Of a stretch of DNA of 64,000 nucleotides, positions 1 to 64,000 are shown piece after piece. The stretch covers positions 3,066 to 67,065 of the forward strand of contig CAYHIN010000001.1 of the NCBI GenBank assembly GCA_964356705.1, written 5' to 3'. Below the pieces are notes generated by a model. It was given only the letters and a program-made list of their open reading frames with translations. It made no database searches and was not told the DNA's origin. The stretch is from an uncultured Gammaproteobacteria bacterium. Lineage in GTDB: Bacteria; Patescibacteriota; Microgenomatia; CAZETR01; Amesbacteraceae. The position numbers were made by a program, and so were the translations under genes. The number at the start of each line of letters is the position of its first letter. Within the stretch, counting starts at the first letter, position 1.

Positions 1-29
1 TCGTAGCGTAGCGAAGACGGCAATCTATT

Positions 30-272
30 ATGACTTATGTCTACCTTCTGCTTTGCTCAGACAAAAAATCTTATATCGGATGCACAGAGAACCTCAAAGA
101 AAGGATTGATCGACATCAAAAGGGTCATGTACCTGCCACTGCAGATCGATTACCAATTAAATTGGTAGCATATTTCAGTTTCGAAAATAAGTACACTGCT
201 TTCAACTTCGAAAAATACTTAAAATCTAGTTCGGGCAGGTCCTTTATAAAGAAACACAAATTCTTTGAATAA
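30..272 (+). CDS. GIY-YIG nuclease family protein (YhbQ/UPF0213-like)
   Basis: 80 aa. N-terminal YVYLLLCSDKKSYIGCT...RIDRHQKG matches the GIY-YIG motif. Confidence 0.7.
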   Translation: MTYVYLLLCSDKKSYIGCTENLKERIDRHQKGHVPATADRLPIKLVAYFSFENKYTAFNFEKYLKSSSGRSFIKKHKFFE

Positions 273-989
273 TCACCTCGCCAAGACCAGTCCCCAAACA
301 TTTTTAACTCCCGCTTTTTTCAGCACCCTTGCACATTCGCTCATAGTCGCCCCCGTCGTCCACACGTCATCCACCAACAACACATTTTGTCCCCTCTCCA
401 GAATTGTGGAGAGGGGCTGGGGTGAGGTGACAAAAGCGTTGACCATACTTTCCAAACGCTCCTCTCTCGTCCTTCCCACCTGCCTACCCGTATCCTTTGT
501 TCTTATTAATAAATTCCTCACTTCCAACTGATTCACAGATTCACTGATTAACTTAGCTATTATCTCCGCTTGATTAAACCCTCTTTCAGCCAGTCTTTTA
601 GGATGTAGTGGCACAGGCACAACCACGGGCCTCGCCTCGCCGAAGCTATAAGCGAAGGCGGTCTTATCATCCAAAATTCTCTTTATATATTCAAATTCGA
701 CCCTATCTTCAAAATCAGTGATTAGTTGTCCCAAATAGTCATACAGATGATAGTACTTAGCCTTAGAAATCAGTTTTTTAGTCAGCCCCTCATACGCCCA
801 CAAGCATGTCAGTCCATTCAGTGGCCCCTTACAATACGAGTGTCTCAGGCCATACCTACTATTTCGCCGGCATGAGGGACATATCTGCTCCTCTTCCCAC
901 ATTCCCACTTCACAAGTGCTACATACATATCTGCCCAGTTTCCCACACGACACACACTTTTTAGGAAAGATCAAATCTAACCAAGACAC
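273..989 (-). CDS. ComF-like / phosphoribosyltransferase family protein
   Basis: N-terminal Cys4 zinc finger (CVSCG...CSTC...CPSC). C-terminal PRTase motif VLLVDDVWTTGAT. Confidence 0.75.
   Translation of the reverse strand: MSWLDLIFPKKCVSCGKLGRYVCSTCEVGMWEEEQICPSCRRNSRYGLRHSYCKGPLNGLTCLWAYEGLTKKLISKAKYYHLYDYLGQLITDFEDRVEFEYIKRILDDKTAFAYSFGEARPVVVPVPLHPKRLAERGFNQAEIIAKLISESVNQLEVRNLLIRTKDTGRQVGRTREERLESMVNAFVTSPQPLSTILERGQNVLLVDDVWTTGATMSECARVLKKAGVKNVWGLVLAR
392..428. repeat. dispersed palindromic element family A (CCCTCTCC-N7-GGAGAGGG-N3-5-GGGTGAGGT), copy 1 of 4, inside comF-like CDS
   Basis: Other copies at 20709-20743, 20940-20974 and 22048-22084. Confidence 0.8.
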
Positions 990-1042
990 TCAGCAAGTAT
1001 AAGTAGTGTCTCCCTCTTAGAGTAAGAGGGAGATTAAGAGGG

Positions 1043-1458
1043 TGATATTTGTGGAGATGGAGGGAATTGAACCCTCGTCTGATTAAGGATTGAGTTTCAG
1101 TTGTTACAAGCTTGTCTGGCTTTTAAGAAAGCTAGCAAAAATGATTGACTTCTCTTGATCTAACCGCGATCAATCAATCTTAGTTAGAAGCATCTCGATT
1201 GGTTGTCACTTCAAACTACAGTCGAGAAAATAGTTTGAAATGCCAGTTAAGCTGCGTACGCGTAAACGCGAGCGGAGCGAGGCTGGGAGCTGACGGCGGA
1301 AGCCATGTCAGATCCGATTACTCGGAACCTAGAGGCCACGACGTTAGCCGTGTTGACGAAAGCGTCGACACTTAACTTTTGAACCTGTTTTACGAGTGTT
1401 GTTCAAACTCGGCTTGCTGAAATTTCAAAGGGCTTAGTCATCGATGCCTAGCATCCCC
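1043..1458 (-). ncRNA. ssrA: tmRNA (ssrA)
   Basis: On the minus strand the 5' GGGGATG pairs with the 3' CATCTCC(A), which is preceded by a T-arm GAGGG-TTCAATT-CCCTC. An internal reading frame ends ...YAYAA-TAA. It lies immediately downstream of smpB on the same strand. Confidence 0.7.
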
Positions 1459-1504
1459 AACTAGCCTCAGATTATAGCAAAGACAAGCCACTTTTTCAAG
1501 TTTA

Positions 1505-1951
1505 TTACTTCATCTCCCTCTCCATATCCCGCTCCACATCAGCCTGCTTGATACTCTCTCTTTTTTCATACTTTTTCTTCCCTCGAGCCAATCCCAGCTC
1601 CAGCTTCACTTTCCCATCTTTTGTATACATAGCCGTAGGCACGAGGAGTAGCCTGGACTGTTTCATTTTTGAAGCCAGTTGCACTATCTCCTTTTGATGC
1701 AAAAGCAGCTTGCGTTCATGCCCCGGGTCATAATTGGTGTTATCCGCGTGTTTATAAGGATAGATGTGGATATTGATACTAAATACCTCCATCGCTCCAA
1801 ATTTGGATGTCCTGATCTTGGCATACGCATTTCCTAGATCCACTCCTCCCGCCTTGGCCGATTTCACCTCAGGTCCTGTCAGGACTATCCCTGCCTCAAC
1901 CCTCTCCGCGATGTCGTAGTTAAATCTAGCTTTTTGATTAATGACCCTCAC
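1505..1951 (-). CDS. smpB: SsrA-binding protein SmpB
   Basis: 148 aa. MRVINQKARFNYDI...GIVLTGPEVKS is a canonical SmpB N-terminus. Confidence 0.9.
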   Translation of the reverse strand: MRVINQKARFNYDIAERVEAGIVLTGPEVKSAKAGGVDLGNAYAKIRTSKFGAMEVFSINIHIYPYKHADNTNYDPGHERKLLLHQKEIVQLASKMKQSRLLLVPTAMYTKDGKVKLELGLARGKKKYEKRESIKQADVERDMEREMK

Positions 1952-3434
1952 TGATATAGATTTTACTGCCTACTGCAACATATATCACTTCTTCCTCACT
2001 TACTACTAGATCCGTGGCCCCTTTTAGTAGTTCATTCTTCAGTTGTGATTCATATTTACCCGTCTTATCCAAGATCACGATTCTCTCTTTTTCTGGATCC
2101 AAGACATACAGCTTTTCCACTTCATCCGAAGTGTAGACCACACTATTTTGTCCCAGCTCGGTGTCTAGTCCACTTATACTAAAGCTGTCTTTTACTCCTC
2201 TGGTATATTTTAGGATTTCGGATTTCGAGTTTAGAGTTTTTACCATCCAAATACTGCCATCAATACTCATTCCTTTCGCACCTACAGCCTTCTCCTGATC
2301 TTCCCCTACCCATTTCATTTTGGTTCCATACCCAGCATCAGTCACGGGATATCGCCATATTTCACCGTCTGTTGCCACTCCATATATGTTTCCCGCAAAC
2401 ATTCCAATGTCCACTATTCCCTCACCCATCTGCTCAGCAGTAATCACCTGTTTACACTTCGCATTCCCCGTGTCACACTGCACTCCTCCTTTATCCCCGA
2501 ACACAACTACTCGCCCAGGATAAGTAGCGAGAGCCACCGGCTTTCCAACAGCGTCAGCTCCAGCCACCACACTACCACTTTTCTTTTTGATATCCACATT
2601 TACCAGTCTCGACTCGTTTGTATCTATCCCCCACAGTTTTCCCCCTATCAGGCTTATTTTCAATACCCTCATTCCCTCTCTTATCAGTCCCCAGTCAATA
2701 AGTTCGGAAAGCTCAGTTCGGTTTACTCCATAAGCTTTTTCTATCAGGCCCGGTATTTTCTCCCTGACAGTCTTCACCCTGTCCTCAAAATCTTTCCCAG
2801 AAAAGTTCTCCGCCCTAGTCTTCAGAGCTTCCAATTTTCCAGCATCAGTAGAGTTGGATCCAAACTCACTCCACATACTCTCTACCTCCTGAAAATCAGC
2901 GCTTTTTTTCAGATCAGTTTCCGCCCGTCTATACCCCCCGACCCCAAACAAGATTACTCCCAATACCAAAAATCCCAATCCTATATAGATAGTCTTTTTT
3001 ATCTTTTTTCCCCCATCCATATCGTGTCTATAAGCCAATCCCATCTTTATTCTTTCCACCCACTTCATCACATCCACTCGAGGCAAGCTCAAACCTCTTG
3101 GTTTTTTCACTTTAGGATTTAGGATTTCGTGCTTAGAGTTTATAAATTCAACTTCAGATTCATTCACAAAGATTTTCAGATCAGGTGATACTCTTCCCTC
3201 AAACACCCGCACCCGATCTTCCCCAGGCGTCAGCATCACTTTGTTCCCCATCTTCAATATTTCTACTTTTACATTTTTGGCTCCCACGTAAGCTCTTTCT
3301 CCCATTATTTCCACCACTCCCACTCGCCCAAACCGGCCCACGATCCATCCCAGCCTGTCTTTTATCCCCGCTGGCCCATCCTCCCCATCATACAAATTCT
3401 CAATCTCACTTTTCTTTACCCCATACACCCACAT
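1938..3434 (-). CDS. membrane-anchored hypothetical protein, possible extracellular beta-propeller
   Basis: 498 aa with a single TM (IYIGLGFLVLGVILFGVGGY) after a cytoplasmic N-domain. Contains two heptamer-repeat insertions (family B). Confidence 0.55.
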   Translation of the reverse strand: MWVYGVKKSEIENLYDGEDGPAGIKDRLGWIVGRFGRVGVVEIMGERAYVGAKNVKVEILKMGNKVMLTPGEDRVRVFEGRVSPDLKIFVNESEVEFINSKHEILNPKVKKPRGLSLPRVDVMKWVERIKMGLAYRHDMDGGKKIKKTIYIGLGFLVLGVILFGVGGYRRAETDLKKSADFQEVESMWSEFGSNSTDAGKLEALKTRAENFSGKDFEDRVKTVREKIPGLIEKAYGVNRTELSELIDWGLIREGMRVLKISLIGGKLWGIDTNESRLVNVDIKKKSGSVVAGADAVGKPVALATYPGRVVVFGDKGGVQCDTGNAKCKQVITAEQMGEGIVDIGMFAGNIYGVATDGEIWRYPVTDAGYGTKMKWVGEDQEKAVGAKGMSIDGSIWMVKTLNSKSEILKYTRGVKDSFSISGLDTELGQNSVVYTSDEVEKLYVLDPEKERIVILDKTGKYESQLKNELLKGATDLVVSEEEVIYVAVGSKIYISEGH

Positions 3435-3457
3435 ACAATTATATTAGCACTCAGCAC

Positions 3458-3706
3458 CTACAACCACAGAATAGCCACAATCAGAACTAGTACTGTGAGC
3501 AAAAAATGCACTCTGGACAAAAGTTTTACCGTCCCATTTATATCCTCCTCGATCGAATCGGTCATAATCGACACCTGCTTGATCACAACCAATGCAAAAA
3601 AACCATACATCACCACTCCCAACACAAAAAATATCTTGACCAAAAGCATCGGTCCAGTTGATACCAAACCTCGGATTGCATCTACTACTGCCGGATCGGT
3701 CATCAT
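3458..3706 (-). CDS. small membrane protein
   Basis: 82 aa with two hydrophobic helices. Tightly packed against its neighbour. Confidence 0.45.
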   Translation of the reverse strand: MMTDPAVVDAIRGLVSTGPMLLVKIFFVLGVVMYGFFALVVIKQVSIMTDSIEEDINGTVKLLSRVHFLLTVLVLIVAILWL

Positions 3707-3707
3707 G

Positions 3708-4391
3708 TTATTCTCCTCTCTCCCTTCTCTTTTCGAGCTCTTCAGATAACTCCGAGATTATTCTGATAGCCCGGTCCGGAAATGGTACCGCCAGCCCTTC
3801 TACCACCTGGTGTTCAGCCGCCGTTTCTACGTGTAGATCTCCAAAATCAAACATATGTCTAAAAAATCCTCCCGTGATCGCCGTTGGCTGCTCAATATGA
3901 TTTAAGTTGGCATACGATACATGCCGGTATAACAAGTTATGAAAATCGATATCTACTATTCGCTCATTAGTGATAACCAGTACCGAGTAATACCACTTCA
4001 AAAATCGCTCTAAGGTAATCCCCATAGTTACCAGGTACCACACCATCTTGCCTACCCACACATATTCAAACGGCACCGGAGCAAAAATCCCCGTCATGCT
4101 TAGTACTTCTGGCAAAACTAGCATCCCAAGGACCATGAGTATCCAAGTCAGGTTCGTAATCGGATGAGCGCGCAATAGCAGCACTATCTCTTCATCTCCT
4201 TGCTGGTTTACAAACTTTTTCCCCGGTCGCACACAATACGCCCCCATACATTCTCTTCCTCCCTTTTCTCCCACCCGCCCGAGCACCTCATCTACTACTG
4301 TCTTATGATGTTTTGCACCAGACTGAGACACAGGAGTAGAAACCACAGGAGGCACTACTTTTCCATCTTGAGCAACATACACCTCCGGCAT
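3708..4391 (-). CDS. membrane protein with bacterial PH (bPH_2/YdbT-like) domain
   Basis: TM helices followed by ...VLVITNERIVDIDFHNL..., which resembles DUF304/bPH. Confidence 0.45.
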   Translation of the reverse strand: MPEVYVAQDGKVVPPVVSTPVSQSGAKHHKTVVDEVLGRVGEKGGRECMGAYCVRPGKKFVNQQGDEEIVLLLRAHPITNLTWILMVLGMLVLPEVLSMTGIFAPVPFEYVWVGKMVWYLVTMGITLERFLKWYYSVLVITNERIVDIDFHNLLYRHVSYANLNHIEQPTAITGGFFRHMFDFGDLHVETAAEHQVVEGLAVPFPDRAIRIISELSEELEKRRERGE

Positions 4392-4537
4392 GACTATATT
4401 TTACACCCTCGTCATTCAAACTAATAAGTCGTGAGCAGATGGAGGTATCCCGTTTTTGCGCCCGCAGCGGTGCCGGCAGCGACCAGGCTGCGAGGACGCA
4501 TAAAAATGGGGTACCGAATCCGCGCAACGACAAAAGT

Positions 4538-6358
4538 TTACTTTTTTTCTATATTAAACAATCCACTCTTCACAGCCAGTGTCCCCGGCGCCCGCAAATT
4601 AAAGGCTTTCTTAAAGTTAACCCCCGATATCACCACTTCTCCTCTATTAGTCTGCAGTATCACCTGATCCGTATACCCGTTACTACTGTGTTTCACCGAC
4701 ACGCCCGAGACAGAAGTCACCCTTCCCCCATGTTTATCCGCCTCTTGTGCCATCCTGTCCTTAGACCACGGATTATCAGATCCTCCGTAGCAGGACCGCA
4801 CATCTTCCGGAAATACTCCGCTCATATCCCCGCCATTAGAAACCACAATCGCCGCATTTATCATGTCCGAAAATTCATCCATTTTGAGCCACGGATGAGA
4901 TCTCCCACACGTCTTTCCCGATCGGTCCTTGTACCAGCCTTTATAAAACCAGGGCGATCCTCCCACCTTTTCCCAAGCCCCCGATGCCCAGTTAGTCCAG
5001 TCAGAAGTGGTATCCCAAAACCCAGGTGTAGTATGTCCAATACTCGTGTAGCTGTCTTGATGTCCTCCCGAAGTCGATGCGTACCAAGTATTTACTATTT
5101 CTCCACTAGTCTTTGAGACCACGATCTCTCCTTCCGTTTGTGACACCGCGTCTCCCCATCTTCCCGGATTTCCAGATTTACTACTACTGTATACCTGGCA
5201 CGCCTCGGTCGTACATATCGATCCATTCGCGTTCTGATTACCTATTCTCCATCCTGTATAAGACAGCGCGTATGACCGGGCCGCAATCGCCTGGGCTTTC
5301 ATCGCCTCAAATCCCCCCTGATCCGCCCACGAGGTCGGCATCTCGGCAATCCCTCTCAGATATTTGCCTTCAAATGCCAGCGTCCCGGCACTAGTTTTGA
5401 TTACACCCGGCATACTCACTTTTCTGATTTCTACGTTTCCATAGTAGGCTTCCAATATTTGTTTGTAGTTTTGTCCCGACTTGGCCCGACCATATGCCCC
5501 GTATTGACTCATGCCTTTATAGTGCGGCGCCCCAAATGAAAACATCGCAAATGCCGGTGAGAATCCCGGATTATAGTCGGGTCTGGCAGCCGGATCATCA
5601 GCCAGTGGCACATCCCCTACCGACGTCGCATAAGTTCCAGTTTTAGAAGCCAGTAGTGACTGTTGCCTGGCGGTAAGTGACGCGATTTTTCCTCCTAGAT
5701 CCGACTGATATTTACTCGCTTTGTCCACTTCCACTTGCAAAAAAGCTGCTTGTTTATCCACTCTCGTCTTCAGCCCGTCCAGATTTGTTTTTTGAGTTTT
5801 GAGACTTGTGGCTTGGGCATTGAGATTTGTTATTTCTCCTCCCACCGACACGATCAGTTCCCGGTCTTGTCTAGCTAGTTTTTCTCGGTAAAACAGGTCC
5901 TTAAAAAATTCCGATGCACTCTTCGCCGAAAATAGCACCATCATCATCGACTGTTCCCTTCTTCTTATATAGTCTTGTTTTAGTTTAGCCGCCATCAGCT
6001 GCTCTTTTACTCCGACCTTCACTTCTCGCTCAAATATGTCTTTAGTCAGTTTATCTAGCCGTGTATCTAGTCCCGTTATTTGGGACTTGAGATTTGTGGT
6101 TTGGGATTTGAGCCCATTCAACTCTTTCACATTTGTTGAGTTGGCTTTGGATATCGCATCCAGTATTCCCGAGTATTTACTAATACACCCCGATATCACA
6201 CTAGAGTCCGACAGCTTGCTCGGATCATCGCACTCCTCCGCCCACACTCCTCCCACGCCCAGCATACAAAAGGCAAGGAAAAACAATACATAATACTTTA
6301 TACGTAATACGTGATACACAAGTCTCGGCATTGACTGTATTTTACATGTTAAACTCAA
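4538..6358 (-). CDS. SpoIID/LytB-domain protein with N-terminal coiled coil
   Basis: Signal/TM, long coiled coil, then the EAMKAQAIAARSYALSYTGW motif typical of SpoIID/LytB amidase enhancers. Contains family B and D repeat insertions. Confidence 0.6.
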   Translation of the reverse strand: MSLTCKIQSMPRLVYHVLRIKYYVLFFLAFCMLGVGGVWAEECDDPSKLSDSSVISGCISKYSGILDAISKANSTNVKELNGLKSQTTNLKSQITGLDTRLDKLTKDIFEREVKVGVKEQLMAAKLKQDYIRRREQSMMMVLFSAKSASEFFKDLFYREKLARQDRELIVSVGGEITNLNAQATSLKTQKTNLDGLKTRVDKQAAFLQVEVDKASKYQSDLGGKIASLTARQQSLLASKTGTYATSVGDVPLADDPAARPDYNPGFSPAFAMFSFGAPHYKGMSQYGAYGRAKSGQNYKQILEAYYGNVEIRKVSMPGVIKTSAGTLAFEGKYLRGIAEMPTSWADQGGFEAMKAQAIAARSYALSYTGWRIGNQNANGSICTTEACQVYSSSKSGNPGRWGDAVSQTEGEIVVSKTSGEIVNTWYASTSGGHQDSYTSIGHTTPGFWDTTSDWTNWASGAWEKVGGSPWFYKGWYKDRSGKTCGRSHPWLKMDEFSDMINAAIVVSNGGDMSGVFPEDVRSCYGGSDNPWSKDRMAQEADKHGGRVTSVSGVSVKHSSNGYTDQVILQTNRGEVVISGVNFKKAFNLRAPGTLAVKSGLFNIEKK

Positions 6359-7359
6359 ATCACATGCGCAGATTTTTTCTCCTTACGACTCTTTTTTTAT
6401 TTTTATCAGTCACCCAAACTCAAGCCCAACAGTTTAAATGCATAAAAACCCCAAATTGTGATCCGTGTACAAACTGGTCAACCGCAGCAAACTGTCTCAA
6501 CACTGCCACAAACACAAATCTTTGTAATACCGGGGTAAATCCTTGTACTGCTTTCTCAGCCAGCTGTCCAGACAACGGCTCCCAGCTGGATCAGTTCCAA
6601 GTCCAAACATGTTCCACTGTTCTTCCTGCTTGTTCTAGTCCAAACCTATGTCTCTCAGAAAGCGCCTGCTCAAATCCAGTCTCTGGATTTAGCTGCGGTG
6701 GAAATCTCATATGCTGTGCTCCACCAGGAGAGCCCACTTCTACTCCAGTTCCAACAACCGCTCCTACTGCTTGTGAGACATTTTCCGGACCGTACAACAA
6801 CCCCTTTGTCTGTATGTCTCCCGGCGGGGCAGTCTCGGGAAGTTACGATTGCAATCCAGGCGGATCATCTCCACTGTTTGACCCAACTGCTCCTCCAAAT
6901 AGTTATGACAATGCCTGCGGATGTGCCGCCGCTACAAAAAGTTCATGTTCTCTCATTTGTTGCCACAGTAACAGCACCGTCGGACCACCTGGCACTACGG
7001 GCGTCCCTCCATACCAACCCTCCTCATTATGCGTCCCTCCTAACGGATCTACTTATACAGGTGTAAAAACTCCCTTTGGCTGTCTTCCTTATACTGGAGC
7101 CGATGGTCCAGCAAAAACGACCGTGGTCGTCCTCTCAAACTGGGCCGTTGCCATTTCCTCCAGCATCGCCATCTTTATCATCCTCTTCGCAGCACTTCAG
7201 ATAGCCACAGGCAGTGGTGACCCCAAGCGCATCAAAGCCGGCCAAGAACTCCTTTTCTCCGGTCTCGCCGGCCTATTTTTGATAAGCCTGGCCATTGTTG
7301 TTCTCAACTTTTTGGGAGTAACCATCTTAGGTCTAGATCTTTTGGGCTTCTTCGTCTGA
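6331..7359 (+). CDS. T4SS pilin-like protein (VirB2/TrbC-type C-terminal domain) with N-terminal Cys-rich Pro/Thr-rich extracellular extension
   Basis: Signal peptide, then about 220 aa with more than 30 Cys. The C-terminal 110 aa are paralogous to the downstream pilin array (TM - SGDPKRIKAGQE - TM). Confidence 0.6.
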   Translation: MTVFYMLNSNHMRRFFLLTTLFLFLSVTQTQAQQFKCIKTPNCDPCTNWSTAANCLNTATNTNLCNTGVNPCTAFSASCPDNGSQLDQFQVQTCSTVLPACSSPNLCLSESACSNPVSGFSCGGNLICCAPPGEPTSTPVPTTAPTACETFSGPYNNPFVCMSPGGAVSGSYDCNPGGSSPLFDPTAPPNSYDNACGCAAATKSSCSLICCHSNSTVGPPGTTGVPPYQPSSLCVPPNGSTYTGVKTPFGCLPYTGADGPAKTTVVVLSNWAVAISSSIAIFIILFAALQIATGSGDPKRIKAGQELLFSGLAGLFLISLAIVVLNFLGVTILGLDLLGFFV

Positions 7360-7378
7360 TCGTGCTACACTTTAACTC

Positions 7379-7723
7379 ATGGCCAGTCCACTGTGTGTTC
7401 CATCAGGTGCAACCGGAAATCTAGGTGTCTCTACTCCTTTTGGCTGTCTACCCTTTGGTGGCAATGCAGGTCCTGCTACCCCGATGATCACTGTTTTAGT
7501 AAATTGGAGCGTGGGTCTAGCCGCAGGCGTAGCTCTCCTCACTCTTATTTATGCCTCTTTTCAGATCGTCACCGCCGCAGGTGACGCCAAGCGCGTCCAA
7601 GCCGGCCGCGAGTTAGTAACTGCCAGCATCGGCGGTCTGATCTTAGTCGTCATGGGTATAGTTATCCTTAATTTTTTAGGTGTCAGCGTCCTAGGATTGG
7701 ACGCTCTAGGCTTTAAGATATAA
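7379..7723 (+). CDS. VirB2/TrbC-like T4SS pilin paralog
   Basis: Two TM helices separated by the loop AAGDAKRVQAGRE. Near-duplicate of the C-terminus of the 6331 ORF. Confidence 0.6.
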   Translation: MASPLCVPSGATGNLGVSTPFGCLPFGGNAGPATPMITVLVNWSVGLAAGVALLTLIYASFQIVTAAGDAKRVQAGRELVTASIGGLILVVMGIVILNFLGVSVLGLDALGFKI

Positions 7724-7733
7724 TTGTAAGCAC

Positions 7734-8036
7734 ATGCGCACACTCGCCCAAATCAGCATTCCCCCTCCAACTGGTCTCAGATTTTCCAATTACAACGATC
7801 TTCCCGCCGATCTCTTTACCCGCATTTTATTATTCGCCATGGCAGCCAGTGGCCTTATATTTTTTGTTCAGCTCATCATGGCCGGTTTCAATCTCCTCAC
7901 TTCTTCCGGTGACCCAGCCAAGATCCAGTCAGCCACCAAAGCTCTCACCAATTCTCTCACCGGGCTTATCATTGTCATTAGTACTTATTTCATCGCCCAG
8001 ATTATCCAAGCCATTTTGGGCCTCCAGATAGTCTAG
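7734..8036 (+). CDS. VirB2/TrbC-like T4SS pilin paralog
   Basis: TM - SSGDPAKIQSATKALT - TM. Confidence 0.6.
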   Translation: MRTLAQISIPPPTGLRFSNYNDLPADLFTRILLFAMAASGLIFFVQLIMAGFNLLTSSGDPAKIQSATKALTNSLTGLIIVISTYFIAQIIQAILGLQIV

Positions 8037-8039
8037 CTT

Positions 8040-8363
8040 ATGGCCAGTACACCTATAAACAGTATTTTTACAAATCATCCCTCAGCAGGTATTGTGGCCG
8101 CCACTCCCGCCTCACTCATCTCATATCTACTCCCAAACATTATGGCCGCGGCTGGCATCATCTTCTTTCTCATGATTCTGGGCGGCGGCTTCATGATGGT
8201 CAAAAACGCCGGTGGCAGCCCAAGTGCCCAAGATACCGCAAAAGCCAGGTCAGCAATTACTATGGGCATCATTGGTTTCTTGCTTGTAGTATCCGCCTAC
8301 TTTATACTTCAGATAGTCCAAGCCCTAACCGGAGTCAACTTTATAATTACTCCCATTTTTTGA
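8040..8363 (+). CDS. VirB2/TrbC-like T4SS pilin paralog
   Basis: TM - AGGSPSAQDTAKARSAIT - TM. Confidence 0.6.
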   Translation: MASTPINSIFTNHPSAGIVAATPASLISYLLPNIMAAAGIIFFLMILGGGFMMVKNAGGSPSAQDTAKARSAITMGIIGFLLVVSAYFILQIVQALTGVNFIITPIF

Positions 8364-8366
8364 CAG

Positions 8367-8729
8367 ATGAAGCTACTCGCCCAACAATTCGGTACTGTTG
8401 AAAATCCCTTTCTACCCAAATATTACAATGTTCCCGGATATATAGGGTTTTCCCAGGGCCAAGGTCTTATCATTCTTCTCAATAATCTTGTCAAATTCAC
8501 CATCGTCCTTGCGGGCCTCTACACTTTTTGGAACATCATCGCCGCAGGCTTTATGTTCATGTCCGCGGGTGGCGAAGCAAAAAACATTACCAAAGCCTGG
8601 GACAAGATCTGGCAATCACTCATTGGTTTGTTATTAGTAGCCGCTTCCTTTATACTTGCGGCCGTATTCGGATATCTGATCTTTGGTGATACTAAAGCGT
8701 TATTACAACCTCGAATATTTACCCCATGA
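8367..8729 (+). CDS. VirB2/TrbC-like T4SS pilin paralog
   Basis: TM - SAGGEAKNITKAWDKI - TM. Confidence 0.55.
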   Translation: MKLLAQQFGTVENPFLPKYYNVPGYIGFSQGQGLIILLNNLVKFTIVLAGLYTFWNIIAAGFMFMSAGGEAKNITKAWDKIWQSLIGLLLVAASFILAAVFGYLIFGDTKALLQPRIFTP

Positions 8730-9100
8730 AAAACTTACTCGCCCAAGGTACTCCTATTGGCAATTTCGATGGCCTAGGACCTCTGGGAAACACCAGAAAT
8801 CTATATCTGGGTGGGGCAAATACAGGCGGTGCATTTGAAAAAGTCATCTCTTTGGTAATCGGTGTTCTTACTGTCTCTGCAGGGCTTTGGTTTCTTTTCC
8901 AAATCTTCACAGGAGCTATCTCCTGGATATCCAGTGGTGGGGACAAACAAGCCGTCCAAAACGCTCAAAAAAGAATGTCTCACGCCATAATTGGCTTGTT
9001 CGTCTTGGTCGCAGCTTACGGACTCATAGCTACGGTCGAGCTTGTCTTTGGACTTCAGATATTAGATTTTCAAGGTCAGTTTTTAAATCTTCGCCCATAG
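8726..9100 (+). CDS. VirB2/TrbC-like T4SS pilin paralog
   Basis: TM - SSGGDKQAVQNAQKRMSHAIIGL - TM. Confidence 0.6.
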   Translation: MKNLLAQGTPIGNFDGLGPLGNTRNLYLGGANTGGAFEKVISLVIGVLTVSAGLWFLFQIFTGAISWISSGGDKQAVQNAQKRMSHAIIGLFVLVAAYGLIATVELVFGLQILDFQGQFLNLRP

Positions 9101-9102
9101 AT

Positions 9103-9438
9103 ATGTTGCTTGCCAGAATCATCAACCCCGCTCTAAACAGTAAAGTCGGCAACACTACGATCCAGGGAGATGGTCCTGGTATTTTGCAGCTGTTTTTAAG
9201 AAACTTTATCGATATTGCCCTCGGCACCGCCGGCGTCATCTTTTTCTTCATGTTATTACGTGGAGGTTACGAATATCTCACCGCCGGCGGAGACAAAGAG
9301 GCCGTCCAAAAGGCAACGAAGAGACTCACCACTTCGTTCATTGGTATTGCAATCATCTTCTCTCTTTTTGCCCTCGTCTTTATTGTTGAGGCATTATTTG
9401 GCATCTCGCTGTTGCAGATAAACATTCCCACTATATGA
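9103..9438 (+). CDS. VirB2/TrbC-like T4SS pilin paralog
   Basis: Start taken at the internal ATG (MLLARIIN), because the upstream part of the 8887 ORF overlaps the previous gene. TM - AGGDKEAVQKATKRLT - TM. Confidence 0.55.
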   Translation: MLLARIINPALNSKVGNTTIQGDGPGILQLFLRNFIDIALGTAGVIFFFMLLRGGYEYLTAGGDKEAVQKATKRLTTSFIGIAIIFSLFALVFIVEALFGISLLQINIPTI

Positions 9439-9764
9439 ACCTTCTTGCCCAAGCCACCATCAATCTCACAAACCCCTTATCACCTTATAGAAACCTCTTC
9501 TCTCTTCGTCCCTCTAGTTTAGTTTCAGCCGCTATCAGTCTCCTCCTTGGGGCAGCAGGTGTCACGGCCTTCATTTATCTTCTCGTGGGCGGTATCCAGT
9601 GGATTACTAGCAGTGGCGACAAAGAAGGACTGGACAAAGCCAAGAAAAAAATTACCCACGCTCTCATCGGTTTGGCGATCGTCTTCTCAGCTTACGCTTT
9701 GATCTTCATCATCCAAGCATTGTTCAACATTAGTGTCATCGGTGTCAATATTTCTCCTATTTAA
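9435..9764 (+). CDS. VirB2/TrbC-like T4SS pilin paralog
   Basis: TM - SSGDKEGLDKAKKKITHALIGL - TM. The 3' 80 nt are nearly identical to the next paralog. Confidence 0.6.
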   Translation: MNLLAQATINLTNPLSPYRNLFSLRPSSLVSAAISLLLGAAGVTAFIYLLVGGIQWITSSGDKEGLDKAKKKITHALIGLAIVFSAYALIFIIQALFNISVIGVNISPI

Positions 9765-9821
9765 TTCCTTAGTACTTTGCACTTAGCTCTTAGCACTATA
9801 TAATAAACTTAATGAAGGGAG

Positions 9822-10256
9822 GTGAATAATCAAGTGAGCAAAATACAAAAAATAATTCAGTTTGGGACCGCTTTGGGTACAGTATTGGCAGTCAACCCTG
9901 CTTCCGTTCTGGCCCAAGGAGCTTTTGATCCCACAGACAATGTAAATATCGCTCCCGAAGCAGGCGTTTTCAGCAAACTACCTGGTCTTCGTCCGTCCGC
10001 TTTCATTAGTGGAGCCATCAGTTTCCTGCTCGGAGTAGCAGGTGTAGTCGCCTTTATCTTCCTACTTTGGGGAGGCCTACAGTGGATCCTCGCCGGTGGC
10101 GACAAAGAAGGTACCGAAAAGGCTCGCAAGAAGATCACCTCCGCTCTCATCGGTTTGGCGATCGTCTTCTCAGCTTACGCTTTGATCTTCATCATCCAAG
10201 CGTTGTTCAACATCAGTGTCCTTGAAGTGTCTCTGAAACCACTAGGTAATCTCTAA
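9822..10256 (+). CDS. VirB2/TrbC-like T4SS pilin paralog with clear signal peptide
   Basis: Signal ALGTVLAVNPASVLAQG, then TM - AGGDKEGTEKARKKITSALIGL - TM. Confidence 0.65.
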   Translation: MNNQVSKIQKIIQFGTALGTVLAVNPASVLAQGAFDPTDNVNIAPEAGVFSKLPGLRPSAFISGAISFLLGVAGVVAFIFLLWGGLQWILAGGDKEGTEKARKKITSALIGLAIVFSAYALIFIIQALFNISVLEVSLKPLGNL

Positions 10257-10335
10257 ATTACCTTATGGTAGATGAATCAATTCCGTCATTCCGGACGAAA
10301 GTCTAGTTAGACTTCCGGAATGACGGCACATATCT

Positions 10336-10626
10336 ATGCCAGCCAAACTTAGCAATTTACAAGATGTATTTTCCAACGTCTTGGTTTCTGTTCTCTCGCT
10401 CATAGGTCTTGTGACTTTTGGCATGCTTTTGTGGGGCGGAGTCCAATATCTTACGGCGGGCTCCGATAAGGAGGCCGCAGGCAGGGCCAGAAACACGATT
10501 ACCTACGCTCTCATTGGTCTCATCCTCGCCATTTCCTCCGTCATGATCATCAATCTTTTGGGCACCTTCTTAGGTCTGGATTTCAGCACGTTCAACATTT
10601 GTCTCCCCGGGACCACTTCCTGCTAA
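10336..10626 (+). CDS. VirB2/TrbC-like T4SS pilin paralog
   Basis: TM - AGSDKEAAGRARNTITYALIGL - TM. Preceded by a strong stem-loop. Confidence 0.6.
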   Translation: MPAKLSNLQDVFSNVLVSVLSLIGLVTFGMLLWGGVQYLTAGSDKEAAGRARNTITYALIGLILAISSVMIINLLGTFLGLDFSTFNICLPGTTSC

Positions 10627-10640
10627 TATATAATAGTTCC

Positions 10641-13600
10641 ATGCTCCGTAAATTTTTCTTTTTCCTCATCGTATTTCTTCTCACGATCCATATTTTCCAT
10701 CCCCCAAGCACCCAAGCAGATTACCCAAACGACTGTGCTCTCGATTATCCCATTTGTCACACCAGTATTCCTCCAGGGACACCCGTAGGCACTTGTCTCA
10801 ACCACAGTGTCATAGGCTGCAACACCTCTTCCGGAGTACCGGGAGTTTGGTGCTGCCCCTCCTCATTTATTTTCCCTTCACTCACACCGACCCCCCCATC
10901 TGTCCCCACTTGCATCGCCAATGGCAATTATTGCGTAGCCACAAATGTCGCTTGTGATCCCGGCCACACCAGAGGTCAAGGTGGCAATTGTGAAACTGGA
11001 AAAATCTGCTGTGCCATCACCCTTCCTACTGTGCCTCCTCCCGGCGGCCCTCCGGGTCCCATTCCCCTACCCACCTATCCGACAAATTTTAGCCCCCTAG
11101 AATATCCCTGCAACACGACCACCGACGAAGAGTTTCATCCCCTACGTCCCTATCCGGCTTCTCCCTGCGACCCCCTCATTCCCAAAAAACAGGAGCCCGA
11201 TTTTCTTTCCTTCGCCTGCGGCAAGAGCCTAAATACTCTGGGAGAGTATCCCGTCAGCCGCAGTTTTACCCAAGCTCAGTTAGACGCCATGTCCCCCATT
11301 TTTCAAAACTACGGCGAGCCTTACCGTTGCGGCGCCCAGGTCTGTATCCGCAAACGCTCCGTTTTTGATATTGCCCTCGATTTATCGAGTGCCAAGTTGC
11401 CAATTATCGGCAACACCCAAGATCCCCTCGACGACGCCACCAAAGTCAACAATTATCTATCTTGGTATCTGGCCGGCACCAATCCCACCTGGCTCGAGGA
11501 CCTAAATTTGGCCACCCCAGCCCAAAACGTCAACTCCCAGTGTATCGGCACCTCACTGGCCACCTTCATGAACACCGTTGTATCTGGGACCACAAATTTA
11601 CGCAACATCCGCCTCACTTCTCCAGCCTTCAATCTTACCAATCCCGCCGAGCAGGATATTTTTATCGCCATGAGCCAGGCCGGAGCCAACTTTGCAGATA
11701 TCGACGCATTTGCCGGCAACACCTACACTCTAAATGGCGTAGCCGCCTACGATTGGGTCATCAGTCCCTCATTTCGCGGAGCCGACGGCAAAACCTGGAA
11801 AGAAAAATTCACAAGTTTCAACAAAGGCATTATCTTTACCGAATTCGGGGATTTTGCCACTTTTGACAACCCTCCCGGATCTCCAAATCGCGCCTCGGTC
11901 ATAAGCGCCATGCGCCAAGAATTCACCAATACCGCAGGCGATGGTGTCGTCAAATCCATCAACTATTTCAACGCTTTTGGTGGCAATCCCCAATTTATAG
12001 GCCACCAATTGTCAATCTCAGAGCTCCAGGTTATTACCAGCTCAAATTATTCAAAAAGCGGGGTCAATTCCGCCCAGGGAGTCAATCGCGATTTTCCCCC
12101 CAGAGTGGGCAGTGCCGGTCTCAAGTGGAGCGTGGAGATCATCACCTCGCCCGGTGATGAGACAGGTGCTATCGAATCCATCAACGCCGCCCATCGCGCA
12201 GGTGTCATCCCCATTATTCGCCCTTGTTACGGCAATTCCTGTGGTTTTGCCGATCCAGTTGTATATGTAGATTTCATCAGTCGGGTATCCCAGCGTGTGA
12301 CCGATCAGTCCCGCGAGATTTGGTTCATAGCCGGCCCAAACGAGCCCGCCGGTGAGCATTGGGCCGCCCCTCTTTGTGGCACTGCCGGCCAGCCCGTAGC
12401 CAGTATCGATTCTTTCTTGACTTACGCCGGTCCTATTCGTAAGCTCCTACCCCAGTATTCTCTGGATACCATCCGCTACGTTCTGGCTACCAATCAAGGG
12501 CGCAATGTCCACAATTATTTACTCGATACTCAAGGCCGCCGTATTTCCCAAGTTCCATCCTTCATTCGTCTCTATTCTCCCACCGATATCTGGACCAAGC
12601 TCTTCCAAAGAGTTCCCCTCGCCACTATGGAAGACGTCGTGGGCGAGGTCACCGTGGGCCTCATTACCTCTCCTAGATCCGACGGCTCATCTCCCCAACC
12701 ACCCGACGTTTATGTTGTAGACCCCAGCCACCCCGATGCCATGCGCCTTACCATCAAAGACGGATCGGACTCCCGCCTCTATTTCCCTCATCTCAAGACC
12801 GTAAGTTCCTTAGTCGAAGTCCTAAATGCTATCTCGAGACCCAAGCTCTCCCAAAACTATCGCCCCGATGAGCGAAACGTCACCCAGTATATCAACGAAC
12901 ACCAAGGTATCGATGACTCCACTCCTATCCAAAGAAAATCCAACGAAGGCAATTACACCGGACTCACTCGCAACACCGAAATTAGAGAAGGCGAGCCCGC
13001 CCCTACAGCTCTCTTTGGCCAAAATGATCATTTTGAGTTTGACCAGCGCTGCGAGCTCACGACCACCCAGGACGCCGTAGGTGACAATCTTTTTGGCCAG
13101 ACTATCAATGGTCGCCTCGCCTATACACATGATCTAAAGTTTGACCCCGTCGTCCAACCCAATGCTTGTCTTCCAGATTTTGCCGTCTGTACACCTGGCG
13201 TCGACGTTTGTTGTGACAATGCCGTATGCAGCAACGTCACTCTTGGTGGTATTGATTACGGCGACCGTTGTCACGGCGGCAATCCCAATTCCAGTTCCAT
13301 TCCCACTGAAGCTCGTGTCGCAGTCTTTACCAAGACTCCTCTCATCGATCGCTTTTATGGCGATCTTATTTCCAACTCCAACTCTTTCTTTAGACGTTTC
13401 GTCAATTGGTACGACCGGTCCACCGGCGGCCCAGATACAACGATTAGGTCAGGTTCTCTTACTTTTCCCGCCAAGACCCAAGTCGGTTATACTGCTACAG
13501 CCCCCATTCCTCCACCCGTAAGCCCCGAGACAGCCCCAGGCAATCCCAAAGCCGGAGCCGGCAACAATACCGGCGGCGCCGAGATTTATTTCCCCAGGCT

Positions 13601-15128
13601 CGGAAGTCTGGCCGATTATTTCCTAGGTGGTCCCACCAACGAGAGATTAAATCTCCAAAAGATGTTCCGTCCCAAAAACTTTGGTAGTCTTATCGGCCCG
13701 GGTGGTGCCGGCATTTTGGCCGCCTGCCAGCCGTATCTCTCCAATTTCCCCGGATCCATTACCGTAAACATCCAAAATCCCAAAAACGTCTTCTCCAAAG
13801 TCGGCGACAGTATTACCGTTTCGCCTAATTTCCTAGATGCCTTTGCCGGAGCATACAACCTCGGTAGTCATACCGGCCTTCAATCGGTAATCAATTTCTT
13901 CACTCCCTTATCTTTCACGGAAAATACCCTTGCCGCAGGCATCGGGTGGAACACCCAGGACCTTATAAATAATAATTTTTCCGCTCTAGAGTCTGAATAC
14001 ACCCGTACCAAGCCTGCCGTGGCCATTATCATGATCGGCACCAACGATTCCGGTGGCTCCAACCAAGTTGTGGTCCCAGTCTACACCGATCGTTTAGAAC
14101 GCATCGTAAATTACACTGTTAGCAAGGGTATAATTCCCATCCTCAGTACTCTCCCCCATCTCACCAACGCCAATCCCCAGCACAATACCAATACCGAATT
14201 GCTAACCGGAGCCATCAAAGACGTTTCGACCAGACTGGGTGTTCCCCTCATGGACTACCGCCTCGCCACCGAGCAAATAAATACTGCTGCACGCAACTGG
14301 GGCATTAGTACTGACAACATCCATCCTTCCGTCGGCGGTGGCAATGCCGGCGATCTTTCCGATTTACCCATGAGTGAAGGCGGCTACAATGTCCGAAACT
14401 TCGTCTCCCTTTGCGCCCTAGATGCAGTTTGGAAGACCAGACTGGGAGGAGATAGCTCTAGTAGTGGAGACTGCTTCACGGCAGCCCAACCCGTTACCGC
14501 TTCCTGCTCGGCGCCCGGATCCACTCCCCTAAACTATGCTTGTCACACCAATCTTGAGCTCAAATCCATAATCCAAGAGTCAGCAAATAAGTTCGGGGTA
14601 AATCCCAGCGTCCTCTTAGGTATTCTTAGTGTCGAAACCAGGAATGGTATTTTTGGAATTACTTCAGGTGAAGTGAGACGCCACTCCACTTCCACCTCAC
14701 AAACCGGCTTTACTCCATATATTTGTCAACCAAATTCTTGTGGCGCCATGGGAGCCATGCAGCTTTTGACTGGCATTGGCGTCCAGCCCAGTTGTTCTCA
14801 AGCCTACGGTATCAACAATTGGGCTCTATATGGTTCGGCCGTCGTAGAAGCTTGCAAAGCCCCCTCTGGTTACGGACCAAATCCCGGTAATATCCGAGAC
14901 TCAATATACGCCGGAGCAAAAATGATCGGCAGCTTCGGCCAGAACTCAAATTCCGAAGCCGGAGTCAAAGAAATCGGTCGCAGATATTTTGGCAACGACA
15001 CTTCCCGTTTTGATCTCTTTGTAAACTTGGATTACATAAACGACTGTGTCCCAGGCTACACCACACCTTCCTCAGCTCGCAGCATGACCTATGGTGAATA
15101 TCTTTGGGAAGTAGCCCGAGTTAGATAA
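10641..15128 (+). CDS. giant secreted cell-wall hydrolase: Cys-rich N-domain, SGNH/GDSL esterase domain and C-terminal SLT/lysozyme-like domain
   Basis: Start taken at MLRKFFFF (signal peptide). GDSL blocks are VGDSIT, MIGTNDSGG and DNIHPS. SLT-like motifs are QESANKFGV...LSVET...AMGAMQLL. The ORF track starts at 10599, overlapping the previous gene. Confidence 0.65.
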   Translation: MLRKFFFFLIVFLLTIHIFHPPSTQADYPNDCALDYPICHTSIPPGTPVGTCLNHSVIGCNTSSGVPGVWCCPSSFIFPSLTPTPPSVPTCIANGNYCVATNVACDPGHTRGQGGNCETGKICCAITLPTVPPPGGPPGPIPLPTYPTNFSPLEYPCNTTTDEEFHPLRPYPASPCDPLIPKKQEPDFLSFACGKSLNTLGEYPVSRSFTQAQLDAMSPIFQNYGEPYRCGAQVCIRKRSVFDIALDLSSAKLPIIGNTQDPLDDATKVNNYLSWYLAGTNPTWLEDLNLATPAQNVNSQCIGTSLATFMNTVVSGTTNLRNIRLTSPAFNLTNPAEQDIFIAMSQAGANFADIDAFAGNTYTLNGVAAYDWVISPSFRGADGKTWKEKFTSFNKGIIFTEFGDFATFDNPPGSPNRASVISAMRQEFTNTAGDGVVKSINYFNAFGGNPQFIGHQLSISELQVITSSNYSKSGVNSAQGVNRDFPPRVGSAGLKWSVEIITSPGDETGAIESINAAHRAGVIPIIRPCYGNSCGFADPVVYVDFISRVSQRVTDQSREIWFIAGPNEPAGEHWAAPLCGTAGQPVASIDSFLTYAGPIRKLLPQYSLDTIRYVLATNQGRNVHNYLLDTQGRRISQVPSFIRLYSPTDIWTKLFQRVPLATMEDVVGEVTVGLITSPRSDGSSPQPPDVYVVDPSHPDAMRLTIKDGSDSRLYFPHLKTVSSLVEVLNAISRPKLSQNYRPDERNVTQYINEHQGIDDSTPIQRKSNEGNYTGLTRNTEIREGEPAPTALFGQNDHFEFDQRCELTTTQDAVGDNLFGQTINGRLAYTHDLKFDPVVQPNACLPDFAVCTPGVDVCCDNAVCSNVTLGGIDYGDRCHGGNPNSSSIPTEARVAVFTKTPLIDRFYGDLISNSNSFFRRFVNWYDRSTGGPDTTIRSGSLTFPAKTQVGYTATAPIPPPVSPETAPGNPKAGAGNNTGGAEIYFPRLGSLADYFLGGPTNERLNLQKMFRPKNFGSLIGPGGAGILAACQPYLSNFPGSITVNIQNPKNVFSKVGDSITVSPNFLDAFAGAYNLGSHTGLQSVINFFTPLSFTENTLAAGIGWNTQDLINNNFSALESEYTRTKPAVAIIMIGTNDSGGSNQVVVPVYTDRLERIVNYTVSKGIIPILSTLPHLTNANPQHNTNTELLTGAIKDVSTRLGVPLMDYRLATEQINTAARNWGISTDNIHPSVGGGNAGDLSDLPMSEGGYNVRNFVSLCALDAVWKTRLGGDSSSSGDCFTAAQPVTASCSAPGSTPLNYACHTNLELKSIIQESANKFGVNPSVLLGILSVETRNGIFGITSGEVRRHSTSTSQTGFTPYICQPNSCGAMGAMQLLTGIGVQPSCSQAYGINNWALYGSAVVEACKAPSGYGPNPGNIRDSIYAGAKMIGSFGQNSNSEAGVKEIGRRYFGNDTSRFDLFVNLDYINDCVPGYTTPSSARSMTYGEYLWEVARVR

Positions 15129-15302
15129 ACTCCTCCGCCCTTGACGCCACTCCCTGAATTCAGTATTAATTCCGGGACCACCCTCCCCAATTTCACTACA
15201 AAATCGTCCATAAGCTCTCCATTGCTTCGTTTCTTAGTTCTTAGTAGTTAGTCCTTTGCACTTCGTCCTTAGTGCTGATATTGTTAATGTATAATACAAG
15301 CC

Positions 15303-16847
15303 ATGCCCAAAATAAAGAATTTCCTATCTTCTCTCCTTCTCTGTCTTACGCTCTCCTCCTTCTTTCCCTACTTTGCATTAGCCGTGGATGGTCCTTGGTA
15401 TAACCAAAATCCCCAACAATTCGGCCAAAAAGTCTTTGGGGGCGATCAAAACGAAATCTTTGGCGAACGCTATACCTTTGCCCAAGTTAACTGGATAATA
15501 AACAGTTTAAATTTGATATTAAATCCAACCAACGGCCAAACCCCGGACGCCATAAAAGGTATCGTTTGTGCCATCATCCCTCTTATCTCTCCAGGCTCTC
15601 CCTGCCCCATTGCCTCTACGCCTGAAAATAAGTGGATTGCTTACTCACAACTAGGTATAAATGGGCTTCTTGTTGGGGGCATCACCGAAATTACCGCTTC
15701 CCCACCAGCATCCGGAATTTTAGAAATAGGCGAGACTCTTGCAAAATTTGACCCTGCAACTCCCGTCCAGGCCCAAGGAGGTTATGGATTTGAAAGCTTA
15801 AACGGACTCAGAGTCATTTGGGGCGCTTCGCGCAACATGGCTTATCTCATTATGGTGATTTTGCTTATCGCCACCGGCTTTATGATCATGTTTCGAGTCA
15901 AGATCAATCCCCAAACCGCAGTCTCACTTCAAATCATGATTCCAAAAGTTATTTTCACTCTACTCCTAGTTACCTTTTCCTATGCAATAGCTGGGCTCGT
16001 AATCGATCTTGTTTATGTTGTCCTCGCCTTCGTAATCTCTGGACTCACGCTGTCCCAAGCAATTACCCCTCTCAGTCTTCCTGGTTCAGTGGGCTGGTTC
16101 TTTACCCCAGACTTTGGCAAGATATTCGGCTACTATCTTTTGTCGTGGCTCGTACAGATAGCAATCGGCGGAATTGCCGGTCTAATTGGAGTGGGCCTTG
16201 CTACACTGATGCCACCCTTAGCTCCATTTGTTGGATTACTAGGAACAATCTTTGCTCTTATTGAAATTATTTTTGCATTTGTACTTCTCTGGCTTCTATT
16301 TAAAGTTTGGTGGATGATGGTCAAAACCTATTTAACACTCATGTTTTTGATAGTTATTGGTCCTTGGCAAATTATGTTGGGCTTACTTCCCGGACAACAA
16401 GGTTTTGGAGGGTGGTTCAGAAATATTATAGCCAATGCCTCCGTATTTCTAACTGTTCCTATTATGTTTTTACTCAACATGTTCTTCTGGCCGATGAGTC
16501 CTTTCAGTCCGTTAGGTCAAGTAAATGGTGGAGCATCAGATTTACCCAGTTTTCCTCTCTTCGCTACAAAAGGCGGAATTTTTGGATTCGCAGTAGGCTT
16601 TGCCATATTATCGATGATCCCCAAAATTGCTGATATTATTAGAGACGCTCTCAAGATCCCACCATTCAAATATGGCTCAGCTCTAGGCGAGGCTCTAAGT
16701 CCACTTAAGATGGTAACCTCTCCTGCGGGTGGAGCAATCTCAGCAGGTGGTAGCAACGAACTAAAGGGTGCTACCACTGGATTACAATATGCCTCTGGCG
16801 GCATACGTCAGGCTGCTGGAGACTGGTTGAAAGGATCTATCAGGTAA
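15303..16847 (+). CDS. VirB6/TrbL-like polytopic T4SS membrane protein
   Basis: Signal peptide, about 180-aa extracellular domain, then at least 6 TM helices. Position between the hydrolase and VirB4 matches ConG/VirB6 in Gram-positive T4SS. Confidence 0.5.
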   Translation: MPKIKNFLSSLLLCLTLSSFFPYFALAVDGPWYNQNPQQFGQKVFGGDQNEIFGERYTFAQVNWIINSLNLILNPTNGQTPDAIKGIVCAIIPLISPGSPCPIASTPENKWIAYSQLGINGLLVGGITEITASPPASGILEIGETLAKFDPATPVQAQGGYGFESLNGLRVIWGASRNMAYLIMVILLIATGFMIMFRVKINPQTAVSLQIMIPKVIFTLLLVTFSYAIAGLVIDLVYVVLAFVISGLTLSQAITPLSLPGSVGWFFTPDFGKIFGYYLLSWLVQIAIGGIAGLIGVGLATLMPPLAPFVGLLGTIFALIEIIFAFVLLWLLFKVWWMMVKTYLTLMFLIVIGPWQIMLGLLPGQQGFGGWFRNIIANASVFLTVPIMFLLNMFFWPMSPFSPLGQVNGGASDLPSFPLFATKGGIFGFAVGFAILSMIPKIADIIRDALKIPPFKYGSALGEALSPLKMVTSPAGGAISAGGSNELKGATTGLQYASGGIRQAAGDWLKGSIR

Positions 16848-16851
16848 AACT

Positions 16852-19629
16852 CTATCTTCTTTTTCCTCTCATCCATGCAAACATTCTCCCCAGACCTGTG
16901 TCGTTCCATGAGTCTTCAGACATGTCCCAAAACTCTCTTTGTCCTGTGCGTGTATTTCTTCCAGCCCCTAACCATACAGGCAAACCAAGCACTGCAGCCT
17001 TTGTGGATAGAGTAATTTTAGGAAGTGTACCACTTCTCAACGCCTTCAATAGCTCATCAATCCCTCCTTTTCCCGACTTTCTATTCATTTCATCAGCAGC
17101 ATCATCGTTACCATCACGCAAATTACCTATGTCATCCATCGTATCGTCAATTTTTGCATAACCAGCATAAACACCTTGTAATGGTTTCGCATTCACTATT
17201 GTCGCCTCGTCTGCTGTCGGGTCATAATCTTCTGCTTCCTCCAAAGTCGCAACTACTCCAAATAAATCCTCTACTCCCCGCTCAGATACAACCCTAGCCA
17301 AATACCCCACTCCGCCAACATCTCCATTCTTATCGCCATGTTTCATCTTTTCCAATGGAGACTTGCACGCTCCTTCCTTTGAAAATGGTATCCATTTATT
17401 CGGATCATATTTACCTAAAATTTCCGATTGTGCATTTTTGATAACATCTCTTGTCTTTTTTTCAGCCTCAATTTCCCGATTCAGTTTTTCCCTTTTTGCA
17501 GCACTCAAATCTTTATCTTCCAACTGTCGCTCGATCTTAAATATTTTTACTTCTTGAAGCAGCCTCTCTGTTTCCGATCTTCTCCAAATATCGGAGTCCT
17601 TCCTTACTTCTACTAAATCAGTAGGTAAACCTGACACTCCCTCATATACTCCTGGATTAATCACTGGGTTCCACAACGCCTGATGTGTGTTGATCATTTT
17701 TCTATATTCCACCATTTCCGGCCCAAGCGCCAAGAGCTTAGCAAGTTCTCTCATTGATCCCACTCTTACTTCATCCATACCATCAAATCTGGCCATCATA
17801 TCCTTCCCAATCTGGTTCATTCTTGCTTTAACGGCTGTATGCAGTAGCTTATTGTGACCCTTCCTCATCATATCCTGAAGTTCACCCTGATACTCAGCCA
17901 CAAAGCTTGCCTGTTCTGCCGACAAATCTCCAACCTCTTGGCCACACAGTGCCAACCACATTCTAAGAGAATCTTTAGCGATTTCATCATTTGAATAAGC
18001 CCTGAAAGTTTCTTTCAAATTAAACGATGTCTGATTCAACGCACCCTCCTGCACATCTCTATCTAGAGCCTTAGATCCACCACCCAAACTATTCCAAGTT
18101 CCTTGATCTTTTGCCCTTATCGTCATCAGCTTAAACACCCCACCAGTCAACAATTCATAAGCATTCATCGCTCTCTCAGTCACTCCTACTCGATCGACGC
18201 TTCTTCCCTCAGCTCCAGCCAAAGCTTTTTCTTCTTCCACTAGACCTCTTGTTATAGCTTCCAATCGAATCCCTGGCGCTTCTCCAATCTTAAAAGCTGT
18301 AGCAATTACTACTCTTGTGCTCTTCATGACCAACTCCATCCCCTCTGCACCAGTCTCTGTCACGAATAAAAACTTAGGTAATCCATGTGCCACCAAAAAT
18401 TCATCATTCACCAACTCTTGACTCACATCTGTTTCATCCTCTTTTGGACCATACCTACTAAAGGACTCTTGTCCTACACTACTTCTTGCTTGAGACCGAC
18501 CATTTAATATTCCATTTTGGGGTTTTATTGCTTTTCTTATAGTAACCCCAGGATCAACTGATTCGTCAGTCATACTCACCAACAAATTAGCTGTCGTCAG
18601 TTTTAAGTCACCAAGGTTGAGGTATTTTTGCCTATCTTTTTGCTGTTCAAGCTCTCTTGCATCATATGGCCTTTTGGCGCGCTTTAACGCCTCAAGCTGG
18701 GCCACCACCAGATTTGTCTGCACCCCTTCAAGCCATAAATCAACTACTGATTCATATTTGCCATCTTTCCACCCATTGACCTTTCTATATTCAGCCAATT
18801 CTCTACAATAGGCCGCTGCTTGTTCAACGGGAGGATCGCTACTCACTATCCCCAAGGCCATATCCCGATTCCATTCACGCATAATTTCAGTAAATCTTTG
18901 GCCAACGAGGGAGTTTATTTTCGCAAAGGCGTTATCAGCTTCAGCGGCAGCCACCAATTCCTTTCTCCTCCTAATAAGACCGTTATCACGTAAGATATTA
19001 GGGTCTTTTGAAAAATCGCTTCTCAGCTCGTCACTCAACGCATCCCATTCATAATAGGTTTTGATATCACTTTCATAAATGCTTTTATCCATTTTTGCGT
19101 CAAAATCTCTTAATATTGTTCCGCCTTTTCCAGCCCCCATTGCCACTTCCATCCGCCTCAGTTGATATTCTACCCACTCCAGATATACATCTTTATTTGC
19201 AATATGCTTCTCGTCCAGCTTTTTCTCACAAGCTTCCAATACTGACTTTATAATTTTCACCAGATCTTTAGCACCAAAACCCTTCACTTTTCCACTCTCA
19301 TTTACCCGTATCGCCTCTATCCAAGTTTTTCGAACTTTACTTTCAACAATCTCTCCCAACCCTTCTACTTGGGCTTCTTCACCCACCTGCATTAACCACT
19401 CAGTTGCTTTTGCACTCTCAGGTCCACCTTTTCGAGCCGTATCTCTTACTTGTTCGTACGAAGGAGAAGGTGCAGATTCTTTCACACCGGCGATTCCTCT
19501 ATATTCGGGAGCATGTATTCTTGTCACTTCTTCAGCAGTGGAAGGAGCCCGCTTTCGCGAACCTCCCAATCCCTCAATATCTGGCGCACTTAATCTTTCA
19601 GGTATCATAAATTCTCCAAAATCAGGCAT
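16852..19629 (-). CDS. large acidic hypothetical protein (925 aa), no TM, no recognizable motifs
   Basis: Single long ORF on the opposite strand, embedded within the T4SS-like cluster. Confidence 0.6.
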   Translation of the reverse strand: MPDFGEFMIPERLSAPDIEGLGGSRKRAPSTAEEVTRIHAPEYRGIAGVKESAPSPSYEQVRDTARKGGPESAKATEWLMQVGEEAQVEGLGEIVESKVRKTWIEAIRVNESGKVKGFGAKDLVKIIKSVLEACEKKLDEKHIANKDVYLEWVEYQLRRMEVAMGAGKGGTILRDFDAKMDKSIYESDIKTYYEWDALSDELRSDFSKDPNILRDNGLIRRRKELVAAAEADNAFAKINSLVGQRFTEIMREWNRDMALGIVSSDPPVEQAAAYCRELAEYRKVNGWKDGKYESVVDLWLEGVQTNLVVAQLEALKRAKRPYDARELEQQKDRQKYLNLGDLKLTTANLLVSMTDESVDPGVTIRKAIKPQNGILNGRSQARSSVGQESFSRYGPKEDETDVSQELVNDEFLVAHGLPKFLFVTETGAEGMELVMKSTRVVIATAFKIGEAPGIRLEAITRGLVEEEKALAGAEGRSVDRVGVTERAMNAYELLTGGVFKLMTIRAKDQGTWNSLGGGSKALDRDVQEGALNQTSFNLKETFRAYSNDEIAKDSLRMWLALCGQEVGDLSAEQASFVAEYQGELQDMMRKGHNKLLHTAVKARMNQIGKDMMARFDGMDEVRVGSMRELAKLLALGPEMVEYRKMINTHQALWNPVINPGVYEGVSGLPTDLVEVRKDSDIWRRSETERLLQEVKIFKIERQLEDKDLSAAKREKLNREIEAEKKTRDVIKNAQSEILGKYDPNKWIPFSKEGACKSPLEKMKHGDKNGDVGGVGYLARVVSERGVEDLFGVVATLEEAEDYDPTADEATIVNAKPLQGVYAGYAKIDDTMDDIGNLRDGNDDAADEMNRKSGKGGIDELLKALRSGTLPKITLSTKAAVLGLPVWLGAGRNTRTGQREFWDMSEDSWNDTGLGRMFAWMRGKRR

Positions 19630-19705
19630 TGTCCAATTATACCGTACCCAGGCTAATTTGGCCGCCGGCCATAAAACAACAAGCCGTGCCCCAAAACATC
19701 AGTTT

Positions 19706-19927
19706 CTAATTGCTTATAAGTCTTCCATCTTCAAACCAGCTTGCTTCAAAATACTCCTTAAAGTGTTCTTCTTCAGGTCTTTGTTGTGCATTGGCACAGT
19801 AGTCCTCAAATTTCTCGCTGCATGAAACATGCTGTACATGACTACCTATCTGTCGTTTTTTCACAAAACCAGCTCTTTTCAGAATTTTTAACATCTCTTT
19901 CGGTTTCATCGAGGGCAGATTTCCCAT
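19706..19927 (-). CDS. HicA-like mRNA interferase toxin (divergent C-terminus)
   Basis: KPKEMLKILKRAGFVKKRQIGSHVQH matches the HicA/YcfA N-terminal motif. Confidence 0.45.
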   Translation of the reverse strand: MGNLPSMKPKEMLKILKRAGFVKKRQIGSHVQHVSCSEKFEDYCANAQQRPEEEHFKEYFEASWFEDGRLISN

Positions 19928-20196
19928 ACACTACACTGCACTGCAAATCTTGGTCCAGTCACATTTACTGGAACCACAAAACTGTTCTCATCAGGCTCAG
20001 GAATCTCCTCACCATCCTCCTGCAATACTCGCAAGTATCCACCAATCGCATCTCTCGCCATCTCGATGGCCAACTCATAAGTATCACCTTCAGTCACAAG
20101 TCCTGGCAATTTAGGCACAGTCACAGTGAAACCACCCTCCTCACAAGGTTCAAAAACCGCATTATATTTCAGTACTTTTACTACACTTTTACTCAC
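19906..20196 (-). CDS. HicB-like antitoxin
   Basis: YNAVFEPCEEGGFTVTVPKLPGLVTEGDTYELAIEMARDAI matches the HicB/UPF0150 N-domain. Overlaps the HicA-like ORF by 22 nt. Confidence 0.55.
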   Translation of the reverse strand: MSKSVVKVLKYNAVFEPCEEGGFTVTVPKLPGLVTEGDTYELAIEMARDAIGGYLRVLQEDGEEIPEPDENSFVVPVNVTGPRFAVQCSVWEICPR

Positions 20197-20279
20197 ATCA
20201 TCATTTTAACATTTTAATACAATTAGATTAATCCCAATCAAAAAACAATAGTTAACATTTCGGATATAATCAAATCAAT

Positions 20280-21338
20280 ATGGAGCAACATGCAGTTCCT
20301 CAAAACATATCGTCGTACGAATTTCGCCTAGTAGGAGACATGACTCTCAAGCAGTTCTTTCAGCTGGCAGGCGGCATTGTTTTAGGGGTCGTCATTTTTC
20401 GCCTCCCCATTCCCGTTTTTATCAAATACCCTCTTGTTTTTATCTCAGTCATCGTGGGTGTTCTCATGGCCTTTGTTCCCATCAACGGTCGCCCTTTCAC
20501 CGCCTGGATCACTGCTTTTTTTAGAGCTATCTATGCTCCCACCGAATTTTTATGGGCTCCGGATACAGAGATTCCAGTTGCCAGCAACATTGCACCCATA
20601 ATTAGCGCCACCTCTCCTTTTCATTCCACCACCACAAATTCAAACACCCCGTCCACGCTTAGCGTGGACAAAGGAACGCTTAGCGTTCCAGCTCCAACTC
20701 AAAAAATTCCCTCTCCTGGATCAGGAGAGGGCAAGGGTGAGGTTTTGAAGGAAATACCCATGACTCCCGTAGTTTCCATGCCGAAACCTACAACCAAAGA
20801 AACTACTTTCAGTTCCTACACGCCACCACCTGCTACGCTTAGCGTAGCAAAAGGGACGCTTAGCGTTCCCAAACCAGTCATTGAACCAAAGTCAGTCATA
20901 GAACCCAAACCAATTTCTCCTATACAAGTTCCCTCTCCTGAATCAGGAGAGGGCCAGGGTGAGGTCGTCGGCCCCGTCACCCAACCTCTAAAAAAACCAG
21001 TCCCAGAGATCAATCTTCCCCAAGTTCCAGCAGCATCCAGCGCGACATCAGAGACCCAAAACGTTCCCACTCCCACTCAACCAAATGTCCTGGCCGGCAT
21101 GGTCACTGACCGTTCTGGAACAGCTATCGAATCTGCCATAGTCGAAATTATCGATAGTGTCACCCAGATTCCAGCCAGAGCCTTACGCACAAATCGCACC
21201 GGTCTCTTTCAGATTGTTACTCCTTTGAAGCCATCTAGTTACCAGGTCATAGTCGAAAAAGAAGGCCTTACATTTCCTCCAGTCAGCATCGTGGCAAATG
21301 GAAAAATTATCCAACCCATAATCATTAAAGCCACATGA
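20280..21338 (+). CDS. VirB3-like membrane protein with C-terminal extension (tandem 70-aa repeats plus CarboxypepD_reg-like beta-sandwich)
   Basis: N-terminal two TM helices as in VirB3/PrgI. Internal duplication TLSVxKGTLSVP...PSPxSGEGxGEV. C-terminal GMVTDRSGTAIESAIVEIID... Confidence 0.5.
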   Translation: MEQHAVPQNISSYEFRLVGDMTLKQFFQLAGGIVLGVVIFRLPIPVFIKYPLVFISVIVGVLMAFVPINGRPFTAWITAFFRAIYAPTEFLWAPDTEIPVASNIAPIISATSPFHSTTTNSNTPSTLSVDKGTLSVPAPTQKIPSPGSGEGKGEVLKEIPMTPVVSMPKPTTKETTFSSYTPPPATLSVAKGTLSVPKPVIEPKSVIEPKPISPIQVPSPESGEGQGEVVGPVTQPLKKPVPEINLPQVPAASSATSETQNVPTPTQPNVLAGMVTDRSGTAIESAIVEIIDSVTQIPARALRTNRTGLFQIVTPLKPSSYQVIVEKEGLTFPPVSIVANGKIIQPIIIKAT

Positions 21339-22003
21339 AACCCTCTACACAATCCCATTTAGATATCTACGACATCCAAAACGATCTACTGATCCTCAAG
21401 GACGGCTCAGTGTGTCTCCTCTTGGAGGTCTCCGCTATCAACTTCGGCCTCTTCTCCGAAAGAGAGCAAGAAGCCACCATTTATGCATATGCTCAGTTGC
21501 TCAATTCTCTCAATTTTACGATCCAAATAGTCATCACCAGCAAAAGAAAAGATATTACTGATTATCTAGACAAGCTCGAGGTCAGGCTATCATCTGCCCC
21601 TTCCCCAAAGATCAAAGACCAGCTTCTCAAATATCGCGATTTTATAAAGTCCATCGTCCGCCAGGGTAATGTCTTGGACAAGAAATTTTTCATTTCCATC
21701 CCCTTCTCGTCTCTGGAATTAGGTGTCAGCTCAGCTCTCAGTGCTTTTTCAAAAAAACCCACCAAGCCCCTCTCTCCTATCCCCACGATAGTCGAAAGAG
21801 CCACAAACAATCTCACTCCCAAACGAGATCATTTGATCAGATTGTTAGCCCGGATCGGCCTCAAATCTCGCCAGCTCGGAACCCTTGAGCTTCTCCAATT
21901 GTTCTATGACTCCTACAACGCCACAGATTTGGGTACCAAGGTGACACTTCCCATACAAGCAGGTGTCATCCTGAGCGAGCGTACACCTAAACCAACATCA
22001 TGA
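21335..22003 (+). CDS. probable N-terminal fragment of VirB4-family ATPase
   Basis: DIQNDLLILKDGSVCLLLEVSAINFGLFSEREQEATIYAYAQLLNSLNFTIQIV resembles the N-terminal region of Gram-positive VirB4 homologs. ATGA overlap with the following ATPase ORF. Confidence 0.45.
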   Translation: MKPSTQSHLDIYDIQNDLLILKDGSVCLLLEVSAINFGLFSEREQEATIYAYAQLLNSLNFTIQIVITSKRKDITDYLDKLEVRLSSAPSPKIKDQLLKYRDFIKSIVRQGNVLDKKFFISIPFSSLELGVSSALSAFSKKPTKPLSPIPTIVERATNNLTPKRDHLIRLLARIGLKSRQLGTLELLQLFYDSYNATDLGTKVTLPIQAGVILSERTPKPTS

Positions 22004-23880
22004 AATTCCCAACTCTCAAAATCCCAAACATAAAGAAAAGTCATCTACCCTCTCCTGGCGAAGGAGAGGGACCGAGGGTGAGGTTAACAGAGCCAGTCTC
22101 AAAAAAATCCCTCACCACCGCCAAAACTGTCCGCGACATCATCGCCCCTTCCTCTATCTCCATCGATTTCAACTATCTCAGACTTGGCGATCTCTACTAC
22201 CGCACCTACTTCACAAATATCAATCGCCGCTTTGTCGATGCCAACTGGCTCTCAGCTCTCATCAATTTCGACCATTCGCTCAACATCTCTATGTTTATTT
22301 ATCCCGTCGAAAGCAAAAGCACTCTCGATGATCTCAGAAGAAAAATCGCCGAAATGGAAGCCGAGATCAGTACCGATATGCAAAGAGGCCGTGTCGTCGA
22401 TCCCTCGACCCAAGCTAAGCTCGAGGACGCCCTTTCTCTCCAAGACCAGCTGGTCAAAGGCATTGAACGTTTCTTTCAGTTTTCCCTCTATGTTACGATT
22501 CCTGCCGAATCCTCATCAGAGTTGGACAATGTCGCAAAACAGGTCACGAGCACTCTTTCCTCACTCCAGCTCACAGCCACTCCCGCCCTTCTGGAGCAAG
22601 CCGAGGGTTTCAAGACCACTCTCCCCACTTGCGTCGACCATTTGGGCGTTCTCCGCAACATGGATACTACATCCCTTGCTACTACTTTTCCTTTTACCTC
22701 ATCTGAGCTTTCCAGCAACGATGGTGTGCTATATGGTCTCAATGAGCACAACGGCAGTCTCGTTCTCTTTGATCGCTTTAGTCTAGAAAATGCCAATACG
22801 GTAGTCTTTGCCAAGGCTGGGGCTGGAAAAAGCTTCCTGGTCAAGCTCGAGATTCTAAGGTCGACCATGTTCGGCACCGAGATTATCATTATTGATCCCG
22901 AAAACGAATACAAAACTCTTTGTGAGGCCGTGGGTGGTGAATACATTAACTTCTCTTTCAATTCCCAAAACCGCATCAATCCTTTTGACTTGTCGCTTCT
23001 GACCCAATATTCCGACGAAAACGAGCTCAATCTCAAGATTCAGTCTCTCCACTCCCTCTTCAAAGTCATCATGGGCAACCTCAATCCTACCGAAGACGCC
23101 CTTCTCGACCGTGCTCTTACCCAGACGTACAAAATGAAGGGTATTACTCCGGACCCTGAGACTCAAAAAAAGACTCCTCCTCTTATGGAGGATCTCTACA
23201 AAGCCTTTGTGGGCATGGAAGACCCCGAAGCCAAGTCTCTGGCCGACCGCATCGAAAAGTTTGTCAAGGGTTCTTTTGCCGGCATCATCGACCAGCCTAG
23301 TAATATCACTCTCAAAAATCCCTTTACCGTCTTCTCTGTCCGTGATCTGGAGGATTCTCTCAAGCCTATCGCCATTTTTATTATTCTCGACTTCATCTGG
23401 ACCAAGATGAGACGCGACCTCAAAAAGCGCATTCTCGTCGTAGACGAGGCTTGGTATCTCATGCGCTATCCCGATTCCGCCGCCTTCTTATATGGTATTG
23501 CCAAGCGCGCCCGCAAGTATTTCCTCGGCTTGACCACTATTACCCAAGACGTCGAAGATTTTCTGGCTTCTGATTATGGCAAACCCATTGTCACCAACTC
23601 TTCTATTCAGATTCTCATGAAGCAGTCTCCTGCGGCAATTGACAAAGTCGCCCAACTCTTTTACTTGTCAGAGGGAGAAAAGCATCTCCTACTCTCAGCC
23701 AACGTCGGAGAAGGTCTGTTCTTTGCGGGCAACAATCACGTCGCCATCCGATTTGTAGCCAGTCCTGACGAATATCAGTTGATTACCACCAAGCCAGGCG
23801 ATATTCTAGCCAAACAGAAGACCGATGCTGAAAACGCAGTTCGTCTAGTTACTCAAGAAGAACCCACCCAAAATGCCTGA
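22000..23880 (+). CDS. virB4: VirB4/TrbE/ConE-family T4SS ATPase (C-terminal two-thirds)
   Basis: Walker A VVFAKAGAGKSFLVK and Walker B ILVVDEAWYLM. 626 aa; together with the upstream fragment about 848 aa, a typical VirB4 size. Confidence 0.8.
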   Translation: MKFPTLKIPNIKKSHLPSPGEGEGPRVRLTEPVSKKSLTTAKTVRDIIAPSSISIDFNYLRLGDLYYRTYFTNINRRFVDANWLSALINFDHSLNISMFIYPVESKSTLDDLRRKIAEMEAEISTDMQRGRVVDPSTQAKLEDALSLQDQLVKGIERFFQFSLYVTIPAESSSELDNVAKQVTSTLSSLQLTATPALLEQAEGFKTTLPTCVDHLGVLRNMDTTSLATTFPFTSSELSSNDGVLYGLNEHNGSLVLFDRFSLENANTVVFAKAGAGKSFLVKLEILRSTMFGTEIIIIDPENEYKTLCEAVGGEYINFSFNSQNRINPFDLSLLTQYSDENELNLKIQSLHSLFKVIMGNLNPTEDALLDRALTQTYKMKGITPDPETQKKTPPLMEDLYKAFVGMEDPEAKSLADRIEKFVKGSFAGIIDQPSNITLKNPFTVFSVRDLEDSLKPIAIFIILDFIWTKMRRDLKKRILVVDEAWYLMRYPDSAAFLYGIAKRARKYFLGLTTITQDVEDFLASDYGKPIVTNSSIQILMKQSPAAIDKVAQLFYLSEGEKHLLLSANVGEGLFFAGNNHVAIRFVASPDEYQLITTKPGDILAKQKTDAENAVRLVTQEEPTQNA

Positions 23881-26800
23881 TTCCCCTCTCACTCAACTTG
23901 ATATCCAAAATCTAGAGTCAGCCATGCGCCTAGTCATCGAGGGCTATCAAAAAATCCGTTCAGAAAACCAAAGAGACATCTCCGAGTTTGACTTCTTTAG
24001 ATCAGAAATCCAACCTGTGTGGGATTGGGTCGGTCGGTATCTAACTCCATTTCAAATTCAAAAAATTCTGGGCGAAGCCTCTATTTCCTCCGAACACACC
24101 AAGGATGCCGAGAAAGAACGTGTTTTGGAAATCTGTGCAAATCTGCGAGCCAAGATTTTTAAAGAAATAAACAACTCCGATCTAGCTACCGTCCAAGAGC
24201 TTACTCAACAATGGGAAGAAGCAGAAAAAAATCTTTCCGCCCAACCCGACCCCGCCACTCAGTTTGTCACTCGCATCAAAAAAAGGTCTGCCATCTATGC
24301 CGCCAGGGCTTCTGTCGCCTCACTTCCTGAAAAAGAGATTCCGTCCACCCCGCCCCAGATTGATCCACGCATGGACGAAGTTATTGCTACCGCCTTCAAA
24401 GATATTCCTATACCAGACCAGGTCTCATTTCACAGAAAACTAGCTGATCTGGTCCAAAAAGCCAGCACCGCCTCTCCGGATGAATATCAAAGAATTACCC
24501 AGGAACTAGTCACTCACGTCGAAAAATCCACCGGCAGACCTCTCCCCCCGTCTCTACGAAAAGAGGTTCTTTCCTACATCCCACCCCTCGCCCGTCTTTC
24601 AGATTCAAAGATCACCCACGACCTTCAGTCGCTAGACACTCTAGAAGAAAAAGCTTTATATCTCCAAAACCACACGTCAGCCCATCTGACCCAAACCGAA
24701 GCCGTTGAGACAGCTCGTCAATATACCCAGCACGACACGGCTACCGTATCTCAAATAGTAGACACCATCCGGGATTTTTCCCACAACCAGGAGCTTACTT
24801 CCGCTCAGTCTACAAAACTAATTAATGAGATCTTGCCAGAGACTCTCCAAACCCACTCCAAAGAAACAGCGTCCAAACTGCTAACCCAAGTAAGATCTGT
24901 CCTCCCAAACCAAACTTCAGACCAAATCTCTAGCCTTACACAGGATCTCATCTTTTCCAAAGAATTCGCTTCTTCTGTCACTACCACATCTAAAGATGCC
25001 CCCAAGGAAACCTTCCTCGGCTCACTTCGCACTCTTATCCATCCCCATACCCTCCTTACCGATGCATCATCCATATCAGCCCAGTCGGGTGTTTCTTCAG
25101 AACTAATCACAAATCTTTTGATACAAACCCAATCTCAGGTTCTTACGCAAATTGCTACTCCAGAGTATGCCCAAAAATATATTGCTTACCTAGGCATTAC
25201 AGATTTTGATCCAGAAAGGACTCGCCAGATTGCAGATAGCGTACTCGAGGTCTTCACCAACCCAACTCTCTCTACCGCCACACCCCACATCACCACCTTT
25301 CTCACCACTCCCCCCAAACAAACACCCAAATATATCCAAAAAACGACTCTTGATTCAGTCGCCGAGGATTTTTCCAAAATTATTTCGGCAACCTTCCCCC
25401 AAAACTCTCCCGAGACCAAAATACTCACTGGTCTCATCCATCCTATTGCCAAAGGTCTGTCCATCTCACCAGAGTCAGCCCGAGACACACTTATTTCCAC
25501 AGTCAGATTAACCAACTATCTTTCCCCCTCAGCAAATACCAACCAGACTCTGGAAAAACTAGCTCCCATCATCGGTACTCTCCGCACAGTTCATCCAAAT
25601 ATCAAGCTCCTCACTTCATCTACCTCCTCAATTCTCCAAAGTCACACTACCCTCTCTAGTGCACAGCTCATTTCAGTGACAAATCAGTTTACTCTTAGGT
25701 ATCTTCTAAATCCCACCACAGATCCTCAGATATTTGCCAGCTATTTTGACAAAAGTATCCTTCCCCAGCTAGAAGCCCTCACTGGTCGTTCTATTTCACC
25801 TGAGAAGAGTCGCCAGATCTTTTCAGATCTTCACACTCATCTCCAGACCAATCCTCTTAGATTCACGGCAGACCAACAAGTCTTATCCTCACTCACCGCC
25901 CACTTCACCAAAGCCGGCCTCACCCCCGAGCAAGCCCGGGTTCTCGCTCCCAAACTACTCGATTCCGCCAAATTGAGTTTTTACTTCAGCGGATATACCC
26001 CTATAGGTAAAAATCTCGTTCACACCAAAGCCCTCCAGGCCCAATCTTTTAATAATATCTTCAAAGTCTCCTTAGAGAGTTTAATAGAAGCCAATCCAGC
26101 CCTCGCCAATCTCCGTTTTGGATATCTAAACTCCCGCAGAGTTTTTGAAGATCTCCACACTGTTTTAGGCAACCCTACTGCCTTAAGTCCCGAGTTTCTT
26201 ATCAAAATCCAGTCCCCAGTTATTTATTCTTTCACCAAATATTTAGAGGGCTACATTCCAGAACCCATCCGCCCAGTAGTGGCAGCTGCCGCCAAAACTC
26301 TACTTGGTAGTGCTTTTCTCACCTCAAAGTTTGCCGAACAGTCAGGATTAAGAAGTTTTGTTGCCGTCCTGGCCGCAGGTTCTACTAAACTTCGTCCCTT
26401 GGGTGTAGCCAGTGCCCTCAAGTTTTCCGGCAAAGGCGCCCTCCAATACAATCTCAGGTTTCTAAACAAATACACTGGCATGAAAGTAGCTGGGAATCCC
26501 GTAGCTCTGGCCTTCAGGAAAAATTTCCAAGCCCCAGTTTCAGCAGCCGTCAAGGGAGTTTGGACCAAATTTGCAGGTACAGCAGCCGGCAAAGCCATAA
26601 CTGCGGCAGGAGCAAAAATAGCTGCCAATGCCGCCCTTCAGCCCATTCTCCAGGCTATTGGCAGCGCCGCTCCCATCATTGGAAACCTCATTGCCCTTGC
26701 CGTCGGCTGGGTAGTAGGTGAGGTGCTCGTCAAGCTTATCGACCCGGCGATTCGATTTCTCAAAGAGCTAAAAGACAATATCATTCCCGGCGCCACGGCC

Positions 26801-35651: not shown

Positions 35652-36069
35652 CGACTCAATTTCAATATTTACCGATGGCGGCTCTCGTGGCAATCCAGGT
35701 CCAGCAGCCAGCGCCTTTATCATCTACGACTCATCAAACACTACTCTTCATCAACATGGTTTTTACCTAGGGATAGCGACAAACAACCAAGCCGAATACC
35801 AAGCCGTCATAGAGGCACTGAAGTATATACGTGATACTTTATACGAAATACATAATACAAACTTCTATCTCGATTCCGAGCTCGTCGTCAAGCAGCTCAG
35901 AGGCGAATACAAGATCAAAGATCCAAATCTTCAAACCAAATCTCAAGAGATCAAAAATATCATTTTCCTTCTTCCTTCTAATTCAGTTCGTTTTACTCAC
36001 GTACCTCGTGAACAAAATTCCGCCGCCGACGCACTTGTAAACAAAACCCTCGATAGCTTGTCATCCTGA
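35644..36069 (+). CDS. rnhA: ribonuclease HI
   Basis: IFTDGGSRGNPGPAA...NNQAEYQAVIEAL...SAADALV. The stop codon lies inside a family E repeat. Confidence 0.85.
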   Translation: MTNDSISIFTDGGSRGNPGPAASAFIIYDSSNTTLHQHGFYLGIATNNQAEYQAVIEALKYIRDTLYEIHNTNFYLDSELVVKQLRGEYKIKDPNLQTKSQEIKNIIFLLPSNSVRFTHVPREQNSAADALVNKTLDSLSS

Positions 36070-36289
36070 CACTGAGCGAAGTCGAAGTGGAAGGACCCAG
36101 TCCTCATTAAGAAAAAGACATCAAATTCCCCGCGTTTCTTAGCCAGCGGTAGTTTCACGTTTTATGTACTGACATAAATAGAATTGATGCAGGCATAAAT
36201 CATCGACAGTTACAAAGCTAAGAAATTCGTAATGACACAATATATGTAGATCTTCTACATTTACCGCTACTTGGTATACAATCAATAGG

Positions 36290-38524
36290 ATGCCCAAATT
36301 GTTTCTAATTCCCGAAATTGAGTCCCAAAATATTCAAGTTTTTCTCAATATCGAGCACCATCCTTTAGCCATCGAAATCACAAACCAGCTCTCAAATCTC
36401 AAGCATGTTCAGCTCATAAAAAAATCATCAGACGCCGACGTCACTATTTATCTTGTAGGTTTTGATTCCCCTTCTCTTTCCGAGACCTTGTCCCACACCT
36501 CAGATCTCTATGAACATCTCAAGCAGGTCAAGTCAGATCATCACAAGTTCATTTTGGTGGTAAAAAACCCCGCGTCTCATTTGTCTCGAACGGCAATTAC
36601 TCTTACCAATCAGTTTGCTCACAACTATGACCTAAATCATGAGGTGTTCGAGTATGATCACACCGTCTCCACATCTCAATTGGCCGAGACCATTATTCGC
36701 AAATTTATATATGGACATTCGACCCCTCACCAAGAACCTCGGTCAAGCTCAATAAAGACACCTACTGCAAAAGCCATTCCCCTCGTTTCCAAGCCTCAAT
36801 ACATGATACTTAATACGTTATACCTAATACTCGCTCTTGCCACTCCTTGGCTACTTTCGATTCTATTGTTAGTCTTTATGTATCCACTCACCTCATGTCT
36901 TCACAGATACTCTGTATGTACTAGCGTGACCGACGTTAGTCTTTCAGCCTTTCGATATACTTCCCGACTTAGCCCTGGTTCTTCCGAGCTCGCCACTCAG
37001 ATCGGCCTTCCGCTGTCGCAGTACAAAGATCTCATCATTACTTTAAAAAAACTAGATCGTCTGACCACCAAATCGGCCAAGAGATCCTCCGCGTTTCTAG
37101 CCAGCCTCTTCACAACGAGACCTGCTCCTCAGACAGCAGAAATCACAGCTTCTCTAGAAGAGACCGACCATTTGCTAAATCAGGTTCAAGCCGACCTTAG
37201 GTCAATATATCTTGCCACACCCAATCACATAAGATCCTTCGAGAGTCTAGCCGTAGGCGCAGGGGAATCTCGCCACACTCTCAGTCTTCTTATCCCAAAC
37301 ATTACAAGTACATTGAGAAATTTCACCAGTGGCAAAAAAACTTATCTAGTGGCTTTGCAAGACAACTGGGAGCTCAGAGGCAGCGGGGGACTGATAGAAG
37401 CTTTTCTCAAAGTCGATATCTCACATGGCCAGATCGATCAGTTTCAGCCTTTTTCAACTCGCGATACAGATAAGCTTCTCACAGGCACTGTCACCACCCC
37501 AGCCGATTTTCAGGATCTGACCGACCAGACTCAATGGTACCTGCGCGACGCCTCATGGGATCCCAATATCTCATCCACGCTGACCAAGATTGCTTGGTTT
37601 GCCCAAAAAGAGCTCAACCAACCCTTCGATGGAGTCATCCTAGTGGATCTAAACACTCTCAAAGAGTTGGTCAGGATAATTGGCTCCGTCCAGGTGGGGG
37701 AGTCTAAAGTTCCAGTCACCGCCCAAAACTTTTCCGCGATATATCAGTCCCAACTAAATTCATCCGATGATTACAACAAATATCTCACCACTCTTCTGAG
37801 TGCCATCTTTGCCCAATTTAGTAATATGGACGATCTTAAATATCAAAAAGTAATTCAGCTTTTTTATACCCAAGTAGTCACTGGCCAGGTCTTCATCACC
37901 GGTCTCGCAGAAGGGGAGAAGGGGCTTCCGGAGTGTCGCAGTTTTCTGATATGTTCCGTAGACTATGCCTACCCCGTATCATCAAACATCACCGGTTCCA
38001 AGACCAATCTTTATCTGACCAGATCTCATACCGCCTCTGTTAGTCTTTCAGATTCCCAAAACACTTCTCTTCACACTTTTTCATATCGTTATTCACCTGA
38101 GGCAAATTCTTGGGTAGGCCAAAACCACCAAGAATACCTGCGGCTATATTTACCAGACGACGTGCTCTCGGACTATCAAGTTTCCATTGACGGAGTAGCC
38201 ATTCCAAAAGACTCGATACATATCGGAGTCTCCCAAGGGTCAAAATATTTAGGAGTCAGTTTCACAGTAAATAAGTTGCAAGATGTCAAAGTCCAATTTA
38301 GCTATCACACTCCCATGCCCAAGGCCAGCCAGTTCCACTATCAGCTCGACATTCCCAGCCAGCCCGGCGTAGTAGGGGACCAGGTAAAAGTAGAATTAAA
38401 CTATCCTCCTACTTGGGCCGCCTTAGTAGACAAAGTCGCCTCAGTTGCTGATGCTGGCCGTCTCGAGTATAATTACGCCCATCCCGAGAAGTTCCAGCTC
38501 AATATTGATTTCACAAAACCTTAA
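36290..38524 (+). CDS. large hypothetical protein with internal TM (possibly DUF4012-like)
   Basis: 744 aa with a TM around aa 185-205. Contains a family D repeat insertion. Confidence 0.5.
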   Translation: MPKLFLIPEIESQNIQVFLNIEHHPLAIEITNQLSNLKHVQLIKKSSDADVTIYLVGFDSPSLSETLSHTSDLYEHLKQVKSDHHKFILVVKNPASHLSRTAITLTNQFAHNYDLNHEVFEYDHTVSTSQLAETIIRKFIYGHSTPHQEPRSSSIKTPTAKAIPLVSKPQYMILNTLYLILALATPWLLSILLLVFMYPLTSCLHRYSVCTSVTDVSLSAFRYTSRLSPGSSELATQIGLPLSQYKDLIITLKKLDRLTTKSAKRSSAFLASLFTTRPAPQTAEITASLEETDHLLNQVQADLRSIYLATPNHIRSFESLAVGAGESRHTLSLLIPNITSTLRNFTSGKKTYLVALQDNWELRGSGGLIEAFLKVDISHGQIDQFQPFSTRDTDKLLTGTVTTPADFQDLTDQTQWYLRDASWDPNISSTLTKIAWFAQKELNQPFDGVILVDLNTLKELVRIIGSVQVGESKVPVTAQNFSAIYQSQLNSSDDYNKYLTTLLSAIFAQFSNMDDLKYQKVIQLFYTQVVTGQVFITGLAEGEKGLPECRSFLICSVDYAYPVSSNITGSKTNLYLTRSHTASVSLSDSQNTSLHTFSYRYSPEANSWVGQNHQEYLRLYLPDDVLSDYQVSIDGVAIPKDSIHIGVSQGSKYLGVSFTVNKLQDVKVQFSYHTPMPKASQFHYQLDIPSQPGVVGDQVKVELNYPPTWAALVDKVASVADAGRLEYNYAHPEKFQLNIDFTKP

Positions 38525-38542
38525 ATCGAAACACAATCACAA

Positions 38543-39223
38543 ATGGACAAACACATTATCCCAGTTCAAGCTCGCACGATTACTGGTCGTGGTGTAAAAC
38601 AACTCCGTGCGGCAGGGTTAGTCCCAGCTCATATCTTTGGAAAAAACCTGGAATCTATTTCTATTCAGCTCAACTCCAAAGACTTCTCAAAGCTGTTCAA
38701 AAAAGTCGGAGAGTCAGCTCTTTTTTACCTTCAGCTTGAGGACAACAAGTCAGAGCTTCCAGTCCTAGTCAAAGAAGTCATGGTCCACCCCGTCTCCGGC
38801 CAATTACTCCACATCTCCTTTTACCAAGTAGATCTCAAGACAAAAGTTACCACCAAAGTCCCAGTCGAATTAGTAGGGGAGTCGGCAGCCCAAAAAGACG
38901 GCACCGGTGTCTTGGTCCAGCAGTTAGACGCCATCGAGATAGAAGCTCTCCCGACCGACATTCCCGAGAAGATTCAGCTCGACATAACCGGTCTCTCCGA
39001 GGTTGGTTCATCTCTCCATGTCAGTGACATCTCAGTCAACACTTCCAAAGTCACTATTCTGACCGAAGCCGATGCCCTTATCGTTCAGATCTCAGCTCTC
39101 GCCAAAGAAGAAGTAGCCGAACCAGTAGCTCCCGCCGAAGGGGCTGAAGGTGAAGCCGCAGCTCCAGCTGAAGGCGAAGCCGCAGCTACTGAAGAATCCA
39201 AGTCAGAAGAAAAATCTGAATAA
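38543..39223 (+). CDS. rplY: 50S ribosomal protein L25 / general stress protein Ctc
   Basis: MDKHIIPVQARTITGRGVKQLRAAGLVPAHIFG... with an acidic Ala/Glu-rich tail. Confidence 0.85.
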   Translation: MDKHIIPVQARTITGRGVKQLRAAGLVPAHIFGKNLESISIQLNSKDFSKLFKKVGESALFYLQLEDNKSELPVLVKEVMVHPVSGQLLHISFYQVDLKTKVTTKVPVELVGESAAQKDGTGVLVQQLDAIEIEALPTDIPEKIQLDITGLSEVGSSLHVSDISVNTSKVTILTEADALIVQISALAKEEVAEPVAPAEGAEGEAAAPAEGEAAATEESKSEEKSE

Positions 39224-39262
39224 CCACTTCTTGTCATCCTGAGGCGCACCGAAGGATCCAGT

Positions 39263-41410
39263 TTATTTACTTGGCCACTTACTCGTTATCAACATCTCTT
39301 TCTCTCCTAGTTCACTCCATATAGCTTCCGTCACAAACGGCATAAACGGATGAACCAATTTCAAAAATGTTTTCAGTCCTTTTGAGAGTGCAGCGGCCGA
39401 TACTTGTCCATCCCTTTGCAAATTAATCTGCTTATCACAAAACCAGTGCCAAAACTCTTCGTAGACCGTTTCTGCCGCTTGTCCGATTCGATATTTTTCT
39501 AGATCACTCGTTACTTTTTTGACCACTTCATTCACATAGTTTTCAAACTCCAGGTCCAATGGCGCATTTAGATTTTCCGTCTTCATCATCTCCACATATC
39601 TCGCTGAATTCCACATCTTGTTACTAAAGTTTCTATATCCTCTTATTCTCTCTTCCATTTGTTGCTTGGAGATAAGTAGATCATTCCCATTGTCTCTTCC
39701 AGCCGAGATTCCCATTCGCACGGCATCCGCGCCATATTTCTCTATTGCCTCATTTGGATTCACCCCATTACCCTTAGATTTGCTCATCTTTGCACCAGTA
39801 TTATCTCTCAAGACCCCATTGATCAGGGCGGTTTCAAATGGCACCTCTCCGGTCAGATATAGTCCAAACATAATCATGCGGGCCACCCACAAAAACAGGA
39901 TTTCATAAGCCGTGTTCATGACCGTCGTAGGGTAAAACTTTTCAAAGTCTCTCACACCTGAAGTTTTGAGGGTATTTATTGGCCATTGGCCAGAAGAAAA
40001 CCAAGTGTCAAAAGTATCTGGGTCCTGTATTACCTCGTCACCCTCCGGTTTTTCGATAGAAACAATAGGGGACTCTAGTGCGTCTGTTCGAGCCCTGGTA
40101 TCACCATTTTTCAGCTTTTCCCATTCTGAGAGTTGATCACCAGTCAGTTGGTCGCTTTTTCGATACCACACCGGCAGTTGGTGTCCCCACCAGATTTGTC
40201 TCGAGATGGGCCAGTCTCGGATGCTTCTCATCCAGTTAAAGTACATTTTTTCGTATTTTTCAGGAGTTATTTTTATTCTACCTTCTTCGACAGCTGCGAT
40301 TGCCGGCTCTGCCAGTTTCTTAGTCGAGATAAACCATTGTCTGGACACCAGTGGTTCGATCACGGTTCCGCACCTCTCACAGGTCGCCGCCGCATGCACA
40401 TAATTCTCATCTATCCTTTCGATCAAACCAAGGGTTGTCAGGTCGGACACAACCACCTCTCTGGCTTCTTTGGTCTTCATGCCAGCATATTTGCCAGCCT
40501 CTTTTGTCATCCGTCCGTCAAAGTCCACCGCTTGGTTGATAGGCAGTCCCAGTTTTTGCGCCACTTCAAAATCCGTCATGTCATGCGCTGGAGTCATCTT
40601 GACGACACCCGTACCAAATCCAGGTTCCACAAATTCTTCCCCGATTATTTCCATCTCTGCCCCAGTCAGGGGGTTCTTCACCGTCTTTCCAACCAGATGG
40701 TTATTCTTTTTATCTTTAGGATTTACAGCCAAGTGAGTATCCACCCAGATTGGTTCAGGTCTGGTTGTAGCCACCACCACACATCCCTCTTCCCAGGTTT
40801 TGGGATATCGTACATAGTACAGTTTTGTCGTCTGTTCATTGTGTTCTAGTTCTACGTCGGCCAGGGTGCTTCTACACCTAGGACACCAGTTGACGATTCT
40901 ATAGCCTCGGTATACTAGCCCATCTTTATGCATCTTTATAAAAGTTTCATAGACTAGGTCTGAGATCTGTGGGTCTAGAGTAAATTTTTCGCGAGACCAG
41001 TCACAAGAGGCTCCCAAGCCCTTCATCTGGTTCTCCATACTCACTTTGCAATCTATCGCAAACTCATAGCATCGTTTATAAAACTCGTCTCGTCCCAGAT
41101 CGTGTCGAGATTTTTTTTCATCTTTGAGCAACTTTTTCTCAAAAGTTACTTGGGTTTGAATACCAGCATGATCCACACCCGGCAGCCACAAAGTCGGGGA
41201 GCCGTTCATTCTTTTATAACGGATCAAGATATCAGATATCGCAATAAATGTGGCATGTCCCAAGTGCAGTTCTCCGTTCGCATTTGGTGGCGGCATGATA
41301 ATACTAAAAGGCTTTCCCTCGCCCTTAGGCTCAAAAGCCCCAGATTTCATCCACTTCTCGTAGATATCCTTTTCGTATTTCTGATGTTCGTATGCTTTAT
41401 CCATAATCAA
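39263..41410 (-). CDS. valS: valine--tRNA ligase (short form lacking C-terminal coiled coil)
   Basis: HIGH motif PPPNANGELHLGHA and KMSKS motif KMSKSKGN. Confidence 0.7.
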   Translation of the reverse strand: MIMDKAYEHQKYEKDIYEKWMKSGAFEPKGEGKPFSIIMPPPNANGELHLGHATFIAISDILIRYKRMNGSPTLWLPGVDHAGIQTQVTFEKKLLKDEKKSRHDLGRDEFYKRCYEFAIDCKVSMENQMKGLGASCDWSREKFTLDPQISDLVYETFIKMHKDGLVYRGYRIVNWCPRCRSTLADVELEHNEQTTKLYYVRYPKTWEEGCVVVATTRPEPIWVDTHLAVNPKDKKNNHLVGKTVKNPLTGAEMEIIGEEFVEPGFGTGVVKMTPAHDMTDFEVAQKLGLPINQAVDFDGRMTKEAGKYAGMKTKEAREVVVSDLTTLGLIERIDENYVHAAATCERCGTVIEPLVSRQWFISTKKLAEPAIAAVEEGRIKITPEKYEKMYFNWMRSIRDWPISRQIWWGHQLPVWYRKSDQLTGDQLSEWEKLKNGDTRARTDALESPIVSIEKPEGDEVIQDPDTFDTWFSSGQWPINTLKTSGVRDFEKFYPTTVMNTAYEILFLWVARMIMFGLYLTGEVPFETALINGVLRDNTGAKMSKSKGNGVNPNEAIEKYGADAVRMGISAGRDNGNDLLISKQQMEERIRGYRNFSNKMWNSARYVEMMKTENLNAPLDLEFENYVNEVVKKVTSDLEKYRIGQAAETVYEEFWHWFCDKQINLQRDGQVSAAALSKGLKTFLKLVHPFMPFVTEAIWSELGEKEMLITSKWPSK

Positions 41411-41533
41411 TTAAATTTGTTTCGCATGATTAACTTCTTTAAAAAGCGGGCAAATTTAATATACATCGTTTTGTGTGCAAAACGACAAGTATATGAGAAA
41501 TTGCACACTAATTTCTCATATCATAAAAAACAA

Positions 41534-41572
41534 AAAACCCCGTTAACTAACGGGGTTGCGGCTTCGCCTCGC
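41534..41572 (-). terminator. rho-independent terminator (minus strand)
   Basis: 7-bp GC-rich stem AACCCCG/CGGGGTT with an 8-nt loop, followed on the minus strand by TTTTTTGTTTTTT. Confidence 0.5.
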
Positions 41573-41729
41573 CGTAGCTTCATGCGTAGGCGGGACTAGA
41601 GATACCACCTCAACCAATACTTAATTTCGATTTGGCTCCTCGGTGACAAGTCGGATCGTAGCCTACTACACAAATTATACACCAAGGACTATTTACAATT
41701 TCCACTAGTCGGAGTAAAACAGATTAGAG

Positions 41730-42329
41730 ATGAATATCAAAGTCATAGTCGCAATTGCCATAGCCCTAGCTCTTCTGGGCGGCGGAGCCTTCTTTGTTCT
41801 CAGAAAGCCCGCGTCTACTGACAACCAACAACTTACAACTGACAACTCTCAGCCCAGCTCTCCTCAGTCACTCCGCGATTTGTTCGCCTCCGCAGTCGCC
41901 CAGACCTGTACTTTCTCAGATGCAGAGTCAAATTCAGCCGGCACAGTCTATGTCAGCGAAGGCTTGGTCAGAGGTGACTTCGAAGTAAAATCCGGCGAGA
42001 CCGTGACTACCAATCACATGATCATGTCAGACAACACTATCCACTTCTGGCAAAACGGCTCCACCGAAGGCTTCAAGATGGCCCTCGTTCTCCCTTCCGG
42101 CACGGAAGTAGATTCCACCACCACGGCCACAAATCAGGTAGATCTAGATAAAGAAGTAGATTACTCTTGCTCAGTTTGGGTTGCAGATCAGAGCAAATTC
42201 ACGCTACCGGCTGACGTGACCTTTACCGATCCCTCAGCCATGATGAAAGGCGTAGATTGTTCCGCCTGTGATTCAGTGCCAGAAGGTACAGCTCGCACCC
42301 AATGCCTCACCGCTCTCAAGTGTAACTAG
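41730..42329 (+). CDS. secreted/membrane-anchored hypothetical protein
   Basis: N-terminal TM/signal, 199 aa, 5 Cys. Confidence 0.45.
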   Translation: MNIKVIVAIAIALALLGGGAFFVLRKPASTDNQQLTTDNSQPSSPQSLRDLFASAVAQTCTFSDAESNSAGTVYVSEGLVRGDFEVKSGETVTTNHMIMSDNTIHFWQNGSTEGFKMALVLPSGTEVDSTTTATNQVDLDKEVDYSCSVWVADQSKFTLPADVTFTDPSAMMKGVDCSACDSVPEGTARTQCLTALKCN

Positions 42330-43386
42330 CATCCACTCTCCACCTTGGCATCCTGTCGATATCTTCAGACTTTGCATATTCGCCTCGTTCCGCTTTAAAT
42401 CCCGCCACGACCCCGATCATGGCTGCATTATCAGTGCACAGCATCATATTCTCTGGAAACCTTACACTTACACCTATCTCACTACCCATTTCACACAACT
42501 TATCCCTAAGCATCATATTGGCCGCCACTCCACCCCCGACCAACAGGTCATTTATCCTTAGCGCTTCGCGCTTAGCACTTAGCACTTTACTTGTAATCCT
42601 CACCACATGCTTAAACACCATCGCTTGAAATGATGCCGCCAAATCCTGTTTCTGTTCCTGAGTCAGTATAGTGTCATCCTGAGCTTGCGAAGGATCCAGA
42701 GATTTAACTAGTCTATAAAACGCGGCCTTAAGTCCCGAATAGCTAAATCTATTATCTTCTTTTCCAGCCATAGGCAAGGGGAGGGGATATTTTTTCGGAT
42801 TTCCAAGTAGCGCCAGTTTTTCAAAAGCTGCTCCCCCCGGGTAGGGCAGTCCCAGCATCCGCGCGGCTTTATCGAGTGCTTCGCCTATGTTGTCATCCAG
42901 GCTCTCAGCCAGTATTTTATATTTCCCAATTTCTTTGATTTCAATTACTTGTGTATGCCCACCCGATATCACCAGCGCCGCACACGGAAAGCTCACGTCA
43001 TCCTGAGGCGCACCGAAGGATCCAGTTTTAATCATCGCACTGAGGGCGTGCCCCTCGATGTGATTGACTGCAATCAGTGGTTTACTATATTTAGCCGCCA
43101 GCTCTTTGGCCTTTGCAATTCCCACACCCAGTGCAATTCCCAGTCCCGGTCCCTGGGTTACCGCTACGACATCAATATCATCCATTGTCATTTGTGCATC
43201 GTCCATTGCTTTTTCGATCACCCAATCAATATTTTTCTCATGATCCCGCTTGGCGAGAGAGGGGACCATCCCGCCCCACTGTCCATGAATTTCTTGTGTG
43301 ATTCGCACTGATGAGATAACGTTGAGTCCCTCAGTCACCGCAGCAGCCGTTTCATCTGCCGAGGTCTCCACTGCAAGTATTCTCAT
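42316..43386 (-). CDS. tsaD: tRNA N6-adenosine threonylcarbamoyltransferase TsaD
   Basis: MRILAVETSADETAAAV... Kae1/TsaD family. Carries three in-frame repeat insertions (families C and E). Confidence 0.9.
   Translation of the reverse strand: MRILAVETSADETAAAVTEGLNVISSVRITQEIHGQWGGMVPSLAKRDHEKNIDWVIEKAMDDAQMTMDDIDVVAVTQGPGLGIALGVGIAKAKELAAKYSKPLIAVNHIEGHALSAMIKTGSFGAPQDDVSFPCAALVISGGHTQVIEIKEIGKYKILAESLDDNIGEALDKAARMLGLPYPGGAAFEKLALLGNPKKYPLPLPMAGKEDNRFSYSGLKAAFYRLVKSLDPSQAQDDTILTQEQKQDLAASFQAMVFKHVVRITSKVLSAKREALRINDLLVGGGVAANMMLRDKLCEMGSEIGVSVRFPENMMLCTDNAAMIGVVAGFKAERGEYAKSEDIDRMPRWRVDASYT
42556..42590. repeat. heptamer-tandem element family C (CTTAGCG/CTTCGCG/CTTAGCA units) inside tsaD
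   Basis: Copies at 9767-9800 and 15226-15280 (intergenic), and 35494-35530 (coding). Confidence 0.7.
42997..43025. repeat. palindromic element family E (GTCATCCTGAG-N8-10-GAAGGATCCAG)
   Basis: Copies at 21965-21985 (partial), 34438-34465, 36060-36100, 39233-39261 and 42673-42699. The 39233 and 42997 copies are identical over 32 nt. Confidence 0.8.
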
Positions 43387-44012
43387 TTTTTAACCTCGCT
43401 GTCATAAGCATCTAAAAGAATTCTCGGAACGTATCTAAACACCGTTCTTCCGTCCTCCACTAAGTTGTCAATTTTTACCAACTCTATACCCCTAGAAATT
43501 ACCGGATGTTGCTGGTTATTTATCCAAAAGGTTTGATCATTAAACACAGCAGTTGCATCGGCCATCTGCTGTCCGTGCTTGGTAGCAAATTGCCTCATCT
43601 CTTCGCTATAACCTCTTTTCCGTTTGTGCCAATTGGGAATTAATACTCGAATTTCAGCAGGTTCACCAATTCCATCTCCTGTCTCGATTGTTGAAAATCC
43701 TTGTGTCGTATCCCTACCAATTTTTTTCTGCCCAATTCGATCTTCTTCCGTAATGCAAGACATTCCAGGGTAACCTGTCTCCACAGTCATTGACGGCTGG
43801 TTTAGCACATCTCTTCTAGCTCCTTGCCATTCGGCTCTCGCCAAATTTGTTCCATGATGCAAAACCGTCCACCCTTCCGGAACAGCCCACTGCCTTTTTT
43901 TATGAGTCTCCGTTTCATCACTTGGTCTAAAATTTCTGTGAAGAGCGTAGTCATTGCTCTTCGTAGCCAAGTCTGGGACTTCCTTTACTTCCGTTACCTC
44001 AGATACATCCAT
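43383..44012 (-). CDS. hypothetical protein
   Basis: 209-aa ORF, 4-nt overlap with tsaD. Confidence 0.45.
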   Translation of the reverse strand: MDVSEVTEVKEVPDLATKSNDYALHRNFRPSDETETHKKRQWAVPEGWTVLHHGTNLARAEWQGARRDVLNQPSMTVETGYPGMSCITEEDRIGQKKIGRDTTQGFSTIETGDGIGEPAEIRVLIPNWHKRKRGYSEEMRQFATKHGQQMADATAVFNDQTFWINNQQHPVISRGIELVKIDNLVEDGRTVFRYVPRILLDAYDSEVKK

Positions 44013-44050
44013 TTCTCAATTTTACCAGTCACTGAGGCTATAATCAGCTT

Positions 44051-44668
44051 ATGGCTAATTTTCAGGTCTCTCCCAAGTACATTACTGTCGACGGCCCAGA
44101 CGGCGTAGGCACAAGTACGGTAGGTGCAGCGCTCAAAGCAGAGCTGGAGGCTCAAGCAAAAAAGGTGTTTTTAATCGAAGTCCCACATGAGATCACGTCT
44201 CTTGAGCAGAGGGAGCTAGACAGGATTTCTGATCAATCAAGTCCAGAGGTAAACCTGGGTTATCTCACAGTCACTGCTCGTGTTTATACTGATCAGATAA
44301 TTCCAGCTTTAAGCAGTTACGATTTCGTCATTGCCGTGGGCTCTGAGCTAAAAAACCTATTCTGGGCCATCTTGGATGGTAACCAAACAACTGTCTTCGC
44401 AGAGATTCAGACAGGGGAGGCGACACACAATTTATTACCCTTCTTGCGCATCTTAGTCACCGCGCCATCAGAGACAATTTCAGAAAATCTTTCCAAGCGC
44501 AAAAATCTAAGTGCCGTCGATCCCAGGCCAGAGGAGTTACAAAAAATCCAATCTCGTATAGACGCCTCTATCCAGGCTGCAAATCTGTTAGCAGGTTTAC
44601 ACCCTAACTCTCGTCTCGAGATAGTTCACAATCACCCCCCCGTCCCACCCACCTTGCCAAGGGTCTGA
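44051..44668 (+). CDS. thymidylate kinase-like P-loop protein (P-loop Lys replaced: GPDGVGTST)
   Basis: ITVDGPDGVGTST resembles Tmk IxxEGxDGxGKST. Confidence 0.4.
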   Translation: MANFQVSPKYITVDGPDGVGTSTVGAALKAELEAQAKKVFLIEVPHEITSLEQRELDRISDQSSPEVNLGYLTVTARVYTDQIIPALSSYDFVIAVGSELKNLFWAILDGNQTTVFAEIQTGEATHNLLPFLRILVTAPSETISENLSKRKNLSAVDPRPEELQKIQSRIDASIQAANLLAGLHPNSRLEIVHNHPPVPPTLPRV

Positions 44669-44669
44669 T

Positions 44670-45317
44670 TCATTTCTTACTGCCATCCACGAGCCAATAG
44701 TTACACGAAAAAACATGAGGTTGTGTCACCTCAAGCACTTCTTCTTCCGGGACTACCCCTTTTACAAATTTCATATAATATCCTCGAAACGCTTCTTCGA
44801 TCTCCTTCTTTCCTGATTCCAAGGTATATCTGGGTTCCACTGGATTAAATCTCAGATCTCCGTTTGGCATGACTCGTCGAATGTCCGTTGCCAAATCAAT
44901 CAACAATCTTCCTCCTTGTTTAGTTACTCTGGTTATTTCTGAAGCTATCTTCCCCATCGTCTCTTTTGGAAAAAGATGCAAAGTTCCAGTACAAAATACT
45001 CCATCAAAAGTCTCATCTGAGAAGGGAAACTGTGAGTCAATGTCAAACACAGCTGGTTCAAGCATGACTCTTTGGTTCTCAGGAGTTAGCATTATAAGTT
45101 TATCCAGTGCCGTTCGATCTATGTCATTCACAACTATCCGATCGGCATTCCTGAGCAAAAAACCCATATATCTGCCATCACCGGCTGCCAGGTTTAGCCA
45201 TTTACCAGTCAGTTCAGTCTTCTCCAAATACTTGTTTGTATCTTCGTCTCCTGTACCCCAAATAGGATCATTACTAGTCTTCCCATAATCAATTTTTTCA
45301 CGAAAGTCGTAGCTCAT
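44670..45317 (-). CDS. class I SAM-dependent methyltransferase
   Basis: LNLAAGDGRYMGFL (motif I) ... IVVNDID. Confidence 0.65.
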   Translation of the reverse strand: MSYDFREKIDYGKTSNDPIWGTGDEDTNKYLEKTELTGKWLNLAAGDGRYMGFLLRNADRIVVNDIDRTALDKLIMLTPENQRVMLEPAVFDIDSQFPFSDETFDGVFCTGTLHLFPKETMGKIASEITRVTKQGGRLLIDLATDIRRVMPNGDLRFNPVEPRYTLESGKKEIEEAFRGYYMKFVKGVVPEEEVLEVTQPHVFSCNYWLVDGSKK

Positions 45318-45745
45318 TTAATCTCAATCTTCCTTTCTTCTCCATCATACTCAATTTTCACCCAAATCAGCTTTATATTCCCGAGTTCTTTAATCTCCTT
45401 CTCAAACTTATCCGCCCACTCAATAATAATCAGCGACTTGTCATCTATCATTTTTTGTAACCCTAATCTTTCCACTTCATCCCACGTCTCCAGTCGCCAG
45501 ACATCCAAATGATTTAAATCAATTGTCCATTGTCCATTGTCCATTTTCAATTTGTAAGGCACATGTAGCACATAAGTCGGCGATGTCACGTCTTCTGTAA
45601 TCCCCAGCTCAAGGGCAATCACCTTCGTCATGGCCGTCTTCCCAGCGCCCAACGGCCCAGACAACGCTAGGATAATTGCTTGTTTTCCAAGATCAGGCCT
45701 GATCATCTCGACAATCTTTTTCGCCGCTTCATGAGTATTTTCCAT
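45314..45745 (-). CDS. tsaE: tRNA threonylcarbamoyladenosine biosynthesis ATPase TsaE
   Basis: LSGPLGAGKTAMTKVIALELGI...SPTYVL. Confidence 0.8.
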   Translation of the reverse strand: MENTHEAAKKIVEMIRPDLGKQAIILALSGPLGAGKTAMTKVIALELGITEDVTSPTYVLHVPYKLKMDNGQWTIDLNHLDVWRLETWDEVERLGLQKMIDDKSLIIIEWADKFEKEIKELGNIKLIWVKIEYDGEERKIEIK

Positions 45746-45757
45746 CCTATAATTATA

Positions 45758-46378
45758 CTATTTCCCCCGCATTAGCTCAGCCAAAACATCTGAGCTCCAC
45801 GAAAAATTATTTCTCAGCTCGTTATGACCGCCAGGAGCATTGATTACCACTTTTCTCCCTGGTAGATTAATGTCACAAGCAATGCCAGCAAATTCGTCAT
45901 ATCGACCCTGTATACACACAATCTTGTCAACACGCTTCACTCTTTGAATACTTCTCAGTACAGAGCTGTTTGGAGCCAGATCTCTAAATGCACCATCACT
46001 CCAAGGCCAAGCCCTCAAGAAGGAAATTCCATTATACGGACTTGCCACAGTTAATACTGTCCGCACATTGTCAAACCCATACTTTTCTACATACCTGACT
46101 GCAATTAGGCCCCCCATACTAATTCCTACCAATATCGCTCCCGGATACTGTCCTACCGCTTCGTGTACTCGCTCTAGATAACTGTCGACTCTTTGTATTT
46201 GCAATCCGAGACCCAACAAGACTCCTCCCAGATTATTTTCCTTAGCGTATGAAATCAATCCTTCATCTAGCCAACCGGCCCATCCTCCCAGCCACCCGTT
46301 AATTCCCACAATTGGCCCATCGCTACCAGTTAGTTCAACCTCTTTTGGCCCTCGCCTCCAAAGAAAATCCATCGCCAT
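45758..46378 (-). CDS. alpha/beta hydrolase (lipase-like GxSxG)
   Basis: GISMGG nucleophile elbow. Confidence 0.55.
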   Translation of the reverse strand: MAMDFLWRRGPKEVELTGSDGPIVGINGWLGGWAGWLDEGLISYAKENNLGGVLLGLGLQIQRVDSYLERVHEAVGQYPGAILVGISMGGLIAVRYVEKYGFDNVRTVLTVASPYNGISFLRAWPWSDGAFRDLAPNSSVLRSIQRVKRVDKIVCIQGRYDEFAGIACDINLPGRKVVINAPGGHNELRNNFSWSSDVLAELMRGK

Positions 46379-46396
46379 AAGGTGTAAGATTACACC

Positions 46397-46975
46397 GTGA
46401 AGACCACTATTCCCACCTCCTGGGCTCTCTACGTCATCTTCATTGCGTCATTTATTGTCTTCATCCTTCCGTCTCCAAGCGAGTTCTTTGCTTCAAAAAA
46501 AGTCACAAATTATTCAGGGGAGTGTGAAGCCTGCTCTTCCCATCCGTTGTCAGCTTCTGAAAAAAAAGTGGTCTGCGCCCCAGGATTAGAATGTAGCAAT
46601 AAAGCTATAACCGGTGGGGCCACGGGCACTTTATGTGTCCAGCCGGGTGAGAGTATCGATTATTGTCTAGTCGTTGACGAGCCTCCCACTCCCAAGGGCT
46701 GTCACTATCTCCAGATCCAATGCATCACCGCTCCCTGCGATCCAGTCCTAGTTTGTCCATCATCTGAACCCCAAAAATGTCAGCCCGTTGTAAATCCCTG
46801 CAGTCCTCACAGTTGTGATTACGACCCGGCGAAGTGTGAGGAGTCTTATACCTGCCCCGATTCCGAATGGGTGGACTGCATGCCAGGTCCTAGCACACCC
46901 AAGCTTCGTTGCCAAAAAGATTATTTAGACTGGATGCGCGACAATTGTCCCAATTTCCAAGGCGCAGCCTATTAG
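46397..46975 (+). CDS. secreted Cys-rich hypothetical protein
   Basis: Hydrophobic N-terminus and about 24 Cys in 190 aa. Confidence 0.4.
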   Translation: MKTTIPTSWALYVIFIASFIVFILPSPSEFFASKKVTNYSGECEACSSHPLSASEKKVVCAPGLECSNKAITGGATGTLCVQPGESIDYCLVVDEPPTPKGCHYLQIQCITAPCDPVLVCPSSEPQKCQPVVNPCSPHSCDYDPAKCEESYTCPDSEWVDCMPGPSTPKLRCQKDYLDWMRDNCPNFQGAAY

Positions 46976-46989
46976 AGTATAGTTAATCA

Positions 46990-48417
46990 ATGGAAGACAA
47001 TTTGACTTCAGTCGAATCTACTCCCGCTCCCATTTCTGTTCCACCCCAACCCAAAATTTCTTCTCGCACAACCATAACCGTTCTTTCTCTCGCCCTCGTT
47101 GTTCTAGTAGGATTCGGTCTCTACGTGTCTACGTCACTACTCAAAGCTCCTCAATCTACGAATACCCAGTCTGAGCCACCGATTCCATCTCAAGAGGATT
47201 GGCAAACCTATACCAACTCTCAGTATGGTTTTTCTTTCCAACATCCTTCTGACGCCAAATTATATCAATCTCCCGAGGGTATAAATCCAAACACATTTAC
47301 AGTTTCACATACCGACGGTCAACCCGAGCAAGCAGATGCAGAACTCGCCCAGAGTGGCTATTTCTTTAATGTCACGGTCCGAGGATTGGCCACAGGCGTC
47401 ACCGTTGATCAAGTGTCCAAAGCTACACTCTCAGGCGCTAAGGAAAATTGCTACGCAGAATCCACCTTCACACCCATTGTTGATACAACCGTTGTCAGCC
47501 GTCCTGCAAAGTCCTATTCAGTAACCAATTGTCTCGGCGATTACACCGAGTATTTTGTTTCCAATGGGAGGTATGTATTTGCGATCACCCGTGTCCACGC
47601 GGGCGAACAGACGGACAAACTAGCTCACGAGGTCACTACCTCTCAGATCCTCTCCACTTTCAAATTTACATCCACGACTGACACTTCAAACTGGAAAACC
47701 TACACCCACTCAAGTGGTCTCTTTTCCTTTAATTATCCCAGTGACCTGGTCGAAGTTAAGTCTGACGACTCCATTACCATAGCTGACAAAAACCAAAACA
47801 CACCATATGTAGTCTTTTTCTATCCAAAAAGTCTCACAGCAGCAAGTGAGTTCAGGCAAGCCGCCCAAGCTGAAGCAGACAGTTCCACCCCCCAAGTGAG
47901 CGCGATCACATCACTAGATTTTGCTTATCCTGCCCTGGGTTTCACTGAAGATATGGGGTCCGATTCTTGGGAAAATGTTATCACTAGACCAAATTCAACT
48001 TCTGCCTTCTACATAAAAGCGAAATATCGCACTGGGCTCGAGTATCAAGCTCAGCAAATCCTCTCCACTTTCAAATTTCAAGATCCACTACAACCATACT
48101 CTGATTGGAAAAGTTACACCAGCGCCGAGCTTGGTTATTCTTTCAAGTACCCAGCGTCATGGAATGAAGTAATTGACCCAAGAACCGAAAAAGGTAACTT
48201 CACAATCCAATCACCTCAAAATGAGCTTATCCATGGTGTGATTTTTGAGAAAAATACAGCTTCCGGACCAGATGGTAATGGCAGAAAAACATTTTCCTTG
48301 GAGGACAAACAGCTACTCGTTACCTACGTAGAATGCGATGGGCCGGGTTGTGGATTTGGCAAGTTAGAACCGGAGACTTTTGACCAAATCCTCTCCACCT
48401 TCAAGTTTACTAATTAA
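46990..48417 (+). CDS. membrane-anchored protein with four internal repeats (W-x-TYT...GFSF-YP / ILSTFKF)
   Basis: N-terminal TM. The ~120-aa module ending QILSTFKF recurs 3 to 4 times. Confidence 0.5.
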   Translation: MEDNLTSVESTPAPISVPPQPKISSRTTITVLSLALVVLVGFGLYVSTSLLKAPQSTNTQSEPPIPSQEDWQTYTNSQYGFSFQHPSDAKLYQSPEGINPNTFTVSHTDGQPEQADAELAQSGYFFNVTVRGLATGVTVDQVSKATLSGAKENCYAESTFTPIVDTTVVSRPAKSYSVTNCLGDYTEYFVSNGRYVFAITRVHAGEQTDKLAHEVTTSQILSTFKFTSTTDTSNWKTYTHSSGLFSFNYPSDLVEVKSDDSITIADKNQNTPYVVFFYPKSLTAASEFRQAAQAEADSSTPQVSAITSLDFAYPALGFTEDMGSDSWENVITRPNSTSAFYIKAKYRTGLEYQAQQILSTFKFQDPLQPYSDWKSYTSAELGYSFKYPASWNEVIDPRTEKGNFTIQSPQNELIHGVIFEKNTASGPDGNGRKTFSLEDKQLLVTYVECDGPGCGFGKLEPETFDQILSTFKFTN

Positions 48418-50155
48418 CCCTCGTCCCTTTTAGGTACACCGCTTGCCATGGTCGATAGCTCGAGAAAAACGTTCTTTCTTGTAGCACTTCATCCCCTCGA
48501 GTGACTTTCCAGTCAAATGCCACTTTAGATCCATTGGCCGAATGCTCAGTCTGTACCAGTTTTCCTGCGATGAGTGTGGGGTCATCTTGGTAAAGCGGCG
48601 GAGGTGGTGGCACCACATCCCAGATCCGAGCTTTTGATACTGTTGCCACCCGGCCATCATTAGTGCCGTACAGCAAAAAAACCAAATGCTTGTTTTTCTC
48701 GTCAAACTCAGTCTGGATCAATATGTGTGCACCAGTGTCGTTGCGAAACTTAAAATCAGGACTAGGCTGAAATATCGTCGCATCAAATCCAGGTTGATAC
48801 CTCTCTTCGTAGTAGCTGACTCTAAATGCATGAGCGATCCTCTCGTCGATAGGTAGGCCTGCGTTCAAAATAGCCCGAAACAGAGTAGAAGACACCTGGC
48901 ACACTCCGCCGCCATCTCCCAGGACCGTTTTGCCACCTTGTATCACATAAGCTTGTTTGTACCCAGTCGCCCCCGATATCTCTCCCACCGTTTTGATAAA
49001 CGAAAAAGTCTCACCTGGCGGCACCAATACTCCATTTAGAGCCGCAGCCGCTTTTTGCAAATTAAAGATTCTGTTAGTAATCGACCCCGAAAACCACGAT
49101 TCTCCTTTTCCAATCAGCTCTTTGATACCAAGATCGTTTATATCTCCAGTCGAGATCGAGGGTTCCGTGGCTTTTGTCACTACCTCGAGTCGCGCATCAA
49201 CATGGCCGTTTTCCAAGGATAGGATTGCTTGATTCACCAGTTCAGCCGTCGCCTTAGCATCCAGGGCGTAACCCCTCTTCGCCGGTTTAAATTCTTCCAC
49301 TCGGCCATCGCCCACAAATTTAAAGCTCGCATTCTGAGCCTCTTTATTTACGGCAGCGGCTAACTGTCCCACAAAGCGGTCAATCTCAGAAGCCTTATAT
49401 TTCCCAGATACCGGATCGATCCAGGTAAATAGAGTTATATCCTGGGCCACCAATTCGACCTGGTCGGGAGAAAATGTCGCGATGACCTTTTTCTCGATCA
49501 GTTTTTCTGCTCTCATCTGGGCTTCACTTAGTTGTTTAGCCGTCAGTTTAGGCGAGATCACTCTCACATCCATCTCCACGCTCATTTTCCCCGTGCCCAC
49601 AGCATTTCGGATATCAAATATCAGATTCCTTTTATTTACCTCCTGTCCGTCTTCCCCATTTACTACATGCACACTTTTTTTGTCGGCTGATAGTTCAAAT
49701 TCGGGTTCCCGAGCCGGGATGTCTATTTGCGTCACCACCTCAGACACCATCTCGTTCAATTTATTTTCATCCCAAAAATATGCCACTGGCACTAAGACCT
49801 TTTTGGTGGAAAACAATTCTGTTTTGGCTTTCAGATTTCCTCCCAGGGTCTGGTTTCTGGCGTATTTCACAGCCGAGTCAGCCGTAGTTGCATAGTCATA
49901 TTCAAAATCTATTCTTTCAAAATCTATACCAAACTTACTCGTTCCCCACCGCAATTCGACCTGTTTACTCTCTCTCAGTTTTTGTGTGAGTAGATCCACG
50001 ATTTCCTTTCTGGTTTTCCCCCCTACACCTACTCCCGCCACTTCTACCCCAGGGTATGCTCGGTCCGCATATCTCATTTCAAATCCGATTCCCAAAAAAG
50101 CCGTCAACAGCACGAGTCCGCCTAAGATAGTTACCAGCTTCCCAAACCCTTTCAT
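48410..50155 (-). CDS. VanW-family protein
   Basis: N-terminal TM. C-terminal PPGETFSF...GGGVCQVSSTLFRAILNAGLPIDERIAH matches the VanW domain. Confidence 0.8.
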   Translation of the reverse strand: MKGFGKLVTILGGLVLLTAFLGIGFEMRYADRAYPGVEVAGVGVGGKTRKEIVDLLTQKLRESKQVELRWGTSKFGIDFERIDFEYDYATTADSAVKYARNQTLGGNLKAKTELFSTKKVLVPVAYFWDENKLNEMVSEVVTQIDIPAREPEFELSADKKSVHVVNGEDGQEVNKRNLIFDIRNAVGTGKMSVEMDVRVISPKLTAKQLSEAQMRAEKLIEKKVIATFSPDQVELVAQDITLFTWIDPVSGKYKASEIDRFVGQLAAAVNKEAQNASFKFVGDGRVEEFKPAKRGYALDAKATAELVNQAILSLENGHVDARLEVVTKATEPSISTGDINDLGIKELIGKGESWFSGSITNRIFNLQKAAAALNGVLVPPGETFSFIKTVGEISGATGYKQAYVIQGGKTVLGDGGGVCQVSSTLFRAILNAGLPIDERIAHAFRVSYYEERYQPGFDATIFQPSPDFKFRNDTGAHILIQTEFDEKNKHLVFLLYGTNDGRVATVSKARIWDVVPPPPPLYQDDPTLIAGKLVQTEHSANGSKVAFDWKVTRGDEVLQERTFFSSYRPWQAVYLKGTRVN

Positions 50156-50184
50156 AGTAAGGTATATTATATATACTCAAAGTT

Positions 50185-51669
50185 ATGGATGATACTAATC
50201 TGCCACCAGTTCCTCAAACCGTCCAACCAACTGCTTTCGATCAACCTTCGATCACAACCGAAGCCCCCCTCCCGCCTACTCCCGTAGTAGCTCCTGTCAC
50301 TCCTCCGTCGGCCTCAGGAGAGGTCGATGTCGTAAAAAAATCAGGTCGCAAGTTTAATTTACTCCCTATTTTATTGATTCTTATTCTTTTGACAGCCTTA
50401 GGAGTCGGCGGCTATTTCTTGCTGGGCACTCTTCAAAAATCTCAGATTACAAAGCTTACCTATTGGGGTTTGTGGGAGCCGGCTGTAGTCATGCAGCCCC
50501 TCATCGAGGAGTACCAGGCCGCAAATCCCAACGTTCAGATCACATATCAGATGGAATCGGTTCGCGAATATCGCGAACGCCTTCAGTCTGCTCTCAGCCA
50601 GAATCGCGGTCCCGACATCTTTCGCATCCACAATTCTTGGATTCCCATGTTCAAATCCGATCTTGCCCCGGTTCCGTCCACCGTTTTCTCCACTTCCCAA
50701 TACAGTTCTACCTTTTATCCTGTGGCCTCAGAATCTCTGACTCTCAATTCCCAACACCTTGCTCTCCCGCTACAATACGAAGGCTTGATCATGTATGTAA
50801 ACGACCAGCTTCTTTCCGAAAACGGTCTTCAGGTGCCGTCCAATTGGGACGAGCTCAGATCAGCAGCAATTACTATCAGCAGATGTGCCACCGAGACTGG
50901 AGCCTGTAAGCCCGGGGCCCGAGTCGAAGTGGCAGGCGCCGGTTTAGGTCTCACGGACAATGTCGATCATTGGCAAGACATTGTGGCTAGTCTGCTCTTG
51001 CAAAACAATGTCAATCTAAACTCTCCCTCAGGTCGGGCCGCCCAGGATGTCTTTGATTTTTACTCTAGTTTTTCTCGAAGTTTGGGTGTCTGGGAGTCCA
51101 CCCTCTCGCCGTCTACGGCTTTGTTTCAAAGCGGCAAGCTCGCCATCTACTTTGCCCCGTCCTGGCGCTATCACGAGATTCGTCAGGCCAATCCCGAGCT
51201 TTCTTTCTCAGTTCACCCCATTCCCCAAGCCCCTCTAGATCCAGAGCGGGGGGAGCGTCCAGTCACCTGGGCCACTTTTTGGGCCGAGGGTGTAAATGCC
51301 AAGAGCAAAAATGCCCAAGCAGCCTGGGATTTCCTCGCCTTCTTGAGCACCAAAGAGTCACTAGAAAAAATGTACACCGCCGAAGTCGCTCTAGGTCGTG
51401 AGTTTGGCGAGATCTACCCTCGAGTAGACATGCAGGATACAGCCCAGATCAATCCGGTAGTCTCCACCGTACTTTCGGGAGCTGCCAATAGCAGGTCTTG
51501 GTATCTGGCTTCTTACACCTTCGATGGCCCGACAGGCATCAATTCTCGTCTCAGCATCGCGTTTGCAAACGTATTGTCAGGGAAATTACAGCTAGACAAA
51601 CTCCCCGCAGAAATAAATGCTATCCTGGGCCAGTATGGCCTCGGCTCAGCCCCCCAAATCGCTCAGTAA
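50185..51669 (+). CDS. extracellular solute-binding protein-like (ABC SBP family 1-like), membrane anchored
   Basis: N-terminal TM, then LTYWGLWE...NPNVQITYQ...GPDIFRIHNSW, as in sugar SBPs. Confidence 0.45.
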   Translation: MDDTNLPPVPQTVQPTAFDQPSITTEAPLPPTPVVAPVTPPSASGEVDVVKKSGRKFNLLPILLILILLTALGVGGYFLLGTLQKSQITKLTYWGLWEPAVVMQPLIEEYQAANPNVQITYQMESVREYRERLQSALSQNRGPDIFRIHNSWIPMFKSDLAPVPSTVFSTSQYSSTFYPVASESLTLNSQHLALPLQYEGLIMYVNDQLLSENGLQVPSNWDELRSAAITISRCATETGACKPGARVEVAGAGLGLTDNVDHWQDIVASLLLQNNVNLNSPSGRAAQDVFDFYSSFSRSLGVWESTLSPSTALFQSGKLAIYFAPSWRYHEIRQANPELSFSVHPIPQAPLDPERGERPVTWATFWAEGVNAKSKNAQAAWDFLAFLSTKESLEKMYTAEVALGREFGEIYPRVDMQDTAQINPVVSTVLSGAANSRSWYLASYTFDGPTGINSRLSIAFANVLSGKLQLDKLPAEINAILGQYGLGSAPQIAQ

Positions 51670-52432
51670 CGCCCGTTCTTACTTCGCCCAGTTCAGCTAT
51701 CCTATTACCAAATCCGAAGCAATCTATTGGCAATCCCCATTCGCACCTTCACGTCATTCCCGATCTAATCGGGAATCCAGTCTCATTCGCAAACAACGCT
51801 TTGTTTTTTCAAAACCAAAATGGCAGATCGCCAAAAAAATAGGAGAGTCTCTTTCTCACATCCCAACAATCCAAGCTATTTTTGTCACCGGCGCCCTCTC
51901 CATGGACAATTGTCCCGAGGACGACGATATCGACATCATGCTTGTGACCCGCCCCCACACTCTTTGGCTTACCCGTGCCATAGTAGTAGTCTATCTCACT
52001 TTAAAAAATCTCCGTCGCCCTCCCTCGCTTCCCGAGCACTCGTCGCCTCGGGTAAAGGACAAAATCTGCGACAATCTCTACCTCGATGCAAATAGCTTAA
52101 GGCTAACGACTAATGACTTATACATCGCGCACGAAATTCTTCAGGCCAAATGCATCTTTGACCGCGGCGGCATCCATCACCAGTTCTTAGCTCAAAATTC
52201 ATGGGTAAAAAAATACCTCCCCGTAGCCTACAAACAAACTCTCTCTAGCCTTGTCATGCTGAGTCGCAACGAAGCATCCAGGCCCAATCTATTATTCAAA
52301 ATTCTCAATTCACTATTCTTTTTACTCCAGTATTCCTACATGAAGCCCAAGATTACTCAAGAAAAAATCACCCTCGGCTCCGCCTTCTTCCACCCCAGAT
52401 CTAGTATCTCCGCTTCTCAAGACGCTTTTTAA
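51617..52432 (+). CDS. nucleotidyltransferase-domain protein
   Basis: FVTGALSMDNCPEDDDIDIMLV matches the Pol-beta-like NTase motif (GS...DxD). Confidence 0.45.
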   Translation: MLSWASMASAQPPKSLSNARSYFAQFSYPITKSEAIYWQSPFAPSRHSRSNRESSLIRKQRFVFSKPKWQIAKKIGESLSHIPTIQAIFVTGALSMDNCPEDDDIDIMLVTRPHTLWLTRAIVVVYLTLKNLRRPPSLPEHSSPRVKDKICDNLYLDANSLRLTTNDLYIAHEILQAKCIFDRGGIHHQFLAQNSWVKKYLPVAYKQTLSSLVMLSRNEASRPNLLFKILNSLFFLLQYSYMKPKITQEKITLGSAFFHPRSSISASQDAF

Positions 52433-52940
52433 ATAGATTCTCTGTATATCCACCTTCGTTAATAAATTTATTCTCAAGGGATCTCGTCAGTTGATCCAGT
52501 AAATAGTTTTCTTTATAAAGTAGCACAACCATCAAGTTTGCAAACCCTTGTGCTTCTTCAAGATATTTCCCATACGGCGAATTTGCCCAATTGGCCGAAT
52601 TAGTCCAATTCGGACCTTCTCTAATAGACCTGAGTTCTCTTACTCGCTGGTCCTCTTTCTCCCACAGTTTCAAGCCATGCTGACGCAGGTAGTCCTTAAA
52701 ATCCTCGAGCAGTTCACCAAAAGATCCTCTAGATACTCCTGTCAACTTTATTTGGCTTTTTAGACTTTTCTCCAGGCTTCCCTCAGCTATGTTTTGCTTA
52801 CCCGATCTTGCCGCTTGCACCATTTGATCATGTGTTCGCGATCTTTTGTCTATGTATCTGTCACAAAAAATCACAGTCAAGTCATAAATCGTCGTCGCCA
52901 AGCGAAATACTATCAGATTTTCATACCCGCCATTTCCCAT
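52401..52940 (-). CDS. four-helix-bundle protein (TIGR02436-like)
   Basis: RSGKQNIAEGS motif. Carries a family F repeat insertion (NWTNSANWANS). Confidence 0.55.
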   Translation of the reverse strand: MGNGGYENLIVFRLATTIYDLTVIFCDRYIDKRSRTHDQMVQAARSGKQNIAEGSLEKSLKSQIKLTGVSRGSFGELLEDFKDYLRQHGLKLWEKEDQRVRELRSIREGPNWTNSANWANSPYGKYLEEAQGFANLMVVLLYKENYLLDQLTRSLENKFINEGGYTENLFKKRLEKRRY

Positions 52941-52944
52941 ACAA

Positions 52945-52980
52945 CCAAATTAGCCCAATTGGCCTAATTAGTCCAATTTA
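52945..52980. repeat. tandem 9-mer element family F (CCAATTNGNCC units)
   Basis: Second copy at 52587-52618, inside the four-helix-bundle CDS. Confidence 0.6.
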
Positions 52981-52993
52981 CGCCCCCTCCCTC

Positions 52994-53022
52994 TTGACGT
53001 GTTTTTGTCCATCTGGTATATA
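52994..53022 (+). promoter_or_regulatory. sigma70-type promoter for groES-groEL
   Basis: TTGACG, 17-nt spacer, then TATATA, about 15 nt upstream of groES. No CIRCE operator seen. Confidence 0.45.
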
Positions 53023-53037
53023 TGCACCTAGCAAACT

Positions 53038-54983
<1,946 letters not shown>

Positions 54984-55074
54984 CGAGGTGGTATAATAAA
55001 CACATAAAGTCGGGACATAGGTGGCCCCTCGCCGTAGACTCGGTGGGTGATGTTAACAATCCCGGCTTTTTTCA

Positions 55075-55527
55075 TTACAGAAATTTAACAATATCCTCAA
55101 AGGCAATTTTCTTATAACTTTCCGGCCGTCTCTTCATTCTATGTACACTCCAACACAACAAATGCGCTGGTGACACCTTCCCGATTCGTACAAATCTGAT
55201 ACTATCTTCCCATTGACCTTCAAATTTATTGTCCAACAATTTCTTTAACGATTTTCTGATCAATTCCTCATACCCAGAATACTCTTCATCGATCTCCAGC
55301 ACAGAGTACTTAGAAAGATTCCGTACAAGTAAATAAACACAAATGGCAAAAACAATCGGCACTAATTCTTTTGTAGGATACGCTTTTTTCTTAGAATACT
55401 GGATCAGCCTTCTCTTTACTGTGGTTTTAATTATCAGCAAACCATGTTGTCCATTTGCAAAAGCCAATACTGTGTCTGTATCCAACTGCTCCATTCTTCC
55501 ACTCTGATCAATCTCCACTCTCACCAA
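55075..55527 (-). CDS. hypothetical protein
   Basis: 150-aa ORF. Confidence 0.4.
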   Translation of the reverse strand: MVRVEIDQSGRMEQLDTDTVLAFANGQHGLLIIKTTVKRRLIQYSKKKAYPTKELVPIVFAICVYLLVRNLSKYSVLEIDEEYSGYEELIRKSLKKLLDNKFEGQWEDSIRFVRIGKVSPAHLLCWSVHRMKRRPESYKKIAFEDIVKFL

Positions 55528-55564
55528 GTAAGTATATTAAAAACAAAACCCGAAAGTCAATTCA

Positions 55565-55849
55565 TTATTTTCTCCTGTAATATCTACATTCTCCACAACT
55601 TTTTTCCAAAGCAGTTGTTACTTCCGGGTCAATAGGTCTTCCAGTACCAAACAGTCTCGCCACTACCTCTCCACCTGCCAATTTTACCCTATCATAATTG
55701 TTGCTACTCACAATTTCTGGCCTGTCACACCCATAATTTTCGTTATATCCCAATTCTCCCAAAGCATATCCATCTTCTCCTCCATAACCAAAGTCCAAAG
55801 CATTCTCACAACTAGCCCATTTTTGGACCACGCTGGGATCAGTATTCAT
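55565..55849 (-). CDS. hypothetical protein
   Basis: 94-aa ORF, overlaps the next gene. Confidence 0.35.
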   Translation of the reverse strand: MNTDPSVVQKWASCENALDFGYGGEDGYALGELGYNENYGCDRPEIVSSNNYDRVKLAGGEVVARLFGTGRPIDPEVTTALEKSCGECRYYRRK

Positions 55850-56531
55850 CTACTATCTCCTTTCTCTCTTCATAAACCAGCTCTTTCCCAAGTACAGCTC
55901 TTTCCATTACTTCAAAGCTGGCAAACACATGCGGCAGCTTGCGATAATCAGTCTCAGTCATCCAGATATTCTCTCCATCTTCCATTTTCTCAATCAGTTC
56001 ACCTTTCACATTATCTACTCGATATATCCAAAAGTATTTGTCTTCCAAAAATTTTTCCTCTTTATTAAACACATGATAATGAACGATCATTTTCAAGCTA
56101 AATTCTCCTGTCAGTCCAGTTTCTTCCATCAGTTCTCGTCTGGCACATTCCTCAGGCGTCTCGCCCCATCTTATTTTGCCACTCTGGCTGCCACACCAGC
56201 CAAAATATGGGTCCTTAGACCTCCTGTGGATCAAATATTCCAACTTGCCATCCACGACCCGCACCGGATGCAAAGCGATCAAGATTTTAGCCTGCTTCTC
56301 AATCTTCAAAGCATCTGTATCCAGCCGACTAGCAAATTCCTTCCCTTCGTCGGTCAAAAAATATTTATTGCCATCTTTTCGTACCAATCCTTCTTCCACC
56401 AGTCGGTTTATATGAAACGTAAAATGATCATTGGTCACATCGACTTTTTTCAAGTCGCGAAATCTGGCCCCAGGCTTAAACAGCAGTTCTCGCAGGATCG
56501 ATATCTGAAAGTCATGAATCTTGAGTTCCAT
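55839..56531 (-). CDS. NUDIX hydrolase with N-terminal winged-helix domain
   Basis: Nudix box GETPEECARRELMEETGL. Confidence 0.75.
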   Translation of the reverse strand: MELKIHDFQISILRELLFKPGARFRDLKKVDVTNDHFTFHINRLVEEGLVRKDGNKYFLTDEGKEFASRLDTDALKIEKQAKILIALHPVRVVDGKLEYLIHRRSKDPYFGWCGSQSGKIRWGETPEECARRELMEETGLTGEFSLKMIVHYHVFNKEEKFLEDKYFWIYRVDNVKGELIEKMEDGENIWMTETDYRKLPHVFASFEVMERAVLGKELVYEERKEIVDEY

Positions 56532-56625
56532 GTCCCTATTTTTACCATGTCAGTGATTCAAATCTAGTAAACCCAACTTCACCAAAAACACCCTTTACTA
56601 AATTGGTTATGATGTAATCCCGAAT

Positions 56626-56900
56626 ATGAAAACCAAAAAGTTTAAAACTATACCAAAATTCAAAAATGAAGATGATGAACGCGCCTTCTGGGATAGAGTA
56701 GACTCTTCAGATTATTTTGACTGGTCAAAAGGTCATCGTGTCAAGTTTCCCAATCTCAAGCTCTCCACCGAGACCAAAGTGTTACAATCCCAAAGTCATG
56801 GAAGTTCCCTCGTCATACGAAGCAGATGAACCAATCATTCCAGAGTTTGTTCGCAGGCCAAAGAGAGGAGACAGGGCTATTGTCGACCTGGGTTGGCGTC
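56626..56900 (+). pseudogene. possible frameshifted BrnA-like (CopG/RHH) antitoxin
   Basis: EDDERAFWDRVDSSDYFDWSKGHRVKFPNLKLSTET matches the BrnA N-terminus. The expected RHH continuation (..VTIPKSW..QSFQSLF) lies in the -1 frame. Confidence 0.3.
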
Positions 56901-57065
56901 ACAGTGACCTCTCTCCAGCCTTAGACACGTTCCCAATAACGGAAGCTAGGGATGGTCGAGTCGTTTTAGGCCTAGGCGTAGGCTGCACACTTACAGTTGG
57001 TGAAGAAGGAGTAGAGATCGTAATCAAGGCCGCAGGCGCTAAAAAATGAATGTTAAAATCTGCTC

Positions 57066-57401
57066 ATGCTGATCTTTCTGACTTCTCATGCTACCCCAGA
57101 TCAAATCTCCCAAGCCGCACTCGATTTAGACGGTTACGTAAAATTCGTTGTCGATCTCAATCGTGAGGTTATGACCATCGGAGGCACGCGCCATATGGAT
57201 GGGGAACAGCTCCTACTTCAGGACGGCAGCCACCAGTCAGATCTTTGGGGCGGGGGAGTAGATCTTGAGACAAAACAGATTGATTTTGAATCCATGATCA
57301 ATATTCGTCCCACTCAAAATAATCCCAGCCGTGAAGTTTTGGATACCGGACTTCGCTCTCAAATTCAAGAAGTTATTTCTCAATTGTTCATCAAGCTGTG
57401 A
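57066..57401 (+). CDS. hypothetical protein
   Basis: 111-aa ORF. Confidence 0.4.
   Translation: MLIFLTSHATPDQISQAALDLDGYVKFVVDLNREVMTIGGTRHMDGEQLLLQDGSHQSDLWGGGVDLETKQIDFESMINIRPTQNNPSREVLDTGLRSQIQEVISQLFIKL

Positions 57402-64000: not shown

Follow-up and report, generated by a model that had tools for sequence, protein, structure and literature searches.

Between the VirB6-like gene and prgI, the T4SS-like cluster on the Ca. Amesbacteria-like (Microgenomatia) chromosome of an ultra-small Patescibacteria bacterium has a hypervariable gene position ("the slot"), and its occupant in the window (the whole 64-kb stretch of DNA analyzed) is an intact antisense gene for a 925-amino-acid (aa) protein. 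We tentatively propose that the slot product is a putative polymorphic T4SS cargo or effector. CPR T4SSs are described as missing a relaxase, with a transported substrate that is not known (relevant passages of PMC10633639, PMC12102498, and PMC12857230). Yet in S. epibionticum, the sole Patescibacterium tested genetically, cells cannot grow as epibionts without the T4SS (relevant passages of PMC10633639), and this combination speaks for a cargo role.

The window lies near dnaA on the chromosome and is not a mobile element. The sequence-only reading of this DNA had called the gene possibly element-encoded, which was not borne out, since the cluster adjoins dnaN/dnaA/yidC and a position near dnaA/dnaN is a conserved chromosomal feature in Microgenomatia (T4SS passages of PMC12102498). 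That reading had also placed the gene on the strand opposite to the secretion genes, beside a HicAB-like pair, as the annotated neighbors confirmed:

6331-10256, plus strand: T4SS pilin genes
15303..16847, plus strand: VirB6-like candidate, a 514-aa polytopic membrane protein (p514) with signal/TM and ~8 TM helices; convergent neighbor
16852..19629, minus strand: slot gene
19671..20279: secondary insertion between the slot gene and prgI, comprising HicA, HicB, and a new prgI upstream region
19706-19927, minus strand: HicA-like
19906-20196, minus strand: HicB-like
20280..23880, plus strand: prgI-trsD-virB4 operon, the conserved anchor of the cluster; divergent neighbor
20280-21338, plus strand: PrgI/VirB3-like
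21335-22003, plus strand: TrsD/TraC-like
22000-23880, plus strand: VirB4-like

The slot gene stops 4 bp from the end of the VirB6-like gene, and no intrinsic terminator was found at this convergent junction. Within the insertion at 19671..20279, 33 nt (19671-19703) are left over from the 5′ end of prgI; the HicAB pair is an unrelated secondary insertion into that 5′ end and not a partner of the slot gene. No T4CP/VirD4 gene was found in the cluster or the 64-kb window (Pfam scan; unscanned ORFs were shorter than about 360 aa). In Patescibacteria, virB4 seldom has a T4CP gene close by, and one could be encoded in another part of the genome (T4SS passages of PMC12102498).

The slot ORF is intact from its ATG to the stop codon at 16852-16854, with a chance of ~10^-18 for 925 stop-free codons (from window base composition), and NCBI lists the identical 925-aa sequence, from a Patescibacteria MAG, under the name "hypothetical protein" (MEK9200781.1). 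The protein is acidic, although mildly so (pI 5.45; D+E, 154 versus K+R, 138), has no predicted TM segments (top 19-residue Kyte-Doolittle mean, 1.25), and contains neither a Walker A nor a Walker B motif. It had no match in Pfam (E ≤ 0.01), NCBIfam, PHROGs, PADLOC, or PDB sequences, the last also searched with the slot-family profile. On all these points (a long uninterrupted ORF, acidity, no TM segment or nucleotide-binding motif, no recognizable family), the sequence-only reading held. The slot product is a cytoplasmic, mostly alpha-helical protein outside any described family. Family-invariant residues are G, P, L, and R, a set without the catalytic type, and none of the 7 His in 925 aa is invariant across the family.

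Several known classes were considered and rejected. A type IV coupling protein (VirD4/TcpA) was excluded by the lack of TM segments, Walker A/B motifs, and AAA or FtsK-type Pfam matches, and a conjugative relaxase by the lack of Pfam/NCBIfam matches and the scarce, noninvariant His; replacement of slot occupants by unrelated proteins also argues against such an enzyme. VirB6 and extended VirB6 proteins have at least 5 TM segments, against 0 in the slot protein and ~8 or more in its neighbor at 15303-16847. A polymorphic toxin was dismissed because toxin domain and downstream immunity ORF are both absent, the 4-bp convergent junction leaving no room for a downstream partner ORF. The signal domains of the X-Tfe (XVIPCD) and Bep (BID) families are absent by Pfam, PDB sequence, and fold, and PADLOC gave 0 families for an anti-phage defense component.

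Upstream of the start codon, one promoter element was identified:

19636..19641, minus strand: TATAAT -10 element, a perfect match, 6 nt upstream of the ATG (19627-19629)

This spacing points to an mRNA that is leaderless or nearly so, and to a promoter of its own for the slot gene. Most slot genes in the related loci share this -10-to-ATG geometry, and the TATAAT-then-ATG leaderless layout without a Shine-Dalgarno (SD) sequence is common at first genes throughout the window; its frequency supports the 925-aa start, although translation may instead begin at Met8 (its ATG ends at 19608 and follows a GGAG), the first residue of the 918-aa MGnify version. The N-terminal peptide MPEGGDM was set aside as a signal, being at least partly explained by conserved promoter/5′-end DNA. 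Its conservation possibly also reflects an SD-like GGAGG ahead of the second ATG.

In an exhaustive HMMER search of 1.84 billion representatives, all detectable homolog clusters (10/10) sat in the same T4SS slot, facing a polytopic VirB6-like gene tail to tail on one side and diverging from prgI-trsD-virB4 on the other, and no slot-protein homologs were found outside it. Word-indexed searches (single protein, full alignment A1, and module alignment A4) returned the query's own cluster alone, while a scan with family alignment A2 gave zero GTDB genome matches and two metagenome loci, one already known. Because the family-alignment scans were near-empty, related loci were collected through VirB4 instead, and the 36 GTDB loci having both flanking genes were counted. 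An antisense ORF above the 400-aa threshold (400 to 1,280 aa) occupies the slot in 33 of them, its end usually 3 to 30 bp away from the VirB6-like stop codon; some loci have two or three slot genes in tandem. The ORF is intact in every homolog and positional analog. Co-occurrence with the T4SS locus, which the sequence-only reading had proposed as a check, was thus clearly positive; homologs were never scattered away from the T4SS nor the ORF disrupted in relatives, the two outcomes named there as counting against it.

Occupants of the slot are largely unrelated in sequence. The 57 slot-region ORFs fell into 27 phmmer single-linkage groups (18 singletons), and the 37 slot proteins outside the window's group gave <5% hhalign probability against the family profile, without remote homology. 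Pfam matches were absent in 17 of 20 representative slot proteins scanned, and PADLOC assigned 0 families to the window protein and 6 other slot proteins.

Such turnover could mark a recombination-prone plasticity zone that houses accessory genes unrelated to secretion (anti-defense, strain-specific, or selfish cargo), which we consider unlikely. The zone has gained HicAB in the window, two MNT/HepT pairs in L089, AAA ATPases in L036, and 23S_rRNA_IVP genes at some loci, and GC3 of the slot gene is low (0.357, versus a window mean of 0.462). This GC3 signal is, however, strand-confounded, minus-strand genes being generally lower in the window, and was rejected as a sign of foreign origin. Further against such a zone are the confinement of homologs to the slot, the absence of PADLOC and PHROG matches, and the constancy of the position itself: across 60 to 93% VirB4 divergence, slot proteins are similar in size, charge, and alpha-helical character, and their orientation, tight convergent junction, and promoter geometry do not change.

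The slot gene is the fastest-evolving gene of the cluster, with 0 to 30% identity where VirB4 is 93 to 100% identical. Between the window and L005, identity was 82% for VirB4, 64% for TraC, 63% for PrgI, 45% for p514, and 21% for the slot protein; against L002 (GDSL, 66%; p514, 67%; PrgI, 91%), the slot protein was 32% identical, over its N-terminal module only, and against L009 (VirB4, 93%; TraC, 87%; DnaA, 83%; YidC, 92%), it had no similarity. L018 and L019 share 100% of VirB4 and 97% of PrgI, with 30% identity in the slot. Even the closest homologous slot pairs are 30 to 41% identical, and synonymous sites are therefore saturated. In two independent comparisons, DNA similarity stopped within the 3′ end of the VirB6-like gene and returned exactly at the slot start codon; the hypervariable block comprises the last ~50 to 90 VirB6-like codons and the entire slot gene. 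The slot-prgI promoter region is conserved while the slot protein is exchanged.

This pattern makes a transcriptional or posttranscriptional regulator of the T4SS cluster, which the sequence-only reading had allowed for, highly improbable. The divergent layout relative to the prgI operon would suit a regulator, with start codons originally only ~40 to 75 bp apart, but the 925-aa protein is large for that role, has no DNA-binding, RNA-binding, sensor, or signaling domain (Pfam, NCBIfam), and is swapped for unrelated proteins between near-identical strains as its would-be target promoter stays conserved; that part of the proposal is left unsupported.

Slot proteins are mosaics of exchangeable modules. 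The N-terminal module of the window protein pairs with L002 and its C-terminal module with L001, L003, and L008; residues 43 to 318 of L003 match L021 (E = 5e-68), the C-terminal half of L003 matches L008 (1e-104), and that of L021 matches L075 (2e-98). The window protein is divided as follows:

18559..19584, minus strand: N-terminal module, residues ~16-357, matching the L002 slot protein only
17671..18450, minus strand: C-terminal module, conserved core (residues ~394-653; motifs FLxxHGLP, GTFSSL, YRK)
17410..17619, minus strand: insertion specific to the window protein (~70-85 residues), modeled as a long coiled-coil helical hairpin
16954..17346, minus strand: C-terminal module, conserved C-terminal portion (residues ~762-892; motifs GVDGL, G[DE]IPxI, PxYxGKG)
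16855..16929, minus strand: C-terminal tail, last 25 residues, ending ...MFAWMRGKRR, part of a class-wide basic-tail trend

The N-terminal match spans query residues 16 to 357 and residues 13 to 341 of P0003, the L002 slot protein (E = 2.9e-33; 34% identity). The insertion is missing from other family members (alignment columns 1101 to 1190 hold window sequence alone), and its helices were placed at 664-696 and 703-733 in the AF2 model (918-aa numbering). Structure prediction, also suggested in the sequence-only reading, gave a pLDDT of 38 from the single sequence; with 11 sequences, AF2 returned a confident core alone (residues ~400 to 650), modeled as a beta-hairpin plus helices (pLDDT, 76 to 95), and comparison of the model with known folds matched none. 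The best BFVD matches of the model were tape-measure and minor tail proteins, weak and nonsignificant at a TM of about 0.1.

By analogy with T3SS YscP/FliK and phage tape-measure proteins, the slot product might be a secreted molecular ruler for the VirB2-like pilus, its length of about 530 to 1,140 aa setting a structural dimension; we know of no ruler protein in any T4SS, and we judge this reading very unlikely. A long, mostly helical, length-variable, fast-evolving protein with a better conserved C-terminal part would fit it, as would the nature of the BFVD matches and the pilin arrays that set these clusters apart from other monoderm T4SSs (T4SS passages of PMC12102498). Those fold matches are nonsignificant, however, rulers are usually orthologous and not swapped for unrelated proteins, and tandem slot genes do not fit.

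C-terminal tails of slot proteins are basic although the proteins are acidic overall. Across 51 slot proteins, the last 25 residues carry a mean net charge of +1.9 (39 positive versus 8 negative), whereas 42 control genes average +0.02 (Wilcoxon P = 8e-8, with related sequences counted as independent). The window protein's own tail is net +1 over 25 residues, with +4 in the last 9. In most T4SS substrates, the C-terminal signal includes positively charged or hydrophobic residues, and it frequently follows a conserved C-terminal domain (PMC8714903, PMC8740702); the trend among slot proteins is suggestive of such a signal.

Between the substrate or effector and the element-encoded regulator offered by the sequence-only reading, the former is best supported by the indirect evidence: the slot gene is hypervariable, is replaced like a cassette, and has shuffled modules, and the C-terminal tails of its class are basic, like those of many T4SS substrates. 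Exclusive linkage to the T4SS, sharp breakpoints, many sequence-unrelated occupants, and the absence of both catalytic-type residues and a known fold also favor cargo. The slot would then be a dedicated variable position of a chromosomal Microgenomatia T4SS-like cluster, with its own leaderless promoter, and its soluble alpha-helical product would be made in the epibiont cytoplasm, recognized via its basic tail and C-terminal module, and then passed to the host cell or the cell interface. Diverse or changing hosts would select for whole-gene replacement and module shuffling, both by recombination between conserved flanks. It is possible, if doubtful, that slot proteins are the sought Patescibacterial T4SS substrates, a fold-novel helical repertoire recognized by the covarying VirB6-like tail in place of VirD4; the polymorphic, recombining proteins would be injected into the host bacterium or displayed to it, and their diversity would track host range.

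Against a cargo role, most known T4SS substrates require T4CP/VirD4, which is absent from the window; the window protein's own 25-residue tail is weakly charged; neither a toxin or enzyme domain nor an adjacent immunity-like gene is present; and the ~500-aa C-terminal module is much larger than the signal domains known for T4SSs and might instead be the part by which a machine component docks. CPR T4SSs have also been speculated to import instead of export (PMC12857230). Relaxed constraint on a helical scaffold can also yield hypervariability, and covariation between the VirB6-like tail and the slot gene would suit a machine partner just as well.

The main rival is a variable accessory subunit in the cytoplasm (an adaptor, a gate, an assembly factor, or a coupling-protein stand-in) that would dock on the hypervariable VirB6-like tail and coevolve or be cotransferred with it; we rate this as rather doubtful. 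The subunit could be a detached counterpart of the large hydrophilic domains of "extended VirB6" proteins. The joint hypervariable block, a slot nearly always filled by an intact ORF, a C-terminal module conserved in part of the family, and the lack of a T4CP gene nearby are all consistent with it, as are the essential ~1,000-aa VirB6-like proteins encoded between virB6 and prgI in S. epibionticum (relevant passages of PMC10633639). Yet a partner of conserved VirB4, TrsD, and PrgI (64 to 100% identical) should resist replacement by dissimilar proteins, slot proteins span a two-fold length range, tandem slot genes occur, the NTPase motif is absent, and the VirB6-like C-terminal tail, rich in Gly/Ala/Ser, may vary merely through disorder.

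A gene always in the cluster, always intact, and most replaced and shuffled is the first candidate for a cargo or specificity determinant, and it makes the question of what CPR T4SSs transport experimentally approachable. The rule of an antisense ORF between a VirB6-like gene and prgI could harvest hundreds of such proteins from metagenomes. If the product is merely a variable scaffold, the slot is still notable as an unusual hot spot of recombination within a machine locus that is essential.

Among known systems, T6SS VgrG/PAAR-linked effectors, T7SS LXG toxins, and CDI cdiA-CT/cdiI keep a fixed locus position into which nonhomologous genes are recombined, and such effector slots typically have conserved ends and swapped interiors. 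Their cargos are toxins with small immunity genes, whereas the slot gene has neither a toxin domain nor an immunity-like ORF. [quoted passage not shown] Bartonella Beps are likewise modular and domain shuffled, with a helical C-terminal signal domain followed by a basic tail (PMC8714903), but are VirD4-dependent proteins of a diderm pathogen of eukaryotes, and the Pfam scan detected no BID, FIC, or OB domains in the slot protein. Patescibacteria T4SS clusters match the window in VirB4, TrsD, PrgI/VirB3, and VirB2-like pilin arrays, and both miss a relaxase and a nearby T4CP (T4SS passages of PMC12102498 and PMC10633639); those passages do not mention an antisense hypervariable gene. Genes without a profile match are drawn grey in the published Patescibacteria T4SS synteny figure, as far as its accompanying passages describe it, and the terms "hypothetical" and "unknown function" are absent from the main text. 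Closest in setting are extended VirB6 proteins (relevant passages of PMC12857230) and SEML1_0011/0013 (relevant passages of PMC10633639), which are also large, hydrophilic, alpha-helical, variable, and encoded between virB6 and virB3/prgI; the ~1,000-aa VirB6-like proteins of S. epibionticum carry ARM-repeat-like hydrophilic domains (PMC10633639, supplement). Extended VirB6 domains are TM fused and codirectional with their operon, whereas the slot protein has no TM segment and is encoded on the opposite strand under its own promoter.

The gene at 16852-19629 (minus strand) occupies an antisense slot in the following setting of the window:

6331-10256, run of T4SS-pilin genes, upstream of the slot gene
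10599-15128, 1509-aa protein with a GDSL lipase/acylhydrolase domain, upstream of the slot gene
15303-16847, plus strand, VirB6-like gene, 514 aa, polytopic, about 8 transmembrane (TM) helices
16852-19629, minus strand, slot gene
19706-19927, minus strand, HicA-like
19906-20196, minus strand, HicB-like
20280-21338, plus strand, PrgI/VirB3-like
21335-22003, plus strand, TrsD/TraC-like
22000-23880, plus strand, VirB4-like
23873-27712, 1279-aa protein with C-terminal TM helices

As the sequence-only reading described, the open reading frame is long and uninterrupted (925 codons, ATG start; chance of a stop-free run this long, ~10^-18 from the window base composition), lies antisense in a T4SS-like cluster beside a HicAB-like pair, and encodes an acidic protein, though mildly so (pI 5.45; D+E 154 versus K+R 138). 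The claimed lack of TM segment, nucleotide-binding motif and recognisable family also held: the best 19-residue hydropathy was 1.25, Walker A/B motifs and internal repeats were absent, and Pfam, NCBIfam, PHROGs, PADLOC and the PDB sequence library gave zero matches. An identical 925-aa sequence from a Patescibacteria MAG is deposited as a "hypothetical protein" (MEK9200781.1); the MGnify gene call is 918 aa, from Met8. A perfect TATAAT (19636-19641) precedes the slot gene ATG by 6 nt, as TATAAT or TAAAAT does 6 to 8 nt ahead of the first ATG of most slot genes in other loci, a geometry that favours the 925-aa start and a separate transcript. Among first genes of the window, the VirB6-like gene included, this leaderless layout lacking a Shine-Dalgarno motif is common and is therefore a trait of the organism, not of the slot gene. 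TATAAT/TAAAAT lies 6 to 7 nt upstream of the ATG at many such genes (e.g., 1938-3434, 3708-4391, 15303, 33968, 36290, 43383, 44051, 52401, and 57942), Shine-Dalgarno motifs are nearly absent window-wide, and mRNAs without a leader appear to be usual in this organism.

Because the window also carries dnaN, dnaA, yidC, leuS, groEL, rplY, and a SpoIID-like gene, and because the best of 401 relatives (VirB4-alignment scan of GTDB species genomes) belong to Candidatus Amesbacteria and other Microgenomatia (Shapirobacteria, Woesebacteria, WWE3), the locus is a chromosomal T4SS-like cluster of Patescibacteria and no mobile element. The earlier suggestion that the gene is element-encoded is thus not supported, and a regulatory role, proposed with it, is most improbable. 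PMC12102498 describes Patescibacterial T4SS as MPF-FATA derived, with VirB2-like pilin arrays, without relaxase and rarely with a coupling protein nearby, and the Microgenomatia cluster as often adjoining dnaA; PMC10633639 and PMC12857230 report that the T4SS of S. epibionticum is essential for epibiotic growth, its substrate being unknown. GC skew of the plus strand is strongly negative (-0.07 to -0.42) across 1-64000 regardless of gene orientation, its sign unchanged at dnaA/dnaN (28209-30914), and minus-strand genes have lower GC3. Many GTDB records among the compared loci (L009-L088) are Microgenomatia by VirB4 identity and synteny, yet are titled "uncultured Gammaproteobacteria bacterium," "Bathyarchaeia archaeon," "Clostridia bacterium," or "Nevskiaceae bacterium"; these titles are unreliable as a guide to taxonomy.

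When 1.84 billion cluster representatives were searched exhaustively with HMMER, only 10 homologue clusters came up besides the target (identity, 25 to 34%; E, 2e-38 to 4e-4). Their alignment defined a conserved C-terminal module (residues ~394-653 and 762-892; motifs FLxxHGLP, GTFSSL, YRK, GVDGL, G[DE]IPxI, and PxYxGKG) behind variable N-terminal extensions; the invariant residues are nearly all G, P, L, and R, a set without a catalytic look. Context was readable for 10/10, with little beyond the gene itself on the short L003 and L004 contigs. All homologues with informative flanks sit in the same slot, convergent with a VirB6-like homologue of ~515 to 560 aa and, where contigs reach far enough, divergent from prgI-trsD-virB4. 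The T4SS co-occurrence that the sequence-only reading looked for therefore holds, and the 10 contexts showed neither homologues scattered away from a T4SS nor a disrupted frame.

Both flanking genes were present in 36 of the 80 VirB4-anchored GTDB loci, and 33 of those 36 carried antisense ORF(s) of 400 to 1,283 aa between them (two or three in tandem in a few), the stop usually 3 to 30 bp from the VirB6-like stop. Slot proteins are alike in bulk (most 530 to 1,140 aa; pI mostly 5 to 7; mostly without a TM segment) but not in sequence. By phmmer single linkage, 20 of 57 slot-region ORFs grouped with the window's protein and the other 37 fell into 26 more groups, 18 with a single member; HMM iteration converged on the same 20 (plus L007, a duplicate of L001). 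In hhalign against the family profile these 37 proteins gave probabilities of <5%, and of 20 representative slot proteins, 17 had no Pfam match. One locus with two tandem slot genes (L044) encodes a slot protein with a PP2C-type phosphatase domain and hydrophobic segments (3116-6016), the only recognisable enzymatic domain among slot occupants.

No other gene of the cluster diverges nearly as much as the slot gene, judged by identity.

Identities between cluster genes of the window and related loci
Window versus L005: VirB4 82%, TraC 64%, PrgI 63%, VirB6-like 45%; slot 21%
Window versus L002: GDSL 66%, VirB6-like 67%, PrgI 91%; slot 32%, N-terminal third only
Window versus L009 (closest locus by VirB4): collinear, 60 to 93% (VirB4 93%, TraC 87%, DnaA 83%, YidC 92%); slot proteins 918 versus 569 aa, no similarity (E 0.84)
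L018 versus L019: VirB4 100%, TraC 99%, PrgI 97%, VirB6-like 70%; slot 30%

L018 and L019 are contigs 2 and 3 of MAG CAZFGX01, each a whole copy of the T4SS region: the bin either mixes two strains or holds a duplicated cluster whose copies differ in slot allele. The 1509-aa GDSL and 1279-aa proteins are conserved in position, yet only ~60% identical to L009; since the L005 counterpart of the latter has a Peptidase_M23 domain, its role could be that of a VirB1-like cell-wall hydrolase.

DNA similarity between the window and L009 ends at 16696, ~150 nt before the VirB6-like stop, and returns at 19627, the slot gene start codon. L018 and L019 are 84% identical until ~270 nt before that stop, share nothing over the slot gene, and are 93% identical from its start codon on, so the boundaries agree in two independent comparisons. 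This pattern points to replacement of the slot gene, through recombination between the conserved flanks, and not to gradual divergence. Connected slot proteins are module mosaics: window residues ~16-357 match L002 only (E 3e-37), and ~394-653 match L001, L003, L008, L004, and L006; L003 43-318 matches L021 161-426 (5e-68), L003 286-771 matches L008 (1e-104), and L021 467-985 matches L075 (2e-98); L010 joins a piece of L029 to the C-module of L006, and L013 joins pieces of L006, L002, and L067. A coiled-coil insertion (~70 to 85 residues) is private to the window protein.

The variable block extends into the VirB6-like gene, which ends 4 bp from the slot gene stop codon in a convergent junction where no intrinsic terminator was found. 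Its product has no Pfam or other profile match, and we infer that it is the likely VirB6 analogue of Microgenomatia, in which a published survey found VirB6 scarce; homologues occur in about 40 loci. They share the motif IPKxADxIRDALKxPxFKYGxAxGEAL, followed by a hypervariable Gly/Ala/Ser-rich tail (45 to 60 aa) within the block. The slot protein could be a variable cytoplasmic partner of this tail (adaptor, gate, or detached "extended-VirB6" domain), which accounts for their co-variation and the constant slot occupancy; replacement by unrelated proteins fits less well, and we consider such a partner doubtful. A ruler-like role is very unlikely.

The HicAB pair is a secondary insertion (19671-20279) in the prgI 5' end: a leftover piece of the prgI start, which reads MEQHAVPQNIS at 20280, stands at 19671-19703 (ATAAAACAACAAGCCGTGCCCCAAAACATCAGT, reading IKQQAVPQNIS), and where the insertion is lacking, as in L009, only ~40 to 75 bp separate the starts of the slot gene and prgI. 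Other genomes repeatedly carry small accessory modules in or near this zone (two MNT/HepT toxin-antitoxin pairs, 23S_rRNA_IVP genes, a lone nucleotidyltransferase, and two AAA-ATPase genes; L089 507-2052, L002 509-811 and 5126-5437, L006 535-882, L036 4020-6689), which behaves as a plasticity zone within an essential gene cluster. The toxin-antitoxin insertions close by would suit a hitchhiking accessory gene, an improbable explanation given the strict constancy of position, orientation, and physico-chemical character and the absence of family members elsewhere.

AF2 (11-sequence alignment; mean pLDDT, 65.7) modelled a confident core (residues ~400-650 in 918-aa numbering; pLDDT, 76 to 95). 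T4SS substrate signals are usually positively charged/hydrophobic C-terminal tails, often behind a conserved C-terminal domain (PMC8714903, PMC8740702). Among 51 slot proteins, unrelated families included, the last 25 residues carried a net positive charge (mean, +1.9; positive in 39, negative in 8, zero in 4), at the 76th percentile of each protein's own 25-residue windows (Wilcoxon p = 8e-8), versus +0.02 and the 51st percentile for 42 other window genes (Mann-Whitney p = 2e-4), related sequences inflating the significance; the N-terminal 25 residues averaged -2.1. The window protein itself has only a modest tail charge (+1 in its last 25 residues, which end in ...FAWMRGKRR). An explanation has to cover the obligatory tie to the secretion machine, a large soluble protein that is kept intact, basic C-termini, complete replacement and shuffling of modules even among strains that are nearly identical, co-variation with the tail of the VirB6-like protein, and absence of an enzymatic signature. 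A candidate translocated polymorphic cargo or effector, a tentative assignment somewhat short of even, accounts for most of these facts. Its expression, translocation, and interaction are steps that we infer.

The slot protein does not classify as a T4CP, relaxase, or VirB6, and the slot gene goes unmentioned in the available sections of two papers on Patescibacterial T4SS. In the way it works the arrangement resembles the variable cargo slots found in other secretion loci, as well as T4SS effectors whose C-terminal signal regions are conserved (X-Tfe/XVIPCD, Bep/BID). It falls outside those families: the slot protein has no XVIPCD or BID domain, and toxin domain, immunity gene, and nearby VirD4 are all absent. 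It is a polymorphic slot within a secretion-system locus, here that of a monoderm CPR T4SS, its occupants fold-novel, and on indirect evidence its gene is a concrete candidate for the CPR T4SS substrate.

What the first reader, a model, noticed from the sequence alone, without database searches (positions are those of the whole stretch)
21335..23880. VirB4 ATPase split into two ORFs exactly where two different repeat elements are inserted
The 222-aa upstream ORF resembles the N-terminal region of Gram-positive VirB4 proteins and ends 35 nt after a partial family E element (GVILSE). The ATPase ORF starts with an ATGA overlap in a different frame and carries a family A element 48 nt downstream. 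The combined size (about 848 aa) equals a normal VirB4. The gene may be genuinely bipartite, a pseudogene caused by element insertion, or may require frameshifting.
Basis: partly seen in the sequence, partly recalled or inferred. Interest (0 to 1): 0.65.

Follow-up and report, generated by a model that had tools for sequence, protein, structure and literature searches.

The report
Naturally two-gene VirB4, repeats are passengers
The "broken" VirB4 secretion ATPase is the normal, conserved two-gene arrangement (a TrsD-like N-domain gene plus the VirB4 ATPase gene) already described for Patescibacteria, and the two repeat elements are later in-frame insertions into the floppy tails beside the gene boundary, not its cause.

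Summary
The sequence features are real. ORF1 (21335-22003, 222 aa) and ORF2 (22000-23880, 626 aa) overlap by ATGA. A truncated family E repeat lies in ORF1's last 14 codons, and a family A hairpin lies 48 nt into ORF2.

ORF1 is a VirB4 N-domain homologue (TrsD/TraC-like), and ORF2 is a bona fide VirB4. Together they are colinear with full-length VirB4 models.

The split is not damage:
- The 120 best ORF1 homologues are all standalone proteins of 132-268 aa.
- 22 of 27 resolved Amesbacteria/Microgenomates loci are split, 14 of them with the same ATGA overlap.
- The two closest relatives (85-94% identity) have the identical junction and neither element.
- dN/dS is 0.05 for ORF1 and 0.03 for ORF2.
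- There is no slippery site, and ORF2's frame is closed 4 codons upstream of its ATG.

TrsD next to virB4 is already published as a widespread component of the Patescibacteria T4SS (PMC12102498).

Two smaller points may be new. About 20% of close relatives carry a re-fused single ORF, from at least two independent fusions. Family A hairpins also recur in the disordered linkers of the PrgI-like and VirB4 genes in unrelated lineages, and all eight intragenic T4SS copies are read in one frame.

Verdict: ordinary and already known, low interest.

The parts
20280..21338 (+). PrgI/VirB3-like membrane protein gene (352 aa). It is the first gene of the coupled block, and its stop overlaps the ORF1 start (ATGA at 21335-21338).
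   Evidence: Pfam PF12666 PrgI, E 2.2e-7, 31.7 bits against a cutoff of 27. The same gene precedes the TrsD-like gene in L002, L036 and Bacillota megaplasmids. Junction sequence.
20704..20743 (+). Family A hairpin element, copy 1. It is in frame inside the PrgI-like linker and is read as IPSPGSGEGKGEV.
   Evidence: 10-bp stem, -19 kcal/mol. Absent from L002.
20926..20965 (+). Family A hairpin element, copy 2. It is in frame inside the PrgI-like linker and is read as VPSPESGEGQGEV.
   Evidence: Absent from L002.
21335..22003 (+). TrsD/TraC-like gene (222 aa), a free-standing homologue of the first ~200 residues of VirB4.
21947..22000 (+). Hypervariable C-terminal tail of ORF1 (aa 205-222), not alignable among homologues.
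   Evidence: Alignment A1. In other Patescibacteria the tails reach about 500 aa of low-complexity sequence.
21962..21981 (+). Truncated family E element (5' half only), read as GVILSE. It lies inside a ~24-nt insertion relative to L002 and L035.
22000..22003 (+). ATGA start/stop overlap, a translational-coupling junction.
   Evidence: The same overlap is present in 14 of 22 split relatives, plus L002, L035 and L036.
22000..23880 (+). VirB4 ATPase gene (626 aa), comprising the second half of the N-domain plus the P-loop C-domain. Walker A GAGKS is at 22819-22833 and Walker B VVDEAW at 23437-23454.
   Evidence: NCBIfam NF045971 CD1110-family VirB4, 391.5 bits against a cutoff of 325, profile positions 182-752 of 752. 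PDB 4ag5 VirB4 C-domain, E 4e-58. Pfam P-loop_TraG. Motif coordinates. An identical protein is in NCBI as an intact CDS (P0270). dN/dS 0.03.
22048..22085 (+). Family A hairpin element, copy 3. It is in frame in the VirB4 N-terminal tail and is read as (L)PSPGEGEGPRVR(L). It lies between the conserved MKFPTLK start motif and the conserved KSLTTAKTVRDIIAP motif.
   Evidence: Absent from L002 and L035. Tail variability shown.
23873..27712 (+). Downstream 1279-aa membrane protein gene of the same block. Its start overlaps the VirB4 stop by 8 nt (ATGCCTGA). It has a weak M23-peptidase-like C-terminus.
   Evidence: (PF01551, E 0.084, below threshold). A large protein follows VirB4 in L002 and L035, and an M23 endopeptidase does so in Pontibacillus.

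Best explanation
The region is the core of a monoderm-type (MPF-FATA-like) type IV secretion operon of a Patescibacteria (Amesbacteria-like) genome. Four genes are translationally coupled through overlapping stop and start codons: a PrgI/VirB3-like gene, a TrsD-like gene, VirB4, and a large membrane protein gene.

In this lineage the first ~200 residues of VirB4 are encoded as a separate, conserved protein (TrsD/TraC-like, ORF1). The rest of VirB4 (the second half of the N-domain plus the ATPase domain) is ORF2.

Inferred mechanism: the ATGA overlap makes ribosomes that terminate ORF1 re-initiate on ORF2, which would give near-equimolar amounts of the two chains. The chains then assemble non-covalently into a functional VirB4. 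The ORF1 chain supplies the membrane-proximal part that contacts VirB3 and VirB8 in solved VirB4 structures.

The two polypeptide ends at the split are intrinsically disordered and hypervariable. That is why short genomic repeats have been tolerated there in frame: a family E fragment, whose family normally sits at gene 3' ends, and a family A hairpin. The repeats are recent, lineage-specific passengers. They did not create the split.

Shown: homology, colinearity, conservation of the split, absence of the elements in the nearest relatives, and purifying selection. Inferred: translational coupling, two-chain assembly, and disorder-based tolerance of the insertions.
For: 1. ORF1 and ORF2 hit the same full-length VirB4 models colinearly and without overlap. 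Against NF045975 they cover positions 115-276 and 289-892 of 894. Against NF045971 they cover 26-85 and 182-752 of 752. A naturally fused relative (P0276, 815 aa) matches NF045975 in one stretch, 108-892.

3. The split is conserved.
- The best 120 ORF1 homologues are all standalone proteins of 132-268 aa.
- 148 of the top 150 50%-identity clusters carry no ATPase sequence.
- 96 of the 120 best ORF2 homologues have split length, most 570-670 aa.
- 22 of 27 resolved genome loci are split, 14 with an ATGA overlap.

4. The closest relatives, L002 (85% and 96% aa identity) and L035 (94% on ORF2), have the same CCATGAAATTCCCAAC junction and lack both elements.

5. dN/dS against L002 is 0.05 for ORF1, 0.03 for ORF2 and 0.10 for the PrgI-like gene.

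6. The N-terminal motif M[KN][LF]P..[FL]KK of the ATPase chain is conserved among split relatives, so ATG 22000 is the real start.

7. All four genes overlap: ATGA, ATGA and ATGCCTGA.

8. Published work describes TrsD as a remote homologue of the VirB4 N-terminal portion. It found 2,272 homologues in Patescibacteria, 1,664 of them next to virB4, and the gene is essential in Ca. S. epibionticum (PMC12102498).

9. The same order, PrgI, TrsD-like, then a 620-640 aa VirB4, occurs on Bacillota megaplasmids.

10. Family E copies elsewhere in the window sit at gene 3' ends, and two ORFs stop on the element's own TGA. This fits ORF1 already being a gene end when the fragment arrived.
Against: - No expression or protein data exist, so coupling and two-chain assembly are inferred.
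- The AlphaFold model of a fused relative was too poor (pLDDT 56) to show the interface.
- ORF1 scores far below NCBIfam's curated TrsD cutoff (25 against 200 bits).
- About 20% of close relatives are fused, so a single-chain product is also viable and the functional advantage of the split is unknown.
- Raw reads could not be inspected.
Confidence: 0.9

Rival explanations
1. Pseudogene: an ancestral full-length virB4 was broken by insertion of the E and/or A element, and the two ORFs are decaying remnants.
For: Two repeat elements flank the break within about 90 nt. Fused full-length versions exist in some relatives.
Against: - The identical split and ATGA junction exist without either element in L002 and L035.
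- The split is the majority and, on the NJ tree, the ancestral state.
- dN/dS is 0.03-0.05.
- Both elements are in frame and introduce no stop codon.
- Walker A and B motifs are intact.
- NCBI lists an identical 626-aa protein, named ATP-binding protein, as a normal protein entry.
Confidence: 0.02
2. Programmed -1 ribosomal frameshifting, or transcriptional slippage, joins ORF1 and ORF2 into one 848-aa VirB4. The nearby hairpin would act as the stimulator.
For: ORF2 is in the -1 frame relative to ORF1. A stable hairpin (-24 kcal/mol) lies downstream. Fused proteins function in relatives.
Against: - ORF2's frame is closed by TAA at 21988-21990, so the shift would have to occur within about 10 nt (ACCAACATCA), which holds no X XXY YYZ heptamer or homopolymer run.
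- Junction sequences of relatives share only the ATGA and no slippery motif.
- The hairpin starts 48 nt after the overlap, too far for a stimulator, and it is absent in the nearest relatives.
- The conserved Met-Lys-Leu/Phe-Pro start peptide argues for independent initiation.
Confidence: 0.03
3. Sequencing or assembly error: a single-base indel in a MAG contig artificially splits one gene.
For: The source is a metagenome-assembled genome. One base would restore a single frame.
Against: - The same split with the same overlap appears in independent assemblies and samples (L001/L004, L002, L003, L035, and 14 genome loci).
- Hundreds of standalone homologues exist.
- An in-frame ATG with a conserved N-terminal peptide follows.
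Confidence: 0.02
4. The repeat elements are not neutral passengers. Family A hairpins would be recruited to the T4SS operon to act at the RNA level (tuning coupling, stoichiometry or mRNA stability) or as a peptide module (PSPxxGEGxGEV) in linkers. This is compatible with the two-gene explanation above and adds to it.
For: - 3 of the 4 family A copies in 64 kb lie in the 3.6-kb PrgI-TrsD-VirB4 block.
- The unrelated lineage L022/L036 has copies in the same genes, two in PrgI and one in the VirB4 N-tail.
- All 8 intragenic T4SS copies use the same strand and frame.
- The stems keep pairing through compensatory changes (TG/CA, TA/TA, CA/TG).
Against: - The nearest relatives function without them.
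- Only 3 of 96 VirB4 N-tails carry one.
- A copy in L036 PrgI is decaying in place.
- One frame of the forward strand is closed by TGA, and the used frame gives Pro/Ser/Gly/Glu, so a tolerance filter explains the frame bias.
- A fourth copy sits, inverted, in an unrelated ComF-like gene.
- The loci examined were chosen because they contain the T4SS, so the enrichment is partly ascertainment.
Confidence: 0.1

Closest known systems
TrsD + VirB4 of the Patescibacteria T4SS (Quiñonero-Coronel et al., Microb Genom 2025, PMC12102498)
   Same: A standalone TrsD-like gene lies immediately upstream of virB4, with PrgI/VirB3 nearby. The host is Patescibacteria. TrsD is described there as a remote homologue of the VirB4 N-terminal portion. 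This locus is one more example.
   Different: Nothing essential differs. The passages I searched (the terms 'split', 'fused', 'N-terminal' and 'TrsD') do not mention re-fused single-ORF variants within Amesbacteria or repeat insertions in the tails. I did not read the whole paper or its supplements.
TrsD/TrsE (pGO1/pSK41) and TraD/TraE (pIP501) of Gram-positive conjugative plasmids; NCBIfam NF041427 TrsD/TraD family
   Same: A small protein of about 200 aa is encoded just before a VirB4 of about 620-670 aa that lacks the first part of the N-domain. ORF1 hits NF041427 over profile positions 24-138 (E 1.4e-5).
   Different: The score is only 25 bits against a curated cutoff of 200, so ORF1 is not a member by NCBI's rule. 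The hosts are Bacillota plasmids with a relaxase and coupling protein, whereas this copy is chromosomal in a Patescibacteria genome.
Full-length monoderm VirB4 (CD1110 family NF045971; Mbov_0397 family NF045975) and TrwK/VirB4 of R388 (PDB 7o41-7o43, 8rtb)
   Same: ORF1 plus ORF2 together cover these models colinearly. The ATPase domain is 4ag5-like. The ORF1 fold is closest to TrwK.
   Different: Those proteins are single polypeptides. Here the chain is cut about 200 residues in, inside the N-domain rather than at the N-domain/ATPase boundary.
Rickettsia palindromic elements (RPEs; Ogata et al. 2000, from my own knowledge) and other MITE-like repeats inserted in frame in bacterial genes
   Same: These are short palindromic repeats present in several copies per genome. 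They are inserted in frame into protein-coding genes without disrupting them, and they are absent from orthologues in related genomes.
   Different: The family A and E elements are shorter (about 30-40 nt against about 100-150 nt) and unrelated in sequence. No mobility mechanism or target-site duplication was identified here.

Membership tests
VirB4 family T4SS ATPase (ORF2) | Scores above the curated cutoff of a VirB4 family model. | tested here: met
   NF045971 CD1110-family VirB4: 391.5 bits against a cutoff of 325, E 7e-117. PDB 4ag5 VirB4 C-domain, E 4e-58.
VirB4 family T4SS ATPase (ORF2) | Intact Walker A and Walker B motifs of the P-loop domain. | tested here: met
   GAGKS at aa 274-278 and VVDEAW at aa 480-485. 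Pfam P-loop_TraG, E 4.6e-32.
VirB4 family T4SS ATPase (ORF2) | Complete N-terminal domain on the same polypeptide. | tested here: not met
   ORF2 starts at profile position 182 of 752 (NF045971) and 289 of 894 (NF045975). The missing part is encoded by ORF1.
VirB4 family T4SS ATPase (ORF2) | Encoded next to a VirB3/PrgI-type gene in a T4SS cluster. | tested here: met
   The PrgI-like gene at 20280-21338 is above the Pfam cutoff. The gene order is conserved in relatives and in Bacillota plasmids.
TrsD/TraD (TraC-like, PF26593) standalone VirB4 N-domain proteins (ORF1) | Sequence match to the family model at its curated threshold. | tested here: inconclusive
   NF041427 gives 25 bits against a cutoff of 200, which is not met. 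The local Pfam copy lacks PF26593, so ORF1 and P0002 return no hits. The precomputed annotation does give PF26593 TraC-like for all 120 homologues, including the 85-87% identical P0001 and P0002.
TrsD/TraD (TraC-like, PF26593) standalone VirB4 N-domain proteins (ORF1) | Homology to the N-terminal part of full-length VirB4. | tested here: met
   NF045975 positions 115-276, E 4.6e-7. Colinear with fused relatives. TrwK is the top structural hit.
TrsD/TraD (TraC-like, PF26593) standalone VirB4 N-domain proteins (ORF1) | Free-standing gene of about 200 aa directly upstream of virB4. | tested here: met
Programmed -1 frameshift gene | Slippery heptamer in the overlap window, conserved among relatives, with a stimulatory structure 5-9 nt downstream. 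| tested here: not met
   The overlap window is 10 nt and contains no slippery site. The relatives' junctions share only the ATGA. The hairpin is 48 nt away and is not conserved.
Pseudogene created by element insertion | Relaxed selection, and an intact orthologue in element-free relatives. | tested here: not met
   dN/dS is 0.03-0.05. Element-free relatives carry the same split.
RPE-like in-frame palindromic repeat (family A element) | Multi-copy palindromic sequence inserted in frame in coding genes and absent from orthologues. | tested here: met
   The window holds 4 copies, all inside ORFs and in frame. Stems are 9-10 bp. The elements are absent in L002 and L035.
RPE-like in-frame palindromic repeat (family A element) | Evidence of mobility (target-site duplication, transposase in trans, or polymorphic presence within a population). 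| not tested
   The linkers are too divergent to define clean insertion boundaries, and no population data were available.

The most novel reading that the evidence does not exclude
Family A hairpin elements are not random passengers. They would be repeatedly and directionally captured, always on the same strand and in the same PSPxxGEGxGEV reading frame, in the disordered linkers of the PrgI-like and VirB4 genes of the Patescibacteria T4SS operon in unrelated lineages. There they would act as RNA hairpins that tune translational coupling or stoichiometry, or as a modular linker peptide. Alongside this, the TrsD/VirB4 boundary would be an evolutionary hinge that has re-fused at least twice within Amesbacteria.
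Probability: 0.1. Interest if true: 0.5.

Novelty: already known. Interest (0 to 1): 0.2.

Why it matters
The main value is annotation hygiene. In Patescibacteria and some Bacillota, a ~220-aa gene followed by a ~620-aa VirB4 with an ATGA overlap should be annotated as TrsD-like plus VirB4, not as a frameshifted pseudogene. Repeat-derived peptides in the tails (GVILSE, PSPGEGEG) should not be read as damage.

The T4SS is reported to be essential for the epibiotic lifestyle of a cultivated Patescibacterium (PMC12102498). Natural fused and split variants within one genus-level group could therefore help in designing constructs to study how the VirB4 N-domain docks to VirB3/PrgI.

The recurrence of in-frame hairpin repeats in T4SS linkers is a small, possibly undescribed curiosity.

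Tried and rejected
- Exact or 3-mismatch searches with the full 30-nt A element and 23-nt E element found only the query copies. The families are too degenerate, so shorter core patterns were needed.
- The local Pfam scan gave nothing for ORF1 or for P0002 even at E 10. The local copy evidently lacks PF26593, so I relied on NCBIfam and the precomputed annotation.
- The PDB sequence search with ORF1 found nothing.
- An exact-sequence look-up of the 100%-identical P0270 found no contig, so a second assembly of this exact genome could not be compared.
- The AlphaFold model of the fused relative P0276 was low-confidence (pLDDT 56, pTM 0.43). I did not use it for fold search or interface inference. 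It shows only that the linker (residues about 196-233) has no predicted secondary structure, with pLDDT below 50 for residues 210-225.
- The afdb50 fold library was unavailable.
- Rfam at the gathering threshold found no family for either element, only tmRNA and one tRNA.
- A literature search for TrsD + TrsE + VirB4 found nothing. A search for in-frame palindromic elements in CPR found no relevant paper.
- I considered GTG 22078, inside the A element and preceded by GGAGAGG as a possible Shine-Dalgarno sequence, as an alternative ORF2 start. I rejected it because the MK[LF]P..[FL]KK peptide encoded from ATG 22000 is conserved in relatives.
- I considered the family A 'element' as a conserved peptide motif rather than a DNA or RNA element. 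I rejected it because the stems keep pairing through compensatory changes and one copy lies inverted in an unrelated gene.


Full report
**What is in the sequence**

ORF1 (21335-22003, 222 aa) and ORF2 (22000-23880, 626 aa) exist as described, in different frames, and share the tetranucleotide ATGA at 22000-22003.

A truncated family E repeat, GGTGTCATCCTGAGCGAGCG, lies at 21962-21981 and encodes GVILSE (ORF1 aa 210-215). Its core, GTCATCCTGAG, occurs 8 times in the window against 1.15 expected. This copy lacks the 3' half (CGAAGGATCC) that the full copies have.

A family A element, CCCTCTCCTGGCGAAGGAGAGGGACCGAGGGTGAGGTT, lies at 22048-22085, starting 48 nt into ORF2. It encodes PSPGEGEGPRVR and folds into a 9-bp GC-rich hairpin of -24 kcal/mol.

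**What the two ORFs are**

ORF2 is a bona fide VirB4:
- It scores 391.5 bits against NCBIfam NF045971 (VirB4-like conjugal transfer ATPase, CD1110 family; cutoff 325). It aligns only to profile positions 182-752 of 752.
- It matches the crystallised VirB4 C-domain 4ag5 at E 4e-58.
- It has intact Walker A (GAGKS) and Walker B (VVDEAW) motifs.

ORF1 gives weaker but consistent hits to the part of those models that ORF2 lacks:
- NF045975 (Mbov_0397-family VirB4), positions 115-276 of 894, E 4.6e-7. ORF2 covers positions 289-892 of the same model.
- NF045971, positions 26-85.
- The TrsD/TraD family NF041427, E 1.4e-5.

A naturally fused relative (P0276, 815 aa) matches NF045975 in a single stretch, 108-892. 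Fused relatives also align colinearly with ORF1 plus ORF2.

The cut lies about 200 residues into VirB4, inside its N-domain.

**Is the split damage?**

No. Five lines of evidence agree.

- Standalone ORF1 homologues. A search of 5.8 billion proteins with ORF1 found 751 homologues. The best 120 are all standalone proteins of 132-268 aa, mostly from Candidatus Amesbacteria and other Microgenomates, and they carry the precomputed Pfam family PF26593 'TraC-like'.
- Profile search. Against 1.84 billion cluster representatives it found 2,680 hits. Only 2 of the top 150 contain any ORF2-like sequence. The others are the N-domain followed by a low-complexity tail of up to about 500 aa.
- ORF2 homologues. 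Of the 120 best, 96 have the split length and 24 are fused (738-842 aa).
- Genome loci. Of 29 loci from the genome collection, 22 are split, 5 are fused and 2 are unresolved. Fourteen of the split loci use the same ATGA overlap, and the rest use TAATG or gaps of a few bases.
- Nearest relatives. L002 (ORF1 85% and ORF2 96% aa identity) and L035 (ORF2 94%) come from independent samples. They have the same two genes and the same ...CCATGAAATTCCCAAC... junction, and they lack both elements.

Selection is strongly purifying. dN/dS against L002 is 0.05 for ORF1 and 0.03 for ORF2, although dS is high. An identical 626-aa protein is listed in NCBI, named 'ATP-binding protein', as a normal protein entry (P0270).

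**Frameshifting and alternative starts**

ORF2's frame is closed by TAA at 21988-21990, four codons before its ATG. A -1 shift would have to happen within ACCAACATCA, which has no slippery heptamer. The relatives' junctions share nothing except the ATGA.

The peptide encoded directly after ATG 22000, MKFPTLK, belongs to a conserved M[KN][LF]P..[FL]KK motif in split relatives. Independent initiation at 22000 is therefore real. The GTG inside the A element is not the start.

All four consecutive genes overlap: PrgI-like/ORF1 by ATGA, ORF1/ORF2 by ATGA, and ORF2/1279-aa gene by ATGCCTGA. The ORF1/ORF2 junction is simply one of the operon's ordinary coupled gene boundaries.

**What is already known**

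Quiñonero-Coronel et al. (Microb Genom 2025, PMC12102498) report the following:
- It was the most abundant T4SS component they retrieved in Patescibacteria, with 2,272 homologues, 1,664 of them associated with virB4.
- The copy in Ca. Southlakia epibionticum is listed as essential.

The same order also occurs on Bacillota megaplasmids (Pontibacillus, and C. perfringens pJFP838A). There a PrgI-type or small gene is followed by a TrsD-like hypothetical protein and then a 621-641-aa VirB4, with an M23 endopeptidase next in Pontibacillus. The bipartite VirB4 is thus an established arrangement, and this locus is another instance.

**Why the elements sit there**

The region around the split is a hypervariable, apparently disordered linker. 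ORF1 homologues cannot be aligned after the conserved ...G(T)KV.LP. VirB4 N-tails differ in length (0-65 aa) and sequence in nearly every relative.

Family E copies elsewhere in the window sit at gene 3' ends. ORFs 33968-34447 and 35644-36069 terminate on the TGA inside the element, and another copy lies between convergent genes at 39230. A fragment at the 3' end of ORF1 therefore fits ORF1 already being a gene end.

Relative to L002 and L035, the window has about 24 extra nucleotides carrying the E fragment. It also has the A element where those relatives have a different short repeat, ATCTCACTACTCACGACTCACAACC.

The most economical reading is tolerance. In-frame short repeats survive where the protein is unconstrained.

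**Residual points of interest**

- Fused variants. The fused forms are one clade (L014, L020, L021, L023) plus a singleton (L013), both nested among split forms, and the outgroups are split. This suggests at least two secondary fusions (NJ tree without support values). The clade members have lost the whole linker.
- Distribution of family A hairpins. Three of the four copies in the window lie in the PrgI-TrsD-VirB4 block.
- Recurrence in another lineage. The unrelated lineage L022/L036 has copies in the same genes, with an extra inner hairpin. L025 has one copy in its PrgI-like gene.
- Frame and stem conservation. All eight intragenic T4SS copies are read on the same strand and in the same frame (PSPxxGEG...GEV). 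The stems keep pairing through compensatory changes.

Several facts argue against a function:
- The nearest relatives lack the elements.
- Only 3 of 96 N-tails carry one.
- One L036 copy is decaying in place.
- One forward frame is closed by TGA.
- A fourth window copy is inverted, in frame, in an unrelated ComF-like gene.
- The loci were sampled because they contain the T4SS.

I rate a functional role at about 0.1.

**Verdict**

The arrangement is already known, and interest is low (0.2).

Noticed in passing
L025:1803-5063 (Ca. Amesbacteria JACRNA010000017.1); also L010 ORF2 4651-8262: The VirB4 of this relative is 1086 aa. It carries an insert directly after Walker A, AKAGAGKS|GAGWEK...FVHN|SYMVKLE, that looks like an intein with a homing-endonuclease-sized body. 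The 1203-aa VirB4 in L010 may be similar. L025's VirB4 5' part also appears frameshifted (ORFs 1484-1873 and 1803-5063 overlap).
   Followed up: no
window 19706-20196 (- strand): A HicA-like ORF (73 aa, 19706-19927) and a HicB-like ORF (96 aa, 19906-20196) form a toxin-antitoxin pair directly upstream of the PrgI-like gene. I judged this from the translations only.
   Followed up: no
window 393-427: A fourth family A hairpin (CCCCTCTCCAGAATTGTGGAGAGGGGCTGGGGTGAGGT) lies inside the minus-strand ComF/phosphoribosyltransferase-like ORF 273-989. It is in frame but in the opposite orientation, read as VTSPQPLSTILERGQ just before the NVLLVDDVWTTG motif.
   Followed up: partly
window 34437-34465, 35056-35084 (-), 36057-36081, 39230-39264, 42673-42700, 42994-43028, 52250-52284: Full family E elements (TGTCATCCTGAG-N-CGAAGGATCCAG) cluster at gene 3' ends. 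Two ORFs (33968-34447 and 35644-36069) stop on the TGA inside the element. Two copies (39233-39264 and 42997-43028) are 100% identical over 32 nt.
   Followed up: partly
window 6285-6320, 28164-28207, 29504-29539, 33092-33149, 35826-35861, 36790-36833 (family D2); also families D3, D6, D8, D12: There are several families of short repeats with a 7-nt period, for example AATACAT AATACTT AATACAA GATAC, TTGGGAT TTGGGAT, TTTAGGA TTTCGGA and ATCTCAC TACCCAC CACACAC. I did not check their positions against the ORFs. A D12-like stretch occupies the VirB4 N-tail in L002 and L035 where the window has family A.
   Followed up: no
window 20656-20691 and 20836-20870: The PrgI-like linker contains another small palindrome, GGAACGCTTAGCGTTCC, twice (read as KGTLSVP). 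A recognisable copy sits at the corresponding position in L002, so it is older than the family A insertions.
   Followed up: partly
L036:1318-2322 compared with L022:316-1242: Where L022's PrgI-like protein has an intact family A copy (PSPGSGEGTPRSGGGEV), L036 has SPPKLGGETPLQRGGVV, and the hairpin pattern search found no copy inside the L036 gene. This suggests the elements erode in place while staying in frame. The comparison is at peptide level only, and the positions were judged by eye.
   Followed up: partly
L013, L014, L020, L021, L023; P0276, P0121 and 22 other proteins: About 20% of close Amesbacteria relatives encode TrsD and VirB4 as one ORF (787-842 aa). In the L014/L020/L021/L023 clade the whole variable linker has been deleted. 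The L014 reading frame runs for 1584 aa and was not resolved.
   Followed up: partly
window 1049-1458 (-) and 60470-60540 (-): A tmRNA gene (Rfam RF00023, 89.9 bits) and one tRNA gene.
   Followed up: no

Follow-up and report, generated by a model that had tools for sequence, protein, structure and literature searches.

The closest described relatives of the repeat considered here are the NTS/SRM hairpins ('Ssn-related motifs', formerly known as 'CGTC-tagged REPs'), together with dRS3 of Neisseria. The NTS, CGTCAT-TCCCGCG-MAV-GCGGGA-ATCYRG, is recognized by Ssn single-strand DNA nucleases; cutting depends on the three bases 5' of its palindrome and binding on the C immediately 3' of it, and SsnA shows no RNA binding (Chenal et al., Nat Commun 2025, PMC11893778). 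An earlier survey (Di Nocera, De Gregorio and Rocco, BMC Genomics 2013, PMC3733652) describes CGTC-tagged palindromic repeats as short stem-loops with (C)GTC at one end, many of them oppositely paired, lying mostly downstream of ORFs with some within genes, and having no dedicated tyrosine transposase. The REP/REPIN-RAYT and BIME systems of Proteobacteria are also ssDNA hairpins that occur as inverted doublets without target duplication, with a domesticated nuclease acting in trans; their tag is GTAG, their enzyme a Y1 HUH transposase, and their REPs are species-specific. Rickettsia palindromic elements (RPEs), described by Ogata and co-workers in 2000 and 2002, reportedly lie in frame in functional, even essential, genes, where they add surface peptide segments; they are 100-150 bp long and lineage-restricted, in a reduced host genome with little intergenic space.

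The window (the whole 64 kb stretch of DNA analyzed) contains eight full copies and one half copy of a ~28-nt hairpin repeat, here called E type, with the layout YGTCAT-CCTGA-[GC stem/loop]-GAAGG-ATCCAG (Table 1). The host is a tiny groundwater bacterium with a gene-dense Patescibacteria genome. A covariance model with a threshold of E<=0.005 across the 64 kb returned exactly these eight full copies and nothing further. The initial annotation had recognized an imperfect hairpin in six copies; the hairpin stands, but the count does not, as the copy at 21965 is only a half and three full copies were overlooked, namely the inverted pair 35022 and 35056-35083 in the Wzy_C-like gene and the copy at 52253. 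The pattern GTCATCCTGAG-N-GAAGGATC has three exact matches in the window vs none in 100 shuffles, and looser structural patterns have seven vs 0.03-0.05 expected.

Table 1. Repeat copies and associated genes in the window.
Feature	Position	Strand	Details
Related hairpin, 3' part, cut by window edge	1..25	+	..GTA-GC-GTA-GC-GAA-GACGGC-AATC
GIY-YIG nuclease gene	30..272	+	80 aa, single-domain; Pfam PF01541 E=9.4e-13
virB4-like gene, split	21335..23880	+	ORFs 21335-22003 and 22000-23880, different reading frames
E-type 5' half copy, 17 nt	21965..21981	+	GTCATCCTGAGCGAGCG; no 3' arm; outside covariance-model matches
jag/khpB	33968..34447	+	KH and R3H domains; native end ...ISPK intact; added tail ends in element
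E-type copy, jag/khpB 3' end	34438..34465	+	43.2 bits, E=1.4e-7
E-type copy, Wzy_C-like gene	35022..35049	+	E=2e-6; ATTCT/AGAAT compensatory variant; in frame IILSETKNP
E-type copy, Wzy_C-like gene	35056..35083	-	E=2.9e-7; in frame RSFTAFRMT
rnhA (RNase H)	35644..36069	+	Complete domain; final residues LSS-stop from element
E-type copy, 41-nt long-loop form, rnhA 3' end	36060..36100	+	Covariance model E=0.0048
E-type copy, intergenic	39233..39261	+	Between stops of L25/Ctc (39223) and leuS (39263, minus strand)
tsaD	42316..43386	-	Two in-frame element-derived inserts
E-type copy in tsaD	42673..42699	+ (antisense to gene)	In-frame reading LDPSQAQDD
E-type copy in tsaD	42997..43025	+ (antisense to gene)	In-frame reading GSFGAPQDD
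E-type copy	52253..52281	+	E=2.2e-6; compensatory ATGCT/AGCAT stem; unannotated ORF or spacer

The unit is oriented: a YGTC tag at the 5' end is followed by an interrupted stem of 9 bp, AT(N)CT-GA-GC / GC-GA-AG(N)AT, and then by an obligatory C and an ATC-Y-R-G tail. Within the stem, a tandem G·A/A·G mismatch (CTGA...GAAG) hardly varies, and this GA/GA loop is retained in 37 of 43 copies that lie outside the selection imposed by the scan pattern. In the alignment 95.4% of cells are paired, with 38 double compensatory changes, a level reached by none of 500 shuffles, and the unconstrained positions covary (C-G 69, T-A 22, G-C 9). In alignment A2 two bases of the GTC tag, T4 and C5, are invariant, as is the C 3' of the palindrome; the G is at least 90% conserved. 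Compensatory changes maintain the hairpin around a constant tag, tail and G·A pair.

This is not a lineage-specific 'family E': its 20 specified bases are found in almost every phylum of Bacteria, usually in inverted pairs and in both coding and non-coding contexts, with head-to-head being the dominant arrangement of close pairs (43/60). Across phyla, no significant correlation was seen between element orientation and local GC skew (61:43, p=0.095). The E type shares with NTS/SRM the GTC tag at its 5' end, the C that follows the palindrome and the tail ATC-Y-R-G. An ssDNA hairpin repeat of the NTS/SRM class is the best and a probable explanation of the element. Also held in common are a length of ~28 nt, a (C/T)GTCAT tag with a palindrome beginning AT, many dispersed and often inverted copies across many phyla, and copies flanking GIY-YIG genes that encode small single-domain proteins (about 80-96 aa). 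By its sequence, the E type would be a variant of the repeats recognized by Ssn nucleases, set apart by its nearly invariant tandem mismatch where NTS/SRM have a perfect GC-rich stem, and occurring here in Patescibacteria. The degenerate SRM string as published (HGTCWYN(0-2)YYVSBRH...) matches no copy, and six of the eight full copies overlap the coding sequence of a recognized gene, vs 2% reported for NTS of N. meningitidis (PMC11893778). Unlike the CGTC-tagged repeats, window copies mostly carry TGTC (CGTC in one of eight); the survey of those repeats dropped palindromes with more than one stem mismatch, a filter that would have removed most of a tandem-mismatch family (PMC3733652). RPEs resemble the E type in being palindromic repeats in frame in functional genes of a reduced genome, but the E type measures 28 nt, occurs throughout bacteria and has a defined tag and tail.

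All-against-all ORF clustering in the 120 element-bearing loci scanned (837 kb) turned up no transposase that recurs; among small genes, GIY-YIG alone is both recurrent and flanked by the element, an association that lies in other phyla. All four small GIY-YIG ORFs in these loci (L009, L077 from Hymenobacter glaciei, L093 and L075) are flanked within 4-74 nt by E-type hairpins, on both sides in the first three, the downstream side in L075 lying beyond the locus edge. An HMM built from these ORFs matches the window's own GIY-YIG gene at E=7e-7, making this gene, which has homologs 70-79% identical in many Microgenomates, a candidate Ssn-like partner of the repeats. No E-type hairpin adjoins it on its visible sides. 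The hairpin 8 nt upstream of its start codon is of a GTA/GAA type, as upstream of homologous genes in the CPR (Candidate Phyla Radiation), which adjoin tRNA genes.

The initial annotation correctly noted that jag and rnhA both end ...TCA TCC TGA (SS-stop), using the element's own TGA (34445-34447 and 36067-36069, respectively). Its suggestion that insertion had replaced the native C-termini does not hold for jag. In L125, a relative whose Jag is 86% identical, the orthologous copy (10475-10503) is present, and 9 nt upstream of it jag keeps its own TAG. The element sits downstream of the native jag stop, which a 4-nt deletion (TAGT) in the window later removed, fusing the ORF to the element's TGA and giving an intact protein a 6-residue tail, PETVSS. 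In rnhA the element alters just the last 2-3 residues; L125 has the same arrangement, its orthologous copy likewise providing the stop, and the gene has other endings in the outgroups L122 and L123. Coincidence with a common terminal motif, raised as a refutation, fails since rnhA orthologs outside the lineage end in TLDAQ-stop or MDRRH-stop and Jag orthologs in ...ISPK(A), not SS-stop.

Two in-frame copies in tsaD, also reported initially, were borne out by comparison with relatives. L122 (TsaD 65% identical) lacks both inserts, and L125, a closer relative, likewise has no recognizable element at either site. At 42673 the difference from L125 is a clean 21 nt (GTCATCCTGAGCTTGCGAAGG), with ATCCAG already at the empty site and a gap in L122 and T. 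maritima TsaD; at 42997 L125 is 7 aa and L122 9 aa shorter, and T. maritima TsaD has a 7-residue gap. The 35022 copy occupies a variable loop between membrane segments, with a copy at about the same place in L125; its head-to-head partner is absent there. Inside genes, the element is thus gained and lost among close relatives by lengths divisible by three. The 39233 and 42997 copies, one intergenic and one intragenic, are identical over exactly 32 nt, as first observed, and this pair and the site-by-site presence or absence in L125 and L122 uphold the signs of recent turnover. Target-site duplications, suggested as a check, are present at none of the copies. The L125 ortholog of the 39233 copy differs from it by compensation within the apical stem (GG/CC versus GC/GC), and the 52253 copy lies ~120 nt downstream of a minus-strand PF05635-like gene. 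The split in virB4 beside a copy is real: ORF 21335-22003 matches N-terminal positions of the VirB4 profile and ORF 22000-23880 matches positions 182-752. The half copy, which translates as VILSER where the N-terminal fragment ends, forms the junction together with a second-family hairpin (22040-22095); by our estimate its exact 11-mer is expected ~0.03 times in the window. A frame-breaking copy coincides with the split.

An RNA-level role, as an mRNA 3'-end stabilizer, a processing site or a protein-binding tandem G·A (K-turn-like) hairpin, is unlikely. Tandem G·A pairs often serve as protein-binding motifs in RNA, E. coli REPs can act in this way, and three copies lie in sense at or just after the 3' ends of plus-strand genes (jag, rnhA and L25). 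However, both tsaD copies are internal and antisense, and pairs hold both orientations, yet G·A pairs form on one strand only. There is no asymmetric bulge, so the element is not a K-turn, and it is neither a terminator nor a known RNA family: no Rfam match, T-tract or other terminator signature was found at the copies, and folding energies are no better than those of shuffles (z from -0.06 to -1.34). The lack of RNA binding by SsnA (PMC11893778) also counts against it. The strand bias is independent of gene orientation; seven of eight window copies (all except 35056-35083) and 7/7 in L125 lie on one strand, whether in sense (jag, rnhA, L25) or antisense (tsaD), which argues for a DNA-level element.

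Among DNA-level alternatives, a classical REP/REPIN mobilized by a RAYT (an IS200/IS605-type Y1 HUH transposase) recognizing the hairpin in ssDNA would fit the inverted doublets 10-100 nt apart, as in REPINs or BIMEs, the hairpins, the strand bias and the absent target-site duplications, and the Ssn paper itself remarks on the resemblance (PMC11893778). We consider it very unlikely given a YGTC rather than GTAG tag, a sequence that crosses phyla, and 120 loci in which the recurrent element-flanked small gene was GIY-YIG and no transposase recurred; CGTC REPs also do without a dedicated tyrosine transposase (PMC3733652). A MITE, a solo terminal repeat of a DDE insertion sequence or an RPE coding protein segments is more doubtful still. 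Inverted pairs and larger composite units with terminal arrays of half copies (L045) speak for it, and the in-frame insertions resemble those of RPEs, but the 28-nt unit is far below MITEs (70-300 bp) or RPEs, target-site duplications are lacking, no transposase recurs in the 837 kb, and the same copy type is translated in four different frames, hence no peptide is selected. A chance or convergent coding motif, favored only by the short motif length, is already refuted by the shuffles, the 32-nt identity joining intergenic and intragenic copies, the empty orthologous sites and the coding and non-coding occurrence across phyla.

Returning to an NTS/SRM-class repeat, we hypothesize, by analogy with Neisseria SsnA, that a small GIY-YIG nuclease would bind the forward strand only when single-stranded, as during replication, recombination or in incoming transforming DNA, and would nick a few nucleotides upstream of the repeat. 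Such nicking may trim or limit recombination of repeat-bearing ssDNA, and the element itself probably also spreads or is removed via such ssDNA intermediates. Surviving copies in this gene-dense genome are those in spacers, those at gene 3' ends (two of the element's six frames hold a TGA usable as a stop) and those inserted in frame into protein loops that tolerate them (tsaD and the Wzy-like gene). Close relatives differ in the sites they have occupied, and the element lies within and at the ends of essential genes.

The hairpin repeat described in the initial annotation, here called the E-type element, is real, and it is best read as a variant form of a class already known, and characterised in recent work, the NTS/SRM repeats recognised by Ssn GIY-YIG single-stranded DNA nucleases. 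The exact pattern GTCATCCTGAG-N6-14-GAAGGATC matches three times in the window and not once in 100 dinucleotide shuffles, structure-aware patterns match seven times against 0.03-0.05 expected, and a covariance model of the hairpin, built from 37 diverse copies, finds eight full copies of 27-41 nt with no other match at E<=1 (Table). Six copies had been counted originally; one of these is a 17-nt 5' half that lacks the 3' arm, and three full copies had been missed. The copies starting at 39233 and 42997 are indeed identical over exactly 32 nt.

Table. Coordinates of repeat copies and associated features, in the window unless another locus is named
Feature	Position	Strand	Remark
Full E-type copy	34438-34465	+	covariance model
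Full E-type copy	35022-35049	+	covariance model
Full E-type copy	35056-35083	-	covariance model
Full E-type copy, long loop	36060-36100	+	covariance model
Full E-type copy	39233-39261	+	covariance model
Full E-type copy	42673-42699	+	covariance model
Full E-type copy	42997-43025	+	covariance model
Full E-type copy	52253-52281	+	covariance model
E-type half copy	21965-21981	+	5' half
Second-family copies	393-414, 20710-20730, 20932-20952, 22049-22069	+
GIY-YIG gene	30-272	+	80 aa, single domain
Cut-off 3' half of hairpin	1-25		upstream of GIY-YIG gene
ComFC-like gene	273-989	-	double zinc ribbon, phosphoribosyltransferase
tmRNA gene and smpB-like ORF	1049-1458, 1505-1951	-, -	tmRNA: Rfam RF00023, 89.9 bits
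PrgI-like ORF	20280-21338
virB4 ORF, N-terminal	21335-22003		N-terminal profile positions
virB4 ORF, C-terminal	22000-23880		profile positions 182-752
dnaN	28209-29333	-
dnaA	29553-30914	-
rnpA/yidC/jag	32658-34447	+
Counterpart of third tsaD site	~43183-43195
PF05635-like ORF	52401-52940	-
tRNA	60470-60540	-
Third tsaD site, L125	19026-19084
GIY-YIG homologue, L127	9780-10000		downstream of tRNA gene
GIY-YIG homologues, L128	9780-10000, 3960-4180		downstream of tRNA gene
PF05635-like ORFs, L128	367-714, 19872-20291
Half-copy arrays, L045	360-430, 700-760
Half-copy array, L085	1-120
Half-copy array, L019	5660-5720
Half-copy array, L030	7530-7760

All copies take one common fold, with the consensus Y-GTC-AT(N)CT-GA-[2-4 bp stem plus loop]-GA-AG(N)AT-C-(Y)(R)G. 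Across 37 distinct copies 95.4% of stem cells are paired, a level reached by none of 500 shuffles, and controls with slid alignments collapse; double-sided changes occur at five of the seven stem pairs (38 cells), and stem positions left free in the search still covary (C-G 69, T-A 22, G-C 9, with non-pairs in 4 of 104). Compensatory variants are present within the window itself (ATTCT/AGAAT and ATGCT/AGCAT), and the copy at L25/leuS differs from its orthologue in the close relative L125 (GCA_964543035.1) by a compensatory apical change. Among 43 copies that the scan pattern did not select, the internal loop is GA/GA in 37 and Watson-Crick in just one. In the alignment of the 37 diverse copies, T4, C5, A6 and T7 of the tag are invariant, as is the C after AGGAT, and G3 is conserved in at least 90%. 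The hairpin is thus under selection, its tag, its tail and its tandem G·A mismatch all staying fixed.

Within the window the 5' tag is GTCAT in seven of eight copies and ATCAT in the other, the 3' tail is ATCCAG in six, with one ATCTAG and one ACCCAG, and the base before GTC is T in seven, the minus-strand copy among them, and C in the copy at 42997; most copies from other phyla likewise have T or C there. The element is strand-biased: when distinct sites of the window and L125 are tallied together, 10 of 11 lie on the same strand, whatever the direction of the gene. Among the matches listed from other phyla, orientation relative to local GC skew was 61:43, which is not significant. GC skew in the window is very strongly negative in every 2-kb bin of positions 1-64000 (-0.07 to -0.42), independent of gene strand, and keeps its sign even at the expected place of an origin, the locus where dnaA-dnaN and rnpA-yidC-jag diverge.

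The Neisseria repeat NTS has the form CGTCAT-TCCCGCG-MAV-GCGGGA-ATCYRG, and together with related SRM hairpins (imperfect inverted repeats of 20-50 nt, able to form a hairpin) it flanks genes for Ssn, ~94-aa single-domain GIY-YIG nucleases of family cd10448, in the arrangement SRM-ssn-SRM (Chenal et al. 2025, PMC11893778). Ssn binds the forward strand only as single-stranded DNA and cuts a few nucleotides upstream, and it reduces transformation with DNA that bears NTS; this exclusive activity on forward single strands, and not on double-stranded DNA or RNA, is reported for four Ssn/SRM pairs only (PMC11893778). In Neisseria the base triplet directly upstream of the palindrome governs cleavage, and the C directly 3' of it is the base most critical for SsnA binding (PMC11893778). 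The E-type element is likewise an imperfect inverted repeat that forms a hairpin, with an oriented GTC tag directly upstream of the palindrome, a C directly downstream of it, and a tail, ATC-C-A-G, that fits ATC-Y-R-G. It nevertheless escapes the published SRM string, HGTCWYN(0-2)YYVSBRHN(0-5)WNVSBRGN(0-2)RNCYNB, which has no match in the window and fits none of six individual copies, owing to the CTGA...GAAG mismatch core, whose CTGAG segment violates YYVSB. An earlier catalogue presents the class as CGTC-tagged REPs without a transposase, intragenic copies included (PMC3733652). Those repeats carry the CGTC tetranucleotide at one end; the E-type element keeps GTC, which in the window mostly follows a T.

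Other identities fare less well. A REP/REPIN-RAYT system is disfavoured, as there is no GTAG tag and clustering of ORFs from 837 kb of element-bearing loci (among the matches listed) yielded no recurrent transposase. MITEs or IS terminal repeats, of 70-300 bp with target-site duplications, are poorly matched by so short a unit, and the search for duplications proposed in the initial annotation found none in the flanks of the copies. Rickettsia palindromic elements are 100-150 bp repeats, found only in Rickettsia and inserted in frame; their behaviour in coding regions, like that of intragenic REPs, is similar, and for the Rickettsia elements this in-frame behaviour is all that is shared with a 28-nt repeat found in nearly all phyla. 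No E-type copy is among the terminator-like sites of the window (GC-rich stem with T-run). Although the CUGA...GAA motif recalls the core of a hammerhead, the hairpin lacks U7, G8 and A9 as well as stem I, and Rfam returned no match for the copies, whether the cutoff was the gathering threshold or E<=10. A K-turn would need a 3-nt bulge, whereas the internal loop here is symmetric, and attC, dif and oriT nic sites have, to our knowledge, consensus sequences that the hairpin does not match. Literature text searches with element 10-mers returned primer noise only, and with 15-mers nothing relevant.

Reading the family as lineage-specific would be wrong. When one genome of each species was scanned for GTCATCCTGAG-N5-12-CGAAGGATC, at least 120 stretches matched, and nearly all bacterial phyla are represented among the matches listed, including Chloroflexota, Acidobacteriota, Bacillota, Bacteroidota, Planctomycetota, Cyanobacteria, Omnitrophota, Verrucomicrobiota, Gemmatimonadota, Nitrospirota, Fibrobacterota, Bdellovibrionota, Alphaproteobacteria and Patescibacteria. 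Of the 60 close pairs among the matches listed, most (43) are inverted and head to head, at a spacing of 10-100 nt. Some loci in other phyla also have tandem arrays, with two to four 5' halves (GTCATCCTGAGC and then 7-9 variable nt) ahead of a full hairpin and the mirror image of this order closing a composite unit of ~300 nt, an arrangement that recalls the NIME arrays of Neisseria.

The window belongs to a Patescibacteria/Microgenomates genome from Hainich groundwater, and by Pfam and NCBIfam its genes include jag/khpB, a Wzy_C-like membrane protein, rnhA, DUF4012, L25/Ctc, leuS, tsaD and a VirB4-like ATPase. Sites were compared in two syntenic relatives, the outgroup L122 (TsaD 65% identical), in which the covariance model scan found no E-type copy, and L125 (Jag 86% identical), which has seven, all on a single strand. 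Two copies are in frame within tsaD, read on the minus strand; both inserts are missing in L122, neither is recognisable in L125, and both fall at gaps relative to the solved TsaD of T. maritima. At one of these sites window and L125 differ by a clean 21 nt, and the empty site already has ATCCAG. A separate long-loop copy of 66 nt, read as GIEPGRDPSTAPSPTDSRFAS, occupies a third site of tsaD in L125; the window counterpart keeps TGTCAT and has 5 aa more than the outgroup, and this 'empty' site may be an excision footprint.

The stop codons of jag and rnhA do lie inside the element (both genes end TCA TCC TGA), though the proposal that insertion replaced their native C-termini needs revision. 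For jag the mechanism was different: the copy is orthologous in L125, where it lies 9 nt past jag's own TAG, and a 4-nt deletion in the window took out that TAG, leaving a PETVSS tail that ends at the element's TGA; 14 other Jag orthologues end in (I/V)SPK/R, most with just one to four further residues. For rnhA replacement was overstated; the element's TGA is the stop in both the window and L125 (LSS*), and the outgroups end in TLDAQ* (L122) and MDRRH* (L123). The Wzy-like gene has a pair of copies within a variable loop, with a single copy there in L125, and the yidC/jag spacer has an element in L125 and none in the window.

An E-type copy had also been placed beside the split in virB4, and the half copy in fact forms part of the junction. 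The two virB4 ORFs are in different frames, and their junction is made up of the half copy (read VILSER) and a second-family hairpin (read PSPGEGEGPRVR), so that repeat-derived sequence genuinely interrupts virB4. Copies of the second family (CCCTCTCC-loop-GGAGAGGG, then N3-4 and GGGTGAGGT) number four in the window and none in shuffles; two are within the PrgI-like ORF and one is in the N-terminus of the C-terminal virB4 fragment. GTCAT stands ahead of the copy at 22040.

Small GIY-YIG ORFs, which the ORF clustering brought to light, accompany the element elsewhere: in 120 element-bearing loci, among the matches listed, all four such ORFs have an E-type hairpin 4-74 nt away, and three of the four have hairpins on both sides. 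One of these element-flanked genes is from Hymenobacter glaciei (L077, 4131-4409). The window's own GIY-YIG gene is an unproven nuclease for the E-type repeats of its genome, since the cut-off hairpin ahead of it is of a GTA/GAA type, which is not repeated elsewhere in the window, and its CPR homologues (70-79% identical, placed after tRNA genes) have no E-type flanks, with GTA/GAA hairpins beside tRNA genes instead. In two other Patescibacteria loci, L127 and L128, a homologue directly downstream of a tRNA gene is followed by two or three small hairpins (stem-GTA-GC...GC-GAA-stem), and L128 has two such genes less than 6 kb apart. The window gene abuts a ComFC-like competence gene, a pairing that is suggestive given that Ssn nucleases act on transforming single-stranded DNA. 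ORFs resembling the 23S rRNA intervening-sequence protein (PF05635) lie close to an E-type copy in the window and near the GIY-YIG genes of L128, which may be coincidence. The window also contains a tmRNA gene adjoining an smpB-like ORF, the latter read from the sequence, and one tRNA.

It is tempting to speculate, although we consider it rather unlikely, that the tandem-G·A hairpin is a distinct pan-bacterial SRM subtype that is both restricted and moved by a small GIY-YIG nuclease via single-stranded DNA intermediates. The element would then be non-autonomous and driven by the GIY-YIG enzyme without a transposase, inserting at, or excising to, short microhomologies such as the ATCCAG at one empty tsaD site and the TGTCAT at another. 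If true, such movement would account for clean in-frame gain and loss in essential genes, and for the tandem 5' half-copy arrays of other phyla.

The E-type element widens the Ssn/SRM system to a variant that is invisible to the published search pattern, and that is conserved almost base-for-base over most bacterial phyla, the Candidate Phyla Radiation included. Censuses of SRM, and hence the reach ascribed to Ssn-type nucleases, are probably too low. A concrete candidate for a recognition feature is the tandem G·A mismatch, which is nearly invariant and could give single-stranded DNA tools a new specificity. The element also accounts for recurrent 'junk' peptides in predicted proteins (VILSEAKD, HPERSEGS, GSFAALRMT, ...QDD), and in compact genomes for stop codons, short C-terminal tails, insertions into loops of essential genes (tsaD among them) and the splitting of at least one gene.
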